Shown: one piece after another, positions 1 to 55,573 of the stretch | How the letters are laid out: every line of letters starts with the position of its first letter | Numbering within the stretch: the stretch's first letter is position 1 | Source of the DNA: a virus | Lineage: Duplodnaviria; Caudoviricetes | IMG/VR virus record: IMGVR_UViG_3300046000_004360 | Coordinates: 1-55,573 of that record | Reading direction: 5' to 3' (one strand) | DNA length: 55,573 nucleotides | Notes under the pieces: generated by a model | Seen by the model: only the letters and a program-made list of their open reading frames with translations | Database searches by the model: none | Told to the model about the DNA's origin: nothing | Position numbers and translations under genes: made by a program

Positions 1-407
1 GTGGCATGAGGCTGCATGTTAATTCCGATGGTGTCTGTGCCAACTTGCGTCTGTGGAAACTCAATATTCAGGCAAATTGACGTGCCGCCCGGTACTGTGT
101 CGTAGACATCGCAATGTATACCTGCTGCCCAAAATGCACCATTTTTAACGGCTGTGCCATGTACCCCAACAATATCGTGTACACCCCATGAACCGACGTT
201 ACCATTGCCTCTAGCTATGCCGTACATGCTGAAATTTGCGCCTGCTGACCCGCTGCTAAAATCCATCGAAGTATCAGACTTGATACCTGTATGCAATCCA
301 TTGGCAGCCGAGAAATTACCTGTAATCTTGTACTGGTCAACACTGCTTGAATTCTCTGCCTGCGCGGGATATAAAATCCACAGGAGTAAAAACAATATTC
401 CTCTCAT
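1..407 (-). CDS. Partial ORF (runs off left end); protein with an N-terminal signal-peptide-like sequence
   Basis: ATG at 407 just after the stop of 411..863; open to the window edge: MRGILFLLLWILYPAQA-ENSSSVDQYKITGNFS...INMQPHA. Not in the supplied ORF track; translated by hand. Confidence 0.7.
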   Translation of the reverse strand, partial: MRGILFLLLWILYPAQAENSSSVDQYKITGNFSAANGLHTGIKSDTSMDFSSGSAGANFSMYGIARGNGNVGSWGVHDIVGVHGTAVKNGAFWAAGIHCDVYDTVPGGTSICLNIEFPQTQVGTDTIGINMQPHA

Positions 408-410
408 TAC

Positions 411-863
411 TTACGCTATTCTAATGATAGCAGTGCTGCTGTCGCCTACAGGCCACACAATAGTAAAGTTCCCTGCAGTAGAGGTCTTATCTGCGCCAAA
501 GTCCAGCACCATCACCGTGTTCTTACCTGAAGCCGTAAAGTTATATACCATCATACCCCGAGCGGTAACAGTAGATGTAGACCATGTAGTATCAGTAAAG
601 TCCATCCATGCGGTTGTACTCGTTGAAGTAGGCGCCTGAACAATAGCAATCGCCATACCCCCCGCAGTGTACCCAGTGCCTGACGATTCATTAGTTACGG
701 TATATGCCGTAGTAGTCGCGTCCATTGTAGCACTTGAGGTATATAAGGCGGCATAGAAGGTATCGGCGGCAGTACCCGCACGGGTGACGGATGTGCCGAA
801 GGCGTGAAGCCCTTTTAGTATGTCTACTTTAAAGCTGGTAGCGGTTGCGGAAGTGATTGCCAT
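411..863 (-). CDS. Putative virion structural protein (Thr/Ala-rich, beta-rich)
   Basis: 150 aa ORF in the tightly packed late operon; composition typical of tail/virion proteins. Confidence 0.6.
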   Translation of the reverse strand: MAITSATATSFKVDILKGLHAFGTSVTRAGTAADTFYAALYTSSATMDATTTAYTVTNESSGTGYTAGGMAIAIVQAPTSTSTTAWMDFTDTTWSTSTVTARGMMVYNFTASGKNTVMVLDFGADKTSTAGNFTIVWPVGDSSTAIIRIA

Positions 864-864
864 A

Positions 865-1143
865 TTACATCTCCAATAATTTAGTTAGTTCGGGGTGCCC
901 TGCTTGTCTAAGCCTATGTGATATAGTGTCCCGATCACACTTTACTGCCCGGGTTAGATACTCCACTAACACACCATGTATGCGCTCTTTAAATGCCTCT
1001 GCTTGGTCGCGGATGATAGGGTGGGCATCTCTACCTACGTACATGATTTTACCCACTGCCATATTAGCCAATTCTACTGGCGTATGACCTCGATAACTGG
1101 TAGTATGCACCTCTACCCCACCCGCGCTTATAGCTCCTATCAT
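865..1143 (-). CDS. Hypothetical phage protein
   Basis: 92 aa, AGGAG RBS upstream, abuts its neighbours. Confidence 0.7.
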   Translation of the reverse strand: MIGAISAGGVEVHTTSYRGHTPVELANMAVGKIMYVGRDAHPIIRDQAEAFKERIHGVLVEYLTRAVKCDRDTISHRLRQAGHPELTKLLEM

Positions 1144-1153
1144 CTGCTCTCCT

Positions 1154-1783
1154 TTAACTTATTCCGACGCGGAGCTGCCCAGACCTATAGGCGTCCCTGC
1201 GGTCTTTACCATCTCCTAGCTGCTTAAGCAACATCAAGGCTTCGTCGTACCGCTTCTGGTACATTGCAACCACTTCAGGCTCCCCCTTCATAAAGGTATA
1301 AGCCTCCAACAGCGCCCCATACAATAGAGTAGAGTCAAAATTATCCCCCAGCCAAGTAGTAGAAGCAGTAACAATAGACTCAGGCAGGTAAAAATAATGC
1401 AGCTCAGTAGTGTAGCTCGCATCGGGGGTGGGCCCCAGCAGGAACGTAGTGTCGTCGAATTGCGCATAGTGTGCTGGAGTCCCTGTAGTCGAGGGGTTGG
1501 GGTAAGCCTCACGGATAAAGTTCACATCCTTATTCAGTAAAAACTCATAATCCCCCGCAGCGGTAACTATAGCAAGTGAGAACGTAGCCAGCCAATCTGA
1601 AGGGCAGGTCAGGTATTTATTTCCCGATGCTACCGTGCCCGTCATGTTCTTGCGCAGGTTAGGAAGCTGTACACTGTTATATATTCGCTGCTCGGCCTGT
1701 TTTATAAAGGTGTCAACAGTCGTAGTAGAAAAAGAATCCTCTACGTAACTATTAATTGCGACTACTAGCTGTGCATAATTCAT
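1154..1783 (-). CDS. Putative head-tail adaptor / tail tubular protein A-like
   Basis: FIKQAEQRI...GTPAHYA...LGPTPDASY...LLYGAL pattern typical of podoviral adaptor proteins; position downstream of capsid genes. Confidence 0.6.
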   Translation of the reverse strand: MNYAQLVVAINSYVEDSFSTTTVDTFIKQAEQRIYNSVQLPNLRKNMTGTVASGNKYLTCPSDWLATFSLAIVTAAGDYEFLLNKDVNFIREAYPNPSTTGTPAHYAQFDDTTFLLGPTPDASYTTELHYFYLPESIVTASTTWLGDNFDSTLLYGALLEAYTFMKGEPEVVAMYQKRYDEALMLLKQLGDGKDRRDAYRSGQLRVGIS

Positions 1784-1788
1784 TGGGG

Positions 1789-1938
1789 CTACTGGCTATT
1801 CTTAGAGTATGTAGTGCCCTTGGTTGCCGCGCCCGTACCCCGAATTGGTTTTGTGTTGGTAGCGGCAAGCTTATTAGGATACCCACCAACGGTAGGCACT
1901 GGGCATGATTTAGGCTCTGGTAATTTAGTCTTACTCAT
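1789..1938 (-). CDS. Small basic protein (49 aa) with RGTGAATKG motif
   Basis: Hand-translated: MSKTKLPEPKSCPVPTVGGYPNKLAATNTKPIRGTGAATKGTTYSKNSQ; fills the operon gap. Confidence 0.6.
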   Translation of the reverse strand: MSKTKLPEPKSCPVPTVGGYPNKLAATNTKPIRGTGAATKGTTYSKNSQ

Positions 1939-1940
1939 GG

Positions 1941-2114
1941 TTAGCCTTTCTTCTGAAGCATTACTCGCGCCATGTTGCGTCCGTAAGTTTTTCTGTCGTC
2001 GTTAGTAACCCCACCACTACCTTTGCCCCCCTTCTGGATACCTACACTTGCCCCAGTAGCGTTAATGGTTCCTTGGGTCTTGCCCTTCTTCTCAATTCCG
2101 TTGCCTCTTGCCAT
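1941..2114 (-). CDS. Small basic protein (57 aa) with GIEKKGKTQG and IQKGG motifs
   Basis: Hand-translated: MARGNGIEKKGKTQGTINATGASVGIQKGGKGSGG...; AGGAG RBS upstream. Confidence 0.65.
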   Translation of the reverse strand: MARGNGIEKKGKTQGTINATGASVGIQKGGKGSGGVTNDDRKTYGRNMARVMLQKKG

Positions 2115-2123
2115 AATAATCTC

Positions 2124-2468
2124 CTATGATGTAACTACTGTAACAGTTCCTAATGATATAATTGATTCTGTCGCGCTCTGTATTTGTCCTAGTGGATCGG
2201 TATAACCTACAGGGTCCCACCCCCACTGTATTTCCCTGCTTGCTGCTGTCTGGTCTGGACGGGGGTTACGCAATGCCTGTGGGTCTGTAAAAGTATACAT
2301 CCCTAGCTGTAATTGAGGATGGTCAGGACTCCAACACTCAGGGCAAGCTAACGTGGCGGTTACTTTTGTCTTTACTACCAGTGCGCGAAGTTGGCTAAGC
2401 TTATAGTGGAACCCACACACATCACATAGCCCAAGCGCCGATTTACCTGCTGCAAAATTAGAACTCAT
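2124..2468 (-). CDS. Zinc-binding hypothetical protein
   Basis: CDVC...CPEC pair; coupled to the upstream adaptor gene (TAAATG). Confidence 0.7.
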   Translation of the reverse strand: MSSNFAAGKSALGLCDVCGFHYKLSQLRALVVKTKVTATLACPECWSPDHPQLQLGMYTFTDPQALRNPRPDQTAASREIQWGWDPVGYTDPLGQIQSATESIISLGTVTVVTS

Positions 2469-3182
2469 TTATATAAACTGCTGCCTTGGTACCATTCTTA
2501 GGGGGGCTTTCTCACGGTCTTCTTCCGCCGCTCTTTGAAATTCCTCTTCATAATCAGCTTTGAGCATAGGGATCCGTGGCATCGCTTCAGGCAGTTTCAT
2601 ACTCAAGTAATATGCCAATCCCGCTACCAGAGCGGGTAAGAAACGATAAGGCACGTCTTGGGTATTAACACCACTACCTGCATCTTGAATCCTGCGAAGC
2701 CGCCAATATTGAAAAGTATAGGTATCATTATCAGGTACGGGCCACACAGTAATTGTAGGGTAAGAAATAGTGCTTGTGGGTGTGGGCCCAGTAGCACCCG
2801 ATTGTCGGTCTATGTAAACTTGTAATGGTCGGCCTGTAGAGTTCTTGTTTGGTAGCGTCGCATAGGTTGACACGCTAATACGACTTATGTTAATATCTAC
2901 CTGTGTAGTGGTCGTACCTGTACGTACAACGTGATCCAATAAATCAACCGTATCCAAAGGCAAGTTATAGGTAGCGGTGCCCGACACAAGCGGGATAGAC
3001 CCCTGCTCTACAGTCCATAAATTTATTCCGCGATTTTGCCACGCGATTAACATTATATTCAAAGACCTACGAGCGGTCTTTAAGTCGTAACCTGAGCGGC
3101 TTTCTGATCCGCAGCGCTCAAAACTTTCCTCTACTAAATTAACTAAGTCTAGGTTGAATGTAGTTGTGTCGGTAGTTGCCAT
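2469..3182 (-). CDS. Putative adaptor / tail tubular protein (second adaptor-like protein)
   Basis: ARRSLN...WQNRGINLW...GRP...VWPVPD...ALVAGLAYYL pattern; late-operon context. Confidence 0.55.
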   Translation of the reverse strand: MATTDTTTFNLDLVNLVEESFERCGSESRSGYDLKTARRSLNIMLIAWQNRGINLWTVEQGSIPLVSGTATYNLPLDTVDLLDHVVRTGTTTTQVDINISRISVSTYATLPNKNSTGRPLQVYIDRQSGATGPTPTSTISYPTITVWPVPDNDTYTFQYWRLRRIQDAGSGVNTQDVPYRFLPALVAGLAYYLSMKLPEAMPRIPMLKADYEEEFQRAAEEDREKAPLRMVPRQQFI

Positions 3183-3329
3183 TTACTTACCCATGCGGCT
3201 TGTCGCCCGCTCTGCTTTAACCAACTTATCAAGTGCCGTAACGGAGCCACCCTTAGCTAGTTTCTTAGCTGGTTTACGCCCCGGAACCTTTAGTGGGTTT
3301 ATATCCCCCATGCCGCGTGATGGTCTCAC
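3183..3329 (-). CDS. Small basic protein (48 aa) with LAKGG motif
   Basis: GTG start overlapping the upstream TGA (GTGA); MRPSRGMGDINPLKVPGRKPAKKLAKGGSV... Confidence 0.6.
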   Translation of the reverse strand: MRPSRGMGDINPLKVPGRKPAKKLAKGGSVTALDKLVKAERATSRMGK

Positions 3330-3775
3330 CGGAACTTCCCCTTAGTGTGTCCCTTCTTTGCTATGCCATTAATGCCTTTGCTTTTTACCGCCCCGCCTTT
3401 TTTATACCCTGTTAGATTGCCATCTTCATCAAACGACTTATCCGTGTATAGGGGTTTGTTTTTGAAGTCCTCAACATCTTTAGCCGTGCCAAAACCCTCA
3501 ACTATTGCTTTAGGTTGTGGTTTACCTCTTCGTTCTAGCTCCCTCACGTTATCGTCTACTTTGGCTGCCCTATATAACGCCTTATCCGCCGCTACATCCC
3601 CCGACAATAACCTCTCATACATGATCTTGGAATCTGGATCTGTGGGCCGCTTTCTTTTTTCATAGGCTGATTTAAGCCCCTCATAATCATCCTTAAATCC
3701 ATCAGCGGTCCAGCCAGCTATATGTTCCCGTTTGGCTTCAAGTTTAGCCGCCGCGCTCATCTTAAATGGTTTCAC
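3326..3775 (-). CDS. Hypothetical, possibly internal head protein (YKKGG; C-terminal GIAKKGHTKGKFR)
   Basis: 149 aa ORF with 4-nt overlaps on both sides. Confidence 0.7.
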   Translation of the reverse strand: MKPFKMSAAAKLEAKREHIAGWTADGFKDDYEGLKSAYEKRKRPTDPDSKIMYERLLSGDVAADKALYRAAKVDDNVRELERRGKPQPKAIVEGFGTAKDVEDFKNKPLYTDKSFDEDGNLTGYKKGGAVKSKGINGIAKKGHTKGKFR

Positions 3776-4464
3776 CTAAATTTCCCCTTTGTTTTGCCTT
3801 TGCACTCAATGCCGCCGCCTTTAGCGAACTTCATCTCGCTACTAGCTGCATCATACGCACCTTTTCTAGCCTTCTGTTCGCGGGCTTCGTCACGCATTTT
3901 GCGCATTTCTTCTTGCTCTTTAGCGGAAGGGGTGCCATCGTCTTTAGTGGGCGCGGGTTTTATTGGCCCCCCTCCATTAAACCGCCTTATCGTACCCCCA
4001 GTAACAGGAATAGGATTTTGCGGCATTCCTCGCGAAGCTAACCTAGCATTAACCAGCGTCTGCCCGGATAGCGGCTTATCAGGAGGAGGTGCGCGTCTGC
4101 TGTCAGCCGTAACTGGAGTTGGCGTAACAGGGTATTGTGGTGGCAACCCCCGCGAAGCTAACCTAGCATTAACCAAATCCCCCCCTCCAGCGAACTTCTT
4201 AACCTTACCCCCTTTCTTCATCCCCATGTTGCCCATATCTTGCTTGGTAGGAACTCCGCCAGCCTTTAGTCCTTTGATATAATCCCCTACGGAGAGGGCA
4301 CCAGACTTAAGAGCTTTACCTTTATCCATTGCGCCACGCGCATGGCCTTCGGATTTCTCCCCTTTAGCATATTGTTTAGGTGAAATCTTCCCGGACTTAA
4401 CTGCACGGGCTTCGCTGGATTCTTCCGCCTTTGATTCCTTACCTTTAAACATCTTGGTAGCCAT
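3772..4464 (-). CDS. Lys/Gly-rich, possibly internal head protein with five xxxGG motifs
   Basis: Start re-assigned to MATKMFKG (4464, GGGG RBS); internal duplication LVNARLASRGxP; C-terminal GIECKGKTKGKFR. Confidence 0.7.
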   Translation of the reverse strand: MATKMFKGKESKAEESSEARAVKSGKISPKQYAKGEKSEGHARGAMDKGKALKSGALSVGDYIKGLKAGGVPTKQDMGNMGMKKGGKVKKFAGGGDLVNARLASRGLPPQYPVTPTPVTADSRRAPPPDKPLSGQTLVNARLASRGMPQNPIPVTGGTIRRFNGGGPIKPAPTKDDGTPSAKEQEEMRKMRDEAREQKARKGAYDAASSEMKFAKGGGIECKGKTKGKFR

Positions 4465-4466
4465 AA

Positions 4467-4709
4467 TTATTTCCCCGCTAAATAGTGAATTGCCTGCATA
4501 GTAAGCGCCCCTACAGTTCCTGAAGCACCCCCAACAAGCATAAGCATCTTCCATCCCCCCTTAGCTTCCGAGAGGGTTAGGCTGATGGTATTTAATACTT
4601 TCTTCATCGCTTCCATATCCGCCATCAATCTATCCATATCATCCTGTAGATGTCTTATGTCTGATCCATGCACTGCTAATTCCCGCTCCGCGTTTATTAT
4701 GGATTCCAT
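4467..4709 (-). CDS. Small coiled-coil + single-TM protein (XhlA/holin-like architecture)
   Basis: Heptad N-terminal region followed by hydrophobic GWKMLMLVGGASGTVGAL. Confidence 0.5.
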   Translation of the reverse strand: MESIINAERELAVHGSDIRHLQDDMDRLMADMEAMKKVLNTISLTLSEAKGGWKMLMLVGGASGTVGALTMQAIHYLAGK

Positions 4710-4712
4710 GAG

Positions 4713-5003
4713 TTATCCGTAAAAGAAAGTTACAGACGTTGCGTTAGTAATGGTTACATAGGGGTCTGCTTGAAACAACACCCCCTCGCCGGGGAATAAC
4801 AAATATCCAGTGAGTGTGGCGCCAGCAGGGGTATCTAATTTTATACGCTCTGTGCCGCCAGAGCCGCCATCCTTAAATGACAACGAACCTGCAAGCGCCC
4901 CCGATACCCAATAAACTGCCCTAACTCTGGCTCTGGGCACCCCGATAGCTGATGCAGCCGTGGCTGTAAGGTTCTTAGCCTTTACGTCAGTTTGCATAGT
5001 CAT
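4713..5003 (-). CDS. Putative small virion structural protein
   Basis: 96 aa beta-rich ORF ending VTFFYG, in the late operon. Confidence 0.6.
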   Translation of the reverse strand: MTMQTDVKAKNLTATAASAIGVPRARVRAVYWVSGALAGSLSFKDGGSGGTERIKLDTPAGATLTGYLLFPGEGVLFQADPYVTITNATSVTFFYG

Positions 5004-5015
5004 AAGAACCCCCTA

Positions 5016-5468
5016 TTACAGCAAGTTCAGATTTTGTACGTATCTTACTGTGATAGCCCCGACACCTGCGCCAGTATTAGTCGAAGTTACAGCAATCTTA
5101 ACATCCGATGTACCTACGTCAATAAATGCAGCGGTCCTAGTAGCATCGGTACTTGGGACGATATTGACCACGCCGACAGTGCCTCCCTCCGCTGCTGCCG
5201 CTGCGGTAAATTTAGTAGCTAGGACAGTCGTCCCAACCCCGAACGTAGAAGCAACCCCATCCCAAGCAGTTGTTACATATACGAGGATGTCTATGATTTG
5301 GCTGTTAGCTGGAATTACAATTGTGGTTGCTGCAGAGGCTTGGGTGATGGTGTTGGACTGAGCCATAACGACTTGCCCGGTATTCTTTACGTTTGTACCT
5401 AGAGTGGTACCTGTAGTAACTACGATAGTACCTGCTTTGATTGGACCGGAGAAAGTAGAGCTTGACAT
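5016..5468 (-). CDS. Putative capsid decoration/cement protein
   Basis: MSSSTFSGPIKAG N-terminus, Thr/Ala/Val-rich jelly-roll-like sequence, first late gene after the capsid region; AAGGA RBS. Confidence 0.55.
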   Translation of the reverse strand: MSSSTFSGPIKAGTIVVTTGTTLGTNVKNTGQVVMAQSNTITQASAATTIVIPANSQIIDILVYVTTAWDGVASTFGVGTTVLATKFTAAAAAEGGTVGVVNIVPSTDATRTAAFIDVGTSDVKIAVTSTNTGAGVGAITVRYVQNLNLL

Positions 5469-5475
5469 AATTGGA

Positions 5476-5552
5476 TTCCTTTATACGAAGTAAGGTTCAT
5501 TAGTCTCGTATACGTCTGCCGGGACAGTCTAATAAACCGGGGTGCCCGGATA
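5476..5552 (-). ncRNA. Candidate structured 5' leader RNA (10-bp stem plus two possible pseudoknots)
   Basis: Minus strand GGTTTATTAG/CTAATGAACC (one G:U); inner CTG/CAG hairpin whose loop CCCGG complements the 5' CCGGG; TATACGA/TCGTATA pairing next to the RBS. Confidence 0.6.
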
Positions 5553-5557
5553 CACTC

Positions 5558-5586
5558 TTTATACCATGTTTATCGGGGGTTGTCAA
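5558..5586 (-). promoter_or_regulatory. Sigma70-like promoter
   Basis: TTGACA-N17-TATAAA with extended -10 TG. Confidence 0.8.
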
Positions 5587-5597
5587 GGTATTATGGA

Positions 5598-5622
5598 CAA
5601 ATAAAAGCCCTCCGAAGAGGGC
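5598..5622 (-). terminator. Rho-independent terminator (copy 2)
   Basis: GCCCTC-TTCG-GAGGGC followed by TTTTATTT; C(UUCG)G tetraloop. Confidence 0.85.
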
Positions 5623-5668
5623 AACCTTGTCGGGGTTTGACTCATTATATGTTTATATATGGGGGAGG

Positions 5669-6526
5669 TCAAGCATATAGGAAACTCCATCCTTTATATA
5701 TTCCTTTGCTTATTGGCTTACCTGACTTGAGGGCACGGTTGATTGTGGGTGGCGCTAACGACAATACCGCTCGTAAATTAGTAATACTGTCATATATGAC
5801 AGTTTCTTCGCTCGGGTTAATAGCCACTACCTTCTTACTCATCTTCAGCTTGCTTTCTTCCGTGTGGGTTCTACCTAGCCAGTGGCCGTAGTGCCCAGCG
5901 GCTGCAGCTACCTTTATCTTCTCCATACCTTCTGGAGATACTTTGCGCCCCGGACCTTTTGGCACCCCTCGCTGTGCATCGCCTATTTTGCGCTTTACTT
6001 CGTCTGGTTGTTTCTTTCCATATAAATAGTGGTTTTCGCCTGCGTGAAGGCCGACGCGATTTTCGCTCATTTTTTGTTTGGCCTCTTTGGTGTGGTTTAT
6101 TCCATACATAGGATGTTTTTCTGGGGCCTTGAAGTAATAGGATTTTAGGGTGCCTGAAATTGCCTGTTTATGTTCCTCGGTTCTCGGGATGCCAAATAAC
6201 GGATTATCTTCCCCAAATAACCCCCGCATAGGTGCATCAGAATATCGACTTAAATTATAGCAGTGATCTTTTCCTACGTGTTCTGCCAACCATACATCTT
6301 CTGCGGCTTGTAGTGATTCACCTTCCGGCACGGTTTCAACTATACGGAAAATAAAGTTCTGTTCCCCATACTTATTCCATGCGGCTTGCAGATGTTTTGC
6401 GTGGTGTTGGTTAGTTCTAAGTCTATTTCTATGGCACCTAAACCTATCCTTGTGTTTTACTGTACTCCCTACATAGAACTTTCCGTTTACGAGATTAATT
6501 ATTTTGTATATGTACTGTTCTCTCAT
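5669..6526 (-). CDS. Freestanding GIY-YIG homing endonuclease with NUMOD3-type repeats and NUMOD1-like C-terminus
   Basis: YIYKIINLVNGKFYVGS...R...H; repeats HTKEAKQKMS and HTEESKLKMS; start moved to 6526 because the 6562 ATG overlaps the promoter -10. Confidence 0.9.
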   Translation of the reverse strand: MREQYIYKIINLVNGKFYVGSTVKHKDRFRCHRNRLRTNQHHAKHLQAAWNKYGEQNFIFRIVETVPEGESLQAAEDVWLAEHVGKDHCYNLSRYSDAPMRGLFGEDNPLFGIPRTEEHKQAISGTLKSYYFKAPEKHPMYGINHTKEAKQKMSENRVGLHAGENHYLYGKKQPDEVKRKIGDAQRGVPKGPGRKVSPEGMEKIKVAAAAGHYGHWLGRTHTEESKLKMSKKVVAINPSEETVIYDSITNLRAVLSLAPPTINRALKSGKPISKGIYKGWSFLYA

Positions 6527-6560
6527 ACTTACCCCCATAGTTATTAACCTACTAAAAATC

Positions 6561-6588
6561 ATTATACGCGCTTTGGCGCGTTTGTCAA
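6561..6588 (-). promoter_or_regulatory. Consensus sigma70 promoter for the endonuclease, with a palindrome in the spacer
   Basis: TTGACA-N16-TATAAT; ACGCGC...GCGCGT inverted repeat across the spacer. Confidence 0.8.
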
Positions 6589-6597
6589 TAAAATAGG

Positions 6598-6623
6598 CAA
6601 ATAAAAAGCCCTCCGAAGAGGGC
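6598..6623 (-). terminator. Rho-independent terminator after the major capsid gene (copy 1)
   Basis: Same GCCCTC-TTCG-GAGGGC hairpin followed by TTTTTATTT. Confidence 0.85.
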
Positions 6624-6651
6624 TAGTTTCCTACATAACTACTTGATTCTA

Positions 6652-7560
6652 CTAAGCTCCTGCGGAACCGTAAATTCCCAAGGGCTCGCTGAAGCCAAAA
6701 GAATACCTCTCACGCGCCTTATAACGTACATTTCCAGTCTCAAAATCTCCGAGGAAATCTGTAGACAGTGGCGACCTAATAAAATGCTTCAGGCCGTTTG
6801 GAACGTCAGTTGTCAGGAACCACGCGTTAGTGTCGGTCAGGTAGTGGTTGATGGTATAACCTTCTGGAATCGAGCCGTTGTTCTTCAGCGCGTTGAGGTC
6901 ATTATCAGTAGTACCTACCCTGAGTGAAGTCTCCAACAAACGAGTTGCAACAAACTGCAACGCAGGAGGAATCACCAACTTCTTAGGTTTAGCAGCGATC
7001 AACAGCCCTTGCTCGTCAGTCCAAGCAGCGATCTGAATAACAGCGTTTTCCAAAGCAGTCTCGTTAAGATCTACGGCTACTGCAGGGATGTTGCTGTTCG
7101 TGGCTCCATTCACCAGCGGGTGCGAAGCAGAGCAAAGCGCCACACCGTCACCACCCAAATAAGAAGAAGAGAACGCATTGTTCAGCACATTAGCGCCCTT
7201 CACTTGCTTGGTGTATGCCATACTACGTGCCAATGCTTTAGTGTAGCGAGCAGACAGAGTATCATACAGGTTATCTTCAACCGCTTCTTCCGTCAGGGAG
7301 AACCCCAAGGCGATAGTTTCGTGGTTGTAACGAGCGGTCCATGCTTCCTGCGCATTTTGATACGCGATAGAGCTGCCTTCATTTTTGGTTGGCGCGGCGG
7401 AGAAACCAGACAGCTTAGTTTCTTCTTCAAAACTCCGCTCAGAGGTTTCGATTTCATAAATCTCTTTATGTTCCTCGCCATACCGTTTGTATTCCAGACC
7501 GAACAAGGCGTTCAGGCCGGGTAAAAGTTCTTTCTTTAGCTGTGCGCGACTAATTGCCAT
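6652..7560 (-). CDS. Major capsid protein
   Basis: MAISRAQLKKELLPGLNALFGLEY N-terminus, GDGVALCSASHP, KLVIPPAL, DFETGNVRYKARERYSFG: recognised aquatic-phage MCP family; strong RBS and downstream terminator. Confidence 0.9.
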   Translation of the reverse strand: MAISRAQLKKELLPGLNALFGLEYKRYGEEHKEIYEIETSERSFEEETKLSGFSAAPTKNEGSSIAYQNAQEAWTARYNHETIALGFSLTEEAVEDNLYDTLSARYTKALARSMAYTKQVKGANVLNNAFSSSYLGGDGVALCSASHPLVNGATNSNIPAVAVDLNETALENAVIQIAAWTDEQGLLIAAKPKKLVIPPALQFVATRLLETSLRVGTTDNDLNALKNNGSIPEGYTINHYLTDTNAWFLTTDVPNGLKHFIRSPLSTDFLGDFETGNVRYKARERYSFGFSEPLGIYGSAGA

Positions 7561-7573
7561 GATTTATTTCTCC

Positions 7574-8185
7574 TTAGATGCCTGTAGGGTTTGTATATGA
7601 ATGAGATAGCGGGTTGAACTTAACCAATACATCGGTATAAGCATCACCAACTGCTGAACCCGGAGCATCTACAAAGTCTACAATCCTGAAAGCAATCCCA
7701 GAAGTTACGGCGGTAGTTGCACTCAATGCCGAAGTTGAGTTACCTGTAGTAAGCGAACCCGTAGAGGTAGACTGTACTGCAGCCAAAGGCACGTTACTCC
7801 CCAATTCGGCCTGAACTAGCGAACCCGCAGATTGCGCTTGGAACAACACGTTTGGATCATCAACTACATAAGCCATCGCATCAGCCGCGACAGTGCCTGT
7901 AGGCCAGTACTGAGAGAAAATCTTGTACTTCAAGTTAGGGTCAGTGTACGTACAACCTACAAATACGCCTACGGTGCCTGCTGGAAGTGGATTAGCTGCA
8001 CTACCAACTACGGGGGTAACTGCTGCTTCAATTGTCCCTGCGGTAACAATAATAACGATGCTGCCTGTGTATATATTAAGGGCGTAACCAGAGGCAATTT
8101 TAATCTGCCTAGTGCTGCCTGCGTATGGTAAACCACCAATAAGGTTTACGGGGCGTAGCCCGTATGGGGTTGCTGCTGAAGCCAT
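7574..8185 (-). CDS. Putative capsid decoration/minor capsid protein
   Basis: PYGLRPV...GVFVGCTYTD...AYVVDDP; lies immediately upstream of the MCP gene. Confidence 0.6.
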   Translation of the reverse strand: MASAATPYGLRPVNLIGGLPYAGSTRQIKIASGYALNIYTGSIVIIVTAGTIEAAVTPVVGSAANPLPAGTVGVFVGCTYTDPNLKYKIFSQYWPTGTVAADAMAYVVDDPNVLFQAQSAGSLVQAELGSNVPLAAVQSTSTGSLTTGNSTSALSATTAVTSGIAFRIVDFVDAPGSAVGDAYTDVLVKFNPLSHSYTNPTGI

Positions 8186-8194
8186 TTAATTCTC

Positions 8195-8668
8195 CTATTT
8201 ATTTCCTGATCCAAATGATGTGCTGGATTTATTTTCCTTGAATAAAGGCATTCTTCCATCACTCTCTTTCATAAAGTTATTATCAATCGCATTGGTTTGA
8301 TCCCGCGTCTGTTTCTGATAGTGGGCCTTGCGCTGATCCATAAACTCTTCTGGTATTTTACATAACATCAACCCACCAATTTCGATAGTCCCCTTCTTAG
8401 CGGTATCGGAAGTAGCGAGAAGTGACATTTCTGGGTGGTCAGCTAACTGTACTGGCTCCCAACCTTCGCGCATTTTTGAAGACACATTCATGGCATCTGC
8501 CTGCCCCAACATGCTAGTACGAACCCAACGATACGCCCAACCCGGTGTTTTATTGAACTCCGGCAGTAACTGCGCGGGTGCCCATGCTGCGGCCCTCTGG
8601 AATTCACTTCGGACTTCTGTATCTCTCGGCGTCCTATTTTCTGTACTGGTTGTAGTAGTTTTAACCAT
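8195..8668 (-). CDS. Conserved head-module hypothetical protein
   Basis: YRWVR...REGWEPV...IGGLMLCKIP; start at MVKTTT (GGAG RBS). Confidence 0.7.
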   Translation of the reverse strand: MVKTTTTSTENRTPRDTEVRSEFQRAAAWAPAQLLPEFNKTPGWAYRWVRTSMLGQADAMNVSSKMREGWEPVQLADHPEMSLLATSDTAKKGTIEIGGLMLCKIPEEFMDQRKAHYQKQTRDQTNAIDNNFMKESDGRMPLFKENKSSTSFGSGNK

Positions 8669-9617
8669 TTCTGTTCTCCAATTTAATTTGCTCGCGGGCA
8701 TATTGCTCAGGGGTCAACCCGAACTTTTTAGCTATCGCTAGTTGTGTTGTGCTTAGGTGTACTTTTTTAGGTGCAGTACTACGAGTAGCTGACGCCACTA
8801 CATTAGCTGGTCGGGTGCGTGATGTGTGAGTTGCCCCACCATCCGTGTTGTCATTCTCAAACTTCTCTGGAAACCGCTTGCGCATTGCTTTATCAATGCG
8901 ATTATAATATTCGTCAGAACCCGCAGTCATGCCCTCATCTAGTACTAAGGATTCATGTATGCCTTTAGCTAGACTCGTCATCGCTTTATCCGTCTGAAAC
9001 CAAGGATTTTTAGCATGCCAAACCAAGGCTTTATGGTCAGGCGACGGAGCTTGCCGTTGTTCTGATTGTATATATACACTATTTTCTGGCGTTTGTAAAG
9101 GATTTTCGAACTGTAACCTATAATTATCTGCCTGTAATTTCTGTAGCTGCGCAGAATTAAGTCTTACTTGAGCAGAGATAACCTTATCAGCATCGCCAGA
9201 ATCATACGCCTCCTTGTAGTCCTTCTTAGCCGCCTCCATCTCCCCAACAGTTGCGTGTTTCAAAGTGTTGGCGTATGCTTGCTCACCATAACTAAGGCTG
9301 GTCTTGAGTTGTTTGTTCTCCTCTATGATTGATGAGGCAAACCTTACCGCCTCAGTTCTCTCCCTATCAGCGACCTCTTTTGCGCGTCGCTCGTCATGCC
9401 AAACCTTTTTGAGTTGTGACATTCGCTCTTTAACTTTAGCGGAGTATTCCTGAAGGTCGTCATCCTCTAGTTTGTCCACCAACGCTTTCGGCAGGGGGGT
9501 CTTATTTCTATCCTCCGCAGGGGTATCGTCAACTTCTACTACCTCAACACCAGCATCGTCGTCCGTAGTAATCACAATACTATCTTCTAGTTCTGCTTCT
9601 TTATTATCTACAAGCAT
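8661..9617 (-). CDS. Putative scaffolding protein
   Basis: Acidic N-terminus, long coiled coil, W..KNPWF, C-terminal helix-turn-helix LSTTQLAIAKKFGLTPEQYA; lies between portal and MCP. Confidence 0.7.
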   Translation of the reverse strand: MLVDNKEAELEDSIVITTDDDAGVEVVEVDDTPAEDRNKTPLPKALVDKLEDDDLQEYSAKVKERMSQLKKVWHDERRAKEVADRERTEAVRFASSIIEENKQLKTSLSYGEQAYANTLKHATVGEMEAAKKDYKEAYDSGDADKVISAQVRLNSAQLQKLQADNYRLQFENPLQTPENSVYIQSEQRQAPSPDHKALVWHAKNPWFQTDKAMTSLAKGIHESLVLDEGMTAGSDEYYNRIDKAMRKRFPEKFENDNTDGGATHTSRTRPANVVASATRSTAPKKVHLSTTQLAIAKKFGLTPEQYAREQIKLENRNG

Positions 9618-9726
9618 TTACTTCTCCTTTATGCACAACTGATGGTTGTGGGGTTACGCCAAAAAATCTACTACTATGCCGATTACTTTTCCGCATGTTT
9701 TTCTTCATTGCAGGACATACATGTTT

Positions 9727-10146
9727 TTAGCATCTTTGATACCCTCTAGGATCGTCAACCACTGCTTCAACTGAGTCGTCATTAATAATTCTGAACTCAA
9801 CTCCATGTATCTTAATCCTTGTGCCAGTGTAGGCTCTAGTTAGGATGAAATCATTAACTTGGCACCACGCCCCCGTAGGGAACTTAGTCTCGTCCTTATA
9901 TGCCATATCCCCCATCTTCAGCACATACAGCACCACCGTAGAGTTTTCTTCTACCTGCTTAACTTTGTCCGACTTGATGATGCCGCCTTGATATGTGTCT
10001 TCTATCTTGGGGATAGCACACAGTATCTTATACCCTTTCGGAGCGGGGAGTTGTGTCGGAGATGTGATCTCCTCTTCTGGTAGTAGGCCCACTTCAGCCA
10101 CTTCCTTGGGGGCGCTCTTATCCCACTGAGAGGTCTTTTTATTCAT
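9727..10146 (-). CDS. Phage co-chaperonin GroES-like protein
   Basis: P-x-GYKIL...GGII mobile loop...GTRIKIHGVEFRIINDD. Confidence 0.8.
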   Translation of the reverse strand: MNKKTSQWDKSAPKEVAEVGLLPEEEITSPTQLPAPKGYKILCAIPKIEDTYQGGIIKSDKVKQVEENSTVVLYVLKMGDMAYKDETKFPTGAWCQVNDFILTRAYTGTRIKIHGVEFRIINDDSVEAVVDDPRGYQRC

Positions 10147-10336
10147 TGCCGTCCTCCTCTCTTAAGTTGCGCAGCATATCTACAATCAAGCCTTGCACCG
10201 ACATAAACCCTAGTACCTTACCTGCGGCGTTCTGGTACTGCGCGTAGTCTTTAGCCCTACCCATACCCAAATCCTCGATTATTACTTTGCGCTCTTCCTC
10301 GATCTTATCTGATAGGATTCTTAGCGTTTCATTCAT
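10139..10336 (-). CDS. Hypothetical protein
   Basis: 65 aa helical ORF between portal and GroES-like genes (DYAQYQ...G motif). Confidence 0.7.
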   Translation of the reverse strand: MNETLRILSDKIEEERKVIIEDLGMGRAKDYAQYQNAAGKVLGFMSVQGLIVDMLRNLREEDGNE

Positions 10337-10339
10337 TTA

Positions 10340-12826
10340 TTACTCTCCTTTTGGTTGTCGTTGCGTGTGAATCTGCTCCCGTTGCACTACTATTTGCTGC
10401 TGGTTGTGTGCTATATCCGCACCTTGTTTATGCCCTTTCAACATGGCGTCTGCTTGTAATTTCTGCTCCTCCAGTTGGGTTTTATATTTGGCTGCGCTCG
10501 CCTGTTGCCCCAATGTGGCTCCTGCAATATGCTCTTGAGATGCCATCTTATCCCTATCAAGCTGCAATCTCTCCCGTTCTAACTCAATATCCGCAGTAAT
10601 CTTCTTGTCCTTTATCTGCACTTCTTGTTGCTTGATTTGGAGCTCTTGCTGTTGCATCTGGACAAGCGGATCTTGTTGTTGCTGCTGCGCTTGCTGCTGC
10701 GCCGCTGCCGCTTGGTTCTTCTGCATTAGTTGCTGCGCTGCTACCGCCATCATCCTAGATACTTCCACCTCTACATCTTCTGGCAGTGGTTCATCCATCC
10801 CGGGCAGGGGCACCCCAAGCTGCTCCTCAATCTGCTTCCTATACTTGAACGCAGTATGCTCGTTGAGGTGGGCTAGCGCCGCAGCCATAATAGCCTGCCC
10901 TTGTGGATTCTGCCCGATAAGCTGCGCGGTTGTTGGGTCTTGGATGAAGCTCTGCACTACCGTTATATGTGCATCGTGGTCTTGGTTGAGGAACGCTTTC
11001 ACGGGTTTCCCGTTAAGCAAGTCCATGTTCTCCGCTACTGGGTCTTTAGGTCTCCGCTCTTCTGTGGATGGTATGAGTTTACTCACATTCTTGACCCCCA
11101 ACACTTCCAGCATCTGCCTGTTAAGTTCGGGTAAATCATATATCTGTGGGTTAGATTGCGCCATTTGCATAACTGCTTGATACTGCACAACCTTCTGGCT
11201 CATTGTAGCTGCATTAGGGTCGCTGACAGGGATAACTTCTACCATATCATAGTCGGACTGCCGTGCTTTACGCTCCCCCGCTTCAGGGTCAAACTCATAA
11301 TCGTCTGGCGCATAGTCTCTAATGATGGCGGATAGCAACTTAAACTCTTGCCTCATCGATATATGTGTCCGAGCCTGCACCGCTCCCATGACTTTCAAGC
11401 TGCGTTCAAGAATGGCTAGCGTGGTGCCTACTGGTGAATTTGCCGACATATCTGCAATCGCTACATCTGCCGAACCTGCCAACCTACGCCCATCTTCTAC
11501 GATTTCGTTTTTCAGCATGATGAGGGCTTGCGAAGGTTCTTTATATGGCAGCGGCATAATGTTGTCGCGCAAAGCCCCACTCGGCACATCTACATCTCTA
11601 AACTCCCCGGGGGATATGGGAGTATCATCGCCCTTAATGCGTAGCCCTCGGGTCTTGTACCCGCCCGATAAATTAGACAATGTGCCCGAATCAACCACCT
11701 GCCTAGTCAGGGACGTAGCACTCTTAGCCGACCCGCCAATAAGATGAATCAAACCAAGATGATAGAACCCAAAACTAGGTACGTATCCGTAGTGGACGAA
11801 GTGCTGCCTCTTCTGTTTGGTTGTATCCTTCTCATTCCAGTTACGGCGAATAGCCAGAACCGTGTCACCGCCTTGTTCGATGGTAACTACATACGGAAGT
11901 GCGATACCTGTAGGCTCCCCCTCATCATCCTCATCCTCAAACCCCGGAAGGTCTATATCTACATGCATCTCCAACAGCTTATAGCGGTCATCCATCGTCG
12001 CGCTGAACCCCATCTTTTCCGCTATCTTCTTCTCCACGGACTCGATGGTATGTGATGGCTCGCCTAAATCTATGTCGCAATAAAACCCTGCAACCTGTAG
12101 TTTGCGTACCTCATTCTCGGTTTTACGCATGATATGAGTCACACGAGGAGAAGTAGCTAAACTAGAGGCTCCATAGGGCACAACAATATCCTCTGCAGGC
12201 ACAAATATAGATACCTGCCTTTCTAAACTAGGGTCAAAGTATACCTTCTTGAACGCATTACCTGCCAACCCCAATCCCCACAACATCTTCTCATGCTCGG
12301 GGCGATACTCAGGCATCTTCTCAGTAAGCTGATAGTTCATATCCTCTTTTACGCGAGCGGCGGCTTCATTCTTTTCTTTAGTCTGTTTACCTATAATCTG
12401 GGTTTTCACGGGGCCAGCAGCAGGGAATGTTTCTGTGATAGTCTCTGCTTGGAACTTAACCAACGCCTCAGTGAGTAATGGGTGGAATACTGCACAAGCT
12501 CCGGGCCACGGCTCTGTGCGATCTTCTAACTTAAGTCCTAGTAACTGCAGCCCATCTACGTATGTGTTTATCCAGTCCTTGCGGGAGTTATCATCACTCT
12601 TAAAATCTGCTACTAAGTCGGACGCTAAAGATGCGAGGACACCATCATCAATATAATCAGCAAGATTAGCATCAAAATCATCAGCAGTTTCCTCCTCAGG
12701 CTCTAAAATTACCGTCATCCCACCAGCATGAATAGCCACACTTTCCGGGTCTTCTACCTCAATTTCTATGGGTTGTTGTTCGGGAATACTCCCCTGTGGT
12801 GCGGCGTAAAGCCCTTTTTCTATCAT
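10340..12826 (-). CDS. Portal protein
   Basis: 828 aa directly after terL; TEPWPGAC, GNAFKKVYFD, C-terminal Gln-rich coiled-coil barrel. Confidence 0.9.
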   Translation of the reverse strand: MIEKGLYAAPQGSIPEQQPIEIEVEDPESVAIHAGGMTVILEPEEETADDFDANLADYIDDGVLASLASDLVADFKSDDNSRKDWINTYVDGLQLLGLKLEDRTEPWPGACAVFHPLLTEALVKFQAETITETFPAAGPVKTQIIGKQTKEKNEAAARVKEDMNYQLTEKMPEYRPEHEKMLWGLGLAGNAFKKVYFDPSLERQVSIFVPAEDIVVPYGASSLATSPRVTHIMRKTENEVRKLQVAGFYCDIDLGEPSHTIESVEKKIAEKMGFSATMDDRYKLLEMHVDIDLPGFEDEDDEGEPTGIALPYVVTIEQGGDTVLAIRRNWNEKDTTKQKRQHFVHYGYVPSFGFYHLGLIHLIGGSAKSATSLTRQVVDSGTLSNLSGGYKTRGLRIKGDDTPISPGEFRDVDVPSGALRDNIMPLPYKEPSQALIMLKNEIVEDGRRLAGSADVAIADMSANSPVGTTLAILERSLKVMGAVQARTHISMRQEFKLLSAIIRDYAPDDYEFDPEAGERKARQSDYDMVEVIPVSDPNAATMSQKVVQYQAVMQMAQSNPQIYDLPELNRQMLEVLGVKNVSKLIPSTEERRPKDPVAENMDLLNGKPVKAFLNQDHDAHITVVQSFIQDPTTAQLIGQNPQGQAIMAAALAHLNEHTAFKYRKQIEEQLGVPLPGMDEPLPEDVEVEVSRMMAVAAQQLMQKNQAAAAQQQAQQQQQDPLVQMQQQELQIKQQEVQIKDKKITADIELERERLQLDRDKMASQEHIAGATLGQQASAAKYKTQLEEQKLQADAMLKGHKQGADIAHNQQQIVVQREQIHTQRQPKGE

Positions 12827-12851
12827 ATTTTAGTTTCCTGTTGTGACTGCA

Positions 12852-14417
12852 TTAATAATACCCCTCGTGTCGGGAACTGCGGAACTGTTTTGGTTCATCC
12901 TCAGCGTCTGACGGTAGGGTAATAAACCCGCCTGTGCGGAACCTGCGCATTGCCAAAGTAACACTGTCGACCATATCATCGAACTGACCCACGGGGAAAT
13001 TCGCACATTCTGTGATGACCTCTTGCGCCCAGATCCGATCTTTTGGTGCCCAAACTAACCCACAAGAGAATATATCACTGACTGCGTGGACTCGGGCTAT
13101 CTTGTTATCCCCTTTACCCGGCGTGAAATCAGATACTGGTATGCCCATCGCCCTAAATTCCTGTACGATCTGCGCCCCAGCGCTTTTCTTCTCTACAATA
13201 AATGTATCCGGCTCCCATTCCTTATACTCAGCGATCATTTTAGCCTTCAGTTCCGGGAACTCCATGCGGGATTTCCAAGCATTTAACAATATAATGTTAG
13301 CAATGGGCTTACCTGTCTCATTACTGTTCAAATAGAACACACCCCATAGGGTAACTGCGCTATAATCCGCCCTATTATGTGATTCTTGTGCTGCATCTAG
13401 CGACATTATGGTGTAATCACAGTCTGGTGGGTCCTCTTCTTCCCAATGCCGCCACCATTCGCGCTTTAAAAGCTGTGCCCCCTCAGAAGATGGGTTCTGC
13501 ATGTACTGCGCAGACCAATAACGCACATCCATACCCGCACGTTTCTTCTTTAACTCCTCAAGAGGCCAGAATTCAGGCCAAAGTGACCGTTCCTTCTCCT
13601 CATTTTCATTTAAAATCGCTGGAAACTCAACAACTTCCCACTGATCTGCGTCAGGGTTCTTAATCATGTGGTTCACAAGCTGCCCTGTGAGGTCCAACAT
13701 ACTCCACCGCGTCATAACTACTATAATAACCCCGTTAGGCATGAGTCGTTGTAGTGGTCCTGACTGAAACCAGTCCCATGCGGGCAAGAATGCTGTCGGA
13801 TTATTTGTTTTCGCCTGCTGTTCGTTGTGTGGGTCATCAATTACGAACACATCTGCGCCCCGACCAGCGAGCGCGCCGCCAACCCCAACCGCATAATACT
13901 GCCCGCCAGCACTTGTATTCCACTGCCCCGCAGCTTTAGCATCGGGATTCAACGCTAGTTTGGGAAATATCTCCCTATAATCCTCGGAGTCTACTAAATC
14001 TCGCACCCGTCTACCAAATGTGATGGATAGGTCGGCTGTATGGGTCGCCATGATGATTTTCTTGTCGGGGTATTGCCCCAGAAACCATGCAGGGAATAGA
14101 TATGATGCCATCTCTGACTTCCCCATACGTGGGGCTATATTGACTATAATGCGTTTTTTATCCCCTCTTATAGCATTCTCAAGTAATGCAGCGAGTCGTC
14201 TGTGGTGGGCACCTATCTTATATCCCGGATACACGGCCTTGATGAAGTCCAGAAACCCACCTTGCGCGGCATCCCGCTTAGTGCGCTTATCAATCTCTGA
14301 GAGCAGCGTGAGTAGTTCAGCCTTTTCTCTTTCAGGCATCTTGCTAAGATTGCTCAGTACCTGCTGTTGTTGGTGCGCAGGTAAAGCACTAATCTGTTCT
14401 TTAATTGCTTCTATCAA
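12852..14417 (-). CDS. terL: Terminase large subunit
   Basis: Walker A APRMGKSE, Walker B FVIDDP, YMQNP coupling region, RNase H-like SLD...DYSA...DDMVDS. Confidence 0.95.
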   Translation of the reverse strand: MIEAIKEQISALPAHQQQQVLSNLSKMPEREKAELLTLLSEIDKRTKRDAAQGGFLDFIKAVYPGYKIGAHHRRLAALLENAIRGDKKRIIVNIAPRMGKSEMASYLFPAWFLGQYPDKKIIMATHTADLSITFGRRVRDLVDSEDYREIFPKLALNPDAKAAGQWNTSAGGQYYAVGVGGALAGRGADVFVIDDPHNEQQAKTNNPTAFLPAWDWFQSGPLQRLMPNGVIIVVMTRWSMLDLTGQLVNHMIKNPDADQWEVVEFPAILNENEEKERSLWPEFWPLEELKKKRAGMDVRYWSAQYMQNPSSEGAQLLKREWWRHWEEEDPPDCDYTIMSLDAAQESHNRADYSAVTLWGVFYLNSNETGKPIANIILLNAWKSRMEFPELKAKMIAEYKEWEPDTFIVEKKSAGAQIVQEFRAMGIPVSDFTPGKGDNKIARVHAVSDIFSCGLVWAPKDRIWAQEVITECANFPVGQFDDMVDSVTLAMRRFRTGGFITLPSDAEDEPKQFRSSRHEGYY

Positions 14418-15096
14418 ACCTATCCTCGGGATATGTCTCTTGCATCATGTTAGCAAGGTCTATGGCATCAATGTCTGGGACGTCAGCTAGGGGCACTACT
14501 CCTTGTACCTTTAATATATCATCTCGTTTGGGTAGTGGGTCCACGTCGGATATGTCGCCCTGAATAAGTAACCCCAACTTTTCTTGCAGTTGTTTCTGTA
14601 AGTCTTCCGCCGACTGTTGTTTATATGTAACCTCTTGTTTATCCACGAACATACCCACATCAGCTAGTTTGCCTAATAGTTCTACCGCCTTCAACTGCAC
14701 TCTCGGGTCTTTATTATCACTCAAGTCCAGTAACTTATTTGTTACCAAGAACCGTATTTGATCTGCGTGTTGTATCACCCGCCAGTCGTACTCAGAGACT
14801 AAGGCTTCAAGTTTGAGGATAGTTGCAGGTTTCTGTACGACGAGTTGGGCCTTTGTTAGCGGCGCTTTGTGCATGTGGTTAGTGAACATGCTTTGCGCAT
14901 TGGCTACGTCGTCGTCGGATATTTCTATGGTGGGTGCCCCAGAGCGCTTTAAAATGTCTTGGGCAGTTTTGGCAGTTGCTTTGAATAGTTCGTCGTCAGG
15001 TATGGGAGCATCTGACGGTATTGGCACTCGCATTAATGCAGGCTCGTAGGGAACGACGCCTTCCAAGGTAGTATCTAGGTCAATGCTTTGCGCCAT
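14401..15096 (-). CDS. Putative terminase small subunit
   Basis: First gene of the late operon, overlaps terL; QLKAVELLGK helix typical of TerS oligomerisation regions. Confidence 0.6.
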   Translation of the reverse strand: MAQSIDLDTTLEGVVPYEPALMRVPIPSDAPIPDDELFKATAKTAQDILKRSGAPTIEISDDDVANAQSMFTNHMHKAPLTKAQLVVQKPATILKLEALVSEYDWRVIQHADQIRFLVTNKLLDLSDNKDPRVQLKAVELLGKLADVGMFVDKQEVTYKQQSAEDLQKQLQEKLGLLIQGDISDVDPLPKRDDILKVQGVVPLADVPDIDAIDLANMMQETYPEDRFDRSN

Positions 15097-15124
15097 AATT
15101 TATGGTGTATTGTTGCGTGTAGTA

Positions 15125-15172
15125 ACCCCGAATGGTGCGCTTAGTCTTTGGAGTACTAGAGGCGTTCGGGGT
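15125..15172 (-). promoter_or_regulatory. Hairpin in the terS 5' UTR
   Basis: ACCCCGAA/TTCGGGGT outer stem with inner CGC/GCG and TAGT/ACTA pairings. Confidence 0.45.
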
Positions 15173-15183
15173 GTTGTTAATTA

Positions 15184-15212
15184 CTTATACTACAAAGTTT
15201 GCCTATTGTCAA
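15184..15212 (-). promoter_or_regulatory. Sigma70-like promoter for the late arm
   Basis: TTGACA-N17-TATAAG. Confidence 0.7.
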
Positions 15213-15243
15213 GGGTTTCTGTGATTTTTTGGGGTCCTTTATG

Positions 15244-15318
15244 TGGGGAACTAGGGTAGTATCGCCCGCACCTTCACAGACCATCCGCTCGTAATCCAAC
15301 GCGCTTCACTACCCTAGC
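15244..15318 (-). ncRNA. Candidate small structured RNA
   Basis: Perfect 10-bp closing stem CTAGGGTAGT (15251-15260)/ACTACCCTAG (15308-15317), beginning at the predicted TSS of the 15325-15352 promoter. Confidence 0.45.
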
Positions 15319-15324
15319 AATATT

Positions 15325-15352
15325 ATTATACCCTAATGATGTACTAAGTCAA
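15325..15352 (-). promoter_or_regulatory. Sigma70-like promoter
   Basis: TTGACT-N16-TATAAT. Confidence 0.65.
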
Positions 15353-15506
15353 GCTAAATACCAAAAATTTTATAAAATATTTTTAATGGGGGCGATTCTT
15401 ATTGGGGTGGGGGTGTTGAAGAGGGGCGAAGCGGAGCGAAGTTATTTTGTGGTCTATGAAAGTCTAAAACTCAATGCATAGCGCGCGAGCGGGCTGGAAA
15501 ATTTTT

Positions 15507-15529
15507 GGGGGGGTCGGGGATGGGTGGGG
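15507..15529 (+). other. G-quadruplex-type motif in the divergent intergenic region
   Basis: G7-TC-G4-AT-G3-T-G4; further G-runs at about 15388-15426. Confidence 0.5.
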
Positions 15530-15722
15530 TCGCGTCATGTTCCGGATGCTCACTTGTTGGGGCGGATCGCACTTCACATACAGATTAGATGCGCGCTACA
15601 TAATAACGATGCGAACATAATCTTGCGTAGTGTACGAACCCGCCCGTGGTGTATGCTGTACTGTTAGGCTATAGCGCAATGCCTGTGCATATGCCGCGGA
15701 TTGAATCGTTTGTAAATATATA

Positions 15723-15752
15723 TTGACACGCTGCGAATAATTGTGACATGAT
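15723..15752 (+). promoter_or_regulatory. Possible early promoter
   Basis: TTGACA-N18-CATGAT with TG extension, about 40 nt upstream of the first + strand gene; the -10 is weak. Confidence 0.4.
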
Positions 15753-15791
15753 GTGATTGTCGTAATGTTGCGATAACTTATTAAGGAGTAG

Positions 15792-16013
15792 ATGAACATG
15801 GATGATATGAATACTAATGATGGATACGCTGTAAAACTGAGCGCAGTTAAGGCTGGCGACTATGTTAGGCGTACATCGTCAGCGAACGCCGTTTATATCC
15901 GTGGTGATTATGACCGAGCAAGCAAGTGCTACAGCCTGATTGATACTGAGGATCATTGTCGTGAGATATTCATTAAAGGCGACAAGATTGTTTATATTGG
16001 CTTCACTTATTAA
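15792..16013 (+). CDS. Early hypothetical protein
   Basis: AAGGAG RBS; first of the tightly packed + strand ORFs. Confidence 0.75.
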   Translation: MNMDDMNTNDGYAVKLSAVKAGDYVRRTSSANAVYIRGDYDRASKCYSLIDTEDHCREIFIKGDKIVYIGFTY

Positions 16014-16025
16014 GGGGAATAGATC

Positions 16026-16235
16026 ATGATAACAAAAAGTATTGCACTATCCGCAAGCCGCTTCGAACATGTGAGCGCAACCAACGCTGATGGCACTCCA
16101 GTAAGATGTCGTGCAATGGGCAAGTGTAAAACGTGGAAAACCAGACCTGCCGATTTTAAACTGCCAGTGAAGTATGGAATGTATAACAGCTTTTACATTG
16201 ATAACGTCAATGCCAGCGAATGGGTTGCGGCATAA
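16026..16235 (+). CDS. Early hypothetical protein
   Basis: RBS present; GKCKTWKTRP..F.LPVKYG motif. Confidence 0.75.
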   Translation: MITKSIALSASRFEHVSATNADGTPVRCRAMGKCKTWKTRPADFKLPVKYGMYNSFYIDNVNASEWVAA

Positions 16236-16256
16236 CTTAATTATATAGAGGAGTAG

Positions 16257-16415
16257 ATGAGCATGTGGACTATTAAATATAAAGGCGCATATATCAACGG
16301 GTACTGTGATATGTTGGAATGTAATGTAGTATCTACCAAAGGCCATAAGAGATGCAGATCATTACATGCGGCAAAAATAGCCATAACTAAACTAAACTTA
16401 ACCTATACGCTATAA
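16257..16415 (+). CDS. Early hypothetical protein (52 aa)
   Basis: GAGGAG RBS; MSMWTIKYKGAYINGYCD...SLHAAKIAIT; hand-translated. Confidence 0.6.
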   Translation: MSMWTIKYKGAYINGYCDMLECNVVSTKGHKRCRSLHAAKIAITKLNLTYTL

Positions 16416-16483
16416 CATCTTTGATTATATTTATTTAACGCGCTGGATAGGGTTTTATATGTCCGGCGCATAATTGAAAGGGT

Positions 16484-16717
16484 ATGAAAATGAGCACCCT
16501 AAGCACAAAAACTGACGTAGAAATTCGCAAGGCCGCAAAGCAAATATTTGGTGCATCAAATGCCAAGGTCACAAAAAATGGTGAGGTGCATATAAAAGGC
16601 GTTATGCCAAATGCTAATCAAACAGGATGGTATCTACTCGGATTTACCGGACAAGTAGAGCTTGATAGCAAATTATTTAATGATGACGGCTCGATAAAGT
16701 CACAATGGAAAGGATAG
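16484..16717 (+). CDS. Early hypothetical protein
   Basis: 77 aa ORF; GEVHIKG.MPN..QTGWY. Confidence 0.7.
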   Translation: MKMSTLSTKTDVEIRKAAKQIFGASNAKVTKNGEVHIKGVMPNANQTGWYLLGFTGQVELDSKLFNDDGSIKSQWKG

Positions 16718-16721
16718 GAAA

Positions 16722-16811
16722 ATGAAAATTGCACACTATTTAATACAACTCGCCGCGATGGTTTTAATGGTTATATGGCTTATGATATTCGTGGCTTTTT
16801 TGTGGGCGTGA
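16722..16811 (+). CDS. Tiny single-TM peptide (29 aa)
   Basis: MKIAHYLIQLAAMVLMVIWLMIFVAFLWA with AGGA RBS. Confidence 0.45.
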   Translation: MKIAHYLIQLAAMVLMVIWLMIFVAFLWA

Positions 16812-16848
16812 CTGTATTCTTGTGATAATACGATTTTTCTATGATGCC

Positions 16849-17580
16849 TGTGGATAACTTTTTTCCTACCCGCGAAGCCTTGGTATCATTGATGAGTTGC
16901 TTCGACGTATAGTGCTGGCTTGGCTTCGCGGGGTTTTTCTGGCTGGGATGCCAAGCCAGCACCATGCGGCACGTCAACTCGTCAATGATAGCAGGCTTTC
17001 CAGCGGATTTAGGTTGGATAAAATACAGTTAGAATCCCACTGACTGCCACTGACTACACGTTTTTAACTGTTTATTTTCACTGACAACGGATTTTAACTG
17101 TATTTTTGCTTATCTGAATCAGTGAAAAAAACGCTGGGATGCCGTGTATAGTGGAAAAGTCAGTGAAAATTAACTGCGCGTGTTGGAAGTTAACTGTTCG
17201 TGATTCGCTGGGATGCCTGATATGAGGGGCAGGGGAGGGAAAAGCCAGTGAGTTGATATATATATTACTATTACTATAAAATATATATAAGCATATACAC
17301 ACACCAACACACCATAACGCGTTTTTTCTATGATTGCAAAAATGGCTTTTGGGGCGGATAGTTCAATGTTTTAAAAGTTGATACAGTGAAGGAAAAACAG
17401 GCTGCAACCACTGCTACCATTGAGTTCTTCACTAAAAATGAACAGATAATTCCAACACGCGCAGTTAAGCTCTATTTTAGGCCTTGGTATCAGGGGCGCG
17501 CAAGGCAGGTTAGTGAAAATAAAGCAACACGTACAGTTAAAAGCCGACACAGTGAAAATATCAGTAGCTTTTAACTGTAT
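16849..17580. repeat. Iteron-like repeat cluster, putative replication origin
   Basis: Perfect DnaA box TGTGGATAA (16849-16857); more than 12 CAGT(T/G)AA-type boxes in both orientations; GCTGGGATGCC x3; AT-rich tract at about 17255-17300; several inverted repeats. Confidence 0.6.
16869..17000 (+). ncRNA. Long imperfect hairpin (candidate RNA or ssDNA structure)
   Basis: 16884-16899 pairs with 16975-16990 (16 bp, 1 G:U); 16912-16924 pairs with 16950-16962 (13 bp perfect). Confidence 0.5.
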
Positions 17581-17623
17581 TGCGTGATAGGATGCAGTTT
17601 CTAACTTAATGAAGGGGTATAAA

Positions 17624-18028
17624 ATGAATAAGCAAACAGCAATAGACTTACTACGGGAATCATTATATTTTTTATCTAGCACGGTAAGGGCAAGAACTGC
17701 GGGCGATATAGAAAACCATGACTGGCAAGGGCATGGAGAATTGATTGCCGAAATAGACTCCGCACTCAATGATATTGACGCACCAAAACCTGCACCAAAG
17801 AAAAAAGCACTCTCAGCGGAGCACAAGCGCAGAATATCCGCGTCAATGAGAGGGAACAAAAATTACACCATAGGGCAAGAACTAAAGAATGCTCCAATGC
17901 GATATGTACCAGATGCCGACGGCGCGCTAGTGTTGCAACGAGTAATCAAACCACGGCAGCCAATGACGCAAGAAACAAAGGCAAAAATTGCCGAATCAAT
18001 GAAGGGCAACAAAAACAACTTGCGTTAA
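17624..18028 (+). CDS. Protein with two NUMOD3-like DNA-binding motifs and no nuclease domain
   Basis: SAEHKRRISASMRGNKN and TQETKAKIAESMKGNKN. Confidence 0.7.
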   Translation: MNKQTAIDLLRESLYFLSSTVRARTAGDIENHDWQGHGELIAEIDSALNDIDAPKPAPKKKALSAEHKRRISASMRGNKNYTIGQELKNAPMRYVPDADGALVLQRVIKPRQPMTQETKAKIAESMKGNKNNLR

Positions 18029-18089
18029 TTTAAAACGTGTAGTAACATAATATCAGAAACATAAACAACTAACCAAAAGGGGAACTAAA

Positions 18090-18350
18090 ATGAACGTACA
18101 AAACATGATAAGCAGTAAACATAACCCAATAGCGAATCAATTTATTATAACGGACGGCAACAGCACGATTTTCCAGTCATATCGCAGTGTCATAGCAAAA
18201 ATTCAGGATGGCAAAACATATCTGGATGAAAAGTATTGGAATTATAGCAACACAACATCAAAATACCGGAATAAGTTTTTGAGACTGACAACGAAAGAAG
18301 CAGAGCACAAGATAGCCTCAGGCGAAATAATACTAACCGACCTAAACTAA
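18090..18350 (+). CDS. Early hypothetical protein
   Basis: FQSY.S.IA...YS.TTSKYRNKFL motif; strong RBS. Confidence 0.75.
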   Translation: MNVQNMISSKHNPIANQFIITDGNSTIFQSYRSVIAKIQDGKTYLDEKYWNYSNTTSKYRNKFLRLTTKEAEHKIASGEIILTDLN

Positions 18351-18362
18351 AGGGGAACTAAA

Positions 18363-18965
18363 ATGAGAGACAATGCCTATAAAACCGAAACAATTGAGCA
18401 TAACGACCATGTATTTAAAGTGGAATACCTGCGCGATGATAGGCGCGAAACACCGTGGGAATGCTCAGACGGTCATGGCGCGGTCAGCGAGTGGACAAGC
18501 AGGGATAAAAAATCGGGTGAAGTCGTGTTATGCTCAGACCGCAACCGCGAACGATTTTACGACATGCGAGGCGCGATTAAAAAAGCAAAAGCTGAGGGCT
18601 GGAGCTGTGCTAGTGTACTGCCAACAGACACCCAAGGCCAAAAAGCCGTTAAAGCTGCCCAAGCTGATTTTGATTACTTGCGCTCGTGGTGCAATGACGA
18701 TTGGGGTTATGCTTGTTTACATGTTACCCTACTAGATGCAGACGGGGACGAGTTAGATGATTATGACGACTATCTAGGCGGGGTTGAAGACGGGTACACA
18801 ATAAGAAATGGTAAAATGTATGCATTAGGCGGCCATGCGAACGAGTGCGCCCTTGTGCTGGCAGACAAAATCCTAGACAGCTACAAAAAAGACCAAGACA
18901 CAGAACTAACAGCGGCACTTCACAGCGTAAAAGATGACGCAATGTATCAATCAGGCATAATTTAA
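18363..18965 (+). CDS. Early hypothetical protein
   Basis: 200 aa acidic ORF with RBS. Confidence 0.75.
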   Translation: MRDNAYKTETIEHNDHVFKVEYLRDDRRETPWECSDGHGAVSEWTSRDKKSGEVVLCSDRNRERFYDMRGAIKKAKAEGWSCASVLPTDTQGQKAVKAAQADFDYLRSWCNDDWGYACLHVTLLDADGDELDDYDDYLGGVEDGYTIRNGKMYALGGHANECALVLADKILDSYKKDQDTELTAALHSVKDDAMYQSGII

Positions 18966-18994
18966 AACAACTAAACTAAATTAGGAGAATTAAC

Positions 18995-19420
18995 ATGACA
19001 AATACAATCAGCAACCAAGACAACGTAATCGATAGCCGTGATGTAATCGAGTGGATTGAAGAGCTGGAAGGGGAACGCGACACACTTCAGGAAGCCTATG
19101 ACGAAGCGGAAGACGAGAGTGAAGAGCAACGGATCGCACAAAACGAACTAGACGCATGGAATACCAGTGAAGAGGGCGAGGAACTAACAGCACTAAAAAC
19201 ACTAGCAGAACAAGGAGAGAATTATTGCTCAGACTGGAAGCACGGCGATGCACTAATTAAGGATAGCTATTTTAACGAGTATATGGACGATCTGCTGGAA
19301 GACATTGGCGACATTCCAAAAGATTTACCGTGTTATCTAACTATAACAGTGGACTATGACATACTAAAACAAGACTATATGAGCGTAGATTTTGATGGCG
19401 AAACCTATTGGGTAAGGTAA
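18995..19420 (+). CDS. Highly acidic ArdA-like antirestriction / DNA-mimic protein
   Basis: Very Asp/Glu-rich; C-terminal YMDDLLEDIG.IP...Y.T.DY..L..DY..VDFDG.TY resembles the ArdA C-terminal domain; early position. Confidence 0.55.
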   Translation: MTNTISNQDNVIDSRDVIEWIEELEGERDTLQEAYDEAEDESEEQRIAQNELDAWNTSEEGEELTALKTLAEQGENYCSDWKHGDALIKDSYFNEYMDDLLEDIGDIPKDLPCYLTITVDYDILKQDYMSVDFDGETYWVR

Positions 19421-19443
19421 CAATTAAACTAAAGGAGAACAAA

Positions 19444-19719
19444 ATGCACTGGTCAAGCTCATGCGGTAGAATCACGCTACAAATAACTAAGGCGCAAGCG
19501 GCGCAAGGGTCACACCAAGGGCAATGCGATGGCGACATCGAAGCACTACGCAATATACCTGCTATCAGGAGGCAACTAAACAAACTCAACCAGACGGATG
19601 TGGTTAAAGTTCTGGAGATGTTTGGGGCATGGGACGACCAAGACCTTGCCGACCATGATGATAACCTGAACCGCTTGCTATGGATTGCCTGCGGCGATAT
19701 TGTTGAAGGGAATAATTAA
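19444..19719 (+). CDS. Early hypothetical protein
   Basis: AAGGAG RBS before MHWSSSCG; GAWD...RLLWIACGDI. Confidence 0.7.
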   Translation: MHWSSSCGRITLQITKAQAAQGSHQGQCDGDIEALRNIPAIRRQLNKLNQTDVVKVLEMFGAWDDQDLADHDDNLNRLLWIACGDIVEGNN

Positions 19720-19720
19720 A

Positions 19721-19903
19721 ATGACAACAAGACATAGAAATAAGCAGAATAAAAAATCTACCCACATCGAACGTAAAGATGTTAAGATAAGCAATGCATG
19801 GTTTTTGAAGTATCAAGAGTGCATCATCGAACGGCGGGAAGTATGGATTGGACTGTACACATTACCACGGCACAACAGGCAGATTGATTTAGTAACTTTT
19901 TAG
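19721..19903 (+). CDS. Hypothetical protein
   Basis: Basic 60 aa ORF filling the operon gap. Confidence 0.5.
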   Translation: MTTRHRNKQNKKSTHIERKDVKISNAWFLKYQECIIERREVWIGLYTLPRHNRQIDLVTF

Positions 19904-19912
19904 GGGGTAGTT

Positions 19913-20125
19913 ATGACTGAGGTAGAGAGAGCATTTTTATTGCATCTAGTAGTAGAGCATGGGGATAGACCATTCGCCTATACATGGGCAAAAGAGCCGA
20001 TGATGTCCTTGCGGCGTGAGGGGATGATTGAAGTAACTGAGTTTGTGACAGATGTGAAAACCAGTGACGCCAGAGTGACTGCGGCGGGATTAAACTTTTT
20101 AAAAGGGGGACAAAATGAGCAGTAG
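19913..20125 (+). CDS. Small winged-helix-like protein, paralogue A
   Basis: FLLHLVVEHGDR...LRREGMI...VTAAGLNFLK. Confidence 0.7.
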   Translation: MTEVERAFLLHLVVEHGDRPFAYTWAKEPMMSLRREGMIEVTEFVTDVKTSDARVTAAGLNFLKGGQNEQ

Positions 20126-21227
20126 CATGAACATGTATAATTTTGCAGTAAACCACGATGAAGCGGCAACATTAGTCCGTGCTAATGGGAGCAATATAAC
20201 ATACATAATCGAGGGAGAGCCGGGATCATCGAAAAGCAGCATCCTGAAAACCATCGAATCACTTGAAGGTGACAGATATGAGTATATTTATATTGATGCG
20301 CCCCTTAAGGATATACCAGACATTGCATTAACCATGCCACACCACGAATCGCAAACTACTAGAGCATATATAAATCAGATATGGATGGGTAAAGATGCCA
20401 ACAAACCTAAGATCGTGATGATAGACGAGGTATTCAAATGCACCCCTTATGTGCAGCTAATGCTTAACAGGCTGATGCTTGACCATTACGTGGGGGATTA
20501 TCAACTGCCAGCGGGAAGTATTGTTTTCGGTACTACTAATTTCGCAACTGATGGTGTAGGCGATAAGACTAACGGACACACTAACAGCCGCGTGGCACGG
20601 ATACCCATGCGTAAACCAAATCAAGTTGAGTGGACTAAATGGGCGGTGAACAATAACATCAATCCATTTATTCTCACATGGATAGGCCAGAATCCCGCGA
20701 TATTTAGTAGCTACAAAGACCCGGCGACAACATCATTCGATGCAAAATTACACGCTGATGGGCAGGGTATATTTCAGTATATCTATCACCCTCAACACAA
20801 TGCACAAGCGTATGTTTGCCCTCGTACACTGGAGTTGGCATCGCACCAGTTGAACAATCTCGACAAACTGGGGGAAGAGCTAACCATTAAAGCGTTAATT
20901 GGCACAGTAGGGGGAAAAGCGGCGTTAGATATGGGGGCATTACTTGCGCTAGGTGCAGACTTGCCAAGTCCCGATGAGGTAATGAGTAACCCAACTAAAT
21001 GCAAACTCCCTAAATCGGTCGGGGCGCAGATGATACTGGTATATAAAAGCCTGAATTACATCACTGCGGGTACCATAGATGCTTGGGCGGAGTACATCGG
21101 GCGCATGGGGTTAGAGGTGAGAGCAGTATGGGTAAAAACGATGCGACACCAGCCTGAGCTACTCGATATTATGTCGCGCAATAGACAACTCGTGGACTGG
21201 GTTGTGGACAATAGTATAGTGCTTTAA
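20115..21227 (+). CDS. MoxR-like AAA+ ATPase
   Basis: Walker A variant GEPGSSKS, Walker B VMIDE, sensor GTTN, CPRT motif; upstream of a vWA gene. Confidence 0.8.
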   Translation: MSSSMNMYNFAVNHDEAATLVRANGSNITYIIEGEPGSSKSSILKTIESLEGDRYEYIYIDAPLKDIPDIALTMPHHESQTTRAYINQIWMGKDANKPKIVMIDEVFKCTPYVQLMLNRLMLDHYVGDYQLPAGSIVFGTTNFATDGVGDKTNGHTNSRVARIPMRKPNQVEWTKWAVNNNINPFILTWIGQNPAIFSSYKDPATTSFDAKLHADGQGIFQYIYHPQHNAQAYVCPRTLELASHQLNNLDKLGEELTIKALIGTVGGKAALDMGALLALGADLPSPDEVMSNPTKCKLPKSVGAQMILVYKSLNYITAGTIDAWAEYIGRMGLEVRAVWVKTMRHQPELLDIMSRNRQLVDWVVDNSIVL

Positions 21228-21240
21228 TAATGGGGATAAA

Positions 21241-22101
21241 ATGAAAACGGATATAATGTTATTAAATGCAGTGATTGTAGAGCTAAACTTTTCGTGTTGG
21301 AGTGCCAAGAAGCATGACAGGAAAGCATCCAAGGATGTTACGGACAACAATGGGGCTAACAGTAGTGATGCTGCCAAGGTACAGAAAAACTTGATGGCTG
21401 GTATGGGGAACTTGAAAAAAGTAACTGACTTTATCGCTAATACCCGCAATGAATTTTATGGTATGACTTTGCCGTGGTCAGATGGTGGACAGCGTATGCT
21501 ACCGATGGCTGGATTTTTTGATATGAAACAGTGGTTGGATGATAAAGAGACAGAGTTCAACAGTCTGGTGCAGCAGTTCCTAATTGATTATCCGCTGATT
21601 ATTGGGGCGCAAGCATTTCAGTTAGGCGCGTTGTTTGACCGTAGCGAGTACCCGACAGTCGATGACGTTAAGCATAAATTTAAGTTTAGTGTGGGTTTTC
21701 TGCCCCTGCCAACATCGGGTGATTTTAGAGTAGATGCGCCAGCCGAGGCACTCAAGGAGATGCGAGGCGACTACGAAAAAGCGATGGGGGAACGAGTGAG
21801 AGGAATAAATAAGCACTTGTGGGATCTGCTGCATGACTGCTTGACTAAAATGAGCGAGCGACTAGGCACTGATGCCGAGGGAAAGAAAAAAGTCTTTAGA
21901 GATACACTTGTTGACAATGCCGTTGACCTATGCGACACTCTCAAAACGCTGAACGTAACTAATGATAGTAAGCTGGAAGATAAGCGGCGACTGCTGGAAA
22001 AGGCACTGACTGGAGTTGATCCTAACCTGCTGAGGGAATCAGACGGAGCGCGGATAGAGGTTAAAAAACAAGTTGACTCGGTATTATCGTCATGGATATA
22101 G
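21241..22101 (+). CDS. Conserved helical protein of the AAA/vWA module (DUF3150-like)
   Basis: TLPW...R.LP...LGALF...YP...LNVTND pattern; sits between the AAA and vWA genes. Confidence 0.5.
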   Translation: MKTDIMLLNAVIVELNFSCWSAKKHDRKASKDVTDNNGANSSDAAKVQKNLMAGMGNLKKVTDFIANTRNEFYGMTLPWSDGGQRMLPMAGFFDMKQWLDDKETEFNSLVQQFLIDYPLIIGAQAFQLGALFDRSEYPTVDDVKHKFKFSVGFLPLPTSGDFRVDAPAEALKEMRGDYEKAMGERVRGINKHLWDLLHDCLTKMSERLGTDAEGKKKVFRDTLVDNAVDLCDTLKTLNVTNDSKLEDKRRLLEKALTGVDPNLLRESDGARIEVKKQVDSVLSSWI

Positions 22102-22111
22102 GGAGAAAATA

Positions 22112-23281
22112 ATGGATAGTAAATACACAGCGGAGCAGCAAATAAGTAGGGCTAAAATCTGGTGCATGACTTCACCAGAGTGGCGTTGGGGCGCGAGCGT
22201 GTACATGATGGGGGAGACTGCGTTTGTATCAGGAGCAGATGCCCTATGCCAGACCGCTGGAACGGATGGGATAAATGAAATGTATAATCGGGATTTCCTT
22301 GCTACGCTGTGTGATGGGGAGACTAGGTTCCTCGTACTACATGAGGGAATGCACAAGATACTGCGCCATATGTTTGTCTGGCGCGCCTTGGCAGATGATA
22401 ACGCGAAGCTGGCTAATATAGCGATGGATGCCGTAATTAATAATCAATACCTGATGGGCAAGGAGGGGCTTAAGTTCCCAACGGGTGGGGTGGATATGCC
22501 ACAGTACGCCGATAGTAGCAAGTGGAATGCTAAGTCTATATTTGAAGACCTTAAAAAGAACGGCGCAGGCAAACAAACCAGCACCGATTACCACGACTGG
22601 GAAGCGGCAAAAGCCCTAACACCAGAGCAGGCTAAAGAAGTTGAGAAGCAGATCGACACAGCAATAAGACAGGCGGCACTTACTGGCGCGGGGCTGCCTA
22701 GGGGGGTTGAGGCAATGCTTGTGCCAGAGGTAGACTGGAAGATGCACCTAGCGGAATTTGTTAAGGCGCAATGCGCCGGGGCGGATAAACAGACGTGGAG
22801 AAAACCACACAGAACGTATATTGCTTATGACTTATACATGCCCACACCATACGCAGATAGGGTAGGTAAGCTGCTGTTATGCGGGGATACGTCAGGATCA
22901 ATTGGCGATAGGGAGCTATCGCACTTTTTAGGACATATGCAGCACCTGTGCGATGAAGTCAACCCTGATGGAATTGATTTGGCTTGGTGGGATACCGAGA
23001 TAAGGGGCGTAGATGTATTCACCGCCAGCACCATGGGCTGCCTCGCAGCGGCAGTAAAGCCAAAGGGCGGCGGTGGAACTGACCCTCGATGCATAACTGA
23101 GTGGTTGACAGAGCAAAGGAACGAGTACGTTTGTGCGGTGGTGGTTACAGATGGTGAGTTTGACACTAAAAACGTAGGCGACTGGGGCGCGCTGCCTGTG
23201 TTGTGGCTAGTAGTGAATAATAGCAGCACCGGGGGCATCGCCAGCGGGGTAACTATACGGGTGCGAGAGTTGAGCGCGTGA
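22112..23281 (+). CDS. Metallopeptidase-vWA domain protein (DUF2201-like)
   Basis: TAGTDG, LHEGMH (HExxH), NIAMD..IN; MIDAS DTSGS, GGGTD, TDG. Confidence 0.85.
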   Translation: MDSKYTAEQQISRAKIWCMTSPEWRWGASVYMMGETAFVSGADALCQTAGTDGINEMYNRDFLATLCDGETRFLVLHEGMHKILRHMFVWRALADDNAKLANIAMDAVINNQYLMGKEGLKFPTGGVDMPQYADSSKWNAKSIFEDLKKNGAGKQTSTDYHDWEAAKALTPEQAKEVEKQIDTAIRQAALTGAGLPRGVEAMLVPEVDWKMHLAEFVKAQCAGADKQTWRKPHRTYIAYDLYMPTPYADRVGKLLLCGDTSGSIGDRELSHFLGHMQHLCDEVNPDGIDLAWWDTEIRGVDVFTASTMGCLAAAVKPKGGGGTDPRCITEWLTEQRNEYVCAVVVTDGEFDTKNVGDWGALPVLWLVVNNSSTGGIASGVTIRVRELSA

Positions 23282-23469
23282 GAGCGACTAAAACACTATT
23301 ACAGCTAAGTATCGATATGGAGGCTGCCTCTGCCGCCTATGCTGCCCGTGATGCCCGTGATGCCTGTGATGACTATACTACTGCCTCTGCTGCATGGTTT
23401 GCTGCCCATGGTGCCTATGTTGCTGCCTATGGTGCCTATATCAATGTCCTCAAGGAGAACCATGAATAA
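23278..23469 (+). CDS. Ala-rich repeat protein, copy 1
   Basis: KTLLQLSIDMEAASAAY followed by 9-nt repeat units. Confidence 0.65.
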   Translation: MRATKTLLQLSIDMEAASAAYAARDARDACDDYTTASAAWFAAHGAYVAAYGAYINVLKENHE

Positions 23470-23674
23470 AACACTATTACAGCTAAGTATCGATATGGAG
23501 GCTGCCTCTGCCGCCTATAGAGCATCCCGAGCTGCTGCCCGTGGTGCCCGTGGTGCCCGTGGTGCCTATGTTGCTGCCCATGGTGCCTGTGCTGCTGCCT
23601 CTGCTGCATGGTTTGCTGCCTGTGATGCCTATATCAATACCCTCAAGGAGTACCTGAAAAATGTGCGACCATAA
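23462..23674 (+). CDS. Ala-rich repeat protein, copy 2
   Basis: 52-nt identity with copy 1 (23289-23340 = 23467-23518); ends in the EYLKN junction. Confidence 0.65.
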   Translation: MNKTLLQLSIDMEAASAAYRASRAAARGARGARGAYVAAHGACAAASAAWFAACDAYINTLKEYLKNVRP

Positions 23675-23858
23675 AGCGAAATTGCGCAGTTACTTACTTA
23701 TGTTGCTGGTGGCTCATGGGGATAGTTATTTTAACTATATAAGTGATGAATACTGGTTACGATTAGTCCGGGGGGAATATATAAAATATGATTTAGGGAT
23801 CGGGTACAAAATAACCCCAAAAGGGCTGGAATTTTTAAAACAAGGAGGATCAACATGA
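23661..23858 (+). CDS. Small winged-helix-like protein, paralogue B
   Basis: YLLMLLVAHGDS...LVRGEYI...YKITPKGLEFLK. Confidence 0.7.
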   Translation: MCDHKAKLRSYLLMLLVAHGDSYFNYISDEYWLRLVRGEYIKYDLGIGYKITPKGLEFLKQGGST

Positions 23859-24070
23859 TTAACGACAAAGGGCAACTGATAATAACATGGGACATTGCTG
23901 ATGTTATAAACCTAGCAACAGATAGAGGGCGCGAGAAAATACCAACCCGAGCGCAGGCTATGGAAGTACTGGAGATGGCGGATAAGTATCACGATTGCTG
24001 CATAGGGATTAGTTGGGATGTTTTAGACGTGTACTTAGACGTGTACTTAGACGAAGTGATGGATGAATAA
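23855..24070 (+). CDS. Hypothetical protein
   Basis: W.I.DV...HD...GISWD motif; 12-nt tandem duplication giving DVYL x2. Confidence 0.7.
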   Translation: MINDKGQLIITWDIADVINLATDRGREKIPTRAQAMEVLEMADKYHDCCIGISWDVLDVYLDVYLDEVMDE

Positions 24071-24085
24071 AACAAGGAGAATGAT

Positions 24086-24241
24086 ATGAAAAGAAACTAT
24101 GTAGTAGTGATAGGCGAACCCAACGCGGGGGATTTCGTTGGGGTGTTTACAAGTTTGGCACAGGCGCAAGCATACATCGAGGAAGACCCATACAAGGGTG
24201 AGATAGAGCTAAGTATTGTGGAGTTGGCGACTCCAGCGTAG
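24086..24241 (+). CDS. Hypothetical protein (51 aa)
   Basis: AAGGAG RBS; MKRNYVVVIGEP...VGVFTSLAQAQAYI; hand-translated. Confidence 0.6.
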   Translation: MKRNYVVVIGEPNAGDFVGVFTSLAQAQAYIEEDPYKGEIELSIVELATPA

Positions 24242-24326
24242 ATGGTAGACAAACCAAAATAAAACACTTGCATACATCGACCAGATGTAGTAAGATAGAA
24301 GCCCAACAAATAATATAGGAGCAAGG

Positions 24327-24548
24327 ATGAAACCAAAAGCAGATATGGTAAACTCGCCACCACACTACACAACAGGCGGGATTGAGTGTATAGATTACAT
24401 ACAGGCAAAGCTAACAATAGATGAGTTCAGGGGGTATTTGATTGGAAATGGACTTAAGTATTTGAGCAGGTTGGGTAATAAAGGGGCAGCAACAGAAGAC
24501 GCGCAGAAAGCGGCGTGGTATATTAACAAACTATCGGAGACAATATGA
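24327..24548 (+). CDS. DUF3310 / SaV-like protein
   Basis: DMVNSPPHY..GGIECIDYI...GN.LKY..R...K....ED..KA.WY. Confidence 0.9.
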   Translation: MKPKADMVNSPPHYTTGGIECIDYIQAKLTIDEFRGYLIGNGLKYLSRLGNKGAATEDAQKAAWYINKLSETI

Positions 24549-25108
24549 GAGAATTATTTGAATTAGATGTAGATGAGTGTACCGCGTTCGGGGTATTGGA
24601 CACCGATGACGATGACTTACGATTGATGACCCCGGCATATACTGATGATGATGGTCGGCAAGCACAGAATAAAAGTGTATACATAATAGGGCGGATAGCA
24701 CTCAAGCAGTTGCGCGACATATTGATAGAATCATACCCCCCAGATGAAGAAACCCCAGAGGAAGAAACCCCAGAAATATCCCACTTAGAGCTTAGGCAGC
24801 AGTGGCTAGACGATATGAAGAAAGACCCAAGCATTGTTTGGCAGGCTAGACTGCGGGAAAAAGGGCAGTTGTCGGATAATGGGTGGATAGATTCCGCAGC
24901 ACCGCTATGGTTTGAAGAGTTAGAATACCGCCGCAAACCAAAGACTTACACCATGTATATGTGTTTAGTGAGACACTTACACACAGCAGGGCTTTCACCA
25001 TTTTCACTGTCGTTTAGGACAGTCAGTGAGCTTGACATCCACTGCAATCAGTTTGGCCTAGTTAAGGTGGGTGAAGTAGTGGCGCGGGAAATAGGGGAGG
25101 GTATATAG
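24545..25108 (+). CDS. Hypothetical protein
   Basis: 187 aa; P.W....EYRRKP motif; 15-nt duplication EETP(E) x2. Confidence 0.65.
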   Translation: MRELFELDVDECTAFGVLDTDDDDLRLMTPAYTDDDGRQAQNKSVYIIGRIALKQLRDILIESYPPDEETPEEETPEISHLELRQQWLDDMKKDPSIVWQARLREKGQLSDNGWIDSAAPLWFEELEYRRKPKTYTMYMCLVRHLHTAGLSPFSLSFRTVSELDIHCNQFGLVKVGEVVAREIGEGI

Positions 25109-25431
25109 TGGCTATGACACCAGAGGGCAGGGTTAAAAACACCATAAAAAAGATACTCAAAGATTATAAAGTGGTATATGCTATGCCAGCGACAGGGGGG
25201 TTTGGTAAGAGTGGGGTTAGTGACTTCCTTGTATGCCACAGGGGGTATTTTATATCCATAGAGGCTAAGTCAGGGAGCAGCCAGCCTACGGCACTGCAAA
25301 AGAAGTGGCTAAAAGAAGTAGCTGAAGCAGGGGGGTGGGGGCTTGTAATCAACGAGGACAACATGGATGAGATAACGGACTTGTTTGATAGTATTGACGA
25401 GGTGGATGATGCTATCACTAGACTACACTAG
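25108..25431 (+). CDS. VRR-NUC domain nuclease (possible junction resolvase)
   Basis: TPEG.VK...GVSD......G.F.SIEAK....PTALQ..WL. Confidence 0.85.
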   Translation: MAMTPEGRVKNTIKKILKDYKVVYAMPATGGFGKSGVSDFLVCHRGYFISIEAKSGSSQPTALQKKWLKEVAEAGGWGLVINEDNMDEITDLFDSIDEVDDAITRLH

Positions 25432-25765
25432 ATGTAAAAAGTGTGGGGGCGAGTTAGCCCCCGGCAAGGCTATAGAAAATACATATACAGGACTGCCCGA
25501 CTTTCCCGGAGATAAACATCCAGTAACAATGTCCCCCGGAGGGAAAGGCACACTGATAGACTGTATGAAGTGTGAGAAGTGTGGCTGGAGTATATATAGC
25601 GGGGAATCGCTCGAAGCGGTAACAGTCAGGCTGATGTTAGTGGCAACAAATAAACCGCCGCACAAAAGTGAGATAGCTAGGCTATCGGTAGTGATGCGCG
25701 ATAGTGAGGCATTTAAATTTAATTGTAAGTTGGTTGAGTTAGCACTTAAGGAGAGAAAGATATGA
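25409..25765 (+). CDS. Zinc-ribbon hypothetical protein
   Basis: CKKCGG...CEKCG. Confidence 0.6.
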   Translation: MLSLDYTRCKKCGGELAPGKAIENTYTGLPDFPGDKHPVTMSPGGKGTLIDCMKCEKCGWSIYSGESLEAVTVRLMLVATNKPPHKSEIARLSVVMRDSEAFKFNCKLVELALKERKI

Positions 25766-25965
25766 GCTACCAAAAAGATAAAGCGTTCTGCGATGCGTTG
25801 TTTGCCGACACAATCAGGGAAACACACAGGAACAAGTTAGCAGAGGAGTTTAAGCAGCCTGCAGTTAGTACTGAGGAAACGTTAGTAAGGGGACACCGCA
25901 AGTATCCACAACCAACTAAGACATACTACGCAGGAGAAGGGAGAAGACATGGACGCTGCGGATAG
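25762..25965 (+). CDS. Hypothetical protein
   Basis: AAGGAG RBS, overlapping starts and stops. Confidence 0.6.
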   Translation: MSYQKDKAFCDALFADTIRETHRNKLAEEFKQPAVSTEETLVRGHRKYPQPTKTYYAGEGRRHGRCG

Positions 25966-26134
25966 TGCGCAACAACAAATGGAGCAGTTAGAAAAACTGC
26001 GGAGGCAACAGAAACCCCCAATGGTAGCAGAGCCGAAGGGGTATTGCCTGAACTGCGGCAACACAGACATTAAAAAGGGGCTGCGGTGGTGTGATGTTGA
26101 TTGCCGCACGGATTGGCAGAGGAGGAACGAGTGA
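25949..26134 (+). CDS. DksA/TraR-like C4 zinc-finger protein
   Basis: MDAADSA N-terminus (DxxDxA) plus CLNCG...WCDVDC. Confidence 0.7.
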   Translation: MDAADSAQQQMEQLEKLRRQQKPPMVAEPKGYCLNCGNTDIKKGLRWCDVDCRTDWQRRNE

Positions 26135-26346
26135 ATAAGTGGGATTGGATGATATTGTTTGGGGTTGGGTGCACCATAGGGATTGTTTTTTCCTTGATGC
26201 CGCGACCAGACACAGAAATAAAATATCCGTATTATACTTGCACTAAGGATCAGGTTAGTGAGATAATATATAACCAACCTAATGGTATGCTGGAAGCTAT
26301 TAAGGCGCGCTGTACGACCCACGCGGGGGGGGACATAACCGTATGA
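26131..26346 (+). CDS. Small membrane-anchored protein
   Basis: GTG start with GAGGA RBS; N-terminal hydrophobic segment. Confidence 0.55.
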   Translation: MNKWDWMILFGVGCTIGIVFSLMPRPDTEIKYPYYTCTKDQVSEIIYNQPNGMLEAIKARCTTHAGGDITV

Positions 26347-28208
26347 ACATTAATATTATTGCTTGCGACATAGAGACTTTTTACTCAAAAGAGTATGGGC
26401 TGACTAAGTGCACTACCGAAGAATACATACGCTCTCCGTTGTTTCAGACAATTGGTGTAGCTACAAAAATTAACGATGGGTCTATTGAGTGGGTGTCAGG
26501 TACGCATGAGTATGTTAAGGAATATTTAGAGTCTTTACCGTGGGATACACATCTATTACTAGCGCAGAACACAGCGTTTGATGGGGCGATACTTAACTGG
26601 ATTTATGGTATCAAACCCAGAGGTTATTTAGATACGATGAGCATGGCAAACGCGCTGCATGGGGTGTCGGAATCATCATCACTGGCAAACCTATGCAAGC
26701 TATATAAGTCGCGGCCTAAAGGGGATGAAGTATTGAATGCGTTGGGCAAGCGGAGGGAAGATTTTACCCCCACAGAACTGGCGACATACGGAGAGTACTG
26801 CCGCGATGACGTTTTTTCAACGCATGATATATTTCACAAGATGCTACCGATCTTCCCAAAGTCGGAGCTAAAAGTAATTGATCTAACCATAAGGATGTTT
26901 GCACAACCAATAATAGAAATAGATGCGCCGATGCTGGTGGAAGACTTGATAAACATAAAGAGAACGAAGCGCGAATCACTAGAGAAACTGCAAACGGCTT
27001 TGGGGGTGGGTAGTGAAGCGGAACTAAAAATTAAAGTAATGAGCAACCCCAAGTTTGCTGAGTTGCTTAAGGCGCAGGGGGTGGAGCCGCCCACCAAGAT
27101 CAGTGCCAAGACGGGTAAGACTGCATGGGCGTTCGCCAAGACAGACGAGGAGTTTACCAATCTGCTTGAGAGTGATGACCCTATTGTGGCTACACTTGTA
27201 TCTACACGGCTGGAGAATAAGTCTACCATAGGAGAAACAAGAACAGAGGCGTATATCGGTATAGCGGGGCGGGGCACTTACCCATTCTCACTGTCATATT
27301 CAGGCGCGAAGATAACGCACCGTTGGAGTGGCTTTGGGACTAACCCCCAAAATCTGCCTCGCGGGTCGACATTACGCAGGGCACTCGTGGCACCAGACGG
27401 GCGCACGCTGGTAGTGGCAGACTCAAGTAACATCGAGCTACGCTCAGGGATGTGGTTGGCGGGGCAGCAAGACGCACTACAGCAGATTAGGGATGGGTTG
27501 GACTTGTATCGGGTGTTTGCATCGGAATCATTTAACTTGGATTATGATAGTATAGGTAAAACCAGTGATGAAAGGTTTATTGGAAAGGTCTGCCAGCTCT
27601 CACTTTTGTACCAGACAGGGCATGTAAAATTGCAGAATACAATTCGCATACAAAGTAAAGGCAAGATAACTATCACGCTCAAAGAGGCAGAAAGATTAAA
27701 GTATTTATACCGTGATACATATGATAAGATAGTTGATGCTTGGGGTGATGGAGAAGAGGTACTTTCGTGGATTGCTAATGATGAAGAACACACAGCGTTC
27801 GAGTTTTTACCTGTACATGGTAAGAAAGGTATTCTTAAACCTAGTGGGTTATACTTACCATATCCGGGGTTAAGAAAAGAAAACACAGAAAAAGGGAACG
27901 AGTGGCAATATGATACAAGGAGAGGATGCAGCATATTAAAAGATAAAGCTTACGGGGGAAAATGTTTCCAAAGAATAAATCAAAGTTTGGCGCGGGATAT
28001 TATATCAACACAGACGATGGAAATAAATAAACGATATTGGGTTGCAGGATTGGTACATGATGAGGTAATATGTGTAGTTCCAGATGCTGAAGTAGAAGAA
28101 GCCAAGATATTTATACAAGAAGTTATGAGGAAGCCCCCATCATGGGCATTGGATTTACCACTGGATTGTGAAGTAGGATCAGGGAAACGATATGGCGACG
28201 CCAAATAA
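26343..28208 (+). CDS. polA: Family A DNA polymerase with 3'-5' exonuclease
   Basis: ExoI DIET, ExoII N..FD, ExoIII YC..D; NPQNLPR; motif A DSSNIELR; motif B R...K...L...Y; motif C VHDE. Confidence 0.92.
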   Translation: MNINIIACDIETFYSKEYGLTKCTTEEYIRSPLFQTIGVATKINDGSIEWVSGTHEYVKEYLESLPWDTHLLLAQNTAFDGAILNWIYGIKPRGYLDTMSMANALHGVSESSSLANLCKLYKSRPKGDEVLNALGKRREDFTPTELATYGEYCRDDVFSTHDIFHKMLPIFPKSELKVIDLTIRMFAQPIIEIDAPMLVEDLINIKRTKRESLEKLQTALGVGSEAELKIKVMSNPKFAELLKAQGVEPPTKISAKTGKTAWAFAKTDEEFTNLLESDDPIVATLVSTRLENKSTIGETRTEAYIGIAGRGTYPFSLSYSGAKITHRWSGFGTNPQNLPRGSTLRRALVAPDGRTLVVADSSNIELRSGMWLAGQQDALQQIRDGLDLYRVFASESFNLDYDSIGKTSDERFIGKVCQLSLLYQTGHVKLQNTIRIQSKGKITITLKEAERLKYLYRDTYDKIVDAWGDGEEVLSWIANDEEHTAFEFLPVHGKKGILKPSGLYLPYPGLRKENTEKGNEWQYDTRRGCSILKDKAYGGKCFQRINQSLARDIISTQTMEINKRYWVAGLVHDEVICVVPDAEVEEAKIFIQEVMRKPPSWALDLPLDCEVGSGKRYGDAK

Positions 28209-28452
28209 AGATGATGATTACGCTGCTTGGCTACTAAAAGAGATACTGGCGCATGGGGTTGATAATGCGTCAGCATGGTACCCAAGTATGCCGCCATGCG
28301 AGTTCGGCTGGCGCATAGAGGCCGTAAGACACGGGCATCGCCTCATTGATGAGTCTAACCGCAAGCTGCGCAATAAATACGATCATACATTTTGGTACTC
28401 CCCCAAAGCAGTTGAGTGGCTAAAGGATTACAACGAGAGGAGAAATAAATGA
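28192..28452 (+). CDS. Divergent winged-helix-like paralogue C, carrying an nrdA-identical 27-mer
   Basis: WLLKEILAHG...AVRHG...WYSPKAVEWLK. Confidence 0.55.
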   Translation: MATPNKDDDYAAWLLKEILAHGVDNASAWYPSMPPCEFGWRIEAVRHGHRLIDESNRKLRNKYDHTFWYSPKAVEWLKDYNERRNK

Positions 28453-28661
28453 GTAAATTTAAGAAGTTACCGCAGCATGAGTTGGATGGAATGTCTCGCA
28501 AGGAGCTGGACGATTATTTTGAGGCGGAGGATAACAATAGGCTGAGAGACAAGTTCGCTATGGCTGCGATGTCTGTGGATTTAAGGGGTAGTAGTGTTGA
28601 AGCAATTGCTGAGATGTGTTTCCTGTTGGCAGATGCGATGATGATAGAAAGGGATAAATAA
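28449..28661 (+). CDS. Hypothetical phage protein
   Basis: LRDKFAMAAM...A..C..LADAM..ER, a motif common in small phage proteins. Confidence 0.7.
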   Translation: MSKFKKLPQHELDGMSRKELDDYFEAEDNNRLRDKFAMAAMSVDLRGSSVEAIAEMCFLLADAMMIERDK

Positions 28662-28742
28662 TGAAGAGAATACTTACCGCAATAAGAGCAAAACTAAAGA
28701 GCTGGCAAGATGCATTAGAACAAAAAATAAAGAAAATAACCG

Positions 28743-29408
28743 ATGGCCTATAGTTACTCAGCGTTGAAGGAATTTTCCCAGTGCCCTAGGAAATACCATG
28801 AGAATCGGGTGCTAAAAAAGTGGCCTTTCCCTAAGACAGATGCTATAATGTATGGCGAGGAGGTACACAAGGCACTAGAGGACTATATAGGTAGCGGGGT
28901 TGATTTAGGTAAGCATAGCAGATTCAAGGACATTGCTGATTCATTGCTCAGGCTGGAGGGGGAGAAGCTAGTCGAGTTTAAGATGGCGTTGGATCACTCT
29001 CTACAGCCGTGTGATTTCTTTGATAAAGATGTTTATCTGCGTGGGGTTGCTGATATTGTCGTGTTGAATAAGGCGACAAGCAAGGCGTATATAGGAGACT
29101 ATAAAACTGGCGGGGATAAGTACCCCGACAAAGACCAGTTAGAGCTTATGGCGTTGATGATATTCAGGTACTTCCCGGAGATAACATACGTGAAGGCCGC
29201 GCTGTTGTTTGTGGTGCATGATACGATTGTTACTGCTGAGTACCACAAGAAGGAAGCCAAGCCCACATGGTTAAAGTGGATAGGTAAGATTAACGAAGTA
29301 GAGGCGGCACATGAAGCGGGGGTATGGAACGAAAAGCCCACGGCACTATGCCCGTGGTGCCCTGTGAATGATTGCCCGCACTGGTCAGAGAAAAGGAAAA
29401 GTAAATAA
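28743..29408 (+). CDS. PD-(D/E)XK (Cas4/RecB-like) exonuclease
   Basis: SYS....F..CP; G..VH; RG.AD; DYKTG; QL; C-terminal C..C....C. Confidence 0.85.
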   Translation: MAYSYSALKEFSQCPRKYHENRVLKKWPFPKTDAIMYGEEVHKALEDYIGSGVDLGKHSRFKDIADSLLRLEGEKLVEFKMALDHSLQPCDFFDKDVYLRGVADIVVLNKATSKAYIGDYKTGGDKYPDKDQLELMALMIFRYFPEITYVKAALLFVVHDTIVTAEYHKKEAKPTWLKWIGKINEVEAAHEAGVWNEKPTALCPWCPVNDCPHWSEKRKSK

Positions 29409-29674
29409 TGCCTAGAAAACCTAATATACCTAAAGGTTCGCCGTACTGGAAAGAAGAATGGAAAAAGATGCAGGCTAATGGGGAAGACAAGAAGCAGCTT
29501 GAAAGGGCTAAGGCCAGAAGGATGGTCGATAAGGCGGGAATTAATAGGAAGGGTAAAGATGTAGGGCACATCAAGCCAGTGGAGGATGGGGGTAAGAGCG
29601 TGATGAGCAACTTACGTATTGAGGACTCCAGTAAAAACCAGAGTAATAATTTGCATAAGAAGGGGGAGAAATGA
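29408..29674 (+). CDS. Small HNH-like protein
   Basis: GKDVGHIKP...GG....NLR.....N; the usual DH appears as GH. Confidence 0.6.
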   Translation: MPRKPNIPKGSPYWKEEWKKMQANGEDKKQLERAKARRMVDKAGINRKGKDVGHIKPVEDGGKSVMSNLRIEDSSKNQSNNLHKKGEK

Positions 29675-31332
29675 ATGTAAAACTAATAAGCCATTCAGTA
29701 CCTACAGGCCCAAAGATAGAAGGTATGCAGGGGTTAGTAGCCTTCTGTGCTAGGGTGAGTAATCCAAGCAACCAACATAACCAGAGTACGGAGAAGTTAA
29801 TTACATACTTGCTGGATAATAAACACTTCTCGCCACTGGAAATGGTTAATGTTTGTCTGGAAATTGAAACGACTCGCGATATTGGTAGGCAGATACTTAG
29901 GCATAGATCATTTACGTTTCAGGAATTTTGTGTTACTGGGGATAGTTTAATTACTACGGTTACTAAAGGAGGTAGGACAAAAAAAGTATCTATTGAGAAG
30001 CTATATGCGCGGCATAAGTCCGACCAATATAGAGGTATAAGTGATAATTTAGTTCGTGTGTATGATGAGAAGAGCAGGTTTCTATCCTCGGCCAAGATAA
30101 AAGAAGTATTTAAAACTGGCAAAAAGGACGTGTATGAACTAACCCTAGAAAACGGAAAGAAAATACAATCCACTATGGATCATAAATTTCTTACTTACGC
30201 CGGGTTTAAACCGCTTAAAGCGATAACCATAGATTCTTTCGTTGGATGCAATGGGATTCCAGTCCATCAAGAGCATAGCTGGTTGCAACAAGCGAAGATA
30301 GAATCAATAGAAGCGGGGGTAGGGATACCATACATAGCTCACAAAGCGCAAATAAGCTACCATACTGTTAGGAAGTGGCTAAGAATACACAAACTGCAGT
30401 ACTCTAAAAAAGAGGTCGCGACATATACTAGTATATGGAATAAAGGCATACCGAAGGAATACCAACCTAATTTTGGTGGTTTCCACAGCAAAGAAACACG
30501 GGAAAAGATGTCTGCTAGTGCTATGAAGGGGGTTGATTCTAACTTATATAAAAATGGTAAGTACACAACGGACACTATGAGGTGGAGGAATTTAGTCGCT
30601 CAGAAGTGTAAAGGATACCATTCAGAAATTCTACAAAAGCAAAATAACAGGTGTGCCATAAGTGGGGCCCGTATTAATTTGAGTAATAGTGAAGTAGACC
30701 ATATACACCCAGTATACAGCCACCCTAGTTTAGCGTTTGAAAAAACAAACTTACAGGTATTATGTAAAGAAGCGCATAGAGTAAAATCAGGCAAAGAAAG
30801 AAAAGAAGCAAAGTACACAGCAAGGTTTTCAAAAGTGAAGTCTATTTTTTACATAGGGGAGAAAGAGACGTATGATATTGAGGTTGAGCATCATAGTCAT
30901 AATTACATAGCTAACGGGATCGTTACTCATAACTCACAAAGATACGCCGACCCAGTTAAGGAACTAAATTTTGAATTACGCGAAGCAAGGTTGCAGGACG
31001 CGAAGAACAGGCAGAACTCTATGGATACCACAGATAGAGACTTAAAAGAGTACTGGCACATGAAGCAAATGGAGGTGATTAACTTAGCTAAAAAGAATTA
31101 CCAGTGGGCGTTATATAACGGTTTAGCTAAGGAATGTGCCAGAGTAGTGCTGCCAGAGGGGAATACATTATCTAGGATGTATGTGAATGGCACTATGAGA
31201 AGCTGGTTACACTACTGCGACTTGCGGGGTAGTAACGGCACACAGAAAGAACATATGGACATAGCACGAGAATGTGTAGAAGTTATAAGCACGGTGTTTC
31301 CATTGATAAAACAAAAAGAAAGCCCTACATGA
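29671..31332 (+). CDS. thyX: FAD-dependent thymidylate synthase ThyX, interrupted by an intein
   Basis: ARVS, H.SPLE, RHRSF.FQEF|SQRY signature split by the insertion; E.AR.VLP; Q.EH. Confidence 0.93.
   Translation: MNVKLISHSVPTGPKIEGMQGLVAFCARVSNPSNQHNQSTEKLITYLLDNKHFSPLEMVNVCLEIETTRDIGRQILRHRSFTFQEFCVTGDSLITTVTKGGRTKKVSIEKLYARHKSDQYRGISDNLVRVYDEKSRFLSSAKIKEVFKTGKKDVYELTLENGKKIQSTMDHKFLTYAGFKPLKAITIDSFVGCNGIPVHQEHSWLQQAKIESIEAGVGIPYIAHKAQISYHTVRKWLRIHKLQYSKKEVATYTSIWNKGIPKEYQPNFGGFHSKETREKMSASAMKGVDSNLYKNGKYTTDTMRWRNLVAQKCKGYHSEILQKQNNRCAISGARINLSNSEVDHIHPVYSHPSLAFEKTNLQVLCKEAHRVKSGKERKEAKYTARFSKVKSIFYIGEKETYDIEVEHHSHNYIANGIVTHNSQRYADPVKELNFELREARLQDAKNRQNSMDTTDRDLKEYWHMKQMEVINLAKKNYQWALYNGLAKECARVVLPEGNTLSRMYVNGTMRSWLHYCDLRGSNGTQKEHMDIARECVEVISTVFPLIKQKESPT
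29929..30933 (+). mobile_element. Intein (335 aa) with an HNH-type homing endonuclease
   Basis: Starts CVTGDSLI; block B T.DHKFLT; ends TYDIEV...NYIANGIVTHN before extein Ser; internal EVDHIHP...NLQVLC..H. Confidence 0.92.
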
Positions 31333-33095
31333 CAATAAAAAAAGATTATATCAGGGATGCACTATTCGATACCCTTGGGTTACTGAGGCTTAAGAATAGT
31401 TATATGATGGCGGGGGAGAATAGCCCCCAAGATAGGTTCGCTTATGTGTCAGAGAAGTTTAGTAGTAACCCAGACCATGCACAGCGGCTGTATGATTATG
31501 CTTCAAAACACTGGCTGTCTTACTCCACCCCAATACTGTCATATAACGAGGATAAGCGGGGGTTTGGGATTGCTTGTTTCTTGAACACCATAGCGGATAC
31601 AGCCGAAGGGTTGGTTGAGAACTTATCAGAAACAAACAGGTTCTCTATGTTGGGCGGGGGGGTCGGTATTAACTTTGGGATACGTTCCGCAGATGAGAAG
31701 TCTACAGGGGTTATGCCACACCTCAAGATATATGACGCTTCCGCATTGGCATACAAGCAAGGGAAAACTAGGAGGGGCAGCTACGCAGCGTACTTGGATA
31801 TTAGTCACCCAGATATTAAGTTGTTCTTGGAGATGCGCAAACCAACGGGGGATCAGAATCTGAGAGCCTTGAATATGCACCACGGGATTAACATATCAGA
31901 CAGTTTCATGGAGTTGATTGACCGATGCACACAAGACCCAGACGCTGATGATTCATGGGATCTCAAAGACCCTAACAGCCCAGAAGTGCGCGAAGTAGTC
32001 TCAGCTAAAGAACTTTGGCAGCGTATATTAGAAACACGGATGCAGACTGGGGAGCCATACCTACACTTCATTGATGAGTCTAACCGCAAGCTGCCTTATT
32101 GGTTGAAGGATAAAGGGCTTGAAGTTAAGCAGTCGAATTTGTGTTCTGAGATCGTACTCCCAACAAACGAAGAAAGAACTGCGGTATGCTGCTTGTCCTC
32201 AGTGAACTTGGAGTATTATGATGAGTGGAAAGGCGACCCGCAGTTCTTGCTGGATATAGCGGAGATGCTGGATAATGTATTGCAGCACTTCATTGATAAT
32301 GCACCAGACAGCGTAGAGCGGGCTAAGTTTTCAGCGCGGAGTGAGCGTAGCATTGGTGTAGGGGCGTTGGGATTCCATGCTTACCTACAGAAGAACTATA
32401 TCCCTTGGGAATCTGCGCAGGCGGTAGGCAAGAACTTAGCGATGTTTAAGCATATAAGGTGCCATTTAGATTTAGCTAACGGGGTGTTAGGAAAAGAAAG
32501 AGGGGAGGCTCCAGACGCGGTTGGTACAGGGCGTAGATTTTCACACCTTATGGCAATTGCCCCCAATGCCTCCAGTTCTATTATTATGGGTAATACAAGC
32601 CCATCAATTGAGCCTTATAGAGCTAATACCTACAGACAGGACACACTATCAGGTTCTCATTTAGTCAAGAACAGGTGGCTAGATAAGGTGCTTAAAAGTA
32701 AGGTGTTGCTTGAAGAAGAATTACCTGATATATGGGCAAGTATCATCGCAAATAATGGGTCGGTTCAACACCTAGCAATCCTGACTGAGTGGGAGAAGGA
32801 TACATTTAAAACGGCAATGGAACTTGACCAGCGATGGGTGATACAACACGCTTCGGACAGGCAGCCGTTTATAGACCAAGCGCAGTCGGTTAATGTGTTC
32901 TTCAGACCTGATGCTAACATCAAGTATATCCACGCAGTACACATGCAGGCATGGAGGCAGAAACTAAAGACCCTATACTACTGCAGGTCGGAGAAGATTA
33001 ACAAAGGGGATAAGTTGTATCACAAGGTAGAACGTGATATAATTAAAGAGATTGACGCGGGTGGGGATGATAGTTGTCTTGCCTGTGAAGGATAG
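31329..33095 (+). CDS. nrdA: Class I ribonucleotide reductase alpha subunit (no ATP cone)
   Basis: STP, ACF, GGGVG, SNLCSEI, CCLSS, APNASSS, TLYY, C-terminal CLACEG. Confidence 0.95.
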   Translation: MTIKKDYIRDALFDTLGLLRLKNSYMMAGENSPQDRFAYVSEKFSSNPDHAQRLYDYASKHWLSYSTPILSYNEDKRGFGIACFLNTIADTAEGLVENLSETNRFSMLGGGVGINFGIRSADEKSTGVMPHLKIYDASALAYKQGKTRRGSYAAYLDISHPDIKLFLEMRKPTGDQNLRALNMHHGINISDSFMELIDRCTQDPDADDSWDLKDPNSPEVREVVSAKELWQRILETRMQTGEPYLHFIDESNRKLPYWLKDKGLEVKQSNLCSEIVLPTNEERTAVCCLSSVNLEYYDEWKGDPQFLLDIAEMLDNVLQHFIDNAPDSVERAKFSARSERSIGVGALGFHAYLQKNYIPWESAQAVGKNLAMFKHIRCHLDLANGVLGKERGEAPDAVGTGRRFSHLMAIAPNASSSIIMGNTSPSIEPYRANTYRQDTLSGSHLVKNRWLDKVLKSKVLLEEELPDIWASIIANNGSVQHLAILTEWEKDTFKTAMELDQRWVIQHASDRQPFIDQAQSVNVFFRPDANIKYIHAVHMQAWRQKLKTLYYCRSEKINKGDKLYHKVERDIIKEIDAGGDDSCLACEG

Positions 33096-33103
33096 GGGAG
33101 AAG

Positions 33104-34081
33104 ATGAAACAAAAACATAATTTACTAGAAGAACGACAGTGCTTTAAGCCGTTTAATTATCCTTGGGCGTACAACGCTTGGTTGGAGCATGAGCAGAGCC
33201 ACTGGGGGCCTTGGGAGGCGAAACTGGGGGAGGATGTAAAGGACTGGAATAAGAACTTAACCGCAGCAGAGAAGAACTTATTGACCCATATTTTCAGGTT
33301 CTTTACCCAAGCGGATATTGATGTGGCGGGCGCATATGTCAAGAACTACCTACCCTATTTTCCACAACCAGAAATACGTATGATGTTGTTGGGGTTTGCT
33401 AATAGGGAAGCGGTACATATCGCAGCTTATTCACACTTGATTGAGACTCTGGGACTACCGGAGACTACCTACAATGAGTTTGCGCAGTATCAGGAAATGA
33501 AAGAGAAGCATGAGTACTTGGTGGATATATCTAATACGCAATGTGACAAGGCAGATACTGCAGTGCATATGGCAGTGTTCTCAGGGTTTACCGAAGGGAT
33601 GCAGTTGTTCTCGTCGTTTATTATGCTGCTGAACTTCTCTAGGCAAGGCAAGATGCGGGGGATGAAGGACATTATTACTTGGTCTATTCAGGATGAGATG
33701 ATGCACTGTGATGGGATGATTAAGTTGTTCCGTGAGTATGTTAAGGAGAACCTTGATATATGGAACGACGAGACTAAGGAGAGGATATACGCAGCCGCTG
33801 AGAAGATGGTAGAACTGGAAGATAAGTTTATTGATTTGGCGTTTGCTATGGGGGATTTAATTGATTTAACTAAAGAGCAAGTTAAGGTGTATATCCGGTA
33901 CATTACTGACAGACGCTTGATTGGTTTGGGCTTGAAGGGTATTAACAAAGTGAAGCGCAATCCACTACCGTGGGTAGAAGAAATTATTAACAGCCCGATA
34001 CATGGTAATATGTTTGAGACAGTAATAACAGACTATGCCAAAGGCGCATTAACAGGATCATGGGAGGAAGTATGGGCATAA
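33104..34081 (+). CDS. nrdB: Class I ribonucleotide reductase beta subunit
   Basis: FFTQAD, EAVH...Y, EGMQLFSSF, DEMMH dimetal ligands. Confidence 0.95.
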   Translation: MKQKHNLLEERQCFKPFNYPWAYNAWLEHEQSHWGPWEAKLGEDVKDWNKNLTAAEKNLLTHIFRFFTQADIDVAGAYVKNYLPYFPQPEIRMMLLGFANREAVHIAAYSHLIETLGLPETTYNEFAQYQEMKEKHEYLVDISNTQCDKADTAVHMAVFSGFTEGMQLFSSFIMLLNFSRQGKMRGMKDIITWSIQDEMMHCDGMIKLFREYVKENLDIWNDETKERIYAAAEKMVELEDKFIDLAFAMGDLIDLTKEQVKVYIRYITDRRLIGLGLKGINKVKRNPLPWVEEIINSPIHGNMFETVITDYAKGALTGSWEEVWA

Positions 34082-34263
34082 CATTTACAGATAAAGGACC
34101 GTGGCGGGTGGAGAGTTTGTTAGGCGCGGTGGATGTAATTAGCAGTGATCCGACTAACGCGGTAGGACTAAGCGTAGGGGGAGAGTGGGCAACATTAGAG
34201 GATAAAATTAAATACGCGCATGGGCTGGCGGAATTACTGAACAGACATAATGGAAATAATTGA
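34072..34263 (+). CDS. Hypothetical protein
   Basis: GGAGG RBS; bridges nrdB and the helicase gene. Confidence 0.6.
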   Translation: MGITFTDKGPWRVESLLGAVDVISSDPTNAVGLSVGGEWATLEDKIKYAHGLAELLNRHNGNN

Positions 34264-35806
34264 AAACAAAGCACTTCTCATTAATGTCAGAGATCCGGGA
34301 AAGTACACATCGCTTATTGGGACTAGCAAGTATGTGCGGCAAGTATCGGATGACCTGCATGAGGTGCTGGTTAAGTGGGATTATGACAATGTAGCTACAT
34401 TAACTGCGCTTGGGGTTCATAAGGTACCGTCGACTATATACAAGGACTACGCTTGGAGTGGCAGGTTTACTCCGATGATACACCAGAAGGATACGGCTTC
34501 GTTTATTGTGGCTAATCCTAAGTGTTTTGTGTTTAGCGAGATGGGTGTGGGTAAGACAGCAAGTACGGCATGGGCGGTTGATTATCTTTTGCGGCATAAG
34601 AAGGTGAAACGGGTACTGATTGTGTGCCCCCTGTCTATTATGAAGGCAGCATGGCAGAAAGATCTATTCTCTGTGTTGCCCCACAGGTCGGTAGGGATTG
34701 CACATGGTTCAGTTAAGACGCGGAGATGTATTATTCGTGGTAAGTATGAGTTAGTGATTATTAATTATGATGGCATACTGACGGTACTACCCGAACTACT
34801 GGAGGCGGGGTTTGACTTTATTGTAGCAGACGAAGCAACAGCGTTAAAAAATATCGGGACGGACAGATGGAAGGCATTTAATAAGTTAGCTGTGGTAAGT
34901 CCTAGGTTAGCCCTACTGACAGGAACTCCCGCCGCGCAGTCACCAGAAGATGCGTATGGGTTAGCTAAGTTAGTTTGTCCTGACAGGGTGCCTAGGTTTT
35001 TTGGGGCGTGGCGTGATACCGTGATGCAGAAGTTATCTATGTTTAGGTATATACCAAAGCCTAACGCAAACGAGATAGTTTTCGCGGCGCTACAACCAGC
35101 GATACGCTACACAAAGGCTGAATGCTTAGACCTGCCAGATATGATGTACGAAACGCGGGACGTGCCTATGACCCCACAGCAGGAGAAGTATTACAATATG
35201 CTGAAGAAACAGATGCTTATTACTGCGGCGGGGGAAACAATCACTGCGGTTAACGCTGCGGTACAGATGACACGGCTCTTGCAAATTAGTTGCGGCGCGT
35301 GTTACAGTGATGATGGGGCGCCTATATATTTCGATATAACAAATAGGTTGACGGAATTAGAGAATGTTATTGACGAGAGCCTACAAAAGGTGATAGTATT
35401 TGTACCCTACACTCACACAATAGAAGTTATTGAGGCATATTTACAGAAGAAAAAAATAGCTTGTGCGGTCATTAATGGCAAGGTATCAGCGACAAAACGC
35501 GCAGCAATTATTGACAGTTTCCAAGAAAGTGATACACTAAGAGTAGTGATTATCCAACCGAAAGCTGCGGCACATGGGATTACTTTGACTGCGGCTAATA
35601 CGGTAGTGTGGTTCGGGCCAACGGCTAGTGTGGAAACGTACTTACAGGCTAACGCCCGCGCACACAGGAACGGACAGCAGCATAAAGTTACTGTTATAAT
35701 GATACAAGGCAGCCCAGCGGAGGAAAAGATGTATAAAATGTTAAATGCGAAGGTAGACCACCACATGAAGTTGATTGACTTATATGATGAGGTGTTACAT
35801 GAATAG
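34250..35806 (+). CDS. SNF2-family (SF2) helicase
   Basis: EMGVGKT, DEAT, LTGTP, GITLTAA, QANARAHRNGQ. Confidence 0.92.
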   Translation: MEIIENKALLINVRDPGKYTSLIGTSKYVRQVSDDLHEVLVKWDYDNVATLTALGVHKVPSTIYKDYAWSGRFTPMIHQKDTASFIVANPKCFVFSEMGVGKTASTAWAVDYLLRHKKVKRVLIVCPLSIMKAAWQKDLFSVLPHRSVGIAHGSVKTRRCIIRGKYELVIINYDGILTVLPELLEAGFDFIVADEATALKNIGTDRWKAFNKLAVVSPRLALLTGTPAAQSPEDAYGLAKLVCPDRVPRFFGAWRDTVMQKLSMFRYIPKPNANEIVFAALQPAIRYTKAECLDLPDMMYETRDVPMTPQQEKYYNMLKKQMLITAAGETITAVNAAVQMTRLLQISCGACYSDDGAPIYFDITNRLTELENVIDESLQKVIVFVPYTHTIEVIEAYLQKKKIACAVINGKVSATKRAAIIDSFQESDTLRVVIIQPKAAAHGITLTAANTVVWFGPTASVETYLQANARAHRNGQQHKVTVIMIQGSPAEEKMYKMLNAKVDHHMKLIDLYDEVLHE

Positions 35807-36206
35807 TGAAACGGAGTATAATTTAGAGCAGTTGGTTATGGTAGATAAAAAGATGGGGGTGAAGATCGATGAGCTAGAAGAGGAAGTAAAAACGATAGCG
35901 GAAAAAAGGAAGCAGGTGCGAGAAGCAATAGGCGATTTGATGAAGGAGCAGGGAGTAGAGTCAAGCCGTACTAAGTATGGTACGGTGACTAGAGGTGTTA
36001 CTGAGAGGTATTGGACAGGAGATTGGATCGCGCTGCACCAGTATATCGCAGACCACGGAGCGTTAGAGTTGCTAGAAAAGCGGGTATCACAGACTAACAT
36101 GAAGGAATGGATATTAACCCATCCAGATGACTTCCCTCCCGGCTTGAACTTGTCGAGAGAATATACAATTAAAATTACTAAACCAAGAAAGACTACAGGA
36201 GAATAA
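35799..36206 (+). CDS. Conserved replication-module coiled-coil protein
   Basis: RT.YGTV...DW......I....LELLEKRV.Q...PPGL. Confidence 0.7.
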   Translation: MNSETEYNLEQLVMVDKKMGVKIDELEEEVKTIAEKRKQVREAIGDLMKEQGVESSRTKYGTVTRGVTERYWTGDWIALHQYIADHGALELLEKRVSQTNMKEWILTHPDDFPPGLNLSREYTIKITKPRKTTGE

Positions 36207-36209
36207 ATT

Positions 36210-37085
36210 ATGAGCAACGACATTACATTGTTTGACGGTAACACAGCAGTACCAGCACACATCGCAGCAAGGGCAGCAAGCGCAGCAACACTTGCTTTGG
36301 CAGGTAAAGGGGCATCAAGTAAGCGTATATCAATCGAAGGCGGTACGTTCAGGATGATTGTCGATGGTAAGGAAATTGCCAAGACTAAAGCTAGGGATAT
36401 GAACATCGTTATTGTTCGCCCTGCCCCTGCCACCAGTCGCGCTTATTATGACCCAACAGTAGTATACCAACGGGGGGTTGCGGTAGCGCCACTATGTACT
36501 TCTCTAAGCGGCGATAAACCAGACGCGCAGAGCGAGGAACCCCAAGCCTCTAAATGCCAAGAGTGCCCACAGAATATCGCGGGGTCGGGTAAAAACAACT
36601 CGAGGGCGTGTCGGTTCTTTAGGCGGTTGGCGGTGGTGCAAGAGAGTGATATGGAGGGGGCGGTGTATCAGCTTAATATCCCTGCGACTTCCCTGTTCGG
36701 GGATGGGGTTAATGGGCAACAGCTACCACTGGAAGCCTACGCTAAGATGCTGAAGTCCAATAATGTAAACGTGGATGATGTTGTGACTAACATGGAGTTC
36801 GATACGGATGCCGCGACACCAAAGCTGACGTTCTCGGCTAATAGGTTCCTGACCCCCCAAGAGCTGGTAGTTATCACAGAGCAGGGAGACACTAAAGAAG
36901 CACGACAAGCTACGGGAGAAATTGCATATGGTGCAGAAAGTACGCAACAAAAGAAACTCGCTCCTGTGGTGGAGCAGAGGGCAGTGGAAGAAACCCCTGT
37001 TGCAGAGCCTACCAAGAAGCCTAAAGTGGTTGAACGAGACACCAAAAAAATCAATTCCGTAATTGATGAGTGGGAAAATATGTAA
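36210..37085 (+). CDS. Putative ssDNA-binding/annealing protein with a Zn site
   Basis: RISI.GG.F; C..CPQN..GS...RAC...RRLAV; L.IPATSLF; C-terminal IDEW. Confidence 0.55.
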   Translation: MSNDITLFDGNTAVPAHIAARAASAATLALAGKGASSKRISIEGGTFRMIVDGKEIAKTKARDMNIVIVRPAPATSRAYYDPTVVYQRGVAVAPLCTSLSGDKPDAQSEEPQASKCQECPQNIAGSGKNNSRACRFFRRLAVVQESDMEGAVYQLNIPATSLFGDGVNGQQLPLEAYAKMLKSNNVNVDDVVTNMEFDTDAATPKLTFSANRFLTPQELVVITEQGDTKEARQATGEIAYGAESTQQKKLAPVVEQRAVEETPVAEPTKKPKVVERDTKKINSVIDEWENM

Positions 37086-37102
37086 GTATTGGGGTTTACG
37101 CG

Positions 37103-37132
37103 CCCCCATCATATTGGTGGGGGTTTTATTTT
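37103..37132 (+). terminator. Rho-independent terminator
   Basis: CCCCCATCA-TAT-TGGTGGGGG followed by TTTTATTTT. Confidence 0.75.
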
Positions 37133-37147
37133 CTTGGGGGTAAACAG

Positions 37148-37342
37148 ATGAGCAACGAAGATTACGGGAACGACCAAGCCGGGTTAGTGGAGGAAATCGA
37201 GGAACAGCTCGACGAACTGGCCTCATACGGATATGTGTTTACTGAGGCGGAACAAGCAGCGGTTATCCGCTACCTCTGTGTGCTAGATGAGTGTGGGATG
37301 ATGGAAGAATACGAAGAAAACCAACAGGATATGATTGACTGA
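37148..37342 (+). CDS. Small acidic protein
   Basis: MSNEDYG..., GGGGG RBS; Glu-rich. Confidence 0.6.
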   Translation: MSNEDYGNDQAGLVEEIEEQLDELASYGYVFTEAEQAAVIRYLCVLDECGMMEEYEENQQDMID

Positions 37343-40175
37343 TATGGATACGCTAATTAAAAGCGTGGTGCCACAGCAGGGGGTGTATTGCCTTAACACA
37401 ATACTAGAGGGTTCGGTACACCAGACTTTCCACGATACCCCAGATGAGCTAGTTACTGAAGGTGTGATAGCATCTTTATCTGGAAGAAACGCCTATTATG
37501 CAATGGCTTCGTTTAAGGATAGTTCTTCTCGCGGGCAGCAGAACGTGCGGGCAGTTAAGTCTTTCTGGCTTGATGTGGACTGCAAGGATATGCTACCTAA
37601 TAAGGACTATGCCAATAAGGATGAAGGCAAGCAAGCTATAATAGACTTCGTTAAAGCGCAAAAGTTCCCTCGGCCTACTATTGTCGACTCGGGTAACGGC
37701 TGGCATGTGTACTGGATATTGGAAGAAGAAGTGACCCCGGAGTTGTGGCAACCCCTCGCAGATAAACTAAAGACCGTATGCCTCAAGACAGGATTACGGA
37801 TAGACCCAGCGTGTACGGCTGACAGCGCGAGGATACTGCGCATACCAGATACCTATAACTACCGTTTTAACCCACCATCTAAGGTGGAACTAATCAGACA
37901 TAGCCCTGTAGTAAGTTTCAGTGAGTTTAGTAGCGTAGTCGAGGCAGCATACGAGCCGTTTCGCGCTTTACAGAACCCCCATAAACGCGGGGTAAGCGCC
38001 GCAACTCAAGCCCTATTGGGGAACACCGAATCTAGTTTCAAGAAGATTTTAGTGCGTAGCACTGCAGGCACAGGATGTGAGCAGATATTGTTAGGGGTGC
38101 AGAATCAAGCAGAGATTGAAGAGCCTTTATGGAGGGGGATGCTCTCGATAGCACAGCAGTGTTCGGACAGGGAAAAGGCAATACCGTTTGTATCTAACAA
38201 ACACCCTGAATATGATATGGATGAGTCGTTCAAGAAGGCAGAGCAAACTAAAGGACCCTACACTTGTGCCACATTAGATAGTATTAACGCAGGGGTATGT
38301 AGTTCATGCACTCATTGGGGGCGCATTACAAGCCCCATACAGCTCGGCAAAGAGATTATAGCTATCAAAGCCCCAATAACGGTAAACATCGCGCCTGAAG
38401 TGGTTGTGGAGCCTGTGGATGACGCCGTAGAAACAACACCAGACCAGAACCTAGAGGCCTACGAACAGGAAGAACTGAAGGTAGTAATACCCGTGCCTCC
38501 TGCACCATATTCACGCGGGGTACATGGGGGTATTTATAAACGAACTAAATGCGAAGATGGCACTTTTGATGACGTACTAATTTATGAGAATGATTTTTAT
38601 GCCCATGCGAGATTATATGACCCGGCTGACGGGCAAGTTCTGGCTTGTAGACTACATCTACCCCTTGATGGCGTTAGAAACTTTAATATCCCGCTACAGT
38701 CAGTAGGCTCCAAGGATAGGTTAAGAGATGTTATTTGTAAGCAGGGGGTTGCGGCGTCAGATAAAACTGTGGTAGAATTAAGCAACTACTTAATATTGAT
38801 GGCGAAGGAGCTACAGAGGATGAGCAAAGAAGAGCAGGCACGGACGCAGATGGGGTGGCAAGATGATGATAGCTTTGTGATAGGCGCTAGGGAATACTCT
38901 AAGGATGGAATAAGGCACTGCCCCCCATCAAATGCGACTACTAATTACCAACACATGTTCAGGATGGAAGGCGACATAAAAGAATGGAGAAAAGTAATTG
39001 ACATATATAAACTGCCGGGGTTTGACATACATCAGTTTATATTCTTTACCGCGCTAAGTTCGCCGTTCTTGAAGCATATTGAAGTTGAGGGCATGATGAC
39101 CTCCATGATTTCCGATGAGTCTGGGATTGGTAAGACTACGCTATGTATGGCATGTAATAGTATTTGGGGGCACCCTAAAGAAATGATGAGTATGCCGCAT
39201 GATACTGTTGCCGCGCTTATTAATCGGATGGGGGTATTTCATAGTATGGCGGTAGTAGTAGATGAGCTTACCAATAAAGAAGCGAAGCCCTGCAGTGACA
39301 TTCTGTATATGGCTACCCACGGCAAAGGCCCCGCTAGAATGACAAGTGGCGCTAATGTGGAACGAGTGAATAATACAACATGGAACCTAAACGTACTCAC
39401 AACGGCTAACGCATCAATCCGTGATAAGGTTTCCGCATATAAGGCATCAGCAGAGGGGGAGAACATGCGCCTGTTCGAGTTTGATATGCGCGGAACTCCG
39501 GTAATCCCCAAGGCAGAAGCGGATGCTGTGTTCTCGAAGATGAACGATAACTATGGGGTAGCGGGGCATATATTCACATCATGGCTGGTTAAGAATGTTA
39601 AAGATATTAAAAGGATAGTATTACAGACACAAGCCATCATGGATAAACGGTTTGCCTTCACTAGCAAGGAGCGTAAATGGTCATCCTGTGTAGCTGCTGC
39701 ATATACAGTAGCGTATATTGCCAAGAGTTTAGGACTCCATGACTTTGATATAGAGCGTAATATTCTGTTCATGGTTGCCTACGTGCAACGGATGCGTGGG
39801 GAAGTCAAAGAAGGGGTTACGCAGCACTGCGACTTGATCGCTAATTTCATGGGGGAGAATCACAGCAGTATCTTGATAATCAACGGATACCCCGACCCAA
39901 AAACAGGGCTGTTTGATGCCCCGCGCAACAAGAATATTAATAAAATCATAGGCAGATACGAGCCAGATACAGGTAAGTTAAGCCTATCCGCAGCGGTATT
40001 AAGGGAATACTGTGCCAAAAAACAGTACTCGTTTAGCAGCTTGACTGCACTATCTGGCGGTAAAATAGAGTCTCGCAGGCTGGCGGTAGGTACGGGTATT
40101 GTAGCAGCATCAGTCAGGGTTATTACCTTCGATACCAAGATGGCTGGGCTTGATATGTCTATGTGGGAGGATTGA
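37335..40175 (+). CDS. Primase-helicase (AEP/RepB-like primase, Cys-rich linker, DUF927/Cch-like helicase)
   Basis: WLDVDC, DSGNGWHVYW, ARILRIP; C...C..C.H; Walker A SGIGKTT, Walker B VVDE. Confidence 0.85.
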   Translation: MTDMDTLIKSVVPQQGVYCLNTILEGSVHQTFHDTPDELVTEGVIASLSGRNAYYAMASFKDSSSRGQQNVRAVKSFWLDVDCKDMLPNKDYANKDEGKQAIIDFVKAQKFPRPTIVDSGNGWHVYWILEEEVTPELWQPLADKLKTVCLKTGLRIDPACTADSARILRIPDTYNYRFNPPSKVELIRHSPVVSFSEFSSVVEAAYEPFRALQNPHKRGVSAATQALLGNTESSFKKILVRSTAGTGCEQILLGVQNQAEIEEPLWRGMLSIAQQCSDREKAIPFVSNKHPEYDMDESFKKAEQTKGPYTCATLDSINAGVCSSCTHWGRITSPIQLGKEIIAIKAPITVNIAPEVVVEPVDDAVETTPDQNLEAYEQEELKVVIPVPPAPYSRGVHGGIYKRTKCEDGTFDDVLIYENDFYAHARLYDPADGQVLACRLHLPLDGVRNFNIPLQSVGSKDRLRDVICKQGVAASDKTVVELSNYLILMAKELQRMSKEEQARTQMGWQDDDSFVIGAREYSKDGIRHCPPSNATTNYQHMFRMEGDIKEWRKVIDIYKLPGFDIHQFIFFTALSSPFLKHIEVEGMMTSMISDESGIGKTTLCMACNSIWGHPKEMMSMPHDTVAALINRMGVFHSMAVVVDELTNKEAKPCSDILYMATHGKGPARMTSGANVERVNNTTWNLNVLTTANASIRDKVSAYKASAEGENMRLFEFDMRGTPVIPKAEADAVFSKMNDNYGVAGHIFTSWLVKNVKDIKRIVLQTQAIMDKRFAFTSKERKWSSCVAAAYTVAYIAKSLGLHDFDIERNILFMVAYVQRMRGEVKEGVTQHCDLIANFMGENHSSILIINGYPDPKTGLFDAPRNKNINKIIGRYEPDTGKLSLSAAVLREYCAKKQYSFSSLTALSGGKIESRRLAVGTGIVAASVRVITFDTKMAGLDMSMWED

Positions 40176-40360
40176 TGAGGGAGAGGTTACTGCGCTGGGT
40201 GCTTGAAAATGGCGAGGGGTATGGGCATTATAGCCCTTATGGGCCTTATGGGGGGGATACGCACTACGGAGACCTACTAGAGCATAGTTATATAATATGG
40301 AAGGAACGTTTGGGGTACAAAATAACCCCGGCTGGACTGGAGTACCTGAAAAATGCGTGA
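40175..40360 (+). CDS. Small winged-helix-like protein, paralogue D
   Basis: MRERLLRWVLENG...LLEHSYI...YKITPAGLEYLKNA; TGATG coupling to the primase gene. Confidence 0.7.
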   Translation: MRERLLRWVLENGEGYGHYSPYGPYGGDTHYGDLLEHSYIIWKERLGYKITPAGLEYLKNA

Positions 40361-40550
40361 GACACTGATGAAACTGCTACTGGAGCACGGGGATAGGGAG
40401 TTTGATTATAAGCTGTTACAGCCTATACCTTGGTTTAAATTAATTGACTCGGGGTATTTAGTCCGGCATGGGGTTAGGCCCAACCCCCCAATAACTATGC
40501 TAAAAATAACCCCCGCTGGACTGGAGTACCTGAAATCCGATGCTGATTGA
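40353..40550 (+). CDS. Small winged-helix-like protein, paralogue E
   Basis: MRETLMKLLLEHGDR...LIDSGYL...KITPAGLEYLK. Confidence 0.75.
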   Translation: MRETLMKLLLEHGDREFDYKLLQPIPWFKLIDSGYLVRHGVRPNPPITMLKITPAGLEYLKSDAD

Positions 40551-40746
40551 GTTGCCTGATGGGGGGCATATTGACATACCGATTGAGCATATGATAGTTA
40601 AGGACAGCATATTTATTCCCACGCTGGAGGCGGGCAAGGCCAAGAAGTTAATAAATAAAGTGTCAGATGAGTTAGAAATACAGACAAAATGTAAACAAGT
40701 AGTGTATAATGGGTATTTAGGGGTAATAATTTGGAGAGTCGCATGA
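40540..40746 (+). CDS. Conserved small protein (possibly DNA-binding)
   Basis: DSIFIP...G.LG.IIWRV motif. Confidence 0.65.
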   Translation: MLIELPDGGHIDIPIEHMIVKDSIFIPTLEAGKAKKLINKVSDELEIQTKCKQVVYNGYLGVIIWRVA

Positions 40747-41108
40747 ATATAGACAAAGCCGTGGCAGCGATAGAAGCCATTATATCCCCACCAGATGAGA
40801 CCCCGGTGCTACCCACGAATATTTATTCTATACTGAACGCAATTAGGCGCGGTTTATATACCAATATAGATGAAAATAAGCCAGAGCATAGGCTGGCTGT
40901 AGGGGTCATTATGCAGGCCATCTCGGATTACTGCAACGGCGATGCGTATATACCTACCCCAATATATAAGCGGAAAGAGGCATATATATCAGGCACTCAG
41001 TTCTTAACGGGGGAAGGGTTGAGGTACTGGGCAGCGGTGGCGGGGCTATCCCACGAAGACATATATAGGGCGGCGGCTAAGACTAAGGAGTACCTGAAAA
41101 ATGCGTGA
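40743..41108 (+). CDS. Hypothetical protein ending in the EYLKNA junction
   Basis: PEHRLA..VI.QA..D...FL......WA..AGL motif. Confidence 0.65.
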   Translation: MNIDKAVAAIEAIISPPDETPVLPTNIYSILNAIRRGLYTNIDENKPEHRLAVGVIMQAISDYCNGDAYIPTPIYKRKEAYISGTQFLTGEGLRYWAAVAGLSHEDIYRAAAKTKEYLKNA

Positions 41109-41317
41109 CTTATTGTTGAAGCTGCTACTGGAGCACGGGGATAGGGAGTTTGAGTGGCCCCACTGGCACCAAGATGAGTATTTTTCTATGATTCGTGCGG
41201 GTTATTTAGGCCTTGGAGAACTAGAAAAATATAACATAACCCCACAAGGACTGGAGTACCTGAAAAATGCGTGACTTATTGTTGAAGCTGCTACTGGAGC
41301 ATGGGGATAGGGGGTTT
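41087..41317 (+). repeat. About 65-nt direct repeat spanning the gene junctions before paralogues F and G
   Basis: GGAGTACCTGAAAAATGCGTGACTTATTGTTGAAGCTGCTACTGGAGCAYGGGGATAGGGRGTTT at 41087 and 41253; shorter copies at 23647, 40339 and 40523. Confidence 0.9.
41101..41274 (+). CDS. Small winged-helix-like protein, paralogue F (57 aa, not in ORF track)
   Basis: MRDLLLKLLLEHGDREFEWPHWHQDEYFSMIRAGYLGLGELEKYNITPQGLEYLKNA. Confidence 0.75.
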   Translation: MRDLLLKLLLEHGDREFEWPHWHQDEYFSMIRAGYLGLGELEKYNITPQGLEYLKNA

Positions 41318-41479
41318 ATTGGAGTTAGGCAGCGTGGGGGGTTAGGGCTGCTATGGAAAGCAGGGTTAATTAGTATTGATAGTGAGGCGGTGCCACCCGC
41401 AAACTTTGAAATATCCCCCATGACATTCAAAATATCCCCAAAAGGACTAGAATATCTCAAAAACATTGACAATCCGTGA
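41267..41479 (+). CDS. Small winged-helix-like protein, paralogue G
   Basis: MRDLLLKLLLEHGDR...LWKAGLI...FKISPKGLEYLKN. Confidence 0.75.
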   Translation: MRDLLLKLLLEHGDRGFIGVRQRGGLGLLWKAGLISIDSEAVPPANFEISPMTFKISPKGLEYLKNIDNP

Positions 41480-41494
41480 TTTATAAGCTATTCT
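41466..41494 (+). promoter_or_regulatory. Sigma70-like promoter reading into the convergent terminator
   Basis: TTGACA-N17-TATTCT. Confidence 0.5.
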
Positions 41495-41524
41495 ATCCAT
41501 GCAACATTCTCTGTAAGTCTTTTT

Positions 41525-41554
41525 ACCCCCGTGCAATGCGGGGGTTTGTTATTT
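41525..41554 (+). terminator. Terminator hairpin where the two arms converge
   Basis: ACCCCCG...CGGGGGT followed by TTGTTATTT. Confidence 0.7.
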
Positions 41555-44500
41555 GCCTAGTTCTTTTCTTATCGCTGGTAGTTCTTTTTCCAGTATCTTA
41601 TTAGCCATCGCATCTAGCCTGCTGATTTCCGCTCTTGCGGTTGCCGGGTTCTCCCGTACCGCAGCTTTCTTAGCTTCTCGCATTTCATTCAACAGCGAGG
41701 TCATATCTTTCAGGCTGTCATGCACCCTAAGCAGTGGGAGATTCGCTTTTTGATACGCTTCAGCTTTTTCTGGGTGGTGTTTCTCTAGGTCAGCTAAGGT
41801 ATTCCACGCCCTATTGGATTCGTCTGCCAGATCATACAGGTCAGATACACGAGCATTGCCTTCCTTATCGTAAAATATCCCGCCAACTAGGGGCAGACGG
41901 TTCGCTTTTTGCGCAGGTTTGTCACCTACTAACATATCTACGGTGTACAAGGCGTCGCGCCCCACGCTACCGAACCACCCCTTGATGAGGTTGTCTATCT
42001 TTATCGGACTCATGTTGGCTGTGTTACCGCCCAACTTCTGTAACTCATCGCTTATAGCTTTGGAGAACTCGCTAGTACTGTCACCAAACTGCATGTTAAC
42101 ATCTTTCTGTTGCAGCGTGTACCCAACTAACGGCTTCCCAGTAAGGGTAGAGTGATTAAATGCGTTTTCTACCAGTGGCTTAATCGCCGTGGGGTTTATG
42201 TCACTTGGGCCAACGAGCAGATTTTTAGCGGCGTTGCTCACAGCTTGAGCAAACTTCCCTTTGGTTTCGTTAATGTTACCTGCCATCATCCGGTAGCTTT
42301 TCTCTATGGCTATTTTCAGTGGTAGAAACTCAGGCGTAGCGGGTATTTTTACTCCCCCCAACAAAAAGTTATTGTTCGCGGTATTCTCGTCTGCACGTTC
42401 CCGGTCATCACTGCCCGAGGTAGCCATAGTGTACATCATTGTGTACGCCGCAAACGTAAGTATCTTTTTCGCAACTAGCTTCTTAGCCTCAGCTTTAGTT
42501 ACCCCCGGAAGGCGCCCCTGCAGGGCCATAAGCACCCTATAATCCCCCTGAACCCGGCAATTTATGAACGGAGCAAGGGCCATAAGCACACTAACATGCT
42601 GCCCCTGACCGCGATTCTGGTAGTTGTACATCATAATAGCCCGGGCAGTAGCGTCGTTCTGCGTACCCCCATGATCCATAACGTCTTTGTACACGGCAAG
42701 GCGGTTGGATAAATCTTGCGCCCGTGCTATTCGCTCGGCCTTCTCAAACCACTTGGATATACCCGTGCGCGTCGCCCCACGGACTTCTTTGTTCCAGTTA
42801 TCATAAGTATCCTGATAATCAATAGCGCCTACTATACCTGCCGCACGGCCTTCTCTAGCAAGGGGGGATTCTCCACCAAAAGCGTTCTTGCGAAACTCCG
42901 GCAGGGAAGTTTTGGCTAACCCTAATACACCTGACGTAGTGCCCGCAGTGAAGGAAGCCCGTTGGGGGTCTTGTAGTAGCTGGTTATAGGTAAATGTAGG
43001 CATCAGGGTAATGCCTTTACGCAGCATACCTGTAGCTGTTCTGGCTATACGCACCGCTATATTGTTTACAACTGGAGCCGCATGGAATATTGCCGCGTCA
43101 TTCCTATTTAGAACTTTGAACCACTGCGACTGCCCCTGCTTGAGATATTCTACGTTGTTGCCCTGTTTGTCATCGCGGGGTATTTCAAACCCACCTTGCG
43201 TGTTATCATCTTTATTCATGCGCATCATATCATCAGCAACGAGATTAGCTGTATTATTAGCCATGCCGCGCTTAATCAAAAACACTTGATTATTAATGAT
43301 ATTTTCCATCACATCTTTTATTTCCAGCCCGCCAGCACCTTTGATATGATGCTCTTTTTTAGCTGATAGCAGCCCGCGCAAGTGCGCTCCTGTAGACTCA
43401 CCGGGGGGAATCTCACGATTGAACGGCACATACTCCATCCTGTCAAGGAACTCGCGGGCTTTCTTAGGGGTAAATAAGTTGGTATCAACCAAGAACTGCA
43501 TGGTCTTTTCCCTTATCTTCTGGTGCATATCCCGCCACGCCCGGAACTGTGCAGCATACTTAGCCTGCATCTTCTTACCATAAAGATACTCAGCGTTGGT
43601 AATGCCTGTATCTATGCCCATTGCCTCTAGCTCTTTATGTCGGTCTGCTATGAGCATATAATCAATGGACGTATCCGCTAAGGCATCTGACATCCCATCG
43701 GCCTTCATATCAGCGCGTATCTGTGTGGATATACCAGCCAAAGCCCTCATATTACTGGCAGCGGGTATTACATGCGCCACGCCTTCTTTGTCTAGTTGCG
43801 GGAACCCACGATTCACTGCCTCCATAGCGATGTTATCCGCCTGTAGGGTTCTATGTAGGTTTACAAACCCAACCTCTTTCCCAGTAAGGGGGTTCAGTCG
43901 CTCTCCAGTACCATACATCGTTCCGTGTTTGAGTGCGTGGGCTTCCCCAGCACCTACATTCTTCTGCGCTAAGTACCCCCAAAGGTCATTATCTGTTATC
44001 TCATTGAACCGAGCTTTAAGTTTAGCTATCACGCCCTCTTGTGTTAGTCGTTTTGGGAGGCGGATACCATTTTGCGCAGCGATAGCCTTATCTGCTGGTG
44101 ATGGAGGAATTTGTTTTTCAAATGAAAACTGCGCAGGGGCATCGGCTGTTGTCTTTTCCGCTGTGGGGGTTGTTTTGGTATCAGGCATTGCTTCTACCCG
44201 AGCGGCGCCCATGACTAAATCAACTATGTCTTTAGCTTTTAGTGTCTCTGGGGCGTAGCGGAGTTTGTGCAATGAATCAGTAATACCCGCCCAAAGATCA
44301 CGAAGCCAGCCGACAACTTTATCGAATTCTTTTGGTTGTGTTTCAAGCGGGTCAATCCCGTATTTATTAACGGCAATTTCTGTGAAATAGGCAACAACTT
44401 CTTGGTTATATCGGTCAGAGCCTACAGGCTCCCCAGACGCATTAGCTCGCGCTATAGCTTCTTTAGCTATAGTTATTTCAGCCTTTTCCTTACCAAACAT

Positions 44501-47008
44501 AGGGGAAGTGGCTGATGTAGCCCACGTATTAACACGATTAGCTAAGGCTTTGATTCTGCTCGCACCTATCAGTTTAGTCAGCCCTAAGTGGCCTCCTTTT
44601 TCGTGCAGGATCGTACCTTTCGCATTTCCTTTAGGTATATGGCTGGCGATATAATAATCTTGCCCTTTATGAACGAATGCCTTAGCGCCTCCTGCCTTAA
44701 CGTCTGCTATTACATCGCTGGGGAGAATCCCCTCAAGGCCTGAAAGGTCGTTTACTACGATAGGTGGTTTACGCGCTATTTGGTTGGGGGTAAGCAACTC
44801 CCCCATAGCTTGATTTACTTCTTCTGTTGTGCTTGGTTCTACGGGCGGTACGTCTTCCTTGGACTCATCCTTGGATTCTTTGGAAAGTTGCGAATTTCTG
44901 CGCCTAATCTGCGCAGCCACAGCCTGCATCGGTGATACATCATCTTCATGGGACTGCCCTTTCTCGTATGCTTTTACAACCCGCGATTGGTCAGCGGGGG
45001 TCAGTGATTCAAATGGAACATCGCTTAGGCTTGCCCACTCTTCCTGCGCTGCTAGTGTATCTTGCCTGCTTCCCTCGCGAACTCCACTGACCGCATTGTT
45101 TGTGTTAGCATCCCCGCTAGGAACTCCCACTCCCCCGGACTCAGTGACTTGAGTTTCTTGAGTTGTGGTTGGTGCCCGCTGTGTAGGCAATGGAACGCTC
45201 GGCTCAGTTCGTGATCCGACAGCATCACTTGTGTTTCCACTCGTTTGAGTATTAGGGCTGGGGCGGTTGGTTGACTCATTCATTACCTCCGATTGTTGGC
45301 GAAGCTTAGATTCTATCACATCTAACCGCTCTAATGCAAGTTGGGCAGCTTGTTGTCTAGCTTCAGATAAATTACCCTTGCCGTTTGCCTCGTCGGTTAG
45401 AATGTCTTTAAAAGCGTCGATGTTCTCCTGAGTGGATAAGTCCCCCACCTTTTTGAGCGCATTGCGCACCTTCTTATCACTCGGGCGCACCCCCAAATCA
45501 GTAAGCATAGCGTCATTTATTACTGTAGATTGCGCGGCATCTTGCGCAAAGGGCGCGGCTGTAGGTTGTGGGTCTGTTGGTATTCTTGTTGGGTCAAAAC
45601 CAGTAGGCTGCAGCGCATCTACATATCTACGGTACGCTGCAGGATCACTACTACCTGTGTTCCGCTTCCATTCATCAAAGGAACTAGGGGTTGTAGGTTG
45701 TGGGTCTGTTGGTATTCTTGTTGGGTCAAAACCAGTAGGCTGCAGCGCATCTACATATCTACGGTACGCTGCAGGATCACTACTACCTGTGTTCCGCTTC
45801 CATTCATCAAAGGAACTAGGGGTTGTAGGTTGTGGGTCTGTTGGTATTCTTGTTGGGTCATAGTCTGGCGGCGGGGGAGTAATATCCGCGTCTTGGTTTG
45901 CCATTTCCGCTTGGGCCATATCTCGCCCTTGAACATCCGTTTCGTCTATTATATCTTGCTGCCTCTGCTCTTCCTCCTGCCCCGCTTTCATTACTTCCGC
46001 ACGGGCTTTGGCTGCTTCTTGGAGTTTGTATTCCTGCAGGTCTTTTTTTGCTTGCCTTATATCATGTATTCCCGAAGCCGCCCGCATAGGTGCGCCGCCA
46101 GCAACACCCCCAGCAAACTCATTTTCGTAGTCTTCATACGCATCTGGTGAGGTTAATGGAAGCCCCGCCTGCGCCCTCTCCAATACTTTCTGCGCTACAC
46201 TTACTGGACCTTCAACCGCAGCGCCTTTTATGGGGAGTAATGCGTACCCCGCGACGGTTTCTTTCGCCGCTTTCAGCAGGTTTTGTTCAGTTACGTCTTT
46301 TATCGGGGCGCCAACTATCTTGCTAACTATCCGCTTACCCAACACATAACCAACTCCAGTCGCTTCCAGCGCCGATTCCCCTACAGCAGAAGCAACAGTT
46401 CCGGGGGTAACAAGAGGTCCGGGCGTTTTTGCTTCAATCTTAGCCTCGATGTTAGACCCGATAAACTGAGGAACGCCTGCGATGACTGCACCAACCCCTC
46501 CAGCAACCAATGCTCCTTTAGGACCCGCGCCGCGAGAGAGCGCAGCAGCAGCAGCAGCTTCCGCCCCTGCAACACTAGGCCCCATTGCTGGGAATGACTG
46601 CAGTATAGCATCTTTTGAAAACTTAGCCGCTTCCGCCAACCCCGGAATAACACCAGTGACCCCCGGTTCTTCCAGTGTAATAGGGGGATGTTCCCCCGCC
46701 CCAAACGCCTTTTTAACGTCAGGCCAGCTAGTTGTTTTTATGTTCGCATCTTTATTAGCGGCGGCGTTACGCTCCGCTTGCGCCCTAGTTTCTTCATCAG
46801 TCCTACCTAAACTACCAAGCCCCAACTCAACTTGCTGAACTGTGCTAGCCAAACCCTGCTGTAAGGGGGCAAAGAAGTTCGTATTTTCAGGGTGTTCCGC
46901 TTTGTATTGGGGGATTATGTCGTCTTCAATAGCGGCAATGATTTGCTCCTGACTCATCGAGTCAGGGAAGTTTACGCGCCCTATTCCTTTTATATTAACC
47001 GCAGGCAT
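41549..47008 (-). CDS. Large internal virion/ejection protein, polyvalent-protein-like (zincin-like motif; LPD38-like C-terminus)
   Basis: 1819 aa; ILHEKGGHLG..E.VAY; C-terminal KPLVEN..N....G.P...TSE..K......SP.KID.LI.G..G. Confidence 0.65.
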   Translation of the reverse strand: MPAVNIKGIGRVNFPDSMSQEQIIAAIEDDIIPQYKAEHPENTNFFAPLQQGLASTVQQVELGLGSLGRTDEETRAQAERNAAANKDANIKTTSWPDVKKAFGAGEHPPITLEEPGVTGVIPGLAEAAKFSKDAILQSFPAMGPSVAGAEAAAAAALSRGAGPKGALVAGGVGAVIAGVPQFIGSNIEAKIEAKTPGPLVTPGTVASAVGESALEATGVGYVLGKRIVSKIVGAPIKDVTEQNLLKAAKETVAGYALLPIKGAAVEGPVSVAQKVLERAQAGLPLTSPDAYEDYENEFAGGVAGGAPMRAASGIHDIRQAKKDLQEYKLQEAAKARAEVMKAGQEEEQRQQDIIDETDVQGRDMAQAEMANQDADITPPPPDYDPTRIPTDPQPTTPSSFDEWKRNTGSSDPAAYRRYVDALQPTGFDPTRIPTDPQPTTPSSFDEWKRNTGSSDPAAYRRYVDALQPTGFDPTRIPTDPQPTAAPFAQDAAQSTVINDAMLTDLGVRPSDKKVRNALKKVGDLSTQENIDAFKDILTDEANGKGNLSEARQQAAQLALERLDVIESKLRQQSEVMNESTNRPSPNTQTSGNTSDAVGSRTEPSVPLPTQRAPTTTQETQVTESGGVGVPSGDANTNNAVSGVREGSRQDTLAAQEEWASLSDVPFESLTPADQSRVVKAYEKGQSHEDDVSPMQAVAAQIRRRNSQLSKESKDESKEDVPPVEPSTTEEVNQAMGELLTPNQIARKPPIVVNDLSGLEGILPSDVIADVKAGGAKAFVHKGQDYYIASHIPKGNAKGTILHEKGGHLGLTKLIGASRIKALANRVNTWATSATSPMFGKEKAEITIAKEAIARANASGEPVGSDRYNQEVVAYFTEIAVNKYGIDPLETQPKEFDKVVGWLRDLWAGITDSLHKLRYAPETLKAKDIVDLVMGAARVEAMPDTKTTPTAEKTTADAPAQFSFEKQIPPSPADKAIAAQNGIRLPKRLTQEGVIAKLKARFNEITDNDLWGYLAQKNVGAGEAHALKHGTMYGTGERLNPLTGKEVGFVNLHRTLQADNIAMEAVNRGFPQLDKEGVAHVIPAASNMRALAGISTQIRADMKADGMSDALADTSIDYMLIADRHKELEAMGIDTGITNAEYLYGKKMQAKYAAQFRAWRDMHQKIREKTMQFLVDTNLFTPKKAREFLDRMEYVPFNREIPPGESTGAHLRGLLSAKKEHHIKGAGGLEIKDVMENIINNQVFLIKRGMANNTANLVADDMMRMNKDDNTQGGFEIPRDDKQGNNVEYLKQGQSQWFKVLNRNDAAIFHAAPVVNNIAVRIARTATGMLRKGITLMPTFTYNQLLQDPQRASFTAGTTSGVLGLAKTSLPEFRKNAFGGESPLAREGRAAGIVGAIDYQDTYDNWNKEVRGATRTGISKWFEKAERIARAQDLSNRLAVYKDVMDHGGTQNDATARAIMMYNYQNRGQGQHVSVLMALAPFINCRVQGDYRVLMALQGRLPGVTKAEAKKLVAKKILTFAAYTMMYTMATSGSDDRERADENTANNNFLLGGVKIPATPEFLPLKIAIEKSYRMMAGNINETKGKFAQAVSNAAKNLLVGPSDINPTAIKPLVENAFNHSTLTGKPLVGYTLQQKDVNMQFGDSTSEFSKAISDELQKLGGNTANMSPIKIDNLIKGWFGSVGRDALYTVDMLVGDKPAQKANRLPLVGGIFYDKEGNARVSDLYDLADESNRAWNTLADLEKHHPEKAEAYQKANLPLLRVHDSLKDMTSLLNEMREAKKAAVRENPATARAEISRLDAMANKILEKELPAIRKELGK
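45560..45860. repeat. 132-bp perfect tandem repeat (about 2.3 copies, 44 aa)
   Basis: Unit starts at 45560, 45692 and 45824. Confidence 0.95.
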
Positions 47009-47019
47009 AATTACTCCAA

Positions 47020-49398
47020 TTAGGTTTTGGGGGTGTAGTCAAACGAAGATGGCCCTGTCTTTTTTAGGCCGCCTTTTGGGGTGGTATCAGGGGCGGAGGT
47101 TTCCACATCACCAATATCCTCTCCACGACCTAGAGCCTCCATACGGAGGCGGTTTTTAGTCTGCAAGTTTGTAAGCTGAATTATAGCCGCCTTGTCTTCT
47201 GCGGTCTGTTTAAATGAATTCTTCTTACTGATTACCTTTATGGCCTTGTCATATGAGGCATCTAGGGCGGTTAGCTTTTTCAGTTTCTTCGTATCCGCAT
47301 CCTTACCAGCGCCTACAACCGAAGCACGTACCCCTGCCGCCCCAATCTGGCCTTCTTTAGCCAGTTCTGCCCCTCGGATATGTGCGTCATTAGTGGCTTT
47401 GTGTATAGCTGCTTCATTCTCGTGTTTCAGTTTAGCTGCTTCTTTAGTGTCTGCCCTTGCTTGGTCGGCTTGGGCGCTATCCACACCGAACTTCCCTATA
47501 GCTATATTTTCTGCGCGCTCTGCCTGATTCAGTTGTTGCTGTAGGGCGAAGCGTTTTTCTTCCGCCGCGACTTTAGCGGCGCGGGCATCATCTAGGCTCT
47601 TCACACCTGCCTCGCCACCTGCGGCAACCGAGCCAAAGAATGTACCCCCCGGACGTGAAGCTGCTGCCATCATACCCAAACCCCCCTTAATCAAGGCGTC
47701 ATAATTCTTAGTCTTTTCCCTCGCGGCAGACACCTCATCTAGGCGCTTCATGTGCGCTCTGGCCTCGTTATGTGATACTACATCAGGCTGCATGGACGCT
47801 AGATATACTGCCCGCGCTTTTTCCAGTGGGGTTTGTGGTTTTGTGGATGTATCCTCTTTCGGTGCGCTTGCTATGGCAGCTATACCTTGTTGCGATTGTG
47901 GGGGAGCTTGTGGGGCGGTAGTTACCTCTTCCTCGTCATCTCCCTCTTCCGGTGCGCTTGCTATGGCAGCTATACCTTGTTGCGATTGTGGGGGAGCTTG
48001 TGTCATTAACTTACTAACTGCCCCCGGGGGGTACTCTGCTTCCTTCGGCGGTTCTTGTGCTTGGGCTTGGGCTTGGGCTTGGGCTTGGGCTTGGGCTTGG
48101 GCTTGGGCTTGGGCTTGGGCTTGGGCTTGGGCTTGGGCTTGGGCTTGGGCTTGGGCTTTGGAGTTCTTATCATATGAAGCATAATCAGCACCATAGGCAT
48201 CTTCATAAGGGAGATTTTTTATTGAGTCAATCCCTTGTGATTTAGTTGGCTCTGGTACAGCAGTTAGTGCTATATTCATTGGGGGGAGCACAGTAGCAAG
48301 CAGTGCCTCTGCTGTTTTGTTGTCCCCCGCTTCCCGCGCAGCGAAGACTTTCGCCATTGTTTCTCTCCGGGCGAGTATTTCTGGGGTTATTTGCGCTTCC
48401 TCCTGAGCTAGTATCGCGTCGTTGCCCCGCTGCCAACCGTCATCTTGGCGGGATTCAGGTATACCAGCTATCCCCGCCGCTGGCACTGCAACTGCTGGTG
48501 CCGCTACTACAGGTGAGGGTCTTTGCGGTGCTGGTGCTGGTGCTGGTGCTGGTGCTGGTGCTGGTGCTGGTGCTGGTGCTGGTGCTGGTGCTGGTGCTGG
48601 TGCAGCTATCGCATCTATTCCCTGTGGAGCCGTAGCAATTTCTTGCCTGTATGCAGCGTCGGGCGACACCCAACCTTGGCGCGGGAGCTGTTGTTGCGGG
48701 TGGGATGCATTAGCTATGGCTTCATAGGTCGGGTCCCGCGAGAGCCAAGGTTGGCGAGCGTTAGGTTCGTAGTTGCTAGGCGGGGCGGCGAATGTCGCCG
48801 TACTATCTAAAAGAGCGCTTGCCTGCTTATAAAGCTGATTTGCGCTAGTGGTATCTCCCCCGGCAGCGGCGCGGTCTGCTTGTTTTGCAATTGCCGCTGC
48901 TTGTTCCCGCACAGCATCGTTTTTAGACGGTATATTCCCATCATGGGGGGCGGATAGGGTAGCCATCAGCGAAAGACCCTGCCGATTCAACTTAATAGAG
49001 AGAGCAGAATCACCCGCCGCTGCCGCCGCGTCAGCTTGCTTAGATAGGTTACGCACTTTTGCCACCGTTGCCGCAGTTACATCACCCCCCTTATCAAAGG
49101 CAACAATACCGCCCTGAGCAAACCCTTGTTGAGGTTGCGCTTGTGGTTGCATCTGTTGGGGTATTGCTGCCAGCCCTTGTTGCATCTGAGGCTGGGGTAC
49201 TTGGGAAGTTAGTGACTGCGCTACAGACTGTTGAGGAGCTTGTTGTTGCTGCTGGTATTCTTCTCGGGTAGTCTTTCTACGCTGAAGCTCACTTAGCGCA
49301 AGATATGCAGGTACCTGCGCGTTGGGGTTCTGTACATACCCGGCAACAATGTGGTCGGGAAGCCCTTTAAGTTGGTTCTGTATTTGTATGATATTCAT
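47020..49398 (-). CDS. Putative internal virion/ejection protein, low complexity
   Basis: LALSELQRR N-terminal motif, FAQGG and FDKGG, (AP)n and (QA)n tracts, LIKGGLGMMA segment. Confidence 0.65.
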   Translation of the reverse strand: MNIIQIQNQLKGLPDHIVAGYVQNPNAQVPAYLALSELQRRKTTREEYQQQQQAPQQSVAQSLTSQVPQPQMQQGLAAIPQQMQPQAQPQQGFAQGGIVAFDKGGDVTAATVAKVRNLSKQADAAAAAGDSALSIKLNRQGLSLMATLSAPHDGNIPSKNDAVREQAAAIAKQADRAAAGGDTTSANQLYKQASALLDSTATFAAPPSNYEPNARQPWLSRDPTYEAIANASHPQQQLPRQGWVSPDAAYRQEIATAPQGIDAIAAPAPAPAPAPAPAPAPAPAPAPAPAPQRPSPVVAAPAVAVPAAGIAGIPESRQDDGWQRGNDAILAQEEAQITPEILARRETMAKVFAAREAGDNKTAEALLATVLPPMNIALTAVPEPTKSQGIDSIKNLPYEDAYGADYASYDKNSKAQAQAQAQAQAQAQAQAQAQAQAQAQAQAQAQAQEPPKEAEYPPGAVSKLMTQAPPQSQQGIAAIASAPEEGDDEEEVTTAPQAPPQSQQGIAAIASAPKEDTSTKPQTPLEKARAVYLASMQPDVVSHNEARAHMKRLDEVSAAREKTKNYDALIKGGLGMMAAASRPGGTFFGSVAAGGEAGVKSLDDARAAKVAAEEKRFALQQQLNQAERAENIAIGKFGVDSAQADQARADTKEAAKLKHENEAAIHKATNDAHIRGAELAKEGQIGAAGVRASVVGAGKDADTKKLKKLTALDASYDKAIKVISKKNSFKQTAEDKAAIIQLTNLQTKNRLRMEALGRGEDIGDVETSAPDTTPKGGLKKTGPSSFDYTPKT
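48061..48156. repeat. (TTGGGC)16 hexamer microsatellite encoding (AQ)n
   Basis: Perfect tandem hexamers. Confidence 0.95.
48527..48603. repeat. (GGTGCT) x about 13 hexamer microsatellite encoding (AP)n
   Basis: Perfect tandem hexamers. Confidence 0.95.
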
Positions 49399-49407
49399 AT
49401 ATTACCC

Positions 49408-51471
49408 TTACATCCCCATGCCATATAGGGTAGCCGCATCTGCAGCGGAGGTGTCCCCTGTCGCCCAATCCCATGCGCTTTTTAGCCCGCTGTTTATAGC
49501 CCCCGAGTTATTCCCGTACACCCCGCCCAATGTAGCTAACCCGCCCATTATCTGCCCGCCTAAGTTTGTTGGGGAGCTAGTTGTACCGATCCGCCCGACT
49601 GACTGCCCATTCAGTAAATTATTTAGCTGCCCTGCCCGCTGGATTCCATACTGCTGACCTGTGTAGTAATTTTGGGCATTTAGAGTGTCAATCTGCTGCT
49701 GCAAGGCTTGTTTTTGCGCCGCGCTACCCGATTGAGCTTGGAGTCTACTGAGGTTCGCTATTTGTTCTTGCCCAGACAAAGCCCCCAGATTAGTAGACGC
49801 CTGATTACCCGCGCCCAACCCCGCCAGCCCTATATCCCTGCCTAACCCTGCCTCAAACTGCTGCCCTTGCTGATACATTTTTTGTTGATCTAACGCGACA
49901 TTCTGATTCTGTGTTTGTACCCCGATGTTAGAGGCACGGTCAGCGTTAAACTGCGTCTGCGCGTTTTGGAACCCCGCCTGACTTCCAGCGGCCTGTATAT
50001 TAGCCATGTTCTGCGCGGAGTTTCTATCCGATTCAGACTGTATAAGCGCCTGTCTAGCCCCACCGAAAGTACCTCGCCCGATAGAACCCATAGCCCCCGC
50101 AGACCGCTGAATATCCGCTTGATGTTGGGCCTCACGCAACGCCACATCAGTAACCCCCTGCTGGTATTGAGACTGATACGCAGAAGAATCTGGCTGTTGT
50201 CCAAAGGGTGTTTTTGTGGTGGAGGCATTGGCATCATACGGCAGTCCATATACCAAGGGTGTTCCACTGCCTGTTCCACTGCCTGTTCCGCCACCTATAG
50301 TTCCTATCGCTCCACCACCACCCGTTGCTGGAGGTTGTGTAGTTGTTGGTGAAGGCTGTGTAGTTGTTGCTGGGGTTTGTGAAGGCGCCCCAAAGGTATA
50401 CTGCCCACCAACATTAGTAACCCCCATGCCTTGTTGGAACGCCTGTTGTTGTGATGGTGTTTGTGGAGTAATACGACTAGGTGGTGTAGTTGTTGGTGGG
50501 GTAGCAGAAGAAACTCCCGGAGGGGCGGTACCAGCAAAAGTTGATTGCCCACCAACATTAGTAACCCCCATACCTTGTTGGAACGCTAGTTGTTGTTCTG
50601 GTGTTTGTGGAGTCCTACGACTAGGAGGCACCATACCCCCCTCAGCAAAGCCGGGGGCAGTATAACCTATAGCTTTAAAGTAGTTAGCCATCGTCTCCCC
50701 GCGAGCCATGTGACTCTTTGGGATACCATACTTCGCTTCAATAGCAGCGTTTGACGCTTCATACGGGTCTGCTGGATGTTGTGTAGTTGTTGGTGGAGGT
50801 TGTGTAGTTGTTGGTTGTGTAGTTGTTGCTGGAGGTTGTGTAGTTGTTGGTGAAGGCTGTGTAGTTGTTGCTGGAGGTTGTGTAGTTGTTGGTGAAGGCT
50901 GTGTAGTTGTTGCTGGGGTTTGTGAAGGCGCCCCAAAGGTATACTGCCCATCCACAATATTAACCCCCATACCTTGTTGGAACGCCTGTTGTTGTGATGG
51001 TGTTTGTTGGGGCGACCTACTTACGCTTTGCATCCCTTGGTTAAAGGGGGGTTGGCTCGGCGGGGGCTGTTGTGTTTGTGGTTGATTCTGCTGTGTATTT
51101 GCCCCTGAAGGAAACCAATGCTGTTGAGGGATCGCTAGGCTTTGTTGGGGTTGCGCGTGATAGCTGAAGGCTTGGTTGAATCCTTGGTTGCCCGCAGCAT
51201 ACCCCATATTCTGCCCCTGCTGCAGCCCCGCAGCGCCTTGTTGAAACCCTTGTGGCGCTTGTAATTGGGCGAACTGTTGCTGATTAGCCAACTGTTCGGG
51301 GGTGAAACCTGCGATACTCTCACCAGAATAGGGCACATACGGTTTAATGCCTGTTACTACCCCGGCAGCGTCGCGTGTAAATATATCATTAGCCGACTGC
51401 GCTATGAGGTTCTGCGCAAAGGGCAGTGCCCACTCTGGTAGGCCGCTGGAGGTAGTGGTAGTAGTTGTCAT
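49408..51471 (-). CDS. Putative internal virion/DNA-ejection protein (Gln-rich)
   Basis: LPEWA.P, Y.G..IAGFTP.Q, GTFGGARQAL, C-terminal Gly-rich hydrophobic segment; central Pro/Thr/Gln repeats. Confidence 0.65.
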   Translation of the reverse strand: MTTTTTTSSGLPEWALPFAQNLIAQSANDIFTRDAAGVVTGIKPYVPYSGESIAGFTPEQLANQQQFAQLQAPQGFQQGAAGLQQGQNMGYAAGNQGFNQAFSYHAQPQQSLAIPQQHWFPSGANTQQNQPQTQQPPPSQPPFNQGMQSVSRSPQQTPSQQQAFQQGMGVNIVDGQYTFGAPSQTPATTTQPSPTTTQPPATTTQPSPTTTQPPATTTQPTTTQPPPTTTQHPADPYEASNAAIEAKYGIPKSHMARGETMANYFKAIGYTAPGFAEGGMVPPSRRTPQTPEQQLAFQQGMGVTNVGGQSTFAGTAPPGVSSATPPTTTPPSRITPQTPSQQQAFQQGMGVTNVGGQYTFGAPSQTPATTTQPSPTTTQPPATGGGGAIGTIGGGTGSGTGSGTPLVYGLPYDANASTTKTPFGQQPDSSAYQSQYQQGVTDVALREAQHQADIQRSAGAMGSIGRGTFGGARQALIQSESDRNSAQNMANIQAAGSQAGFQNAQTQFNADRASNIGVQTQNQNVALDQQKMYQQGQQFEAGLGRDIGLAGLGAGNQASTNLGALSGQEQIANLSRLQAQSGSAAQKQALQQQIDTLNAQNYYTGQQYGIQRAGQLNNLLNGQSVGRIGTTSSPTNLGGQIMGGLATLGGVYGNNSGAINSGLKSAWDWATGDTSAADAATLYGMGM

Positions 51472-51483
51472 TGTATGCTATCC

Positions 51484-52791
51484 TTAATAAGGTAAAAATT
51501 TACTGGGGTTGATTTGTTTGCCTTGCTCGGCGGTGCCTGTGCGGGCTTTGCGTAGTTTACTTACCATGCCATCTAACCATTTAGCCCCTGCTTTAGAAGA
51601 GCCATTGCCTATATGAGATACAATATCACTTGACAAAACATATTCCCCGTCAGCGAGGGCAGCGGGTTGGGTTCCGTTTATAACGGCGGGGATTGAATCA
51701 CTCATACCATCCCCCGGACCATTGAGATACCCCCCTTTAGCCATACCATCAGGCGTTTCATATATATCACCAATACCTCCGCCTGCGGCGAAACGAGGTA
51801 AGTTAGGCGCGATAGGCAGCGGGGCATTAGGGTCATAAGGAGCTTGGGTATTGCCAGATCCATCACCTCCCCCGCTACCCCCACCTCCGCTACCCCCACC
51901 TCCGAGCAGTGCCCTACCTACGTTAACAACCTTCCTAGCTCGGTTTGCATTCTCGAGGGTAGCCCAATCTGGGAGTATACTACCCAGTCCCCCGACAGCC
52001 CCTGCTGTGGCTCCACCTACAGCCCCGACAGTTGTTAATGGGAATAGCCCTGCCTCCAACCCACTAGCCCCGACAGTTGTTAATGGGAAAGTCCCCGCCG
52101 CTGTGCCTACTCCCGGAACCCCTGCTAATCCGGGGATTGAAGAACCTCCGGCACCAGCTCCAACTCCAGCTCCAGCCGCGCCTACTCCAGCTCCAGCCGC
52201 GCCACTACCAAATCCCGCGCCTACAGTTCCAGCCATAGTGCCGGGGCCAAGCACCCCCGCAAGACCAAGCCCCATGCCCCCCAATACCGCACCCGTGATT
52301 AGCTTGGGCATCAGCCCCATGGTATTGACCCAGTTGGGGTCTTTCCCAGTAGTTACTTCTTTGCCGGGGAATCGTGGATCATATCTTTGCTTTTGCAGCG
52401 GAGCCATAACTATTTGCTGACCTATGCCACTAACGAGCCCCCTTATATCAACCGGCAAGCCCGTCGACTGGGGGCCCTGCAATTCTAGGATTTGCCCCAT
52501 CAACTCTTGAGGTGTTTTAAACGATGCATTGTTCCCTGTAGGTTTGCTCCATAACGATGCATTGTTCCCTGTAGGTTTGCCCCATCCTGTAGCAGCCTGT
52601 TGCTTCTCCAATGCTATGTTAAAGAAAGCAGAAGCATATTGCGCTTTTTGTTCGGGACTTAGTTTGGATACCTGATCGTCAGATAGCATATACCCGCCAC
52701 GGATTAATTCATCAATTGGAGTGCTCGTTGAGAATTTCTCGTCTGGTGTGTAGTAGCCCGCATCTCCGGGCTTTAAAGAGTATCCGCTCAT
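51484..52791 (-). CDS. Putative internal virion protein with Gly/Ala-rich hydrophobic region
   Basis: C-terminal MAKGGYLNGPGDGMSDSIPA...LADGEYV...GNGSS.AG motif. Confidence 0.65.
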   Translation of the reverse strand: MSGYSLKPGDAGYYTPDEKFSTSTPIDELIRGGYMLSDDQVSKLSPEQKAQYASAFFNIALEKQQAATGWGKPTGNNASLWSKPTGNNASFKTPQELMGQILELQGPQSTGLPVDIRGLVSGIGQQIVMAPLQKQRYDPRFPGKEVTTGKDPNWVNTMGLMPKLITGAVLGGMGLGLAGVLGPGTMAGTVGAGFGSGAAGAGVGAAGAGVGAGAGGSSIPGLAGVPGVGTAAGTFPLTTVGASGLEAGLFPLTTVGAVGGATAGAVGGLGSILPDWATLENANRARKVVNVGRALLGGGGSGGGGSGGGDGSGNTQAPYDPNAPLPIAPNLPRFAAGGGIGDIYETPDGMAKGGYLNGPGDGMSDSIPAVINGTQPAALADGEYVLSSDIVSHIGNGSSKAGAKWLDGMVSKLRKARTGTAEQGKQINPSKFLPY

Positions 52792-52801
52792 ATCGTATTT
52801 C

Positions 52802-53032
52802 CTATGGTACTATGTTAAGGACGTTGGCATTATTCCAAACACTACCAGTCGGCAAACCCGTAGCAGAAGTAGGAAGCGCTTTCAACGCTATTGTATCAAC
52901 AGTTATGGGTGTTGTCGAGCTTATTTGGGAAAAATATATGTTTAATACTCGCACTAATTGGTTCATATATTTCGCATCATAATCGTTGGGGGCTAGGGGT
53001 AGTACGGGCGCAGCAAACTTATTCATTGCCAT
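52802..53032 (-). CDS. Small tail-associated protein
   Basis: P.LP..P..YD..Y..QL.R.L..YF; LPTS..GL..G.VW. Confidence 0.6.
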   Translation of the reverse strand: MAMNKFAAPVLPLAPNDYDAKYMNQLVRVLNIYFSQISSTTPITVDTIALKALPTSATGLPTGSVWNNANVLNIVP

Positions 53033-53044
53033 GTTATATCTCCT

Positions 53045-54991
53045 TTAGTTGCGCTTGCCATCAGGTCTTGCATCTACCCGAGGCGACCCCATCTGCCACT
53101 GCACACCCACCATATCAGAGGTTATTTTATAGTTCATCTGCCTACCCCTAGCGCGTAAAAATACTTGGTTAGTGAATAAATCTACCGTGGCTGAAGTTGT
53201 TACTGCACCGTATGTAGGTAGCCCTTCTGCATTTGTTATAGCACTAGATGCTCCGGGGAAGTTGCGCACCCCAACAGTAATAGTAACTGCAGGCACTAGG
53301 GGTGCTCCTGTAACGCTGTTTTCTGTGTCAGAACTAGCGAAATCAATATCGGGAATAACCCTACGAATTAGCATGTATTTATCCCCGTCGTCTATATCTA
53401 TATCAGCCGATTGTATGTAAGAAGTTATAGCTACAGGGGCAGCGCCTAACGGCTGCCCATCATCATGCCCATTCTCATGTGAGTACATCCACCCATTGTG
53501 TGCCGCTATGGGGTATGAGTTAATTCCACTTGCATCTACCCAAGCAGTTCTGGACAATAGCCCGTAATACCATATGTTGTCTGCGTAGTTGTATATCACA
53601 TATCTATCAATCTCGTTCGCCGTGGCGGAGCAGTAAAACCATATCACTTCGTTGAATTCGTTGTTAGTACCCGCGAAAAATATGGAGTCTTGGTCGTGGT
53701 TAATATCGTCAAATATATATCTTCGCAGGGTGCATGGGAGCGTATCTACCCTACCCGAATAGCTGTAGAACTTATCTCGCCCCATCCAGTAGGTTATGTT
53801 ATTTGCAAGGGCCACTACATTAGGCCCCGCAATAGTTATTGTGGCAGATATTTCCTGCGCGCTAAACACCTCTATAGTGCCGAGAAACTGTAGGGAATTC
53901 AGGGTAGAATCAGTCCATATAAGCACCTCTTGCCGCGCCCTAACCCCCGCAACTATCTTGTTCCCTGCCTGCAGCCGCAAGAACCCCGCCGAGTTAGTTA
54001 GCGTGGGTTGCCATACTTCGGGTTGCGGTCCTATAGTAGCATCGACGTTAGCCCAACGAACTAATAGCGGATCATACACCCCGAGGTAATCAGGCGCAGG
54101 TTCTGTTGATAAATACGCAGTGCATCCTAGCGCCAACAAGTGCCCAGAAGGGGCGAACATGGCTTTTGTTACTTGTTGGGGGACTGCGATAGCAGCAGCG
54201 GCGCTGGATAATAATACTGCGCGGGTAGCATAAGTATCGTCATATATCCAATAGTATATATCGCTGCCCCGTATATTAAATATGAGCGTATCGTTGGTCT
54301 TATCCTGAAATATAAGCCTAGCAGGGAACACTACCGCTATGGACGAACTGCTCCCATATGGACTGATGCCGTACCCCCCGGCACCGTAGCCATACCCTAA
54401 TGTAGTGACGGAATAGCCTGAGTTTATTTGGAACGCTGCGCTAATGCCCGTGCCCCCGCCAGCAGCTACAGTGGATGTAGCAGCACTGGGGACTGTGATA
54501 GTGAATGTGGCGCCTGTGGCGTTACCCACAACGAACTCGGCATTAAGATCCGCCGCAACTACCCCGCCAATATCCACCGCGCCACTAAAGGTAACATAGT
54601 CCCCATCAAGCGCCCCGTGCCCAGACAAATTAACCGTAACTGCCGTGGAGGATATGGTCGTGGCGAACATGTTATCTGTTGTGGGGGCAGTTGCGTGGGT
54701 AAAAGTCTCCCTAATGGGGGTTATGTCGTGGAGCACCGCGCCAGTCTGGATATATATTTTACTGTGCGTACCTAACCCAAATAAGGGATTCCCATTACTT
54801 GTCACCCACGGAAATACACTTCTATTGCTACCCGCGTACTGCTCAGTTGTGTCGACCTGCCACCCCCCTATTTTTTCAGGGTATCCCGAACGAAACCGAG
54901 CCATATTCATATCGTAAAAACCACCCTCACTAGAGTAGTTAGATTGGTCCAAATTTATCCCCGGCTTGAATACTAACTTACTAAGTGGCAT
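53045..54991 (-). CDS. Tail nozzle / packaged-DNA stabilisation protein (P22 gp10/TubB-like beta-propeller)
   Basis: KPGI...RFR.G.PEKIGGW; RW......W......AG..RL; EV.WFY; RTAW; RARGRQ; PDG.R C-terminus. Confidence 0.7.
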   Translation of the reverse strand: MPLSKLVFKPGINLDQSNYSSEGGFYDMNMARFRSGYPEKIGGWQVDTTEQYAGSNRSVFPWVTSNGNPLFGLGTHSKIYIQTGAVLHDITPIRETFTHATAPTTDNMFATTISSTAVTVNLSGHGALDGDYVTFSGAVDIGGVVAADLNAEFVVGNATGATFTITVPSAATSTVAAGGGTGISAAFQINSGYSVTTLGYGYGAGGYGISPYGSSSSIAVVFPARLIFQDKTNDTLIFNIRGSDIYYWIYDDTYATRAVLLSSAAAAIAVPQQVTKAMFAPSGHLLALGCTAYLSTEPAPDYLGVYDPLLVRWANVDATIGPQPEVWQPTLTNSAGFLRLQAGNKIVAGVRARQEVLIWTDSTLNSLQFLGTIEVFSAQEISATITIAGPNVVALANNITYWMGRDKFYSYSGRVDTLPCTLRRYIFDDINHDQDSIFFAGTNNEFNEVIWFYCSATANEIDRYVIYNYADNIWYYGLLSRTAWVDASGINSYPIAAHNGWMYSHENGHDDGQPLGAAPVAITSYIQSADIDIDDGDKYMLIRRVIPDIDFASSDTENSVTGAPLVPAVTITVGVRNFPGASSAITNAEGLPTYGAVTTSATVDLFTNQVFLRARGRQMNYKITSDMVGVQWQMGSPRVDARPDGKRN

Positions 54992-54993
54992 AC

Positions 54994-55464
54994 TTATTCC
55001 TCTGGCTTTAAGATGCTGACTATTCCGTTGTTATTGGCAGCACATTTTTTATACTGATCTTGTGCTCTGGCAATCCAGTTAACGATGTCGGTATCGGAGG
55101 CAACTCCTCCGGCACTTTCTTCAGCATGGTCGCGGGGACGTGGGGACAGACCAGAGACCTTAGTGGGTTTGTTGAGCAGCCTGACAGCATCAGCAGACAA
55201 GCAAGGCTTATTGGTAGTGATTTTAGCAACATTGATTAGTACCTCCGTTAATGCCTCAGCAGATGAGCGCTCTAGTTCTTGCACCTCGGCAGCTTTCTTG
55301 TTGCCGTAATCTACAGCTACTTTATACTCCTCAGCGGCTTTGGCTGCTACTTTAGCATTCTCTACTTTCACCTCATCGTCACGCGCTCCACGACCTTGAA
55401 AGTAAGCAGTGGTATGTGAGCCGACAAGGAAGAGTATCACTGCAAGCAGCACGTAGGGATTCAT
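54994..55464 (-). CDS. i-spanin (Rz-like)
   Basis: N-terminal TM, periplasmic coiled coil, C...AVRLLN; contains an embedded lipoprotein ORF. The ORF runs on past the o-spanin. Confidence 0.7.
   Translation of the reverse strand: MNPYVLLAVILFLVGSHTTAYFQGRGARDDEVKVENAKVAAKAAEEYKVAVDYGNKKAAEVQELERSSAEALTEVLINVAKITTNKPCLSADAVRLLNKPTKVSGLSPRPRDHAEESAGGVASDTDIVNWIARAQDQYKKCAANNNGIVSILKPEE
55020..55232 (-). CDS. o-spanin (Rz1-like lipoprotein) embedded in an alternative frame
   Basis: Lipobox LSG-C followed by a Pro-rich mature region. Confidence 0.65.
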   Translation of the reverse strand: MLLKSLPISLACLLMLSGCSTNPLRSLVCPHVPATMLKKVPEELPPIPTSLTGLPEHKISIKNVLPITTE

Positions 55465-55573
55465 TCTTGATCTACCTTATCATGTATTGATTCAGTAGTC
55501 TTGCTTCTAAAGTAGGCTATCAACATTGCAATTATGATACCTATTCCAGCGAACATCTCCGGTGTCATTTTAT
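55461..55573 (-). CDS. Partial holin-like membrane protein (C-terminal part)
   Basis: ...MTPEMFAGIGIIIAMLIAYFRSKTTESIHDKVDQE*; ATGA overlap with the spanin start. Confidence 0.5.
   Translation of the reverse strand, partial: KMTPEMFAGIGIIIAMLIAYFRSKTTESIHDKVDQE

Follow-up and report, generated by a model that had tools for sequence, protein, structure and literature searches.

The window analysed here, that is, the whole stretch of 55,573 nt of DNA, carries a capsid gene at 6652-7560, which is matched by PF10124 (27.8 bits, cut-off 20.1) and phrog_371. A 0.9-kb homing-endonuclease unit separates this gene from a short leader on the minus strand, which runs into the gene at 5016..5468. The endonuclease unit is closed by an intrinsic terminator, a duplicate of the terminator behind the capsid gene (6624-6607), and this duplicate is the 5' limit of the leader transcription unit. 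Read along the minus strand, the features of the locus are as follows:

5597..5622, minus strand: intrinsic terminator GCCCUCUUCGGAGGGC with U-run
5558..5586, minus strand: predicted sigma-70-type promoter (consensus match), predicted +1 at about 5553-5551
5586-5581, minus strand: -35 box TTGACA, separated from the -10 box by a 17-nt spacer
5566-5565, minus strand: TG of an extended -10, read from the sequence
5563-5558, minus strand: -10 box TATAAA, read from the sequence
5545..5549, minus strand: 5' element CCGGG, the 5' strand of pseudoknot helix PK1, pairing with the P2 loop
5529..5538, minus strand: 5' strand of helix P1, GGUUUAUUAG, whose final G is the G of GAC triplet 1
5503..5529, minus strand: junction core with three GAC triplets (5529-5527, 5516-5514, 5505-5503)
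5516..5527, minus strand: hairpin P2, CUG-UCCCGG-CAG (CUG 5527-5525, CAG 5518-5516)
5506..5512, minus strand: linker K, UAUACGA, the 5' strand of pseudoknot helix PK2 (from covariation)
5494..5503, minus strand: 3' strand of helix P1, CUAAUGAACC, whose first C is the C of GAC triplet 3
5482..5488, minus strand: K', UCGUAUA, the 3' strand of PK2, ending right at the ribosome-binding site
5466..5481, minus strand: ribosome-binding site AAGGA (5481-5477), 8-nt spacer and AUG (5468-5466)
5016..5468, minus strand: proposed regulated gene for a predicted capsid cement (decoration) protein of 150 aa (from Foldseek)

The leader sequence 5553-5477 (minus strand) is as given in the original prediction and sits 3' of TTGACA-17-TGgTATAAA. 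The claim that it starts at the predicted +1 of a near-consensus promoter is borne out as a sequence match, with agreement at 11 of 12 consensus positions and an extended -10 in addition. This promoter was read by eye, since the scanning program demands a T at the last -10 position and missed it. A -10-like box lies at the same position in the nearest relatives, L086 and L194, and such boxes are found in L127 and L180 as well. In the subclass of leaders represented by the window, 5-8 nt separate the -10 box from the 5' element downstream of it, which would leave only about 2-4 unpaired bases ahead of PK1. In the main class of leaders, class C, the 5' element follows a terminator U-run; there is no promoter before it, and the 5' end is undefined.

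The product of 5016..5468 has a conserved N-terminal arm (M-x-x-T-T-F-S-G-P-I) and, by hand count of the translation, about as many acidic as basic residues. It has no Pfam or PHROG match, and a profile of the cement protein did not match any PDB sequence. In its AF2 model (pLDDT 74.5), residues 1-30 are conserved and of low pLDDT. Foldseek matched this model to 7eel_H of the Pam1 capsid (E 1.3e-4), to the GP4 cement protein 8h89_J (E 2.9e-4), and to 7dn2_1 of the KHP30 capsid, with E values of the three matches ranging from 1.3e-4 to 2.7e-3 at a TM of about 0.5. According to PMC9698820, chains J-R of GP4 are the cement protein, and the virion contains 540 capsid and 540 cement proteins. The suggestion of a capsid-associated gene downstream of the leader agrees with these matches, and the product can be regarded with moderate confidence as a capsid cement (decoration) protein, in keeping with the predicted N-terminal arm on an Ig-like or jelly-roll body and the position of the gene beside the capsid gene.

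Homologous loci were located with the 150-aa protein as query; in IMG/VR, the associated gene is present at more than 580 loci. In all classes of leader, the motif stands directly 5' of the gene that follows the major capsid gene. Across 77 loci, 78 to 826 nt lie between it and the capsid gene, in most of them 80-190 nt counted from the stop codon, and the DNA in between holds a GIY-YIG endonuclease in the window, an HNH endonuclease in L009 and small ORFs in class B. The element is thus the 5' leader of capsid cement/decoration genes and not the tail of the capsid gene; of the cis-regulatory RNA postulated at the outset, the linkage in cis is supported, in that the element stays directly 5' of the cement gene while the distance to the capsid gene varies.

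The proposed fold is arranged around the three GAC triplets, which follow one another at distances of 13 and 11 nt in the window and whose unpaired junction letters A, AC, and GA are the most conserved of the motif. Helix P1 has 10 bp (5538-5529 with 5503-5494), including one U-G pair, and is found in both the MFE and the centroid fold. It would close the junction, while the entire P2 loop would pair with the 5'-terminal element (PK1, CCGGG 5549-5545 with CCCGG 5523-5519), and the junction strand behind P2 would pair with the segment ending at the ribosome-binding site (PK2). With an MFE of -16.7 compared to -15.8 +/- 3.1 for shuffled sequences (z = -0.29), the stability of the single sequence was equalled in 67 of 200 shuffles, so that the nested part of the fold does not stand out from chance by stability. 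A scan of the whole window on both strands for junctions with three GAC triplets, a P1 of at least 6 bp and a P2 of at least 3 bp returned one site, the leader itself (shuffle mean 0.08).

Among 65 unique leaders upstream of homologous genes, 61 contain the GAC triple (1.8 in shuffles). In unique leaders with a long P1, a PK1 of at least 5 bp is present in 102 of 104 (12.8 with shuffled flanks) and a PK2 of at least 5 bp in 101 of 104 (32.3 with shuffled flanks). Two covariance models built without the window, R1 and R2, each gave a sole match in it, at 5475-5556 (39 bits, E 5.5e-8) and 5475-5552 (40.3 bits, E 2.4e-8), respectively, these E values resting on a rough calibration. In other records, R1 matched L075 and L082 at 2308-2389 (minus strand, 26.7 bits), which were rejected as false positives lying antisense in the capsid ORF and lacking the GAC junction; weak antisense matches of R2 in L147, L186, and L095 (20-28 bits, E up to 0.01) are gone at a threshold of 1e-5.

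Covariation was found in the leaders of homologous genes. In alignment A7, which comprises 75 distinct window-like leaders (class C and the window) and was model-fitted to PK1 and PK2, with a search pattern that fixed P2 and five positions of K, 93.0% of 1945 cells are paired and 15 of 26 pairs are changed on both sides; shuffles gave 6.2 +/- 1.6 such pairs, with none of 500 reaching 15, and slid controls were 33-50% paired with 3-5 pairs changed on both sides. A plain MAFFT alignment of 21 class B leaders of different sequence (A8) is 98.9% paired with 12 of 22 pairs compensated (slid controls 23-48% paired). Two further MAFFT alignments, A1 and A3, in which the 5' element or the window subclass was out of register, were left out. 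Compensated pairs in P1 amount to 8/9 in A7 and 7/8 in A8. PK1, whose helix was seen in 19 sequence types, has 5/6 pairs changed on both sides in A7 and 4/7 in class B. For PK2, 2/8 pairs are compensated in A7 and three more are changed one-sidedly, for example to G-U, and the class B alignment adds support. The P2 stem is constant in A7, where it had been fixed by the search pattern; in class A, P2 is a longer, variable hairpin, and the spacing between the first and second GAC triplet changes with its length. The G-C pair between triplets 1 and 3 at the junction is replaced by A-U in L069 and L072 and by U-A in DSL-LC04.

On this comparative sequence evidence, the leader fold is real and conserved in many aquatic phages, and all four predicted pairings (P1, P2, PK1, and PK2) are supported by covariation in homologous leaders. 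The structured leader had been assigned to the minus strand, and this assignment is supported; the compensatory changes in the four helices include G-U pairs that are workable only on that strand. The double pseudoknot with a 3' strand abutting the ribosome-binding site was likewise foreseen correctly, as both PK1 and PK2 covary among homologous leaders.

The leader had been called uncharacterised, and no hammerhead, twister, pistol, or HDV core had been recognized in it. The latter agrees with an Rfam search of 4800-6200, which also covered hatchet, and no existing Rfam family matches the leader at E values up to 10. This includes RF03012 (Mu-gpT-DE), whose gathering threshold of 49 bits is not reached and whose best match in the whole record (9.3 bits, 28400-28451) lies away from the leader; class B and C leaders are also missed by Rfam, RF03012 included. 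However, in related phages RF03012 does match the simpler leaders found at this locus. In Roseobacter phage CRP-901, the leader before the homologous gene, whose product gp56 is 43% identical to the 150-aa protein, reaches 72.3 bits with this model. The term uncharacterised is thus too strong for the leader, since its counterparts at this locus in related phages belong to RF03012 and have the GAC junction in common with it, even though neither the leader nor its class is detected by that model.

Like Mu-gpT-DE, the leader comes behind a capsid gene of the Mu-gpT type and immediately precedes the SD sequence and AUG of the next gene, and it has the same core of a G-C-closed P1, an unpaired A, a C-G-closed P2, AC, a linker, and GA, which together form the three GAC triplets. 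Its junction columns are the same as in the RF03012 matches L011, L033, L036, and L079. The RF03012 model has a 4-bp P1 containing the SD sequence, a longer P2, and no pseudoknots. In the window, by contrast, the P1 of 10 bp lies outside the SD sequence, the loop of the 3-bp P2 is paired to the 5' element, and the linker pairs with a segment beside the SD sequence. Because the GAC junction is common to both and RF03012 nevertheless misses the leader, the latter was filed as a variant of a known orphan motif; judged by sequence and predicted fold, it is an uncatalogued, divergent, expanded double-pseudoknot variant of the Mu-gpT-DE superfamily. The motif is said to stem from Weinberg et al. 2017, presumably from the supplement. 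The main text of that paper does not mention gpT, and within the excerpts returned by a literature search 'Mu-gpT-DE' or 'RF03012' is named in Rivas 2020 alone; a search for phage cement proteins together with pseudoknots gave nothing relevant among the matches listed.

The position of the SD core relative to K' suggests a link to translation. Of 101 leaders, 86 have a core that begins 3 nt inside K', and in 12 the core follows K' with a gap of 0 nt. The window is one of these 12, its ribosome-binding site being abutted by PK2 and not overlapped. In class A, the 3' strand of P1 extends into the SD sequence in 21/21 leaders; for the class-A linker, a search of the 45 nt upstream and the 90 nt downstream revealed no consistent pairing partner. 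In class D, the SD sequence is exposed in a hairpin loop, which fits presentation of the site equally well as its occlusion. A structural tie between the fold and the ribosome-binding site is seen throughout. As K' reaches up to or into this site, translational control is the likeliest role, and the RNA probably sets the amount of cement protein that is made. The best explanation overall, to which a probability of about one half is assigned, is that the GAC-junction double-pseudoknot leader at 5553-5469 (minus strand) controls the initiation of cement-protein translation in cis. Folded PK2, or P1 in the simple class, would hold the 5' edge of the ribosome-binding site, so that access of the 30S subunit would depend on the fold. 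In this way, the output of cement protein would be tuned or gated with respect to that of the capsid protein, the gene of which is closed by a terminator. As 4-5 bases of the strong SD sequence AAGGAGG stay free in most leaders, repression by PK2 alone may be weak. More speculatively, the invariant unpaired junction letters A/AC/GA may bind a factor that stabilizes the fold. The body of the cement protein is not conserved among genes sharing the same leader, differing even where the leaders are near-identical, and is thus probably not this factor.

Several known RNAs resemble such a control element in parts. The S4 operator of the E. coli alpha operon is a double-pseudoknot mRNA leader that controls translation initiation and is bound by a basic r-protein, whereby the 30S subunit is trapped. 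In both cases, the ribosome-binding region of a 5' leader is surrounded by a nested or double pseudoknot, a likeness that serves as a lead only; the phage leader has no sequence likeness to the operator. In phage T4, a 5' pseudoknot of the gene 32 mRNA, which acts in translational control and mRNA stability, is the nucleation point from which gp32 binds cooperatively along an unstructured leader, whereas here the structure itself reaches the SD sequence and autoregulation by the body of the product is unlikely. A pseudoknot strand over the 5' part of the SD sequence is also found in the preQ1-II and SAM-II riboswitches, from which the leader differs by its junction, by the lack of an Rfam model match, and by the absence of a metabolic gene context. 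Flavivirus xrRNAs have a three-way-junction core with two pseudoknots that use the 5' end and the 3' tail as well. In the phage leader, the partners are permuted, with the 5' end pairing with a hairpin loop and the junction strand with the 3' tail, and both sequence and host are unrelated.

Instead of controlling initiation, the element may, as a possible though less probable function, act as a ligand-free 5' stabilizer or insulator, in which PK1 hides the 5' end of the mRNA from RNase E/RppH and RNase J and raises expression, and in which the ribosome-binding site is given a fixed context whatever lies upstream. 5'-terminal structures are known to stabilize bacterial mRNAs, and the few unpaired bases predicted ahead of PK1 in the window subclass would be in line with this function. 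The same applies to the retention of the element behind a terminator, its own promoter, endonuclease genes, or small ORFs, to the presentation of the class D SD sequence in a loop, and to the fact that the gene lies behind a terminator although its product is needed in amounts equal to the capsid protein in relatives with solved capsids. However, a simple 5' hairpin would suffice for this purpose, and invariant junction letters together with two pseudoknots suggest a more specific role. Furthermore, class A, the one matched by Rfam, does not have the 5' element at all, and in main class C the 5' end to be protected is undefined.

A further extension, considered rather unlikely, is that the GAC-junction double pseudoknot represents a new class of sensor RNA in phage morphogenesis, namely an aptamer for an assembly-state signal combined with a 5' shield. 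The ligand would be unassembled capsid protein, a further conserved factor of the virion or the host, or a small molecule, and translation of the decoration protein would be coupled to capsid production. By capturing the 5' end, the fold would also shield the message from 5'-dependent RNases as an xrRNA-like counterpart in bacterial viruses.

A riboswitch for a small molecule or ion, with the GAC junction as aptamer and PK2 or P1 as expression platform, is improbable. The junction of several helices with its invariant unpaired bases, the pseudoknots, and the helix linked to the SD sequence are usual hallmarks of riboswitches, but the genes in question encode capsid decoration proteins with no metabolic link, and no Rfam riboswitch model matches the leader or four related loci. 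In addition, classes A to D have very different helices around the junction. A switch between PK1 and an alternative hairpin of CCGGG with the adjacent CCCGG had been part of the original prediction. This hairpin (5549-5537) is calculated at -7.6 kcal/mol compared to -6.0 kcal/mol for PK1 alone and has 3-4 bp counterparts in all close relatives, though without compensatory changes. In the main class, the corresponding helix between the 5' element and the P1 5' strand is possible in 94.7% of cells with 0 compensatory pairs, and the switch is thus not supported by covariation.

It is very doubtful that the motif acts in trans as a small RNA or belongs to the capsid-gene mRNA as its 3' element, as is implied by the Rfam type of RF03012 ('Gene; sRNA') and by its name, even though it usually lies shortly behind the capsid gene stop. 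The motif stays with the downstream gene where 370-826 nt of DNA, or an entire endonuclease unit including a terminator and promoter of its own, lie between the motif and the capsid gene. No terminator separates it from the downstream gene, and it includes the SD sequence and start codon of the next gene, as does the RF03012 consensus at its 3' end (AGGAGAU..AUG). Slightly less credible still is that the capsid and cement messages are separated here by a self-cleaving ribozyme or by nuclease processing. The fold is compact and pseudoknotted with invariant unpaired bases, and main class C starts directly after the terminator U-run; however, no Rfam ribozyme model matches 4800-6200 at E up to 10 or the four related loci at E up to 5, and the promoter at the 5' end of the window subclass makes cleavage unnecessary, so that the ribozyme candidacy proposed for the leader was not sustained. 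A protein-bound DNA site of three phased GAC boxes, for which the triplet spacing in the window might speak, or a chance structure can practically be dismissed in view of the compensatory changes in four helices including strand-specific G-U pairs, the class A triplet spacing that follows P2 length, and the low number of sites expected by chance per window.

Until now, Mu-gpT-DE, listed as an sRNA or 'downstream element', has been an orphan motif known from metagenomes. As an Rfam family, it represents the simplest form within a far larger superfamily, the richer members of which are covariation-supported double pseudoknots missed by Rfam 15. Each form of the element has cultured carriers among the phages CRP-901/902, HTVC023P, and DSL-LC04, which makes its function testable at the bench. 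If the proposed control is true, a virion structural gene would be governed by a complex conserved RNA, which for tailed phages would be an uncommon mode of regulation.

The leader together with the N-terminal-arm module marks a recombination and homing hotspot. No RNA run is listed among those that contain the stretch, and contigs from four DNA runs did not contain an endonuclease-free joint at this locus. In lake metagenomes, contigs of relatives stack on the bin 5476-5572, and the flanks are not covered likewise.

The minus-strand sequence around 5476-5552 reads as quoted in the original prediction, and all pairings drawn there by eye are present in it. The window covers an entire IMG/VR virus record (CheckV completeness 88%), and its portal, capsid, and tail genes all lie on the minus strand. 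The site comprises the following features, P1 and P2 being the helices of the leader upstream of the gene at 5016-5468, PK1 and PK2 its pseudoknots, and K and K' the two strands of PK2; the pairings are read from the sequence:

5669-6562, minus strand, GIY-YIG/NUMOD3 homing-endonuclease gene, the stop of which is the upstream edge of the site
5622-5597, minus strand, intrinsic terminator from a terminator scan
5586-5581, minus strand, -35 box TTGACA with a 17-nt spacer to TGgTATAAA
5563-5558, minus strand, -10 box within TGgTATAAA by consensus reading; the leader begins downstream
5549-5545 with 5523-5519, minus strand, PK1, 5' element CCGGG with P2 loop CCCGG
5537-5549, minus strand, competing local hairpin CCGGG/CCCGG present in the window
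5538-5529 with 5503-5494, minus strand, P1
CUG with CAG, minus strand, P2
5512-5506 with 5488-5482, minus strand, PK2, K (UAUACGA) with K' (UCGUAUA)
5481-5477, minus strand, ribosome-binding site (SD) AAGGA, 3' of the leader
5468-5466, minus strand, AUG of the 150-codon ORF 5016-5468

The description of the leader as promoter-coupled is supported, as a consensus match only, in the subclass of the window, where a -10-like box lies 5-8 nt upstream of the 5' element. In the main class of window-like leaders (class C), the 5' element directly follows the U-run of a terminator. A further promoter-like site, TTGACC-17-TATAAT (11/12), at 5644-5672 (minus strand) overlaps the endonuclease-gene stop and lies upstream of the terminator at 5622.

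Covariation indicates that the leader is a real and widespread double pseudoknot of capsid cement genes. The pattern GACTG-N(4-8)-CAGACG-NN-TACGA was found in at least 120 stretches in IMG/VR, 14 of which were dropped by eye as chance matches within coding sequence (L093, L097, L099, L101, L110, L116, L117, L133, L146, L161, L164, L174, L177, and L193). Covariance models were built without the window. The P1+P2 model R1, made from 72 unique leaders excluding also the four nearest relatives L086, L127, L180, and L194, has a single match in the window, at 5475-5556 (39 bits, E 5.5e-8), and the PK1+PK2 model R2, made from 33 equally spaced leaders, matches it at 5475-5552 (40.3 bits, E 2.4e-8), both E-values coming from a rough quick calibration. 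R2 also matches all 76 sources given. In the R2-fitted class C alignment including the window (75 distinct rows, mostly close relatives, and biased towards PK1 and PK2), 93.0% of 1945 cells are paired and 15 of 26 pairs changed on both sides, compared with 6.2 +/- 1.6 in shuffles (0/500 reach it) and with 3-5 pairs and 33-50% paired cells in slid controls. Such changes affect 5/6 pairs of PK1, 8/9 pairs of P1, a helix that was not fitted by R2, and 2/8 pairs of PK2, with three more changed on one side; P2 is invariant (0/3), P2 and five K positions being fixed by the search pattern. Independent evidence comes from class B, a double-pseudoknot form with quite different sequences (PK1 CUAUAC/GUAUAG, PK2 CCUAG/CUAGG). 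Of the other 24 double-pseudoknot leaders, 21 were aligned with plain MAFFT, L009, L030, and L032 being omitted as other sequence types; in this alignment, 98.9% of cells are paired (slid controls 23-48%) and 12/22 pairs are compensated, including 7/8 in P1 and 4/7 in PK1. Among 104 unique long-P1 leaders, PK1 and PK2 reach at least 5 bp in 102 and 101, respectively, compared with 12.8 and 32.3 with shuffled flanks. Their PK1 helices represent 19 sequence types, for example CUGGGA/UCCCAG, CCGGG/CCCGG, CUAGG/CCUAG, CUGAG/CUCAG, CUGGA/UCCAG, CUUGGU/GCCAAG, UCGGG/CCCGA, CUGAAC/GUUCAG, CUAUAU/AUAUAG, and GUAUAC/GUAUAC. The covariation in both classes and these counts show that the by-eye drawing of a double pseudoknot corresponds to a conserved fold.

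For the protein at 5016-5468, IMG/VR contains at least 581 relatives, the best 80 loci of which were used. GAC-N(4-26)-GAC-N(4-16)-GAC occurs in the last 90 nt before the start codon in 61/65 unique leaders (shuffled leaders: mean 1.8, maximum 6). The 59 parsed unique leaders fall into three forms. Double pseudoknots account for 26, window included. Class A, with 23 members (21 assigned by script, L054 and L079 by eye), lacks pseudoknots and combines a long P2 with a P1 of 4-7 bp that runs into the SD. Class D has 10, including the poorly parsed L040, L057, and L061; in seven (L005-L008, L016, L048, L075) the order GAC-hairpin-GAC-hairpin-GAC with the SD in the second loop is clear. In this variant, for which L080 was also named, P1 is missing, each of the two hairpins is GAC-flanked, the SD is exposed, and the third GAC directly precedes the AUG. 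In all classes, P1 is closed by triplet 1 G with triplet 3 C (the class D variant being described without P1) and P2 by triplet 1 C with triplet 2 G, and the most conserved letters are the unpaired A, AC, and GA. The P1-closing G-C is replaced by A-U in L069 and L072 and by U-A in phage DSL-LC04.

Class A leads to a known family. Mu-gpT-DE (RF03012, type 'Gene; sRNA') reportedly lies downstream of gpT genes and was not previously known to occur outside metagenomes. It is not mentioned in the main text of Weinberg 2017 and is listed in Rivas 2020 among families in which CaCoFold finds extra covarying pairs. At the gathering threshold, RF03012 matches 4 of 20 loci scanned (L011, L079, L036, L033; 50-66 bits), all class A, and misses all double-pseudoknot leaders scanned (L042, L004, L012, L069, and others); L012, L118, L086, and L009 are missed at E up to 5. 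The 3' end of the Rfam consensus reads ...GACAGGAGAUuaACAUG, so the SD and start codon of the following gene are already part of it. In the window, it has no match at E up to 10 in 4800-6200, and its best match in the record (9.3 bits, 28400-28451) is away from the leader. In the Rfam comparison proposed in the original prediction, RF03012 does not detect the window leader, and four related class A leaders are RF03012. The window leader is a member of the orphan Mu-gpT-DE kind in a new form, with a putative function. In the cultured Roseobacter phage CRP-901, a true RF03012 match (72.3 bits; L204 2451-2503, OQ401623) separates gp57 (head protein) from gp56, and CRP-902 holds a homologous gene. 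Double pseudoknots precede the gene following the capsid gene in Pelagibacter phage HTVC023P (L206 about 2808-2889; P1 10 bp, PK1 CCUAG/CUAGG, PK2 GUAUAG/CUAUAC, then AGGAG) and in phage DSL-LC04 (L207 about 2754-2841).

The 5016-5468 ORF has no match in Pfam or PHROG. AlphaFold modelling with 33 homologues (pLDDT 74.5) predicts a beta-sandwich body, the N-terminal 30 residues being highly conserved and of low model confidence. Its best PDB matches are the capsid entries Pam1 7eel_H, GP4 8h89_J, and KHP30 7dn2_1 (E 1.3e-4 to 2.7e-3, TM about 0.5). According to PMC9698820, the cement protein of GP4 makes up chains J-R, with 540 copies per 540 capsid proteins, and the Pam1 cement protein's N-terminal loop touches the capsid E-loop. 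The corresponding DSL-LC04 gene is annotated 'cement protein'. The predicted fold agrees with the earlier assignment of a capsid-associated gene. Where leaders are nearly identical, the genes that follow have in common only about the first 12 residues, M-x-x-T-T-F-S-G-P-(V/I), found in 57/63 unique N-termini (the other six look like script-miscalled starts); the bodies, of 140-250 aa, are unrelated, which argues against autoregulation by the body of the protein. Leader and N-terminal capsid-binding arm behave as one exchangeable module. Examples with differing bodies include L086, L127, L180, L194, L118, and L085.

Constant across classes is that one of the motif's helices ends on the ribosome-binding site. 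In 86/101 leaders, the SD core starts 3 nt inside K', and in 12, including the window, exactly after K'; in 21/21 class A leaders, the 5' part of the SD is formed by the P1 3' strand, and in class D the second hairpin has the SD as its loop. This favours control of translation initiation in cis, with a probability of about 0.5, in which the leader fold would repress, tune, or present the site. The main rival, a ligand-free 5' stabiliser or insulator, is possible and clearly less probable.

A riboswitch is unlikely. Nearest-neighbour energies (kcal/mol) are -9.6 for P1+P2 and -10.4 for PK1+PK2, and the local hairpin is energetically competitive in the window (-7.6 vs -6.0 for PK1 alone). Four close relatives retain 3-4 bp of it without compensatory change, and the alternative helix of 5' element and P1 5' strand, formable in 94.7% of cells of the main class, has 0 compensatory pairs, and its covariation score does not improve on that of shuffles. 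The observation in the original prediction is confirmed and its interpretation partly supported; the proposed switch is not supported. The CCGGG-CAC-CCCGG hairpin, followed by UUUAUU (5537-5549, minus strand), was flagged as terminator-like and could cause pausing or attenuation of transcription at the leader start; it has a short stem and, beyond the window subclass, no conservation.

A trans-acting sRNA or 3' element of the capsid message is quite improbable. From capsid-gene end to next start codon, the distance is 78-826 nt (median 143; 77 loci), and the motif always directly precedes the start codon despite the varying intervening DNA, so the element is a 5' leader of the downstream gene rather than a tail of the capsid message. 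In class B, small ORFs between capsid gene and motif add about 620-645 nt, and L009 and L032 carry an HNH-type endonuclease ORF there; that of L009 (2193-2936, 247 aa) overlaps the 5' element with its end. In the window, the GIY-YIG unit, with its own TTGACA-16-TATAAT promoter and terminator, lies between the copies of a direct repeat (about 45 nt; 6624-6582, 5622-5581) comprising the capsid-gene terminator and -35 box, which looks like an insertion footprint or duplicated target. The capsid/cement junction appears to be a hotspot for homing.

A ribozyme or processing site is more improbable still, and a DNA-level site or chance structure is hardly credible. Taken as a single sequence, the window leader is not unusually stable (MFE -16.7 vs -15.8 +/- 3.1 kcal/mol in shuffles, z = -0.29). 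In lake-water metagenomes, contigs of relatives accumulate over bin 5476-5572, with depths, summed over organisms, of 458 vs about 4 beside it in sequencing run X16 and 546 vs 103 in X1; the same occurs on the most conserved capsid-gene segments. This hints at strong nucleotide-level constraint. No RNA sequencing run was found to contain this stretch. Across runs X1, X13, and X16, summed contig depth over the leader is 5- to 100-fold above the flanks, and abundant relatives from the same lakes have the leader in common at >= 90% identity but not the neighbouring coding sequence.

Follow-up and report, generated by a model that had tools for sequence, protein, structure and literature searches.

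Genetic context of the repeated segment

The DNA analysed (hereafter the window) is the whole of one IMG/VR virus record, a linear sequence of 55,573 bp estimated to be 88% complete and belonging to a phage that occurs in lake-water metagenomes. The gene at the centre of the present study, referred to as paralogue C, is found in the list of open reading frames (ORFs) at 28192..28452 on the + strand, and codes for a predicted small winged-helix-like protein of 86 aa. It overlaps two neighbours, at its start the end of a family A DNA polymerase gene and at its stop the beginning of the following small ORF, and the interval that separates it from nrdA is occupied by a PD-(D/E)XK nuclease, an HNH-like ORF of 88 aa, and thyX with an HNH-bearing intein. 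The nrdA gene (31272..33095, +) codes for the large subunit of a class I ribonucleotide reductase (RNR) (Pfam Ribonuc_red_lgC, PF02867, 4.6e-104; lgN, PF00317, 3.1e-08), and is directly followed by nrdB (33104..34081; PF00268, 7.7e-71), which codes for the corresponding class I small subunit.

The thyX gene (Thy1 domain; 29671-31332, +) is split by the intein with its HNH domain (Pfam Intein_splicing, 9.7e-18; HNH, 0.0022), and the 88-aa HNH-like ORF (29408..29674; phrog_4590, 2e-13) is located directly upstream of it. The longest nrdA ORF overlaps the end of thyX by 61 nt (31272-31332); because related proteins align only from residue 19-22 on, translation of nrdA probably begins at the ATG near 31329, a codon overlapping the stop of thyX.

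Occurrence and statistics of the 27-mer

A 27-mer that opens with TCATTG and closes with GCTGC is present in the window as two exact copies on the + strand, one at 28343-28369 and the other at 32068-32094, and no third copy was detected in the window when up to 3 mismatches were allowed. The copy at 28343..28369 (+) supplies the peptide (L)IDESNRKL, residues 51-59 of the 86-aa protein, while that at 32068..32094 (+) is the segment of nrdA that codes for the conserved FIDESNRKLP motif, residues 266-275 of the long ORF. Both copies are placed at frame offset 1 of their own ORF and both read IDESNRKL, as would be expected from the original prediction of an exact in-frame copy, a prediction that had further held the flanks to be unrelated and a match of this length to be beyond chance.

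Both of these further points were borne out. In register, the flanks of the two loci agreed at 27/100 positions on the left side and at 30/100 on the right side, and when aligned locally they gave scores within the null (0.81 and 0.14 of the null scores were equal or higher). Two matches to the 27-mer were obtained in none of 100 dinucleotide shuffles, and in Markov simulations of the window (n = 20) exact pairs of at least 18 nt averaged 0.15, with none of at least 20 nt. A self-dotplot of the window at k >= 14, conducted as had been proposed, showed the 27-mer to be the sole long dispersed exact repeat joining non-homologous genes, the remaining long repeats being the conserved ends of paralogues, tandem repeats of large structural genes, and a 20-nt hairpin at 5603/6604.

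Other points of possible likeness between the loci were rejected. The residues WLKD are encoded downstream of both copies, but are out of register (6 nt in one case, 48 nt in the other) and at chance level as a flank likeness. Homology-driven gene conversion between paralogues was likewise discounted, the two genes being unrelated and the flank identities (27/100 and 30/100) and scores falling within the null.

Beyond the window, the 27-mer gave no match in sets of viral contigs or genome contigs, from which the closest records to the window may perhaps be missing, and DNA-level relatives of 27900-28800 were absent from the INPHARED phage collection.

nrdA as the donor gene

The window nrdA is full-length, intact and collinear with all 80 of the related nrdA genes compared with it (67-77% protein identity), in every one of which the homologous segment is free of gaps and its I, N and P residues are invariant. 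The nucleotide identity of these 80 genes to the 27-mer reached a maximum of 24/27 with a median of 17, and among the at least 17 relatives that also encode IDESNRKL the best reached 23/27. Because the segment is gap-free in 80/80 relatives, and identity is at most 24/27 elsewhere as against 27/27 here, the codons are not dictated by the peptide, the 27 nt belong natively to nrdA, and the copy is both recent and of own-genome origin. On the strength of these alignments it can be concluded that nrdA was the donor, and that the copy was taken recently from the nrdA of the window phage itself or from one nearly identical to it. No nrdA was found within 7 kb in the loci of DNA-polymerase relatives (L003-L082).

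Soundness of the assembly

The window is a metagenome-assembled viral contig, and a chimera of assembly, or independent convergence of the two genes on the same peptide and the same codons, could in principle produce such a repeat. Strain comparison was conducted with Logan contigs, which are assembled sequences rather than raw reads, from four runs placed on positions 27600-32700. Contigs from X8, which may share a sampling campaign with the source sample, matched both loci without a difference or a gap, one of 995 nt covering 27904-28898 and another of 2593 nt placed on 30503-32700, so that each locus is spanned at the level of contigs, where the original prediction had called for reads. The nrdA copy was also spanned unchanged in X11 and X19 contigs, and was bridged in X14 with a synonymous T>C change at 32075. 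Near the insert one X19 contig ends at 28342 and one X11 contig starts at 28337, the depth there being only 3-5, too low to bear on whether those runs contain a mixed population. The X14 nrdA region additionally exhibited several loose ends, belonging to contigs that part from the window sequence once a brief shared stretch has ended.

Since both genes are collinear with their own families across the 27-nt repeat and the X8 contigs span both loci without a difference, misassembly is excluded for practical purposes. Convergence is opposed by the shortfall of the nrdA relatives with the same peptide, which attain only 23/27 nt, and by the failure of 100 shuffles to produce a match, and artefact or coincidence taken together has a negligible probability.

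Empty-site alleles and strain variation

The original prediction had also suggested that homologues of paralogue C be inspected for absence or variation of the segment, and a protein search returned two clusters, with and without the insert. The first comprises P0001, which is the window protein, and P0003, an 88-aa protein with a variant N-terminus in which the insert is present. The second comprises P0002 and P0004, both of 77 aa and both lacking exactly the nine residues LIDESNRKL: P0004, known at protein level only, agrees with the window protein in each of the 77 residues that the two share, while P0002 additionally carries 2 substitutions. The insert alleles were recorded on 14 (P0001) and 1 (P0003) contigs, possibly from one sampling campaign, as against 2 (P0002) and 1 (P0004) contigs for the empty alleles. 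No third allele at the insert site was detected among the 4 protein variants. A gapped-pattern scan of metagenome contigs for any allele of the target site returned 0 matches, a protein-level scan with P0004 only two trivial 9-residue matches, and a related-locus search of viral contigs no relative of the 86-aa protein.

At the nucleotide level, the empty site was observed in an X14 contig of 1154 nt (27969-29121), which differs from the window by 9 substitutions and leaves out 27 letters at 28343-28371, and which carries full depth at that point (7.7 of 7.7). The gap was split by the aligner as 5+1+21. The empty site reads CGC CGT AAT where the window with its 27 nt cleanly removed would read CGC CGC AAT, and is taken here as a clean absence of 27 nt together with a single synonymous change, located 2 nt away from the junction. 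The missing segment and the identity with nrdA are exactly coextensive, each of 27 nt, and the adjoining bases mismatch. By this count the X14 strain differs from the window at about 0.8% of sites, and its small protein has the replacements A20T and A73S.

The converse polarity, whereby the small gene would ancestrally have contained the 27 nt and a precise deletion would have produced the 77-aa alleles, could appeal to the majority status of the insert allele and its presence in two protein variants, P0001 and P0003. Such a deletion would, however, need both of its ends to fall exactly at the limits of nrdA identity; the flanking direct repeat is only 1 nt, so that slippage would be imprecise; and the identity with nrdA would still require an earlier copying event with the same boundaries. 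The more divergent X14 strain (the 9 substitutions in 1154 nt noted above) is without the segment, and no other member of the protein family carries IDESNRKL. Deletion is thus very improbable, and the event was an insertion, with nrdA as the donor, that is recent and polymorphic in the population.

The same alleles bear on functional accounts of the insert. In the one put forward in the original prediction, IDESNRKL on the wing would mimic a part of the RNR surface by which a host defence senses the enzyme; in a variant concerned with the DNA, the 27 bp would serve as a decoy or duplicate target for a nuclease or regulator that recognises this site of nrdA. The copy does keep the reading frame that it has in nrdA, more contigs carry the insert allele than the empty one, and 27 bp fits the size range of homing-endonuclease sites. 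Two of the three possible frames are, however, free of stops, so that the donor frame would be expected in roughly 1 in 2 viable insertions, and the presence of the empty allele in identical or near-identical strains shows the peptide to be dispensable. The nrdA segment itself appears from the alignments to be a highly conserved core motif near the NLCSEI catalytic loop rather than a variable surface patch, and a homing site for an intein or intron at that position was rejected, since 80/80 related nrdA genes are uninterrupted there. Neither a promoter-like site nor a significant local DNA fold (z = -0.9) was found in the insert, and no Rfam family was matched anywhere in the window. A decoy in either form is accordingly very unlikely, and no positive evidence was found for the one proposed for the peptide.

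The recipient protein and its landing site

The 86-aa protein belongs, as a divergent member, to a small-protein family with six further copies in the window, all on the + strand. These are a 70-aa paralogue at 19913..20125, a 65-aa paralogue at 23661..23858, two overlapping tandem paralogues of 65 aa each at 40163..40360 and 40353..40550, and a second overlapping tandem pair at 41101..41274 (57 aa) and 41267..41479 (70 aa). Members are marked by a conserved N-terminal helix of the LLLEHGD type and a C-terminal motif of the ITPxGLEYLKN type. A profile search returned 68 proteins at E <= 1e-3, mostly as short single-stretch matches, of which 43 entered a 52-sequence alignment.

In the tandem small paralogues (40163-41479, and also 23339-23858) the stop that follows the ...EYLKNA ending overlaps the following ATG. 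Two longer ORFs, at 23339..23674 and 40731..41108, end in an EYLKN-type motif and share exact matches of 17-22 nt with the paralogue ends, a pattern that suggests recombination or duplication at the paralogue junctions.

Related phages, in which the polymerase is 64-68% identical, have family members about 5-7 kb upstream of the polymerase gene, examples being L020:64-390 and 738-950, L003:157-366 and 2396-2608, and others in L035, L004 and L015. No orthologue of the 86-aa gene was found directly downstream of the polymerase in the loci of polymerase relatives (L003-L082); the family members there are weak ones and lie upstream, and the position of paralogue C is therefore not conserved.

Structure prediction was conducted on both alleles. 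With the 52-sequence alignment as input, the AF2 model of the insert allele (pLDDT 75.7) contained helices at residues 6-21, 36-46 and 71-85, strands at 50-52 and 67-69, and a helical turn at 54-58, and that of the empty allele (pLDDT 79.0) contained the same helices with a tight hairpin formed by strands at 50-53 and 57-60. The nine inserted residues thus lengthen a predicted beta-hairpin, or 'wing', following predicted helix 36-46, and their modelled position fits the placement between recognition helix and wing that had been proposed from the sequence.

Assignment of the fold drew on several comparisons. When the structure was compared by VIA-align with 48,161 chains, the top 50 matches were all winged-helix DNA-binding proteins with Z values of 5.7-7.1, a range in which, being below 8, similarity may reflect a mere common arrangement; the best was E. 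coli MarR with operator DNA (5h3r_A; Z 7.1, rmsd 3.8, 79 residues aligned). The predicted order of helix, helix, beta-hairpin wing and C-terminal helix resembles that of MarR/PadR-type domains and of archaeal virus F93. Unlike curated winged-helix families, the 86-aa protein had no Pfam or PHROG match at threshold, and Foldseek gave no match to the PDB at E <= 0.001, the weak top rows being mostly winged-helix proteins. Among the 52 family members the best Pfam winged helix-turn-helix matches were HTH_45 (E = 0.16) and HTH_34 (E = 0.19), in 2 members each, with scores of 12 bits as against cut-offs of 25-27. Weak but consistent, these results point to a putative winged-helix-like fold for the recipient.

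Measured from anchor to anchor, the segment that received the insert measures 13 residues without it and 22 with it. The same segment spans 11-25 residues across 49 other family members, and the site is, on this alignment, therefore tolerant of changes in length.

The search for other captures

The original prediction had envisaged that the variable cores of the family may be fed by templated capture from elsewhere in the genome. For the copy at 28343-28369 this is what the empty site and the native donor confirm, but its extension to the family as a whole found no support. At DNA level the cores of the six other window paralogues showed nothing beyond chance (0/6; longest exact matches of 12-14 nt, with blastn-short E >= 0.04), the 70-aa copy at 19913..20125 having no core match outside the family, and at protein level their core matches were trivial only. 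A survey of 160 related loci (1.65 Mb, each locus offering at most about 16 kb of context) contained six family members, of which again none (0/6) had a match of more than 17 nt to non-family DNA of its own locus. Since no other capture was found, the event is a one-off accident in the terms that the original prediction had itself set out.

It could still be argued that capture is systematic, the variable cores and wing loops of the family being routinely fed by pieces of the genome and the older captures having decayed past recognition. One capture is proven, the loop varies strongly in length across the family (the 11-25 residues given above), and the phage has several nucleases able to make breaks. 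Set against this are the two surveys, with 0/6 members in the window and 0/6 in related loci within at most 16 kb of context, the lack of a third allele among the 4 protein variants, and the fact that ordinary evolution by insertion and deletion accounts equally well for the variation in loop length. Routine capture is accordingly unlikely. A related proposal would make the wing loop a recurrent landing pad for homology-independent captures effected by the replication and repair set of the phage, with the family A polymerase and the PD-(D/E)XK and HNH nucleases as agents; the spectrum of loops would then have been built by 'loop grafting', and the nrdA graft would be the only one still young enough to be recognised and, being the commoner allele, perhaps an adaptive one. 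This proposal is also unlikely.

Proposed origin of the insert

The preferred reading, to which a probability of about 0.8 is assigned, is a recent, single, homology-independent templated insertion from the phage's own nrdA into the gene at 28192..28452 in the course of break or fork repair, and neutral by default. According to this scheme, 27 nt of nrdA (32068-32094) would have been copied into the small gene 3.7 kb upstream, on the same strand and in direct orientation, with nrdA left intact, such that the segment would have been copied and not moved. The most likely route would be an error-prone repair process at the target site, acting on either a break or a stalled fork, and the nucleases of the window phage, namely a GIY-YIG/NUMOD3 protein, the HNH-like 88-aa protein, the HNH domain of the intein and the PD-(D/E)XK nuclease, could have supplied breaks. 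No ligase, Ku or single-strand annealing protein was detected among the 46 of 71 candidate ORFs that were scanned with Pfam.

Two versions of this route may be considered. In the first, a 3' end would briefly copy an ectopic template, located on its own genome or on that of a sister, and then return, a double template switch similar to synthesis-dependent strand annealing (SDSA-like); in the second, a short fragment of a sister genome would be captured and ligated. The sequence gives no way to tell them apart. Microhomology at the junctions is at most 1 nt at either end, which is atypical of template switching primed by microhomology; the event was therefore independent of homology, and both fragment capture and an unprimed switch are open for the same reason.

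Toleration of the insert may be understood from its length, a multiple of three, its arrival in one of the two stop-free frames, and its extension of a hairpin segment that is naturally variable in length. Its persistence would be explained by these properties, because an in-frame, stop-free addition was made to a length-tolerant loop. Neutrality is the default assumption as regards any effect on the function of the protein, for example on contacts between wing and DNA, and the greater abundance of the insert allele by contig count leaves room for positive selection.

Comparison with known systems

The event is a templated insertion of an already known class of mutation and does not reveal a new system. 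The marks of that class which were observed are a near-identical empty site, an intact donor with 27/27 identity, and coinciding boundaries, and the one that was absent is microhomology at the junctions. The closest known process is ectopic capture, or the addition of filler DNA at repaired breaks, as for example in polymerase-theta-type end joining in eukaryotic cells (PMC5087911, PMC5453318). Common to both are tens of nucleotides identical to a sequence elsewhere in the genome, retention of the donor, lack of long flanking homology, and an insertion/deletion polymorphism. In contrast to the eukaryotic examples, the present event concerns a phage genome, with the donor 3.7 kb away and in direct orientation, and its junction microhomology of 1 nt or less sets it apart from microhomology-primed events, which usually have more. 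In the literature searched, no description of a natural templated insertion in a phage genome was found.

The nearest phage precedent is the work of Schultz and Drake (2008, Genetics 178:661) on templated mutagenesis in T4, where the templates are imperfect repeats, direct or inverted, and where one imperfect repeat is reportedly corrected toward another in a process that needs prior similarity around the site. There too the sequence of a phage mutation is set by an ectopic donor in the genome, but the flanks are here without similarity, and 27 nt were added rather than converted. A third comparison is with diversity-generating retroelements, which transfer sequence from a template region to a variable region (PMC6182149). 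The likeness is that a template is copied into a coding variable segment of a phage gene. Unlike such elements, the window has no reverse transcriptase among the 46 of 71 ORFs scanned, all 7 adenines of the segment are unchanged and the copy is identical at 27/27 positions, the donor is a housekeeping gene, and the target is without flanking homology.

The value of the case lies in the retention, in a natural phage population, of a short, homology-independent templated insertion in its 'before' and its 'after' state, with the donor known to the base. It indicates that a single step can add 9 residues, taken from a housekeeping gene of no relation, to the loop of a small protein of predicted regulatory type. 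A search image is provided as well, namely an exact intragenomic repeat coextensive with an insertion or deletion relative to a sister strain, which could be used to measure the frequency of such events.

Other features of the window

The 20-nt hairpin that appeared in the self-dotplot consists of identical, GC-rich, terminator-like sequences at 5603-5622 and 6604-6623, which bracket an ORF at 5672..6562 (-). This ORF is a free-standing gene of the GIY-YIG/NUMOD3 homing-endonuclease type adjoining a Mu gpT-like capsid gene, and the hairpin pair looks like an intergenic terminator duplicated at the insertion site of the endonuclease gene.

Tandem repeats were recorded in genes on the - strand at 45557-45860, 47853-48170, 48493-48608 and 50324-51007. 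The structural or virion-associated genes that bear them code for a 1819-aa LPD38-domain protein and for proteins of 792 and 687 aa, and the repeats comprise three 132-nt units, runs of the hexanucleotides CTTGGG and GGTGCT, and 21-nt units. They are likely to be length-variable regions.
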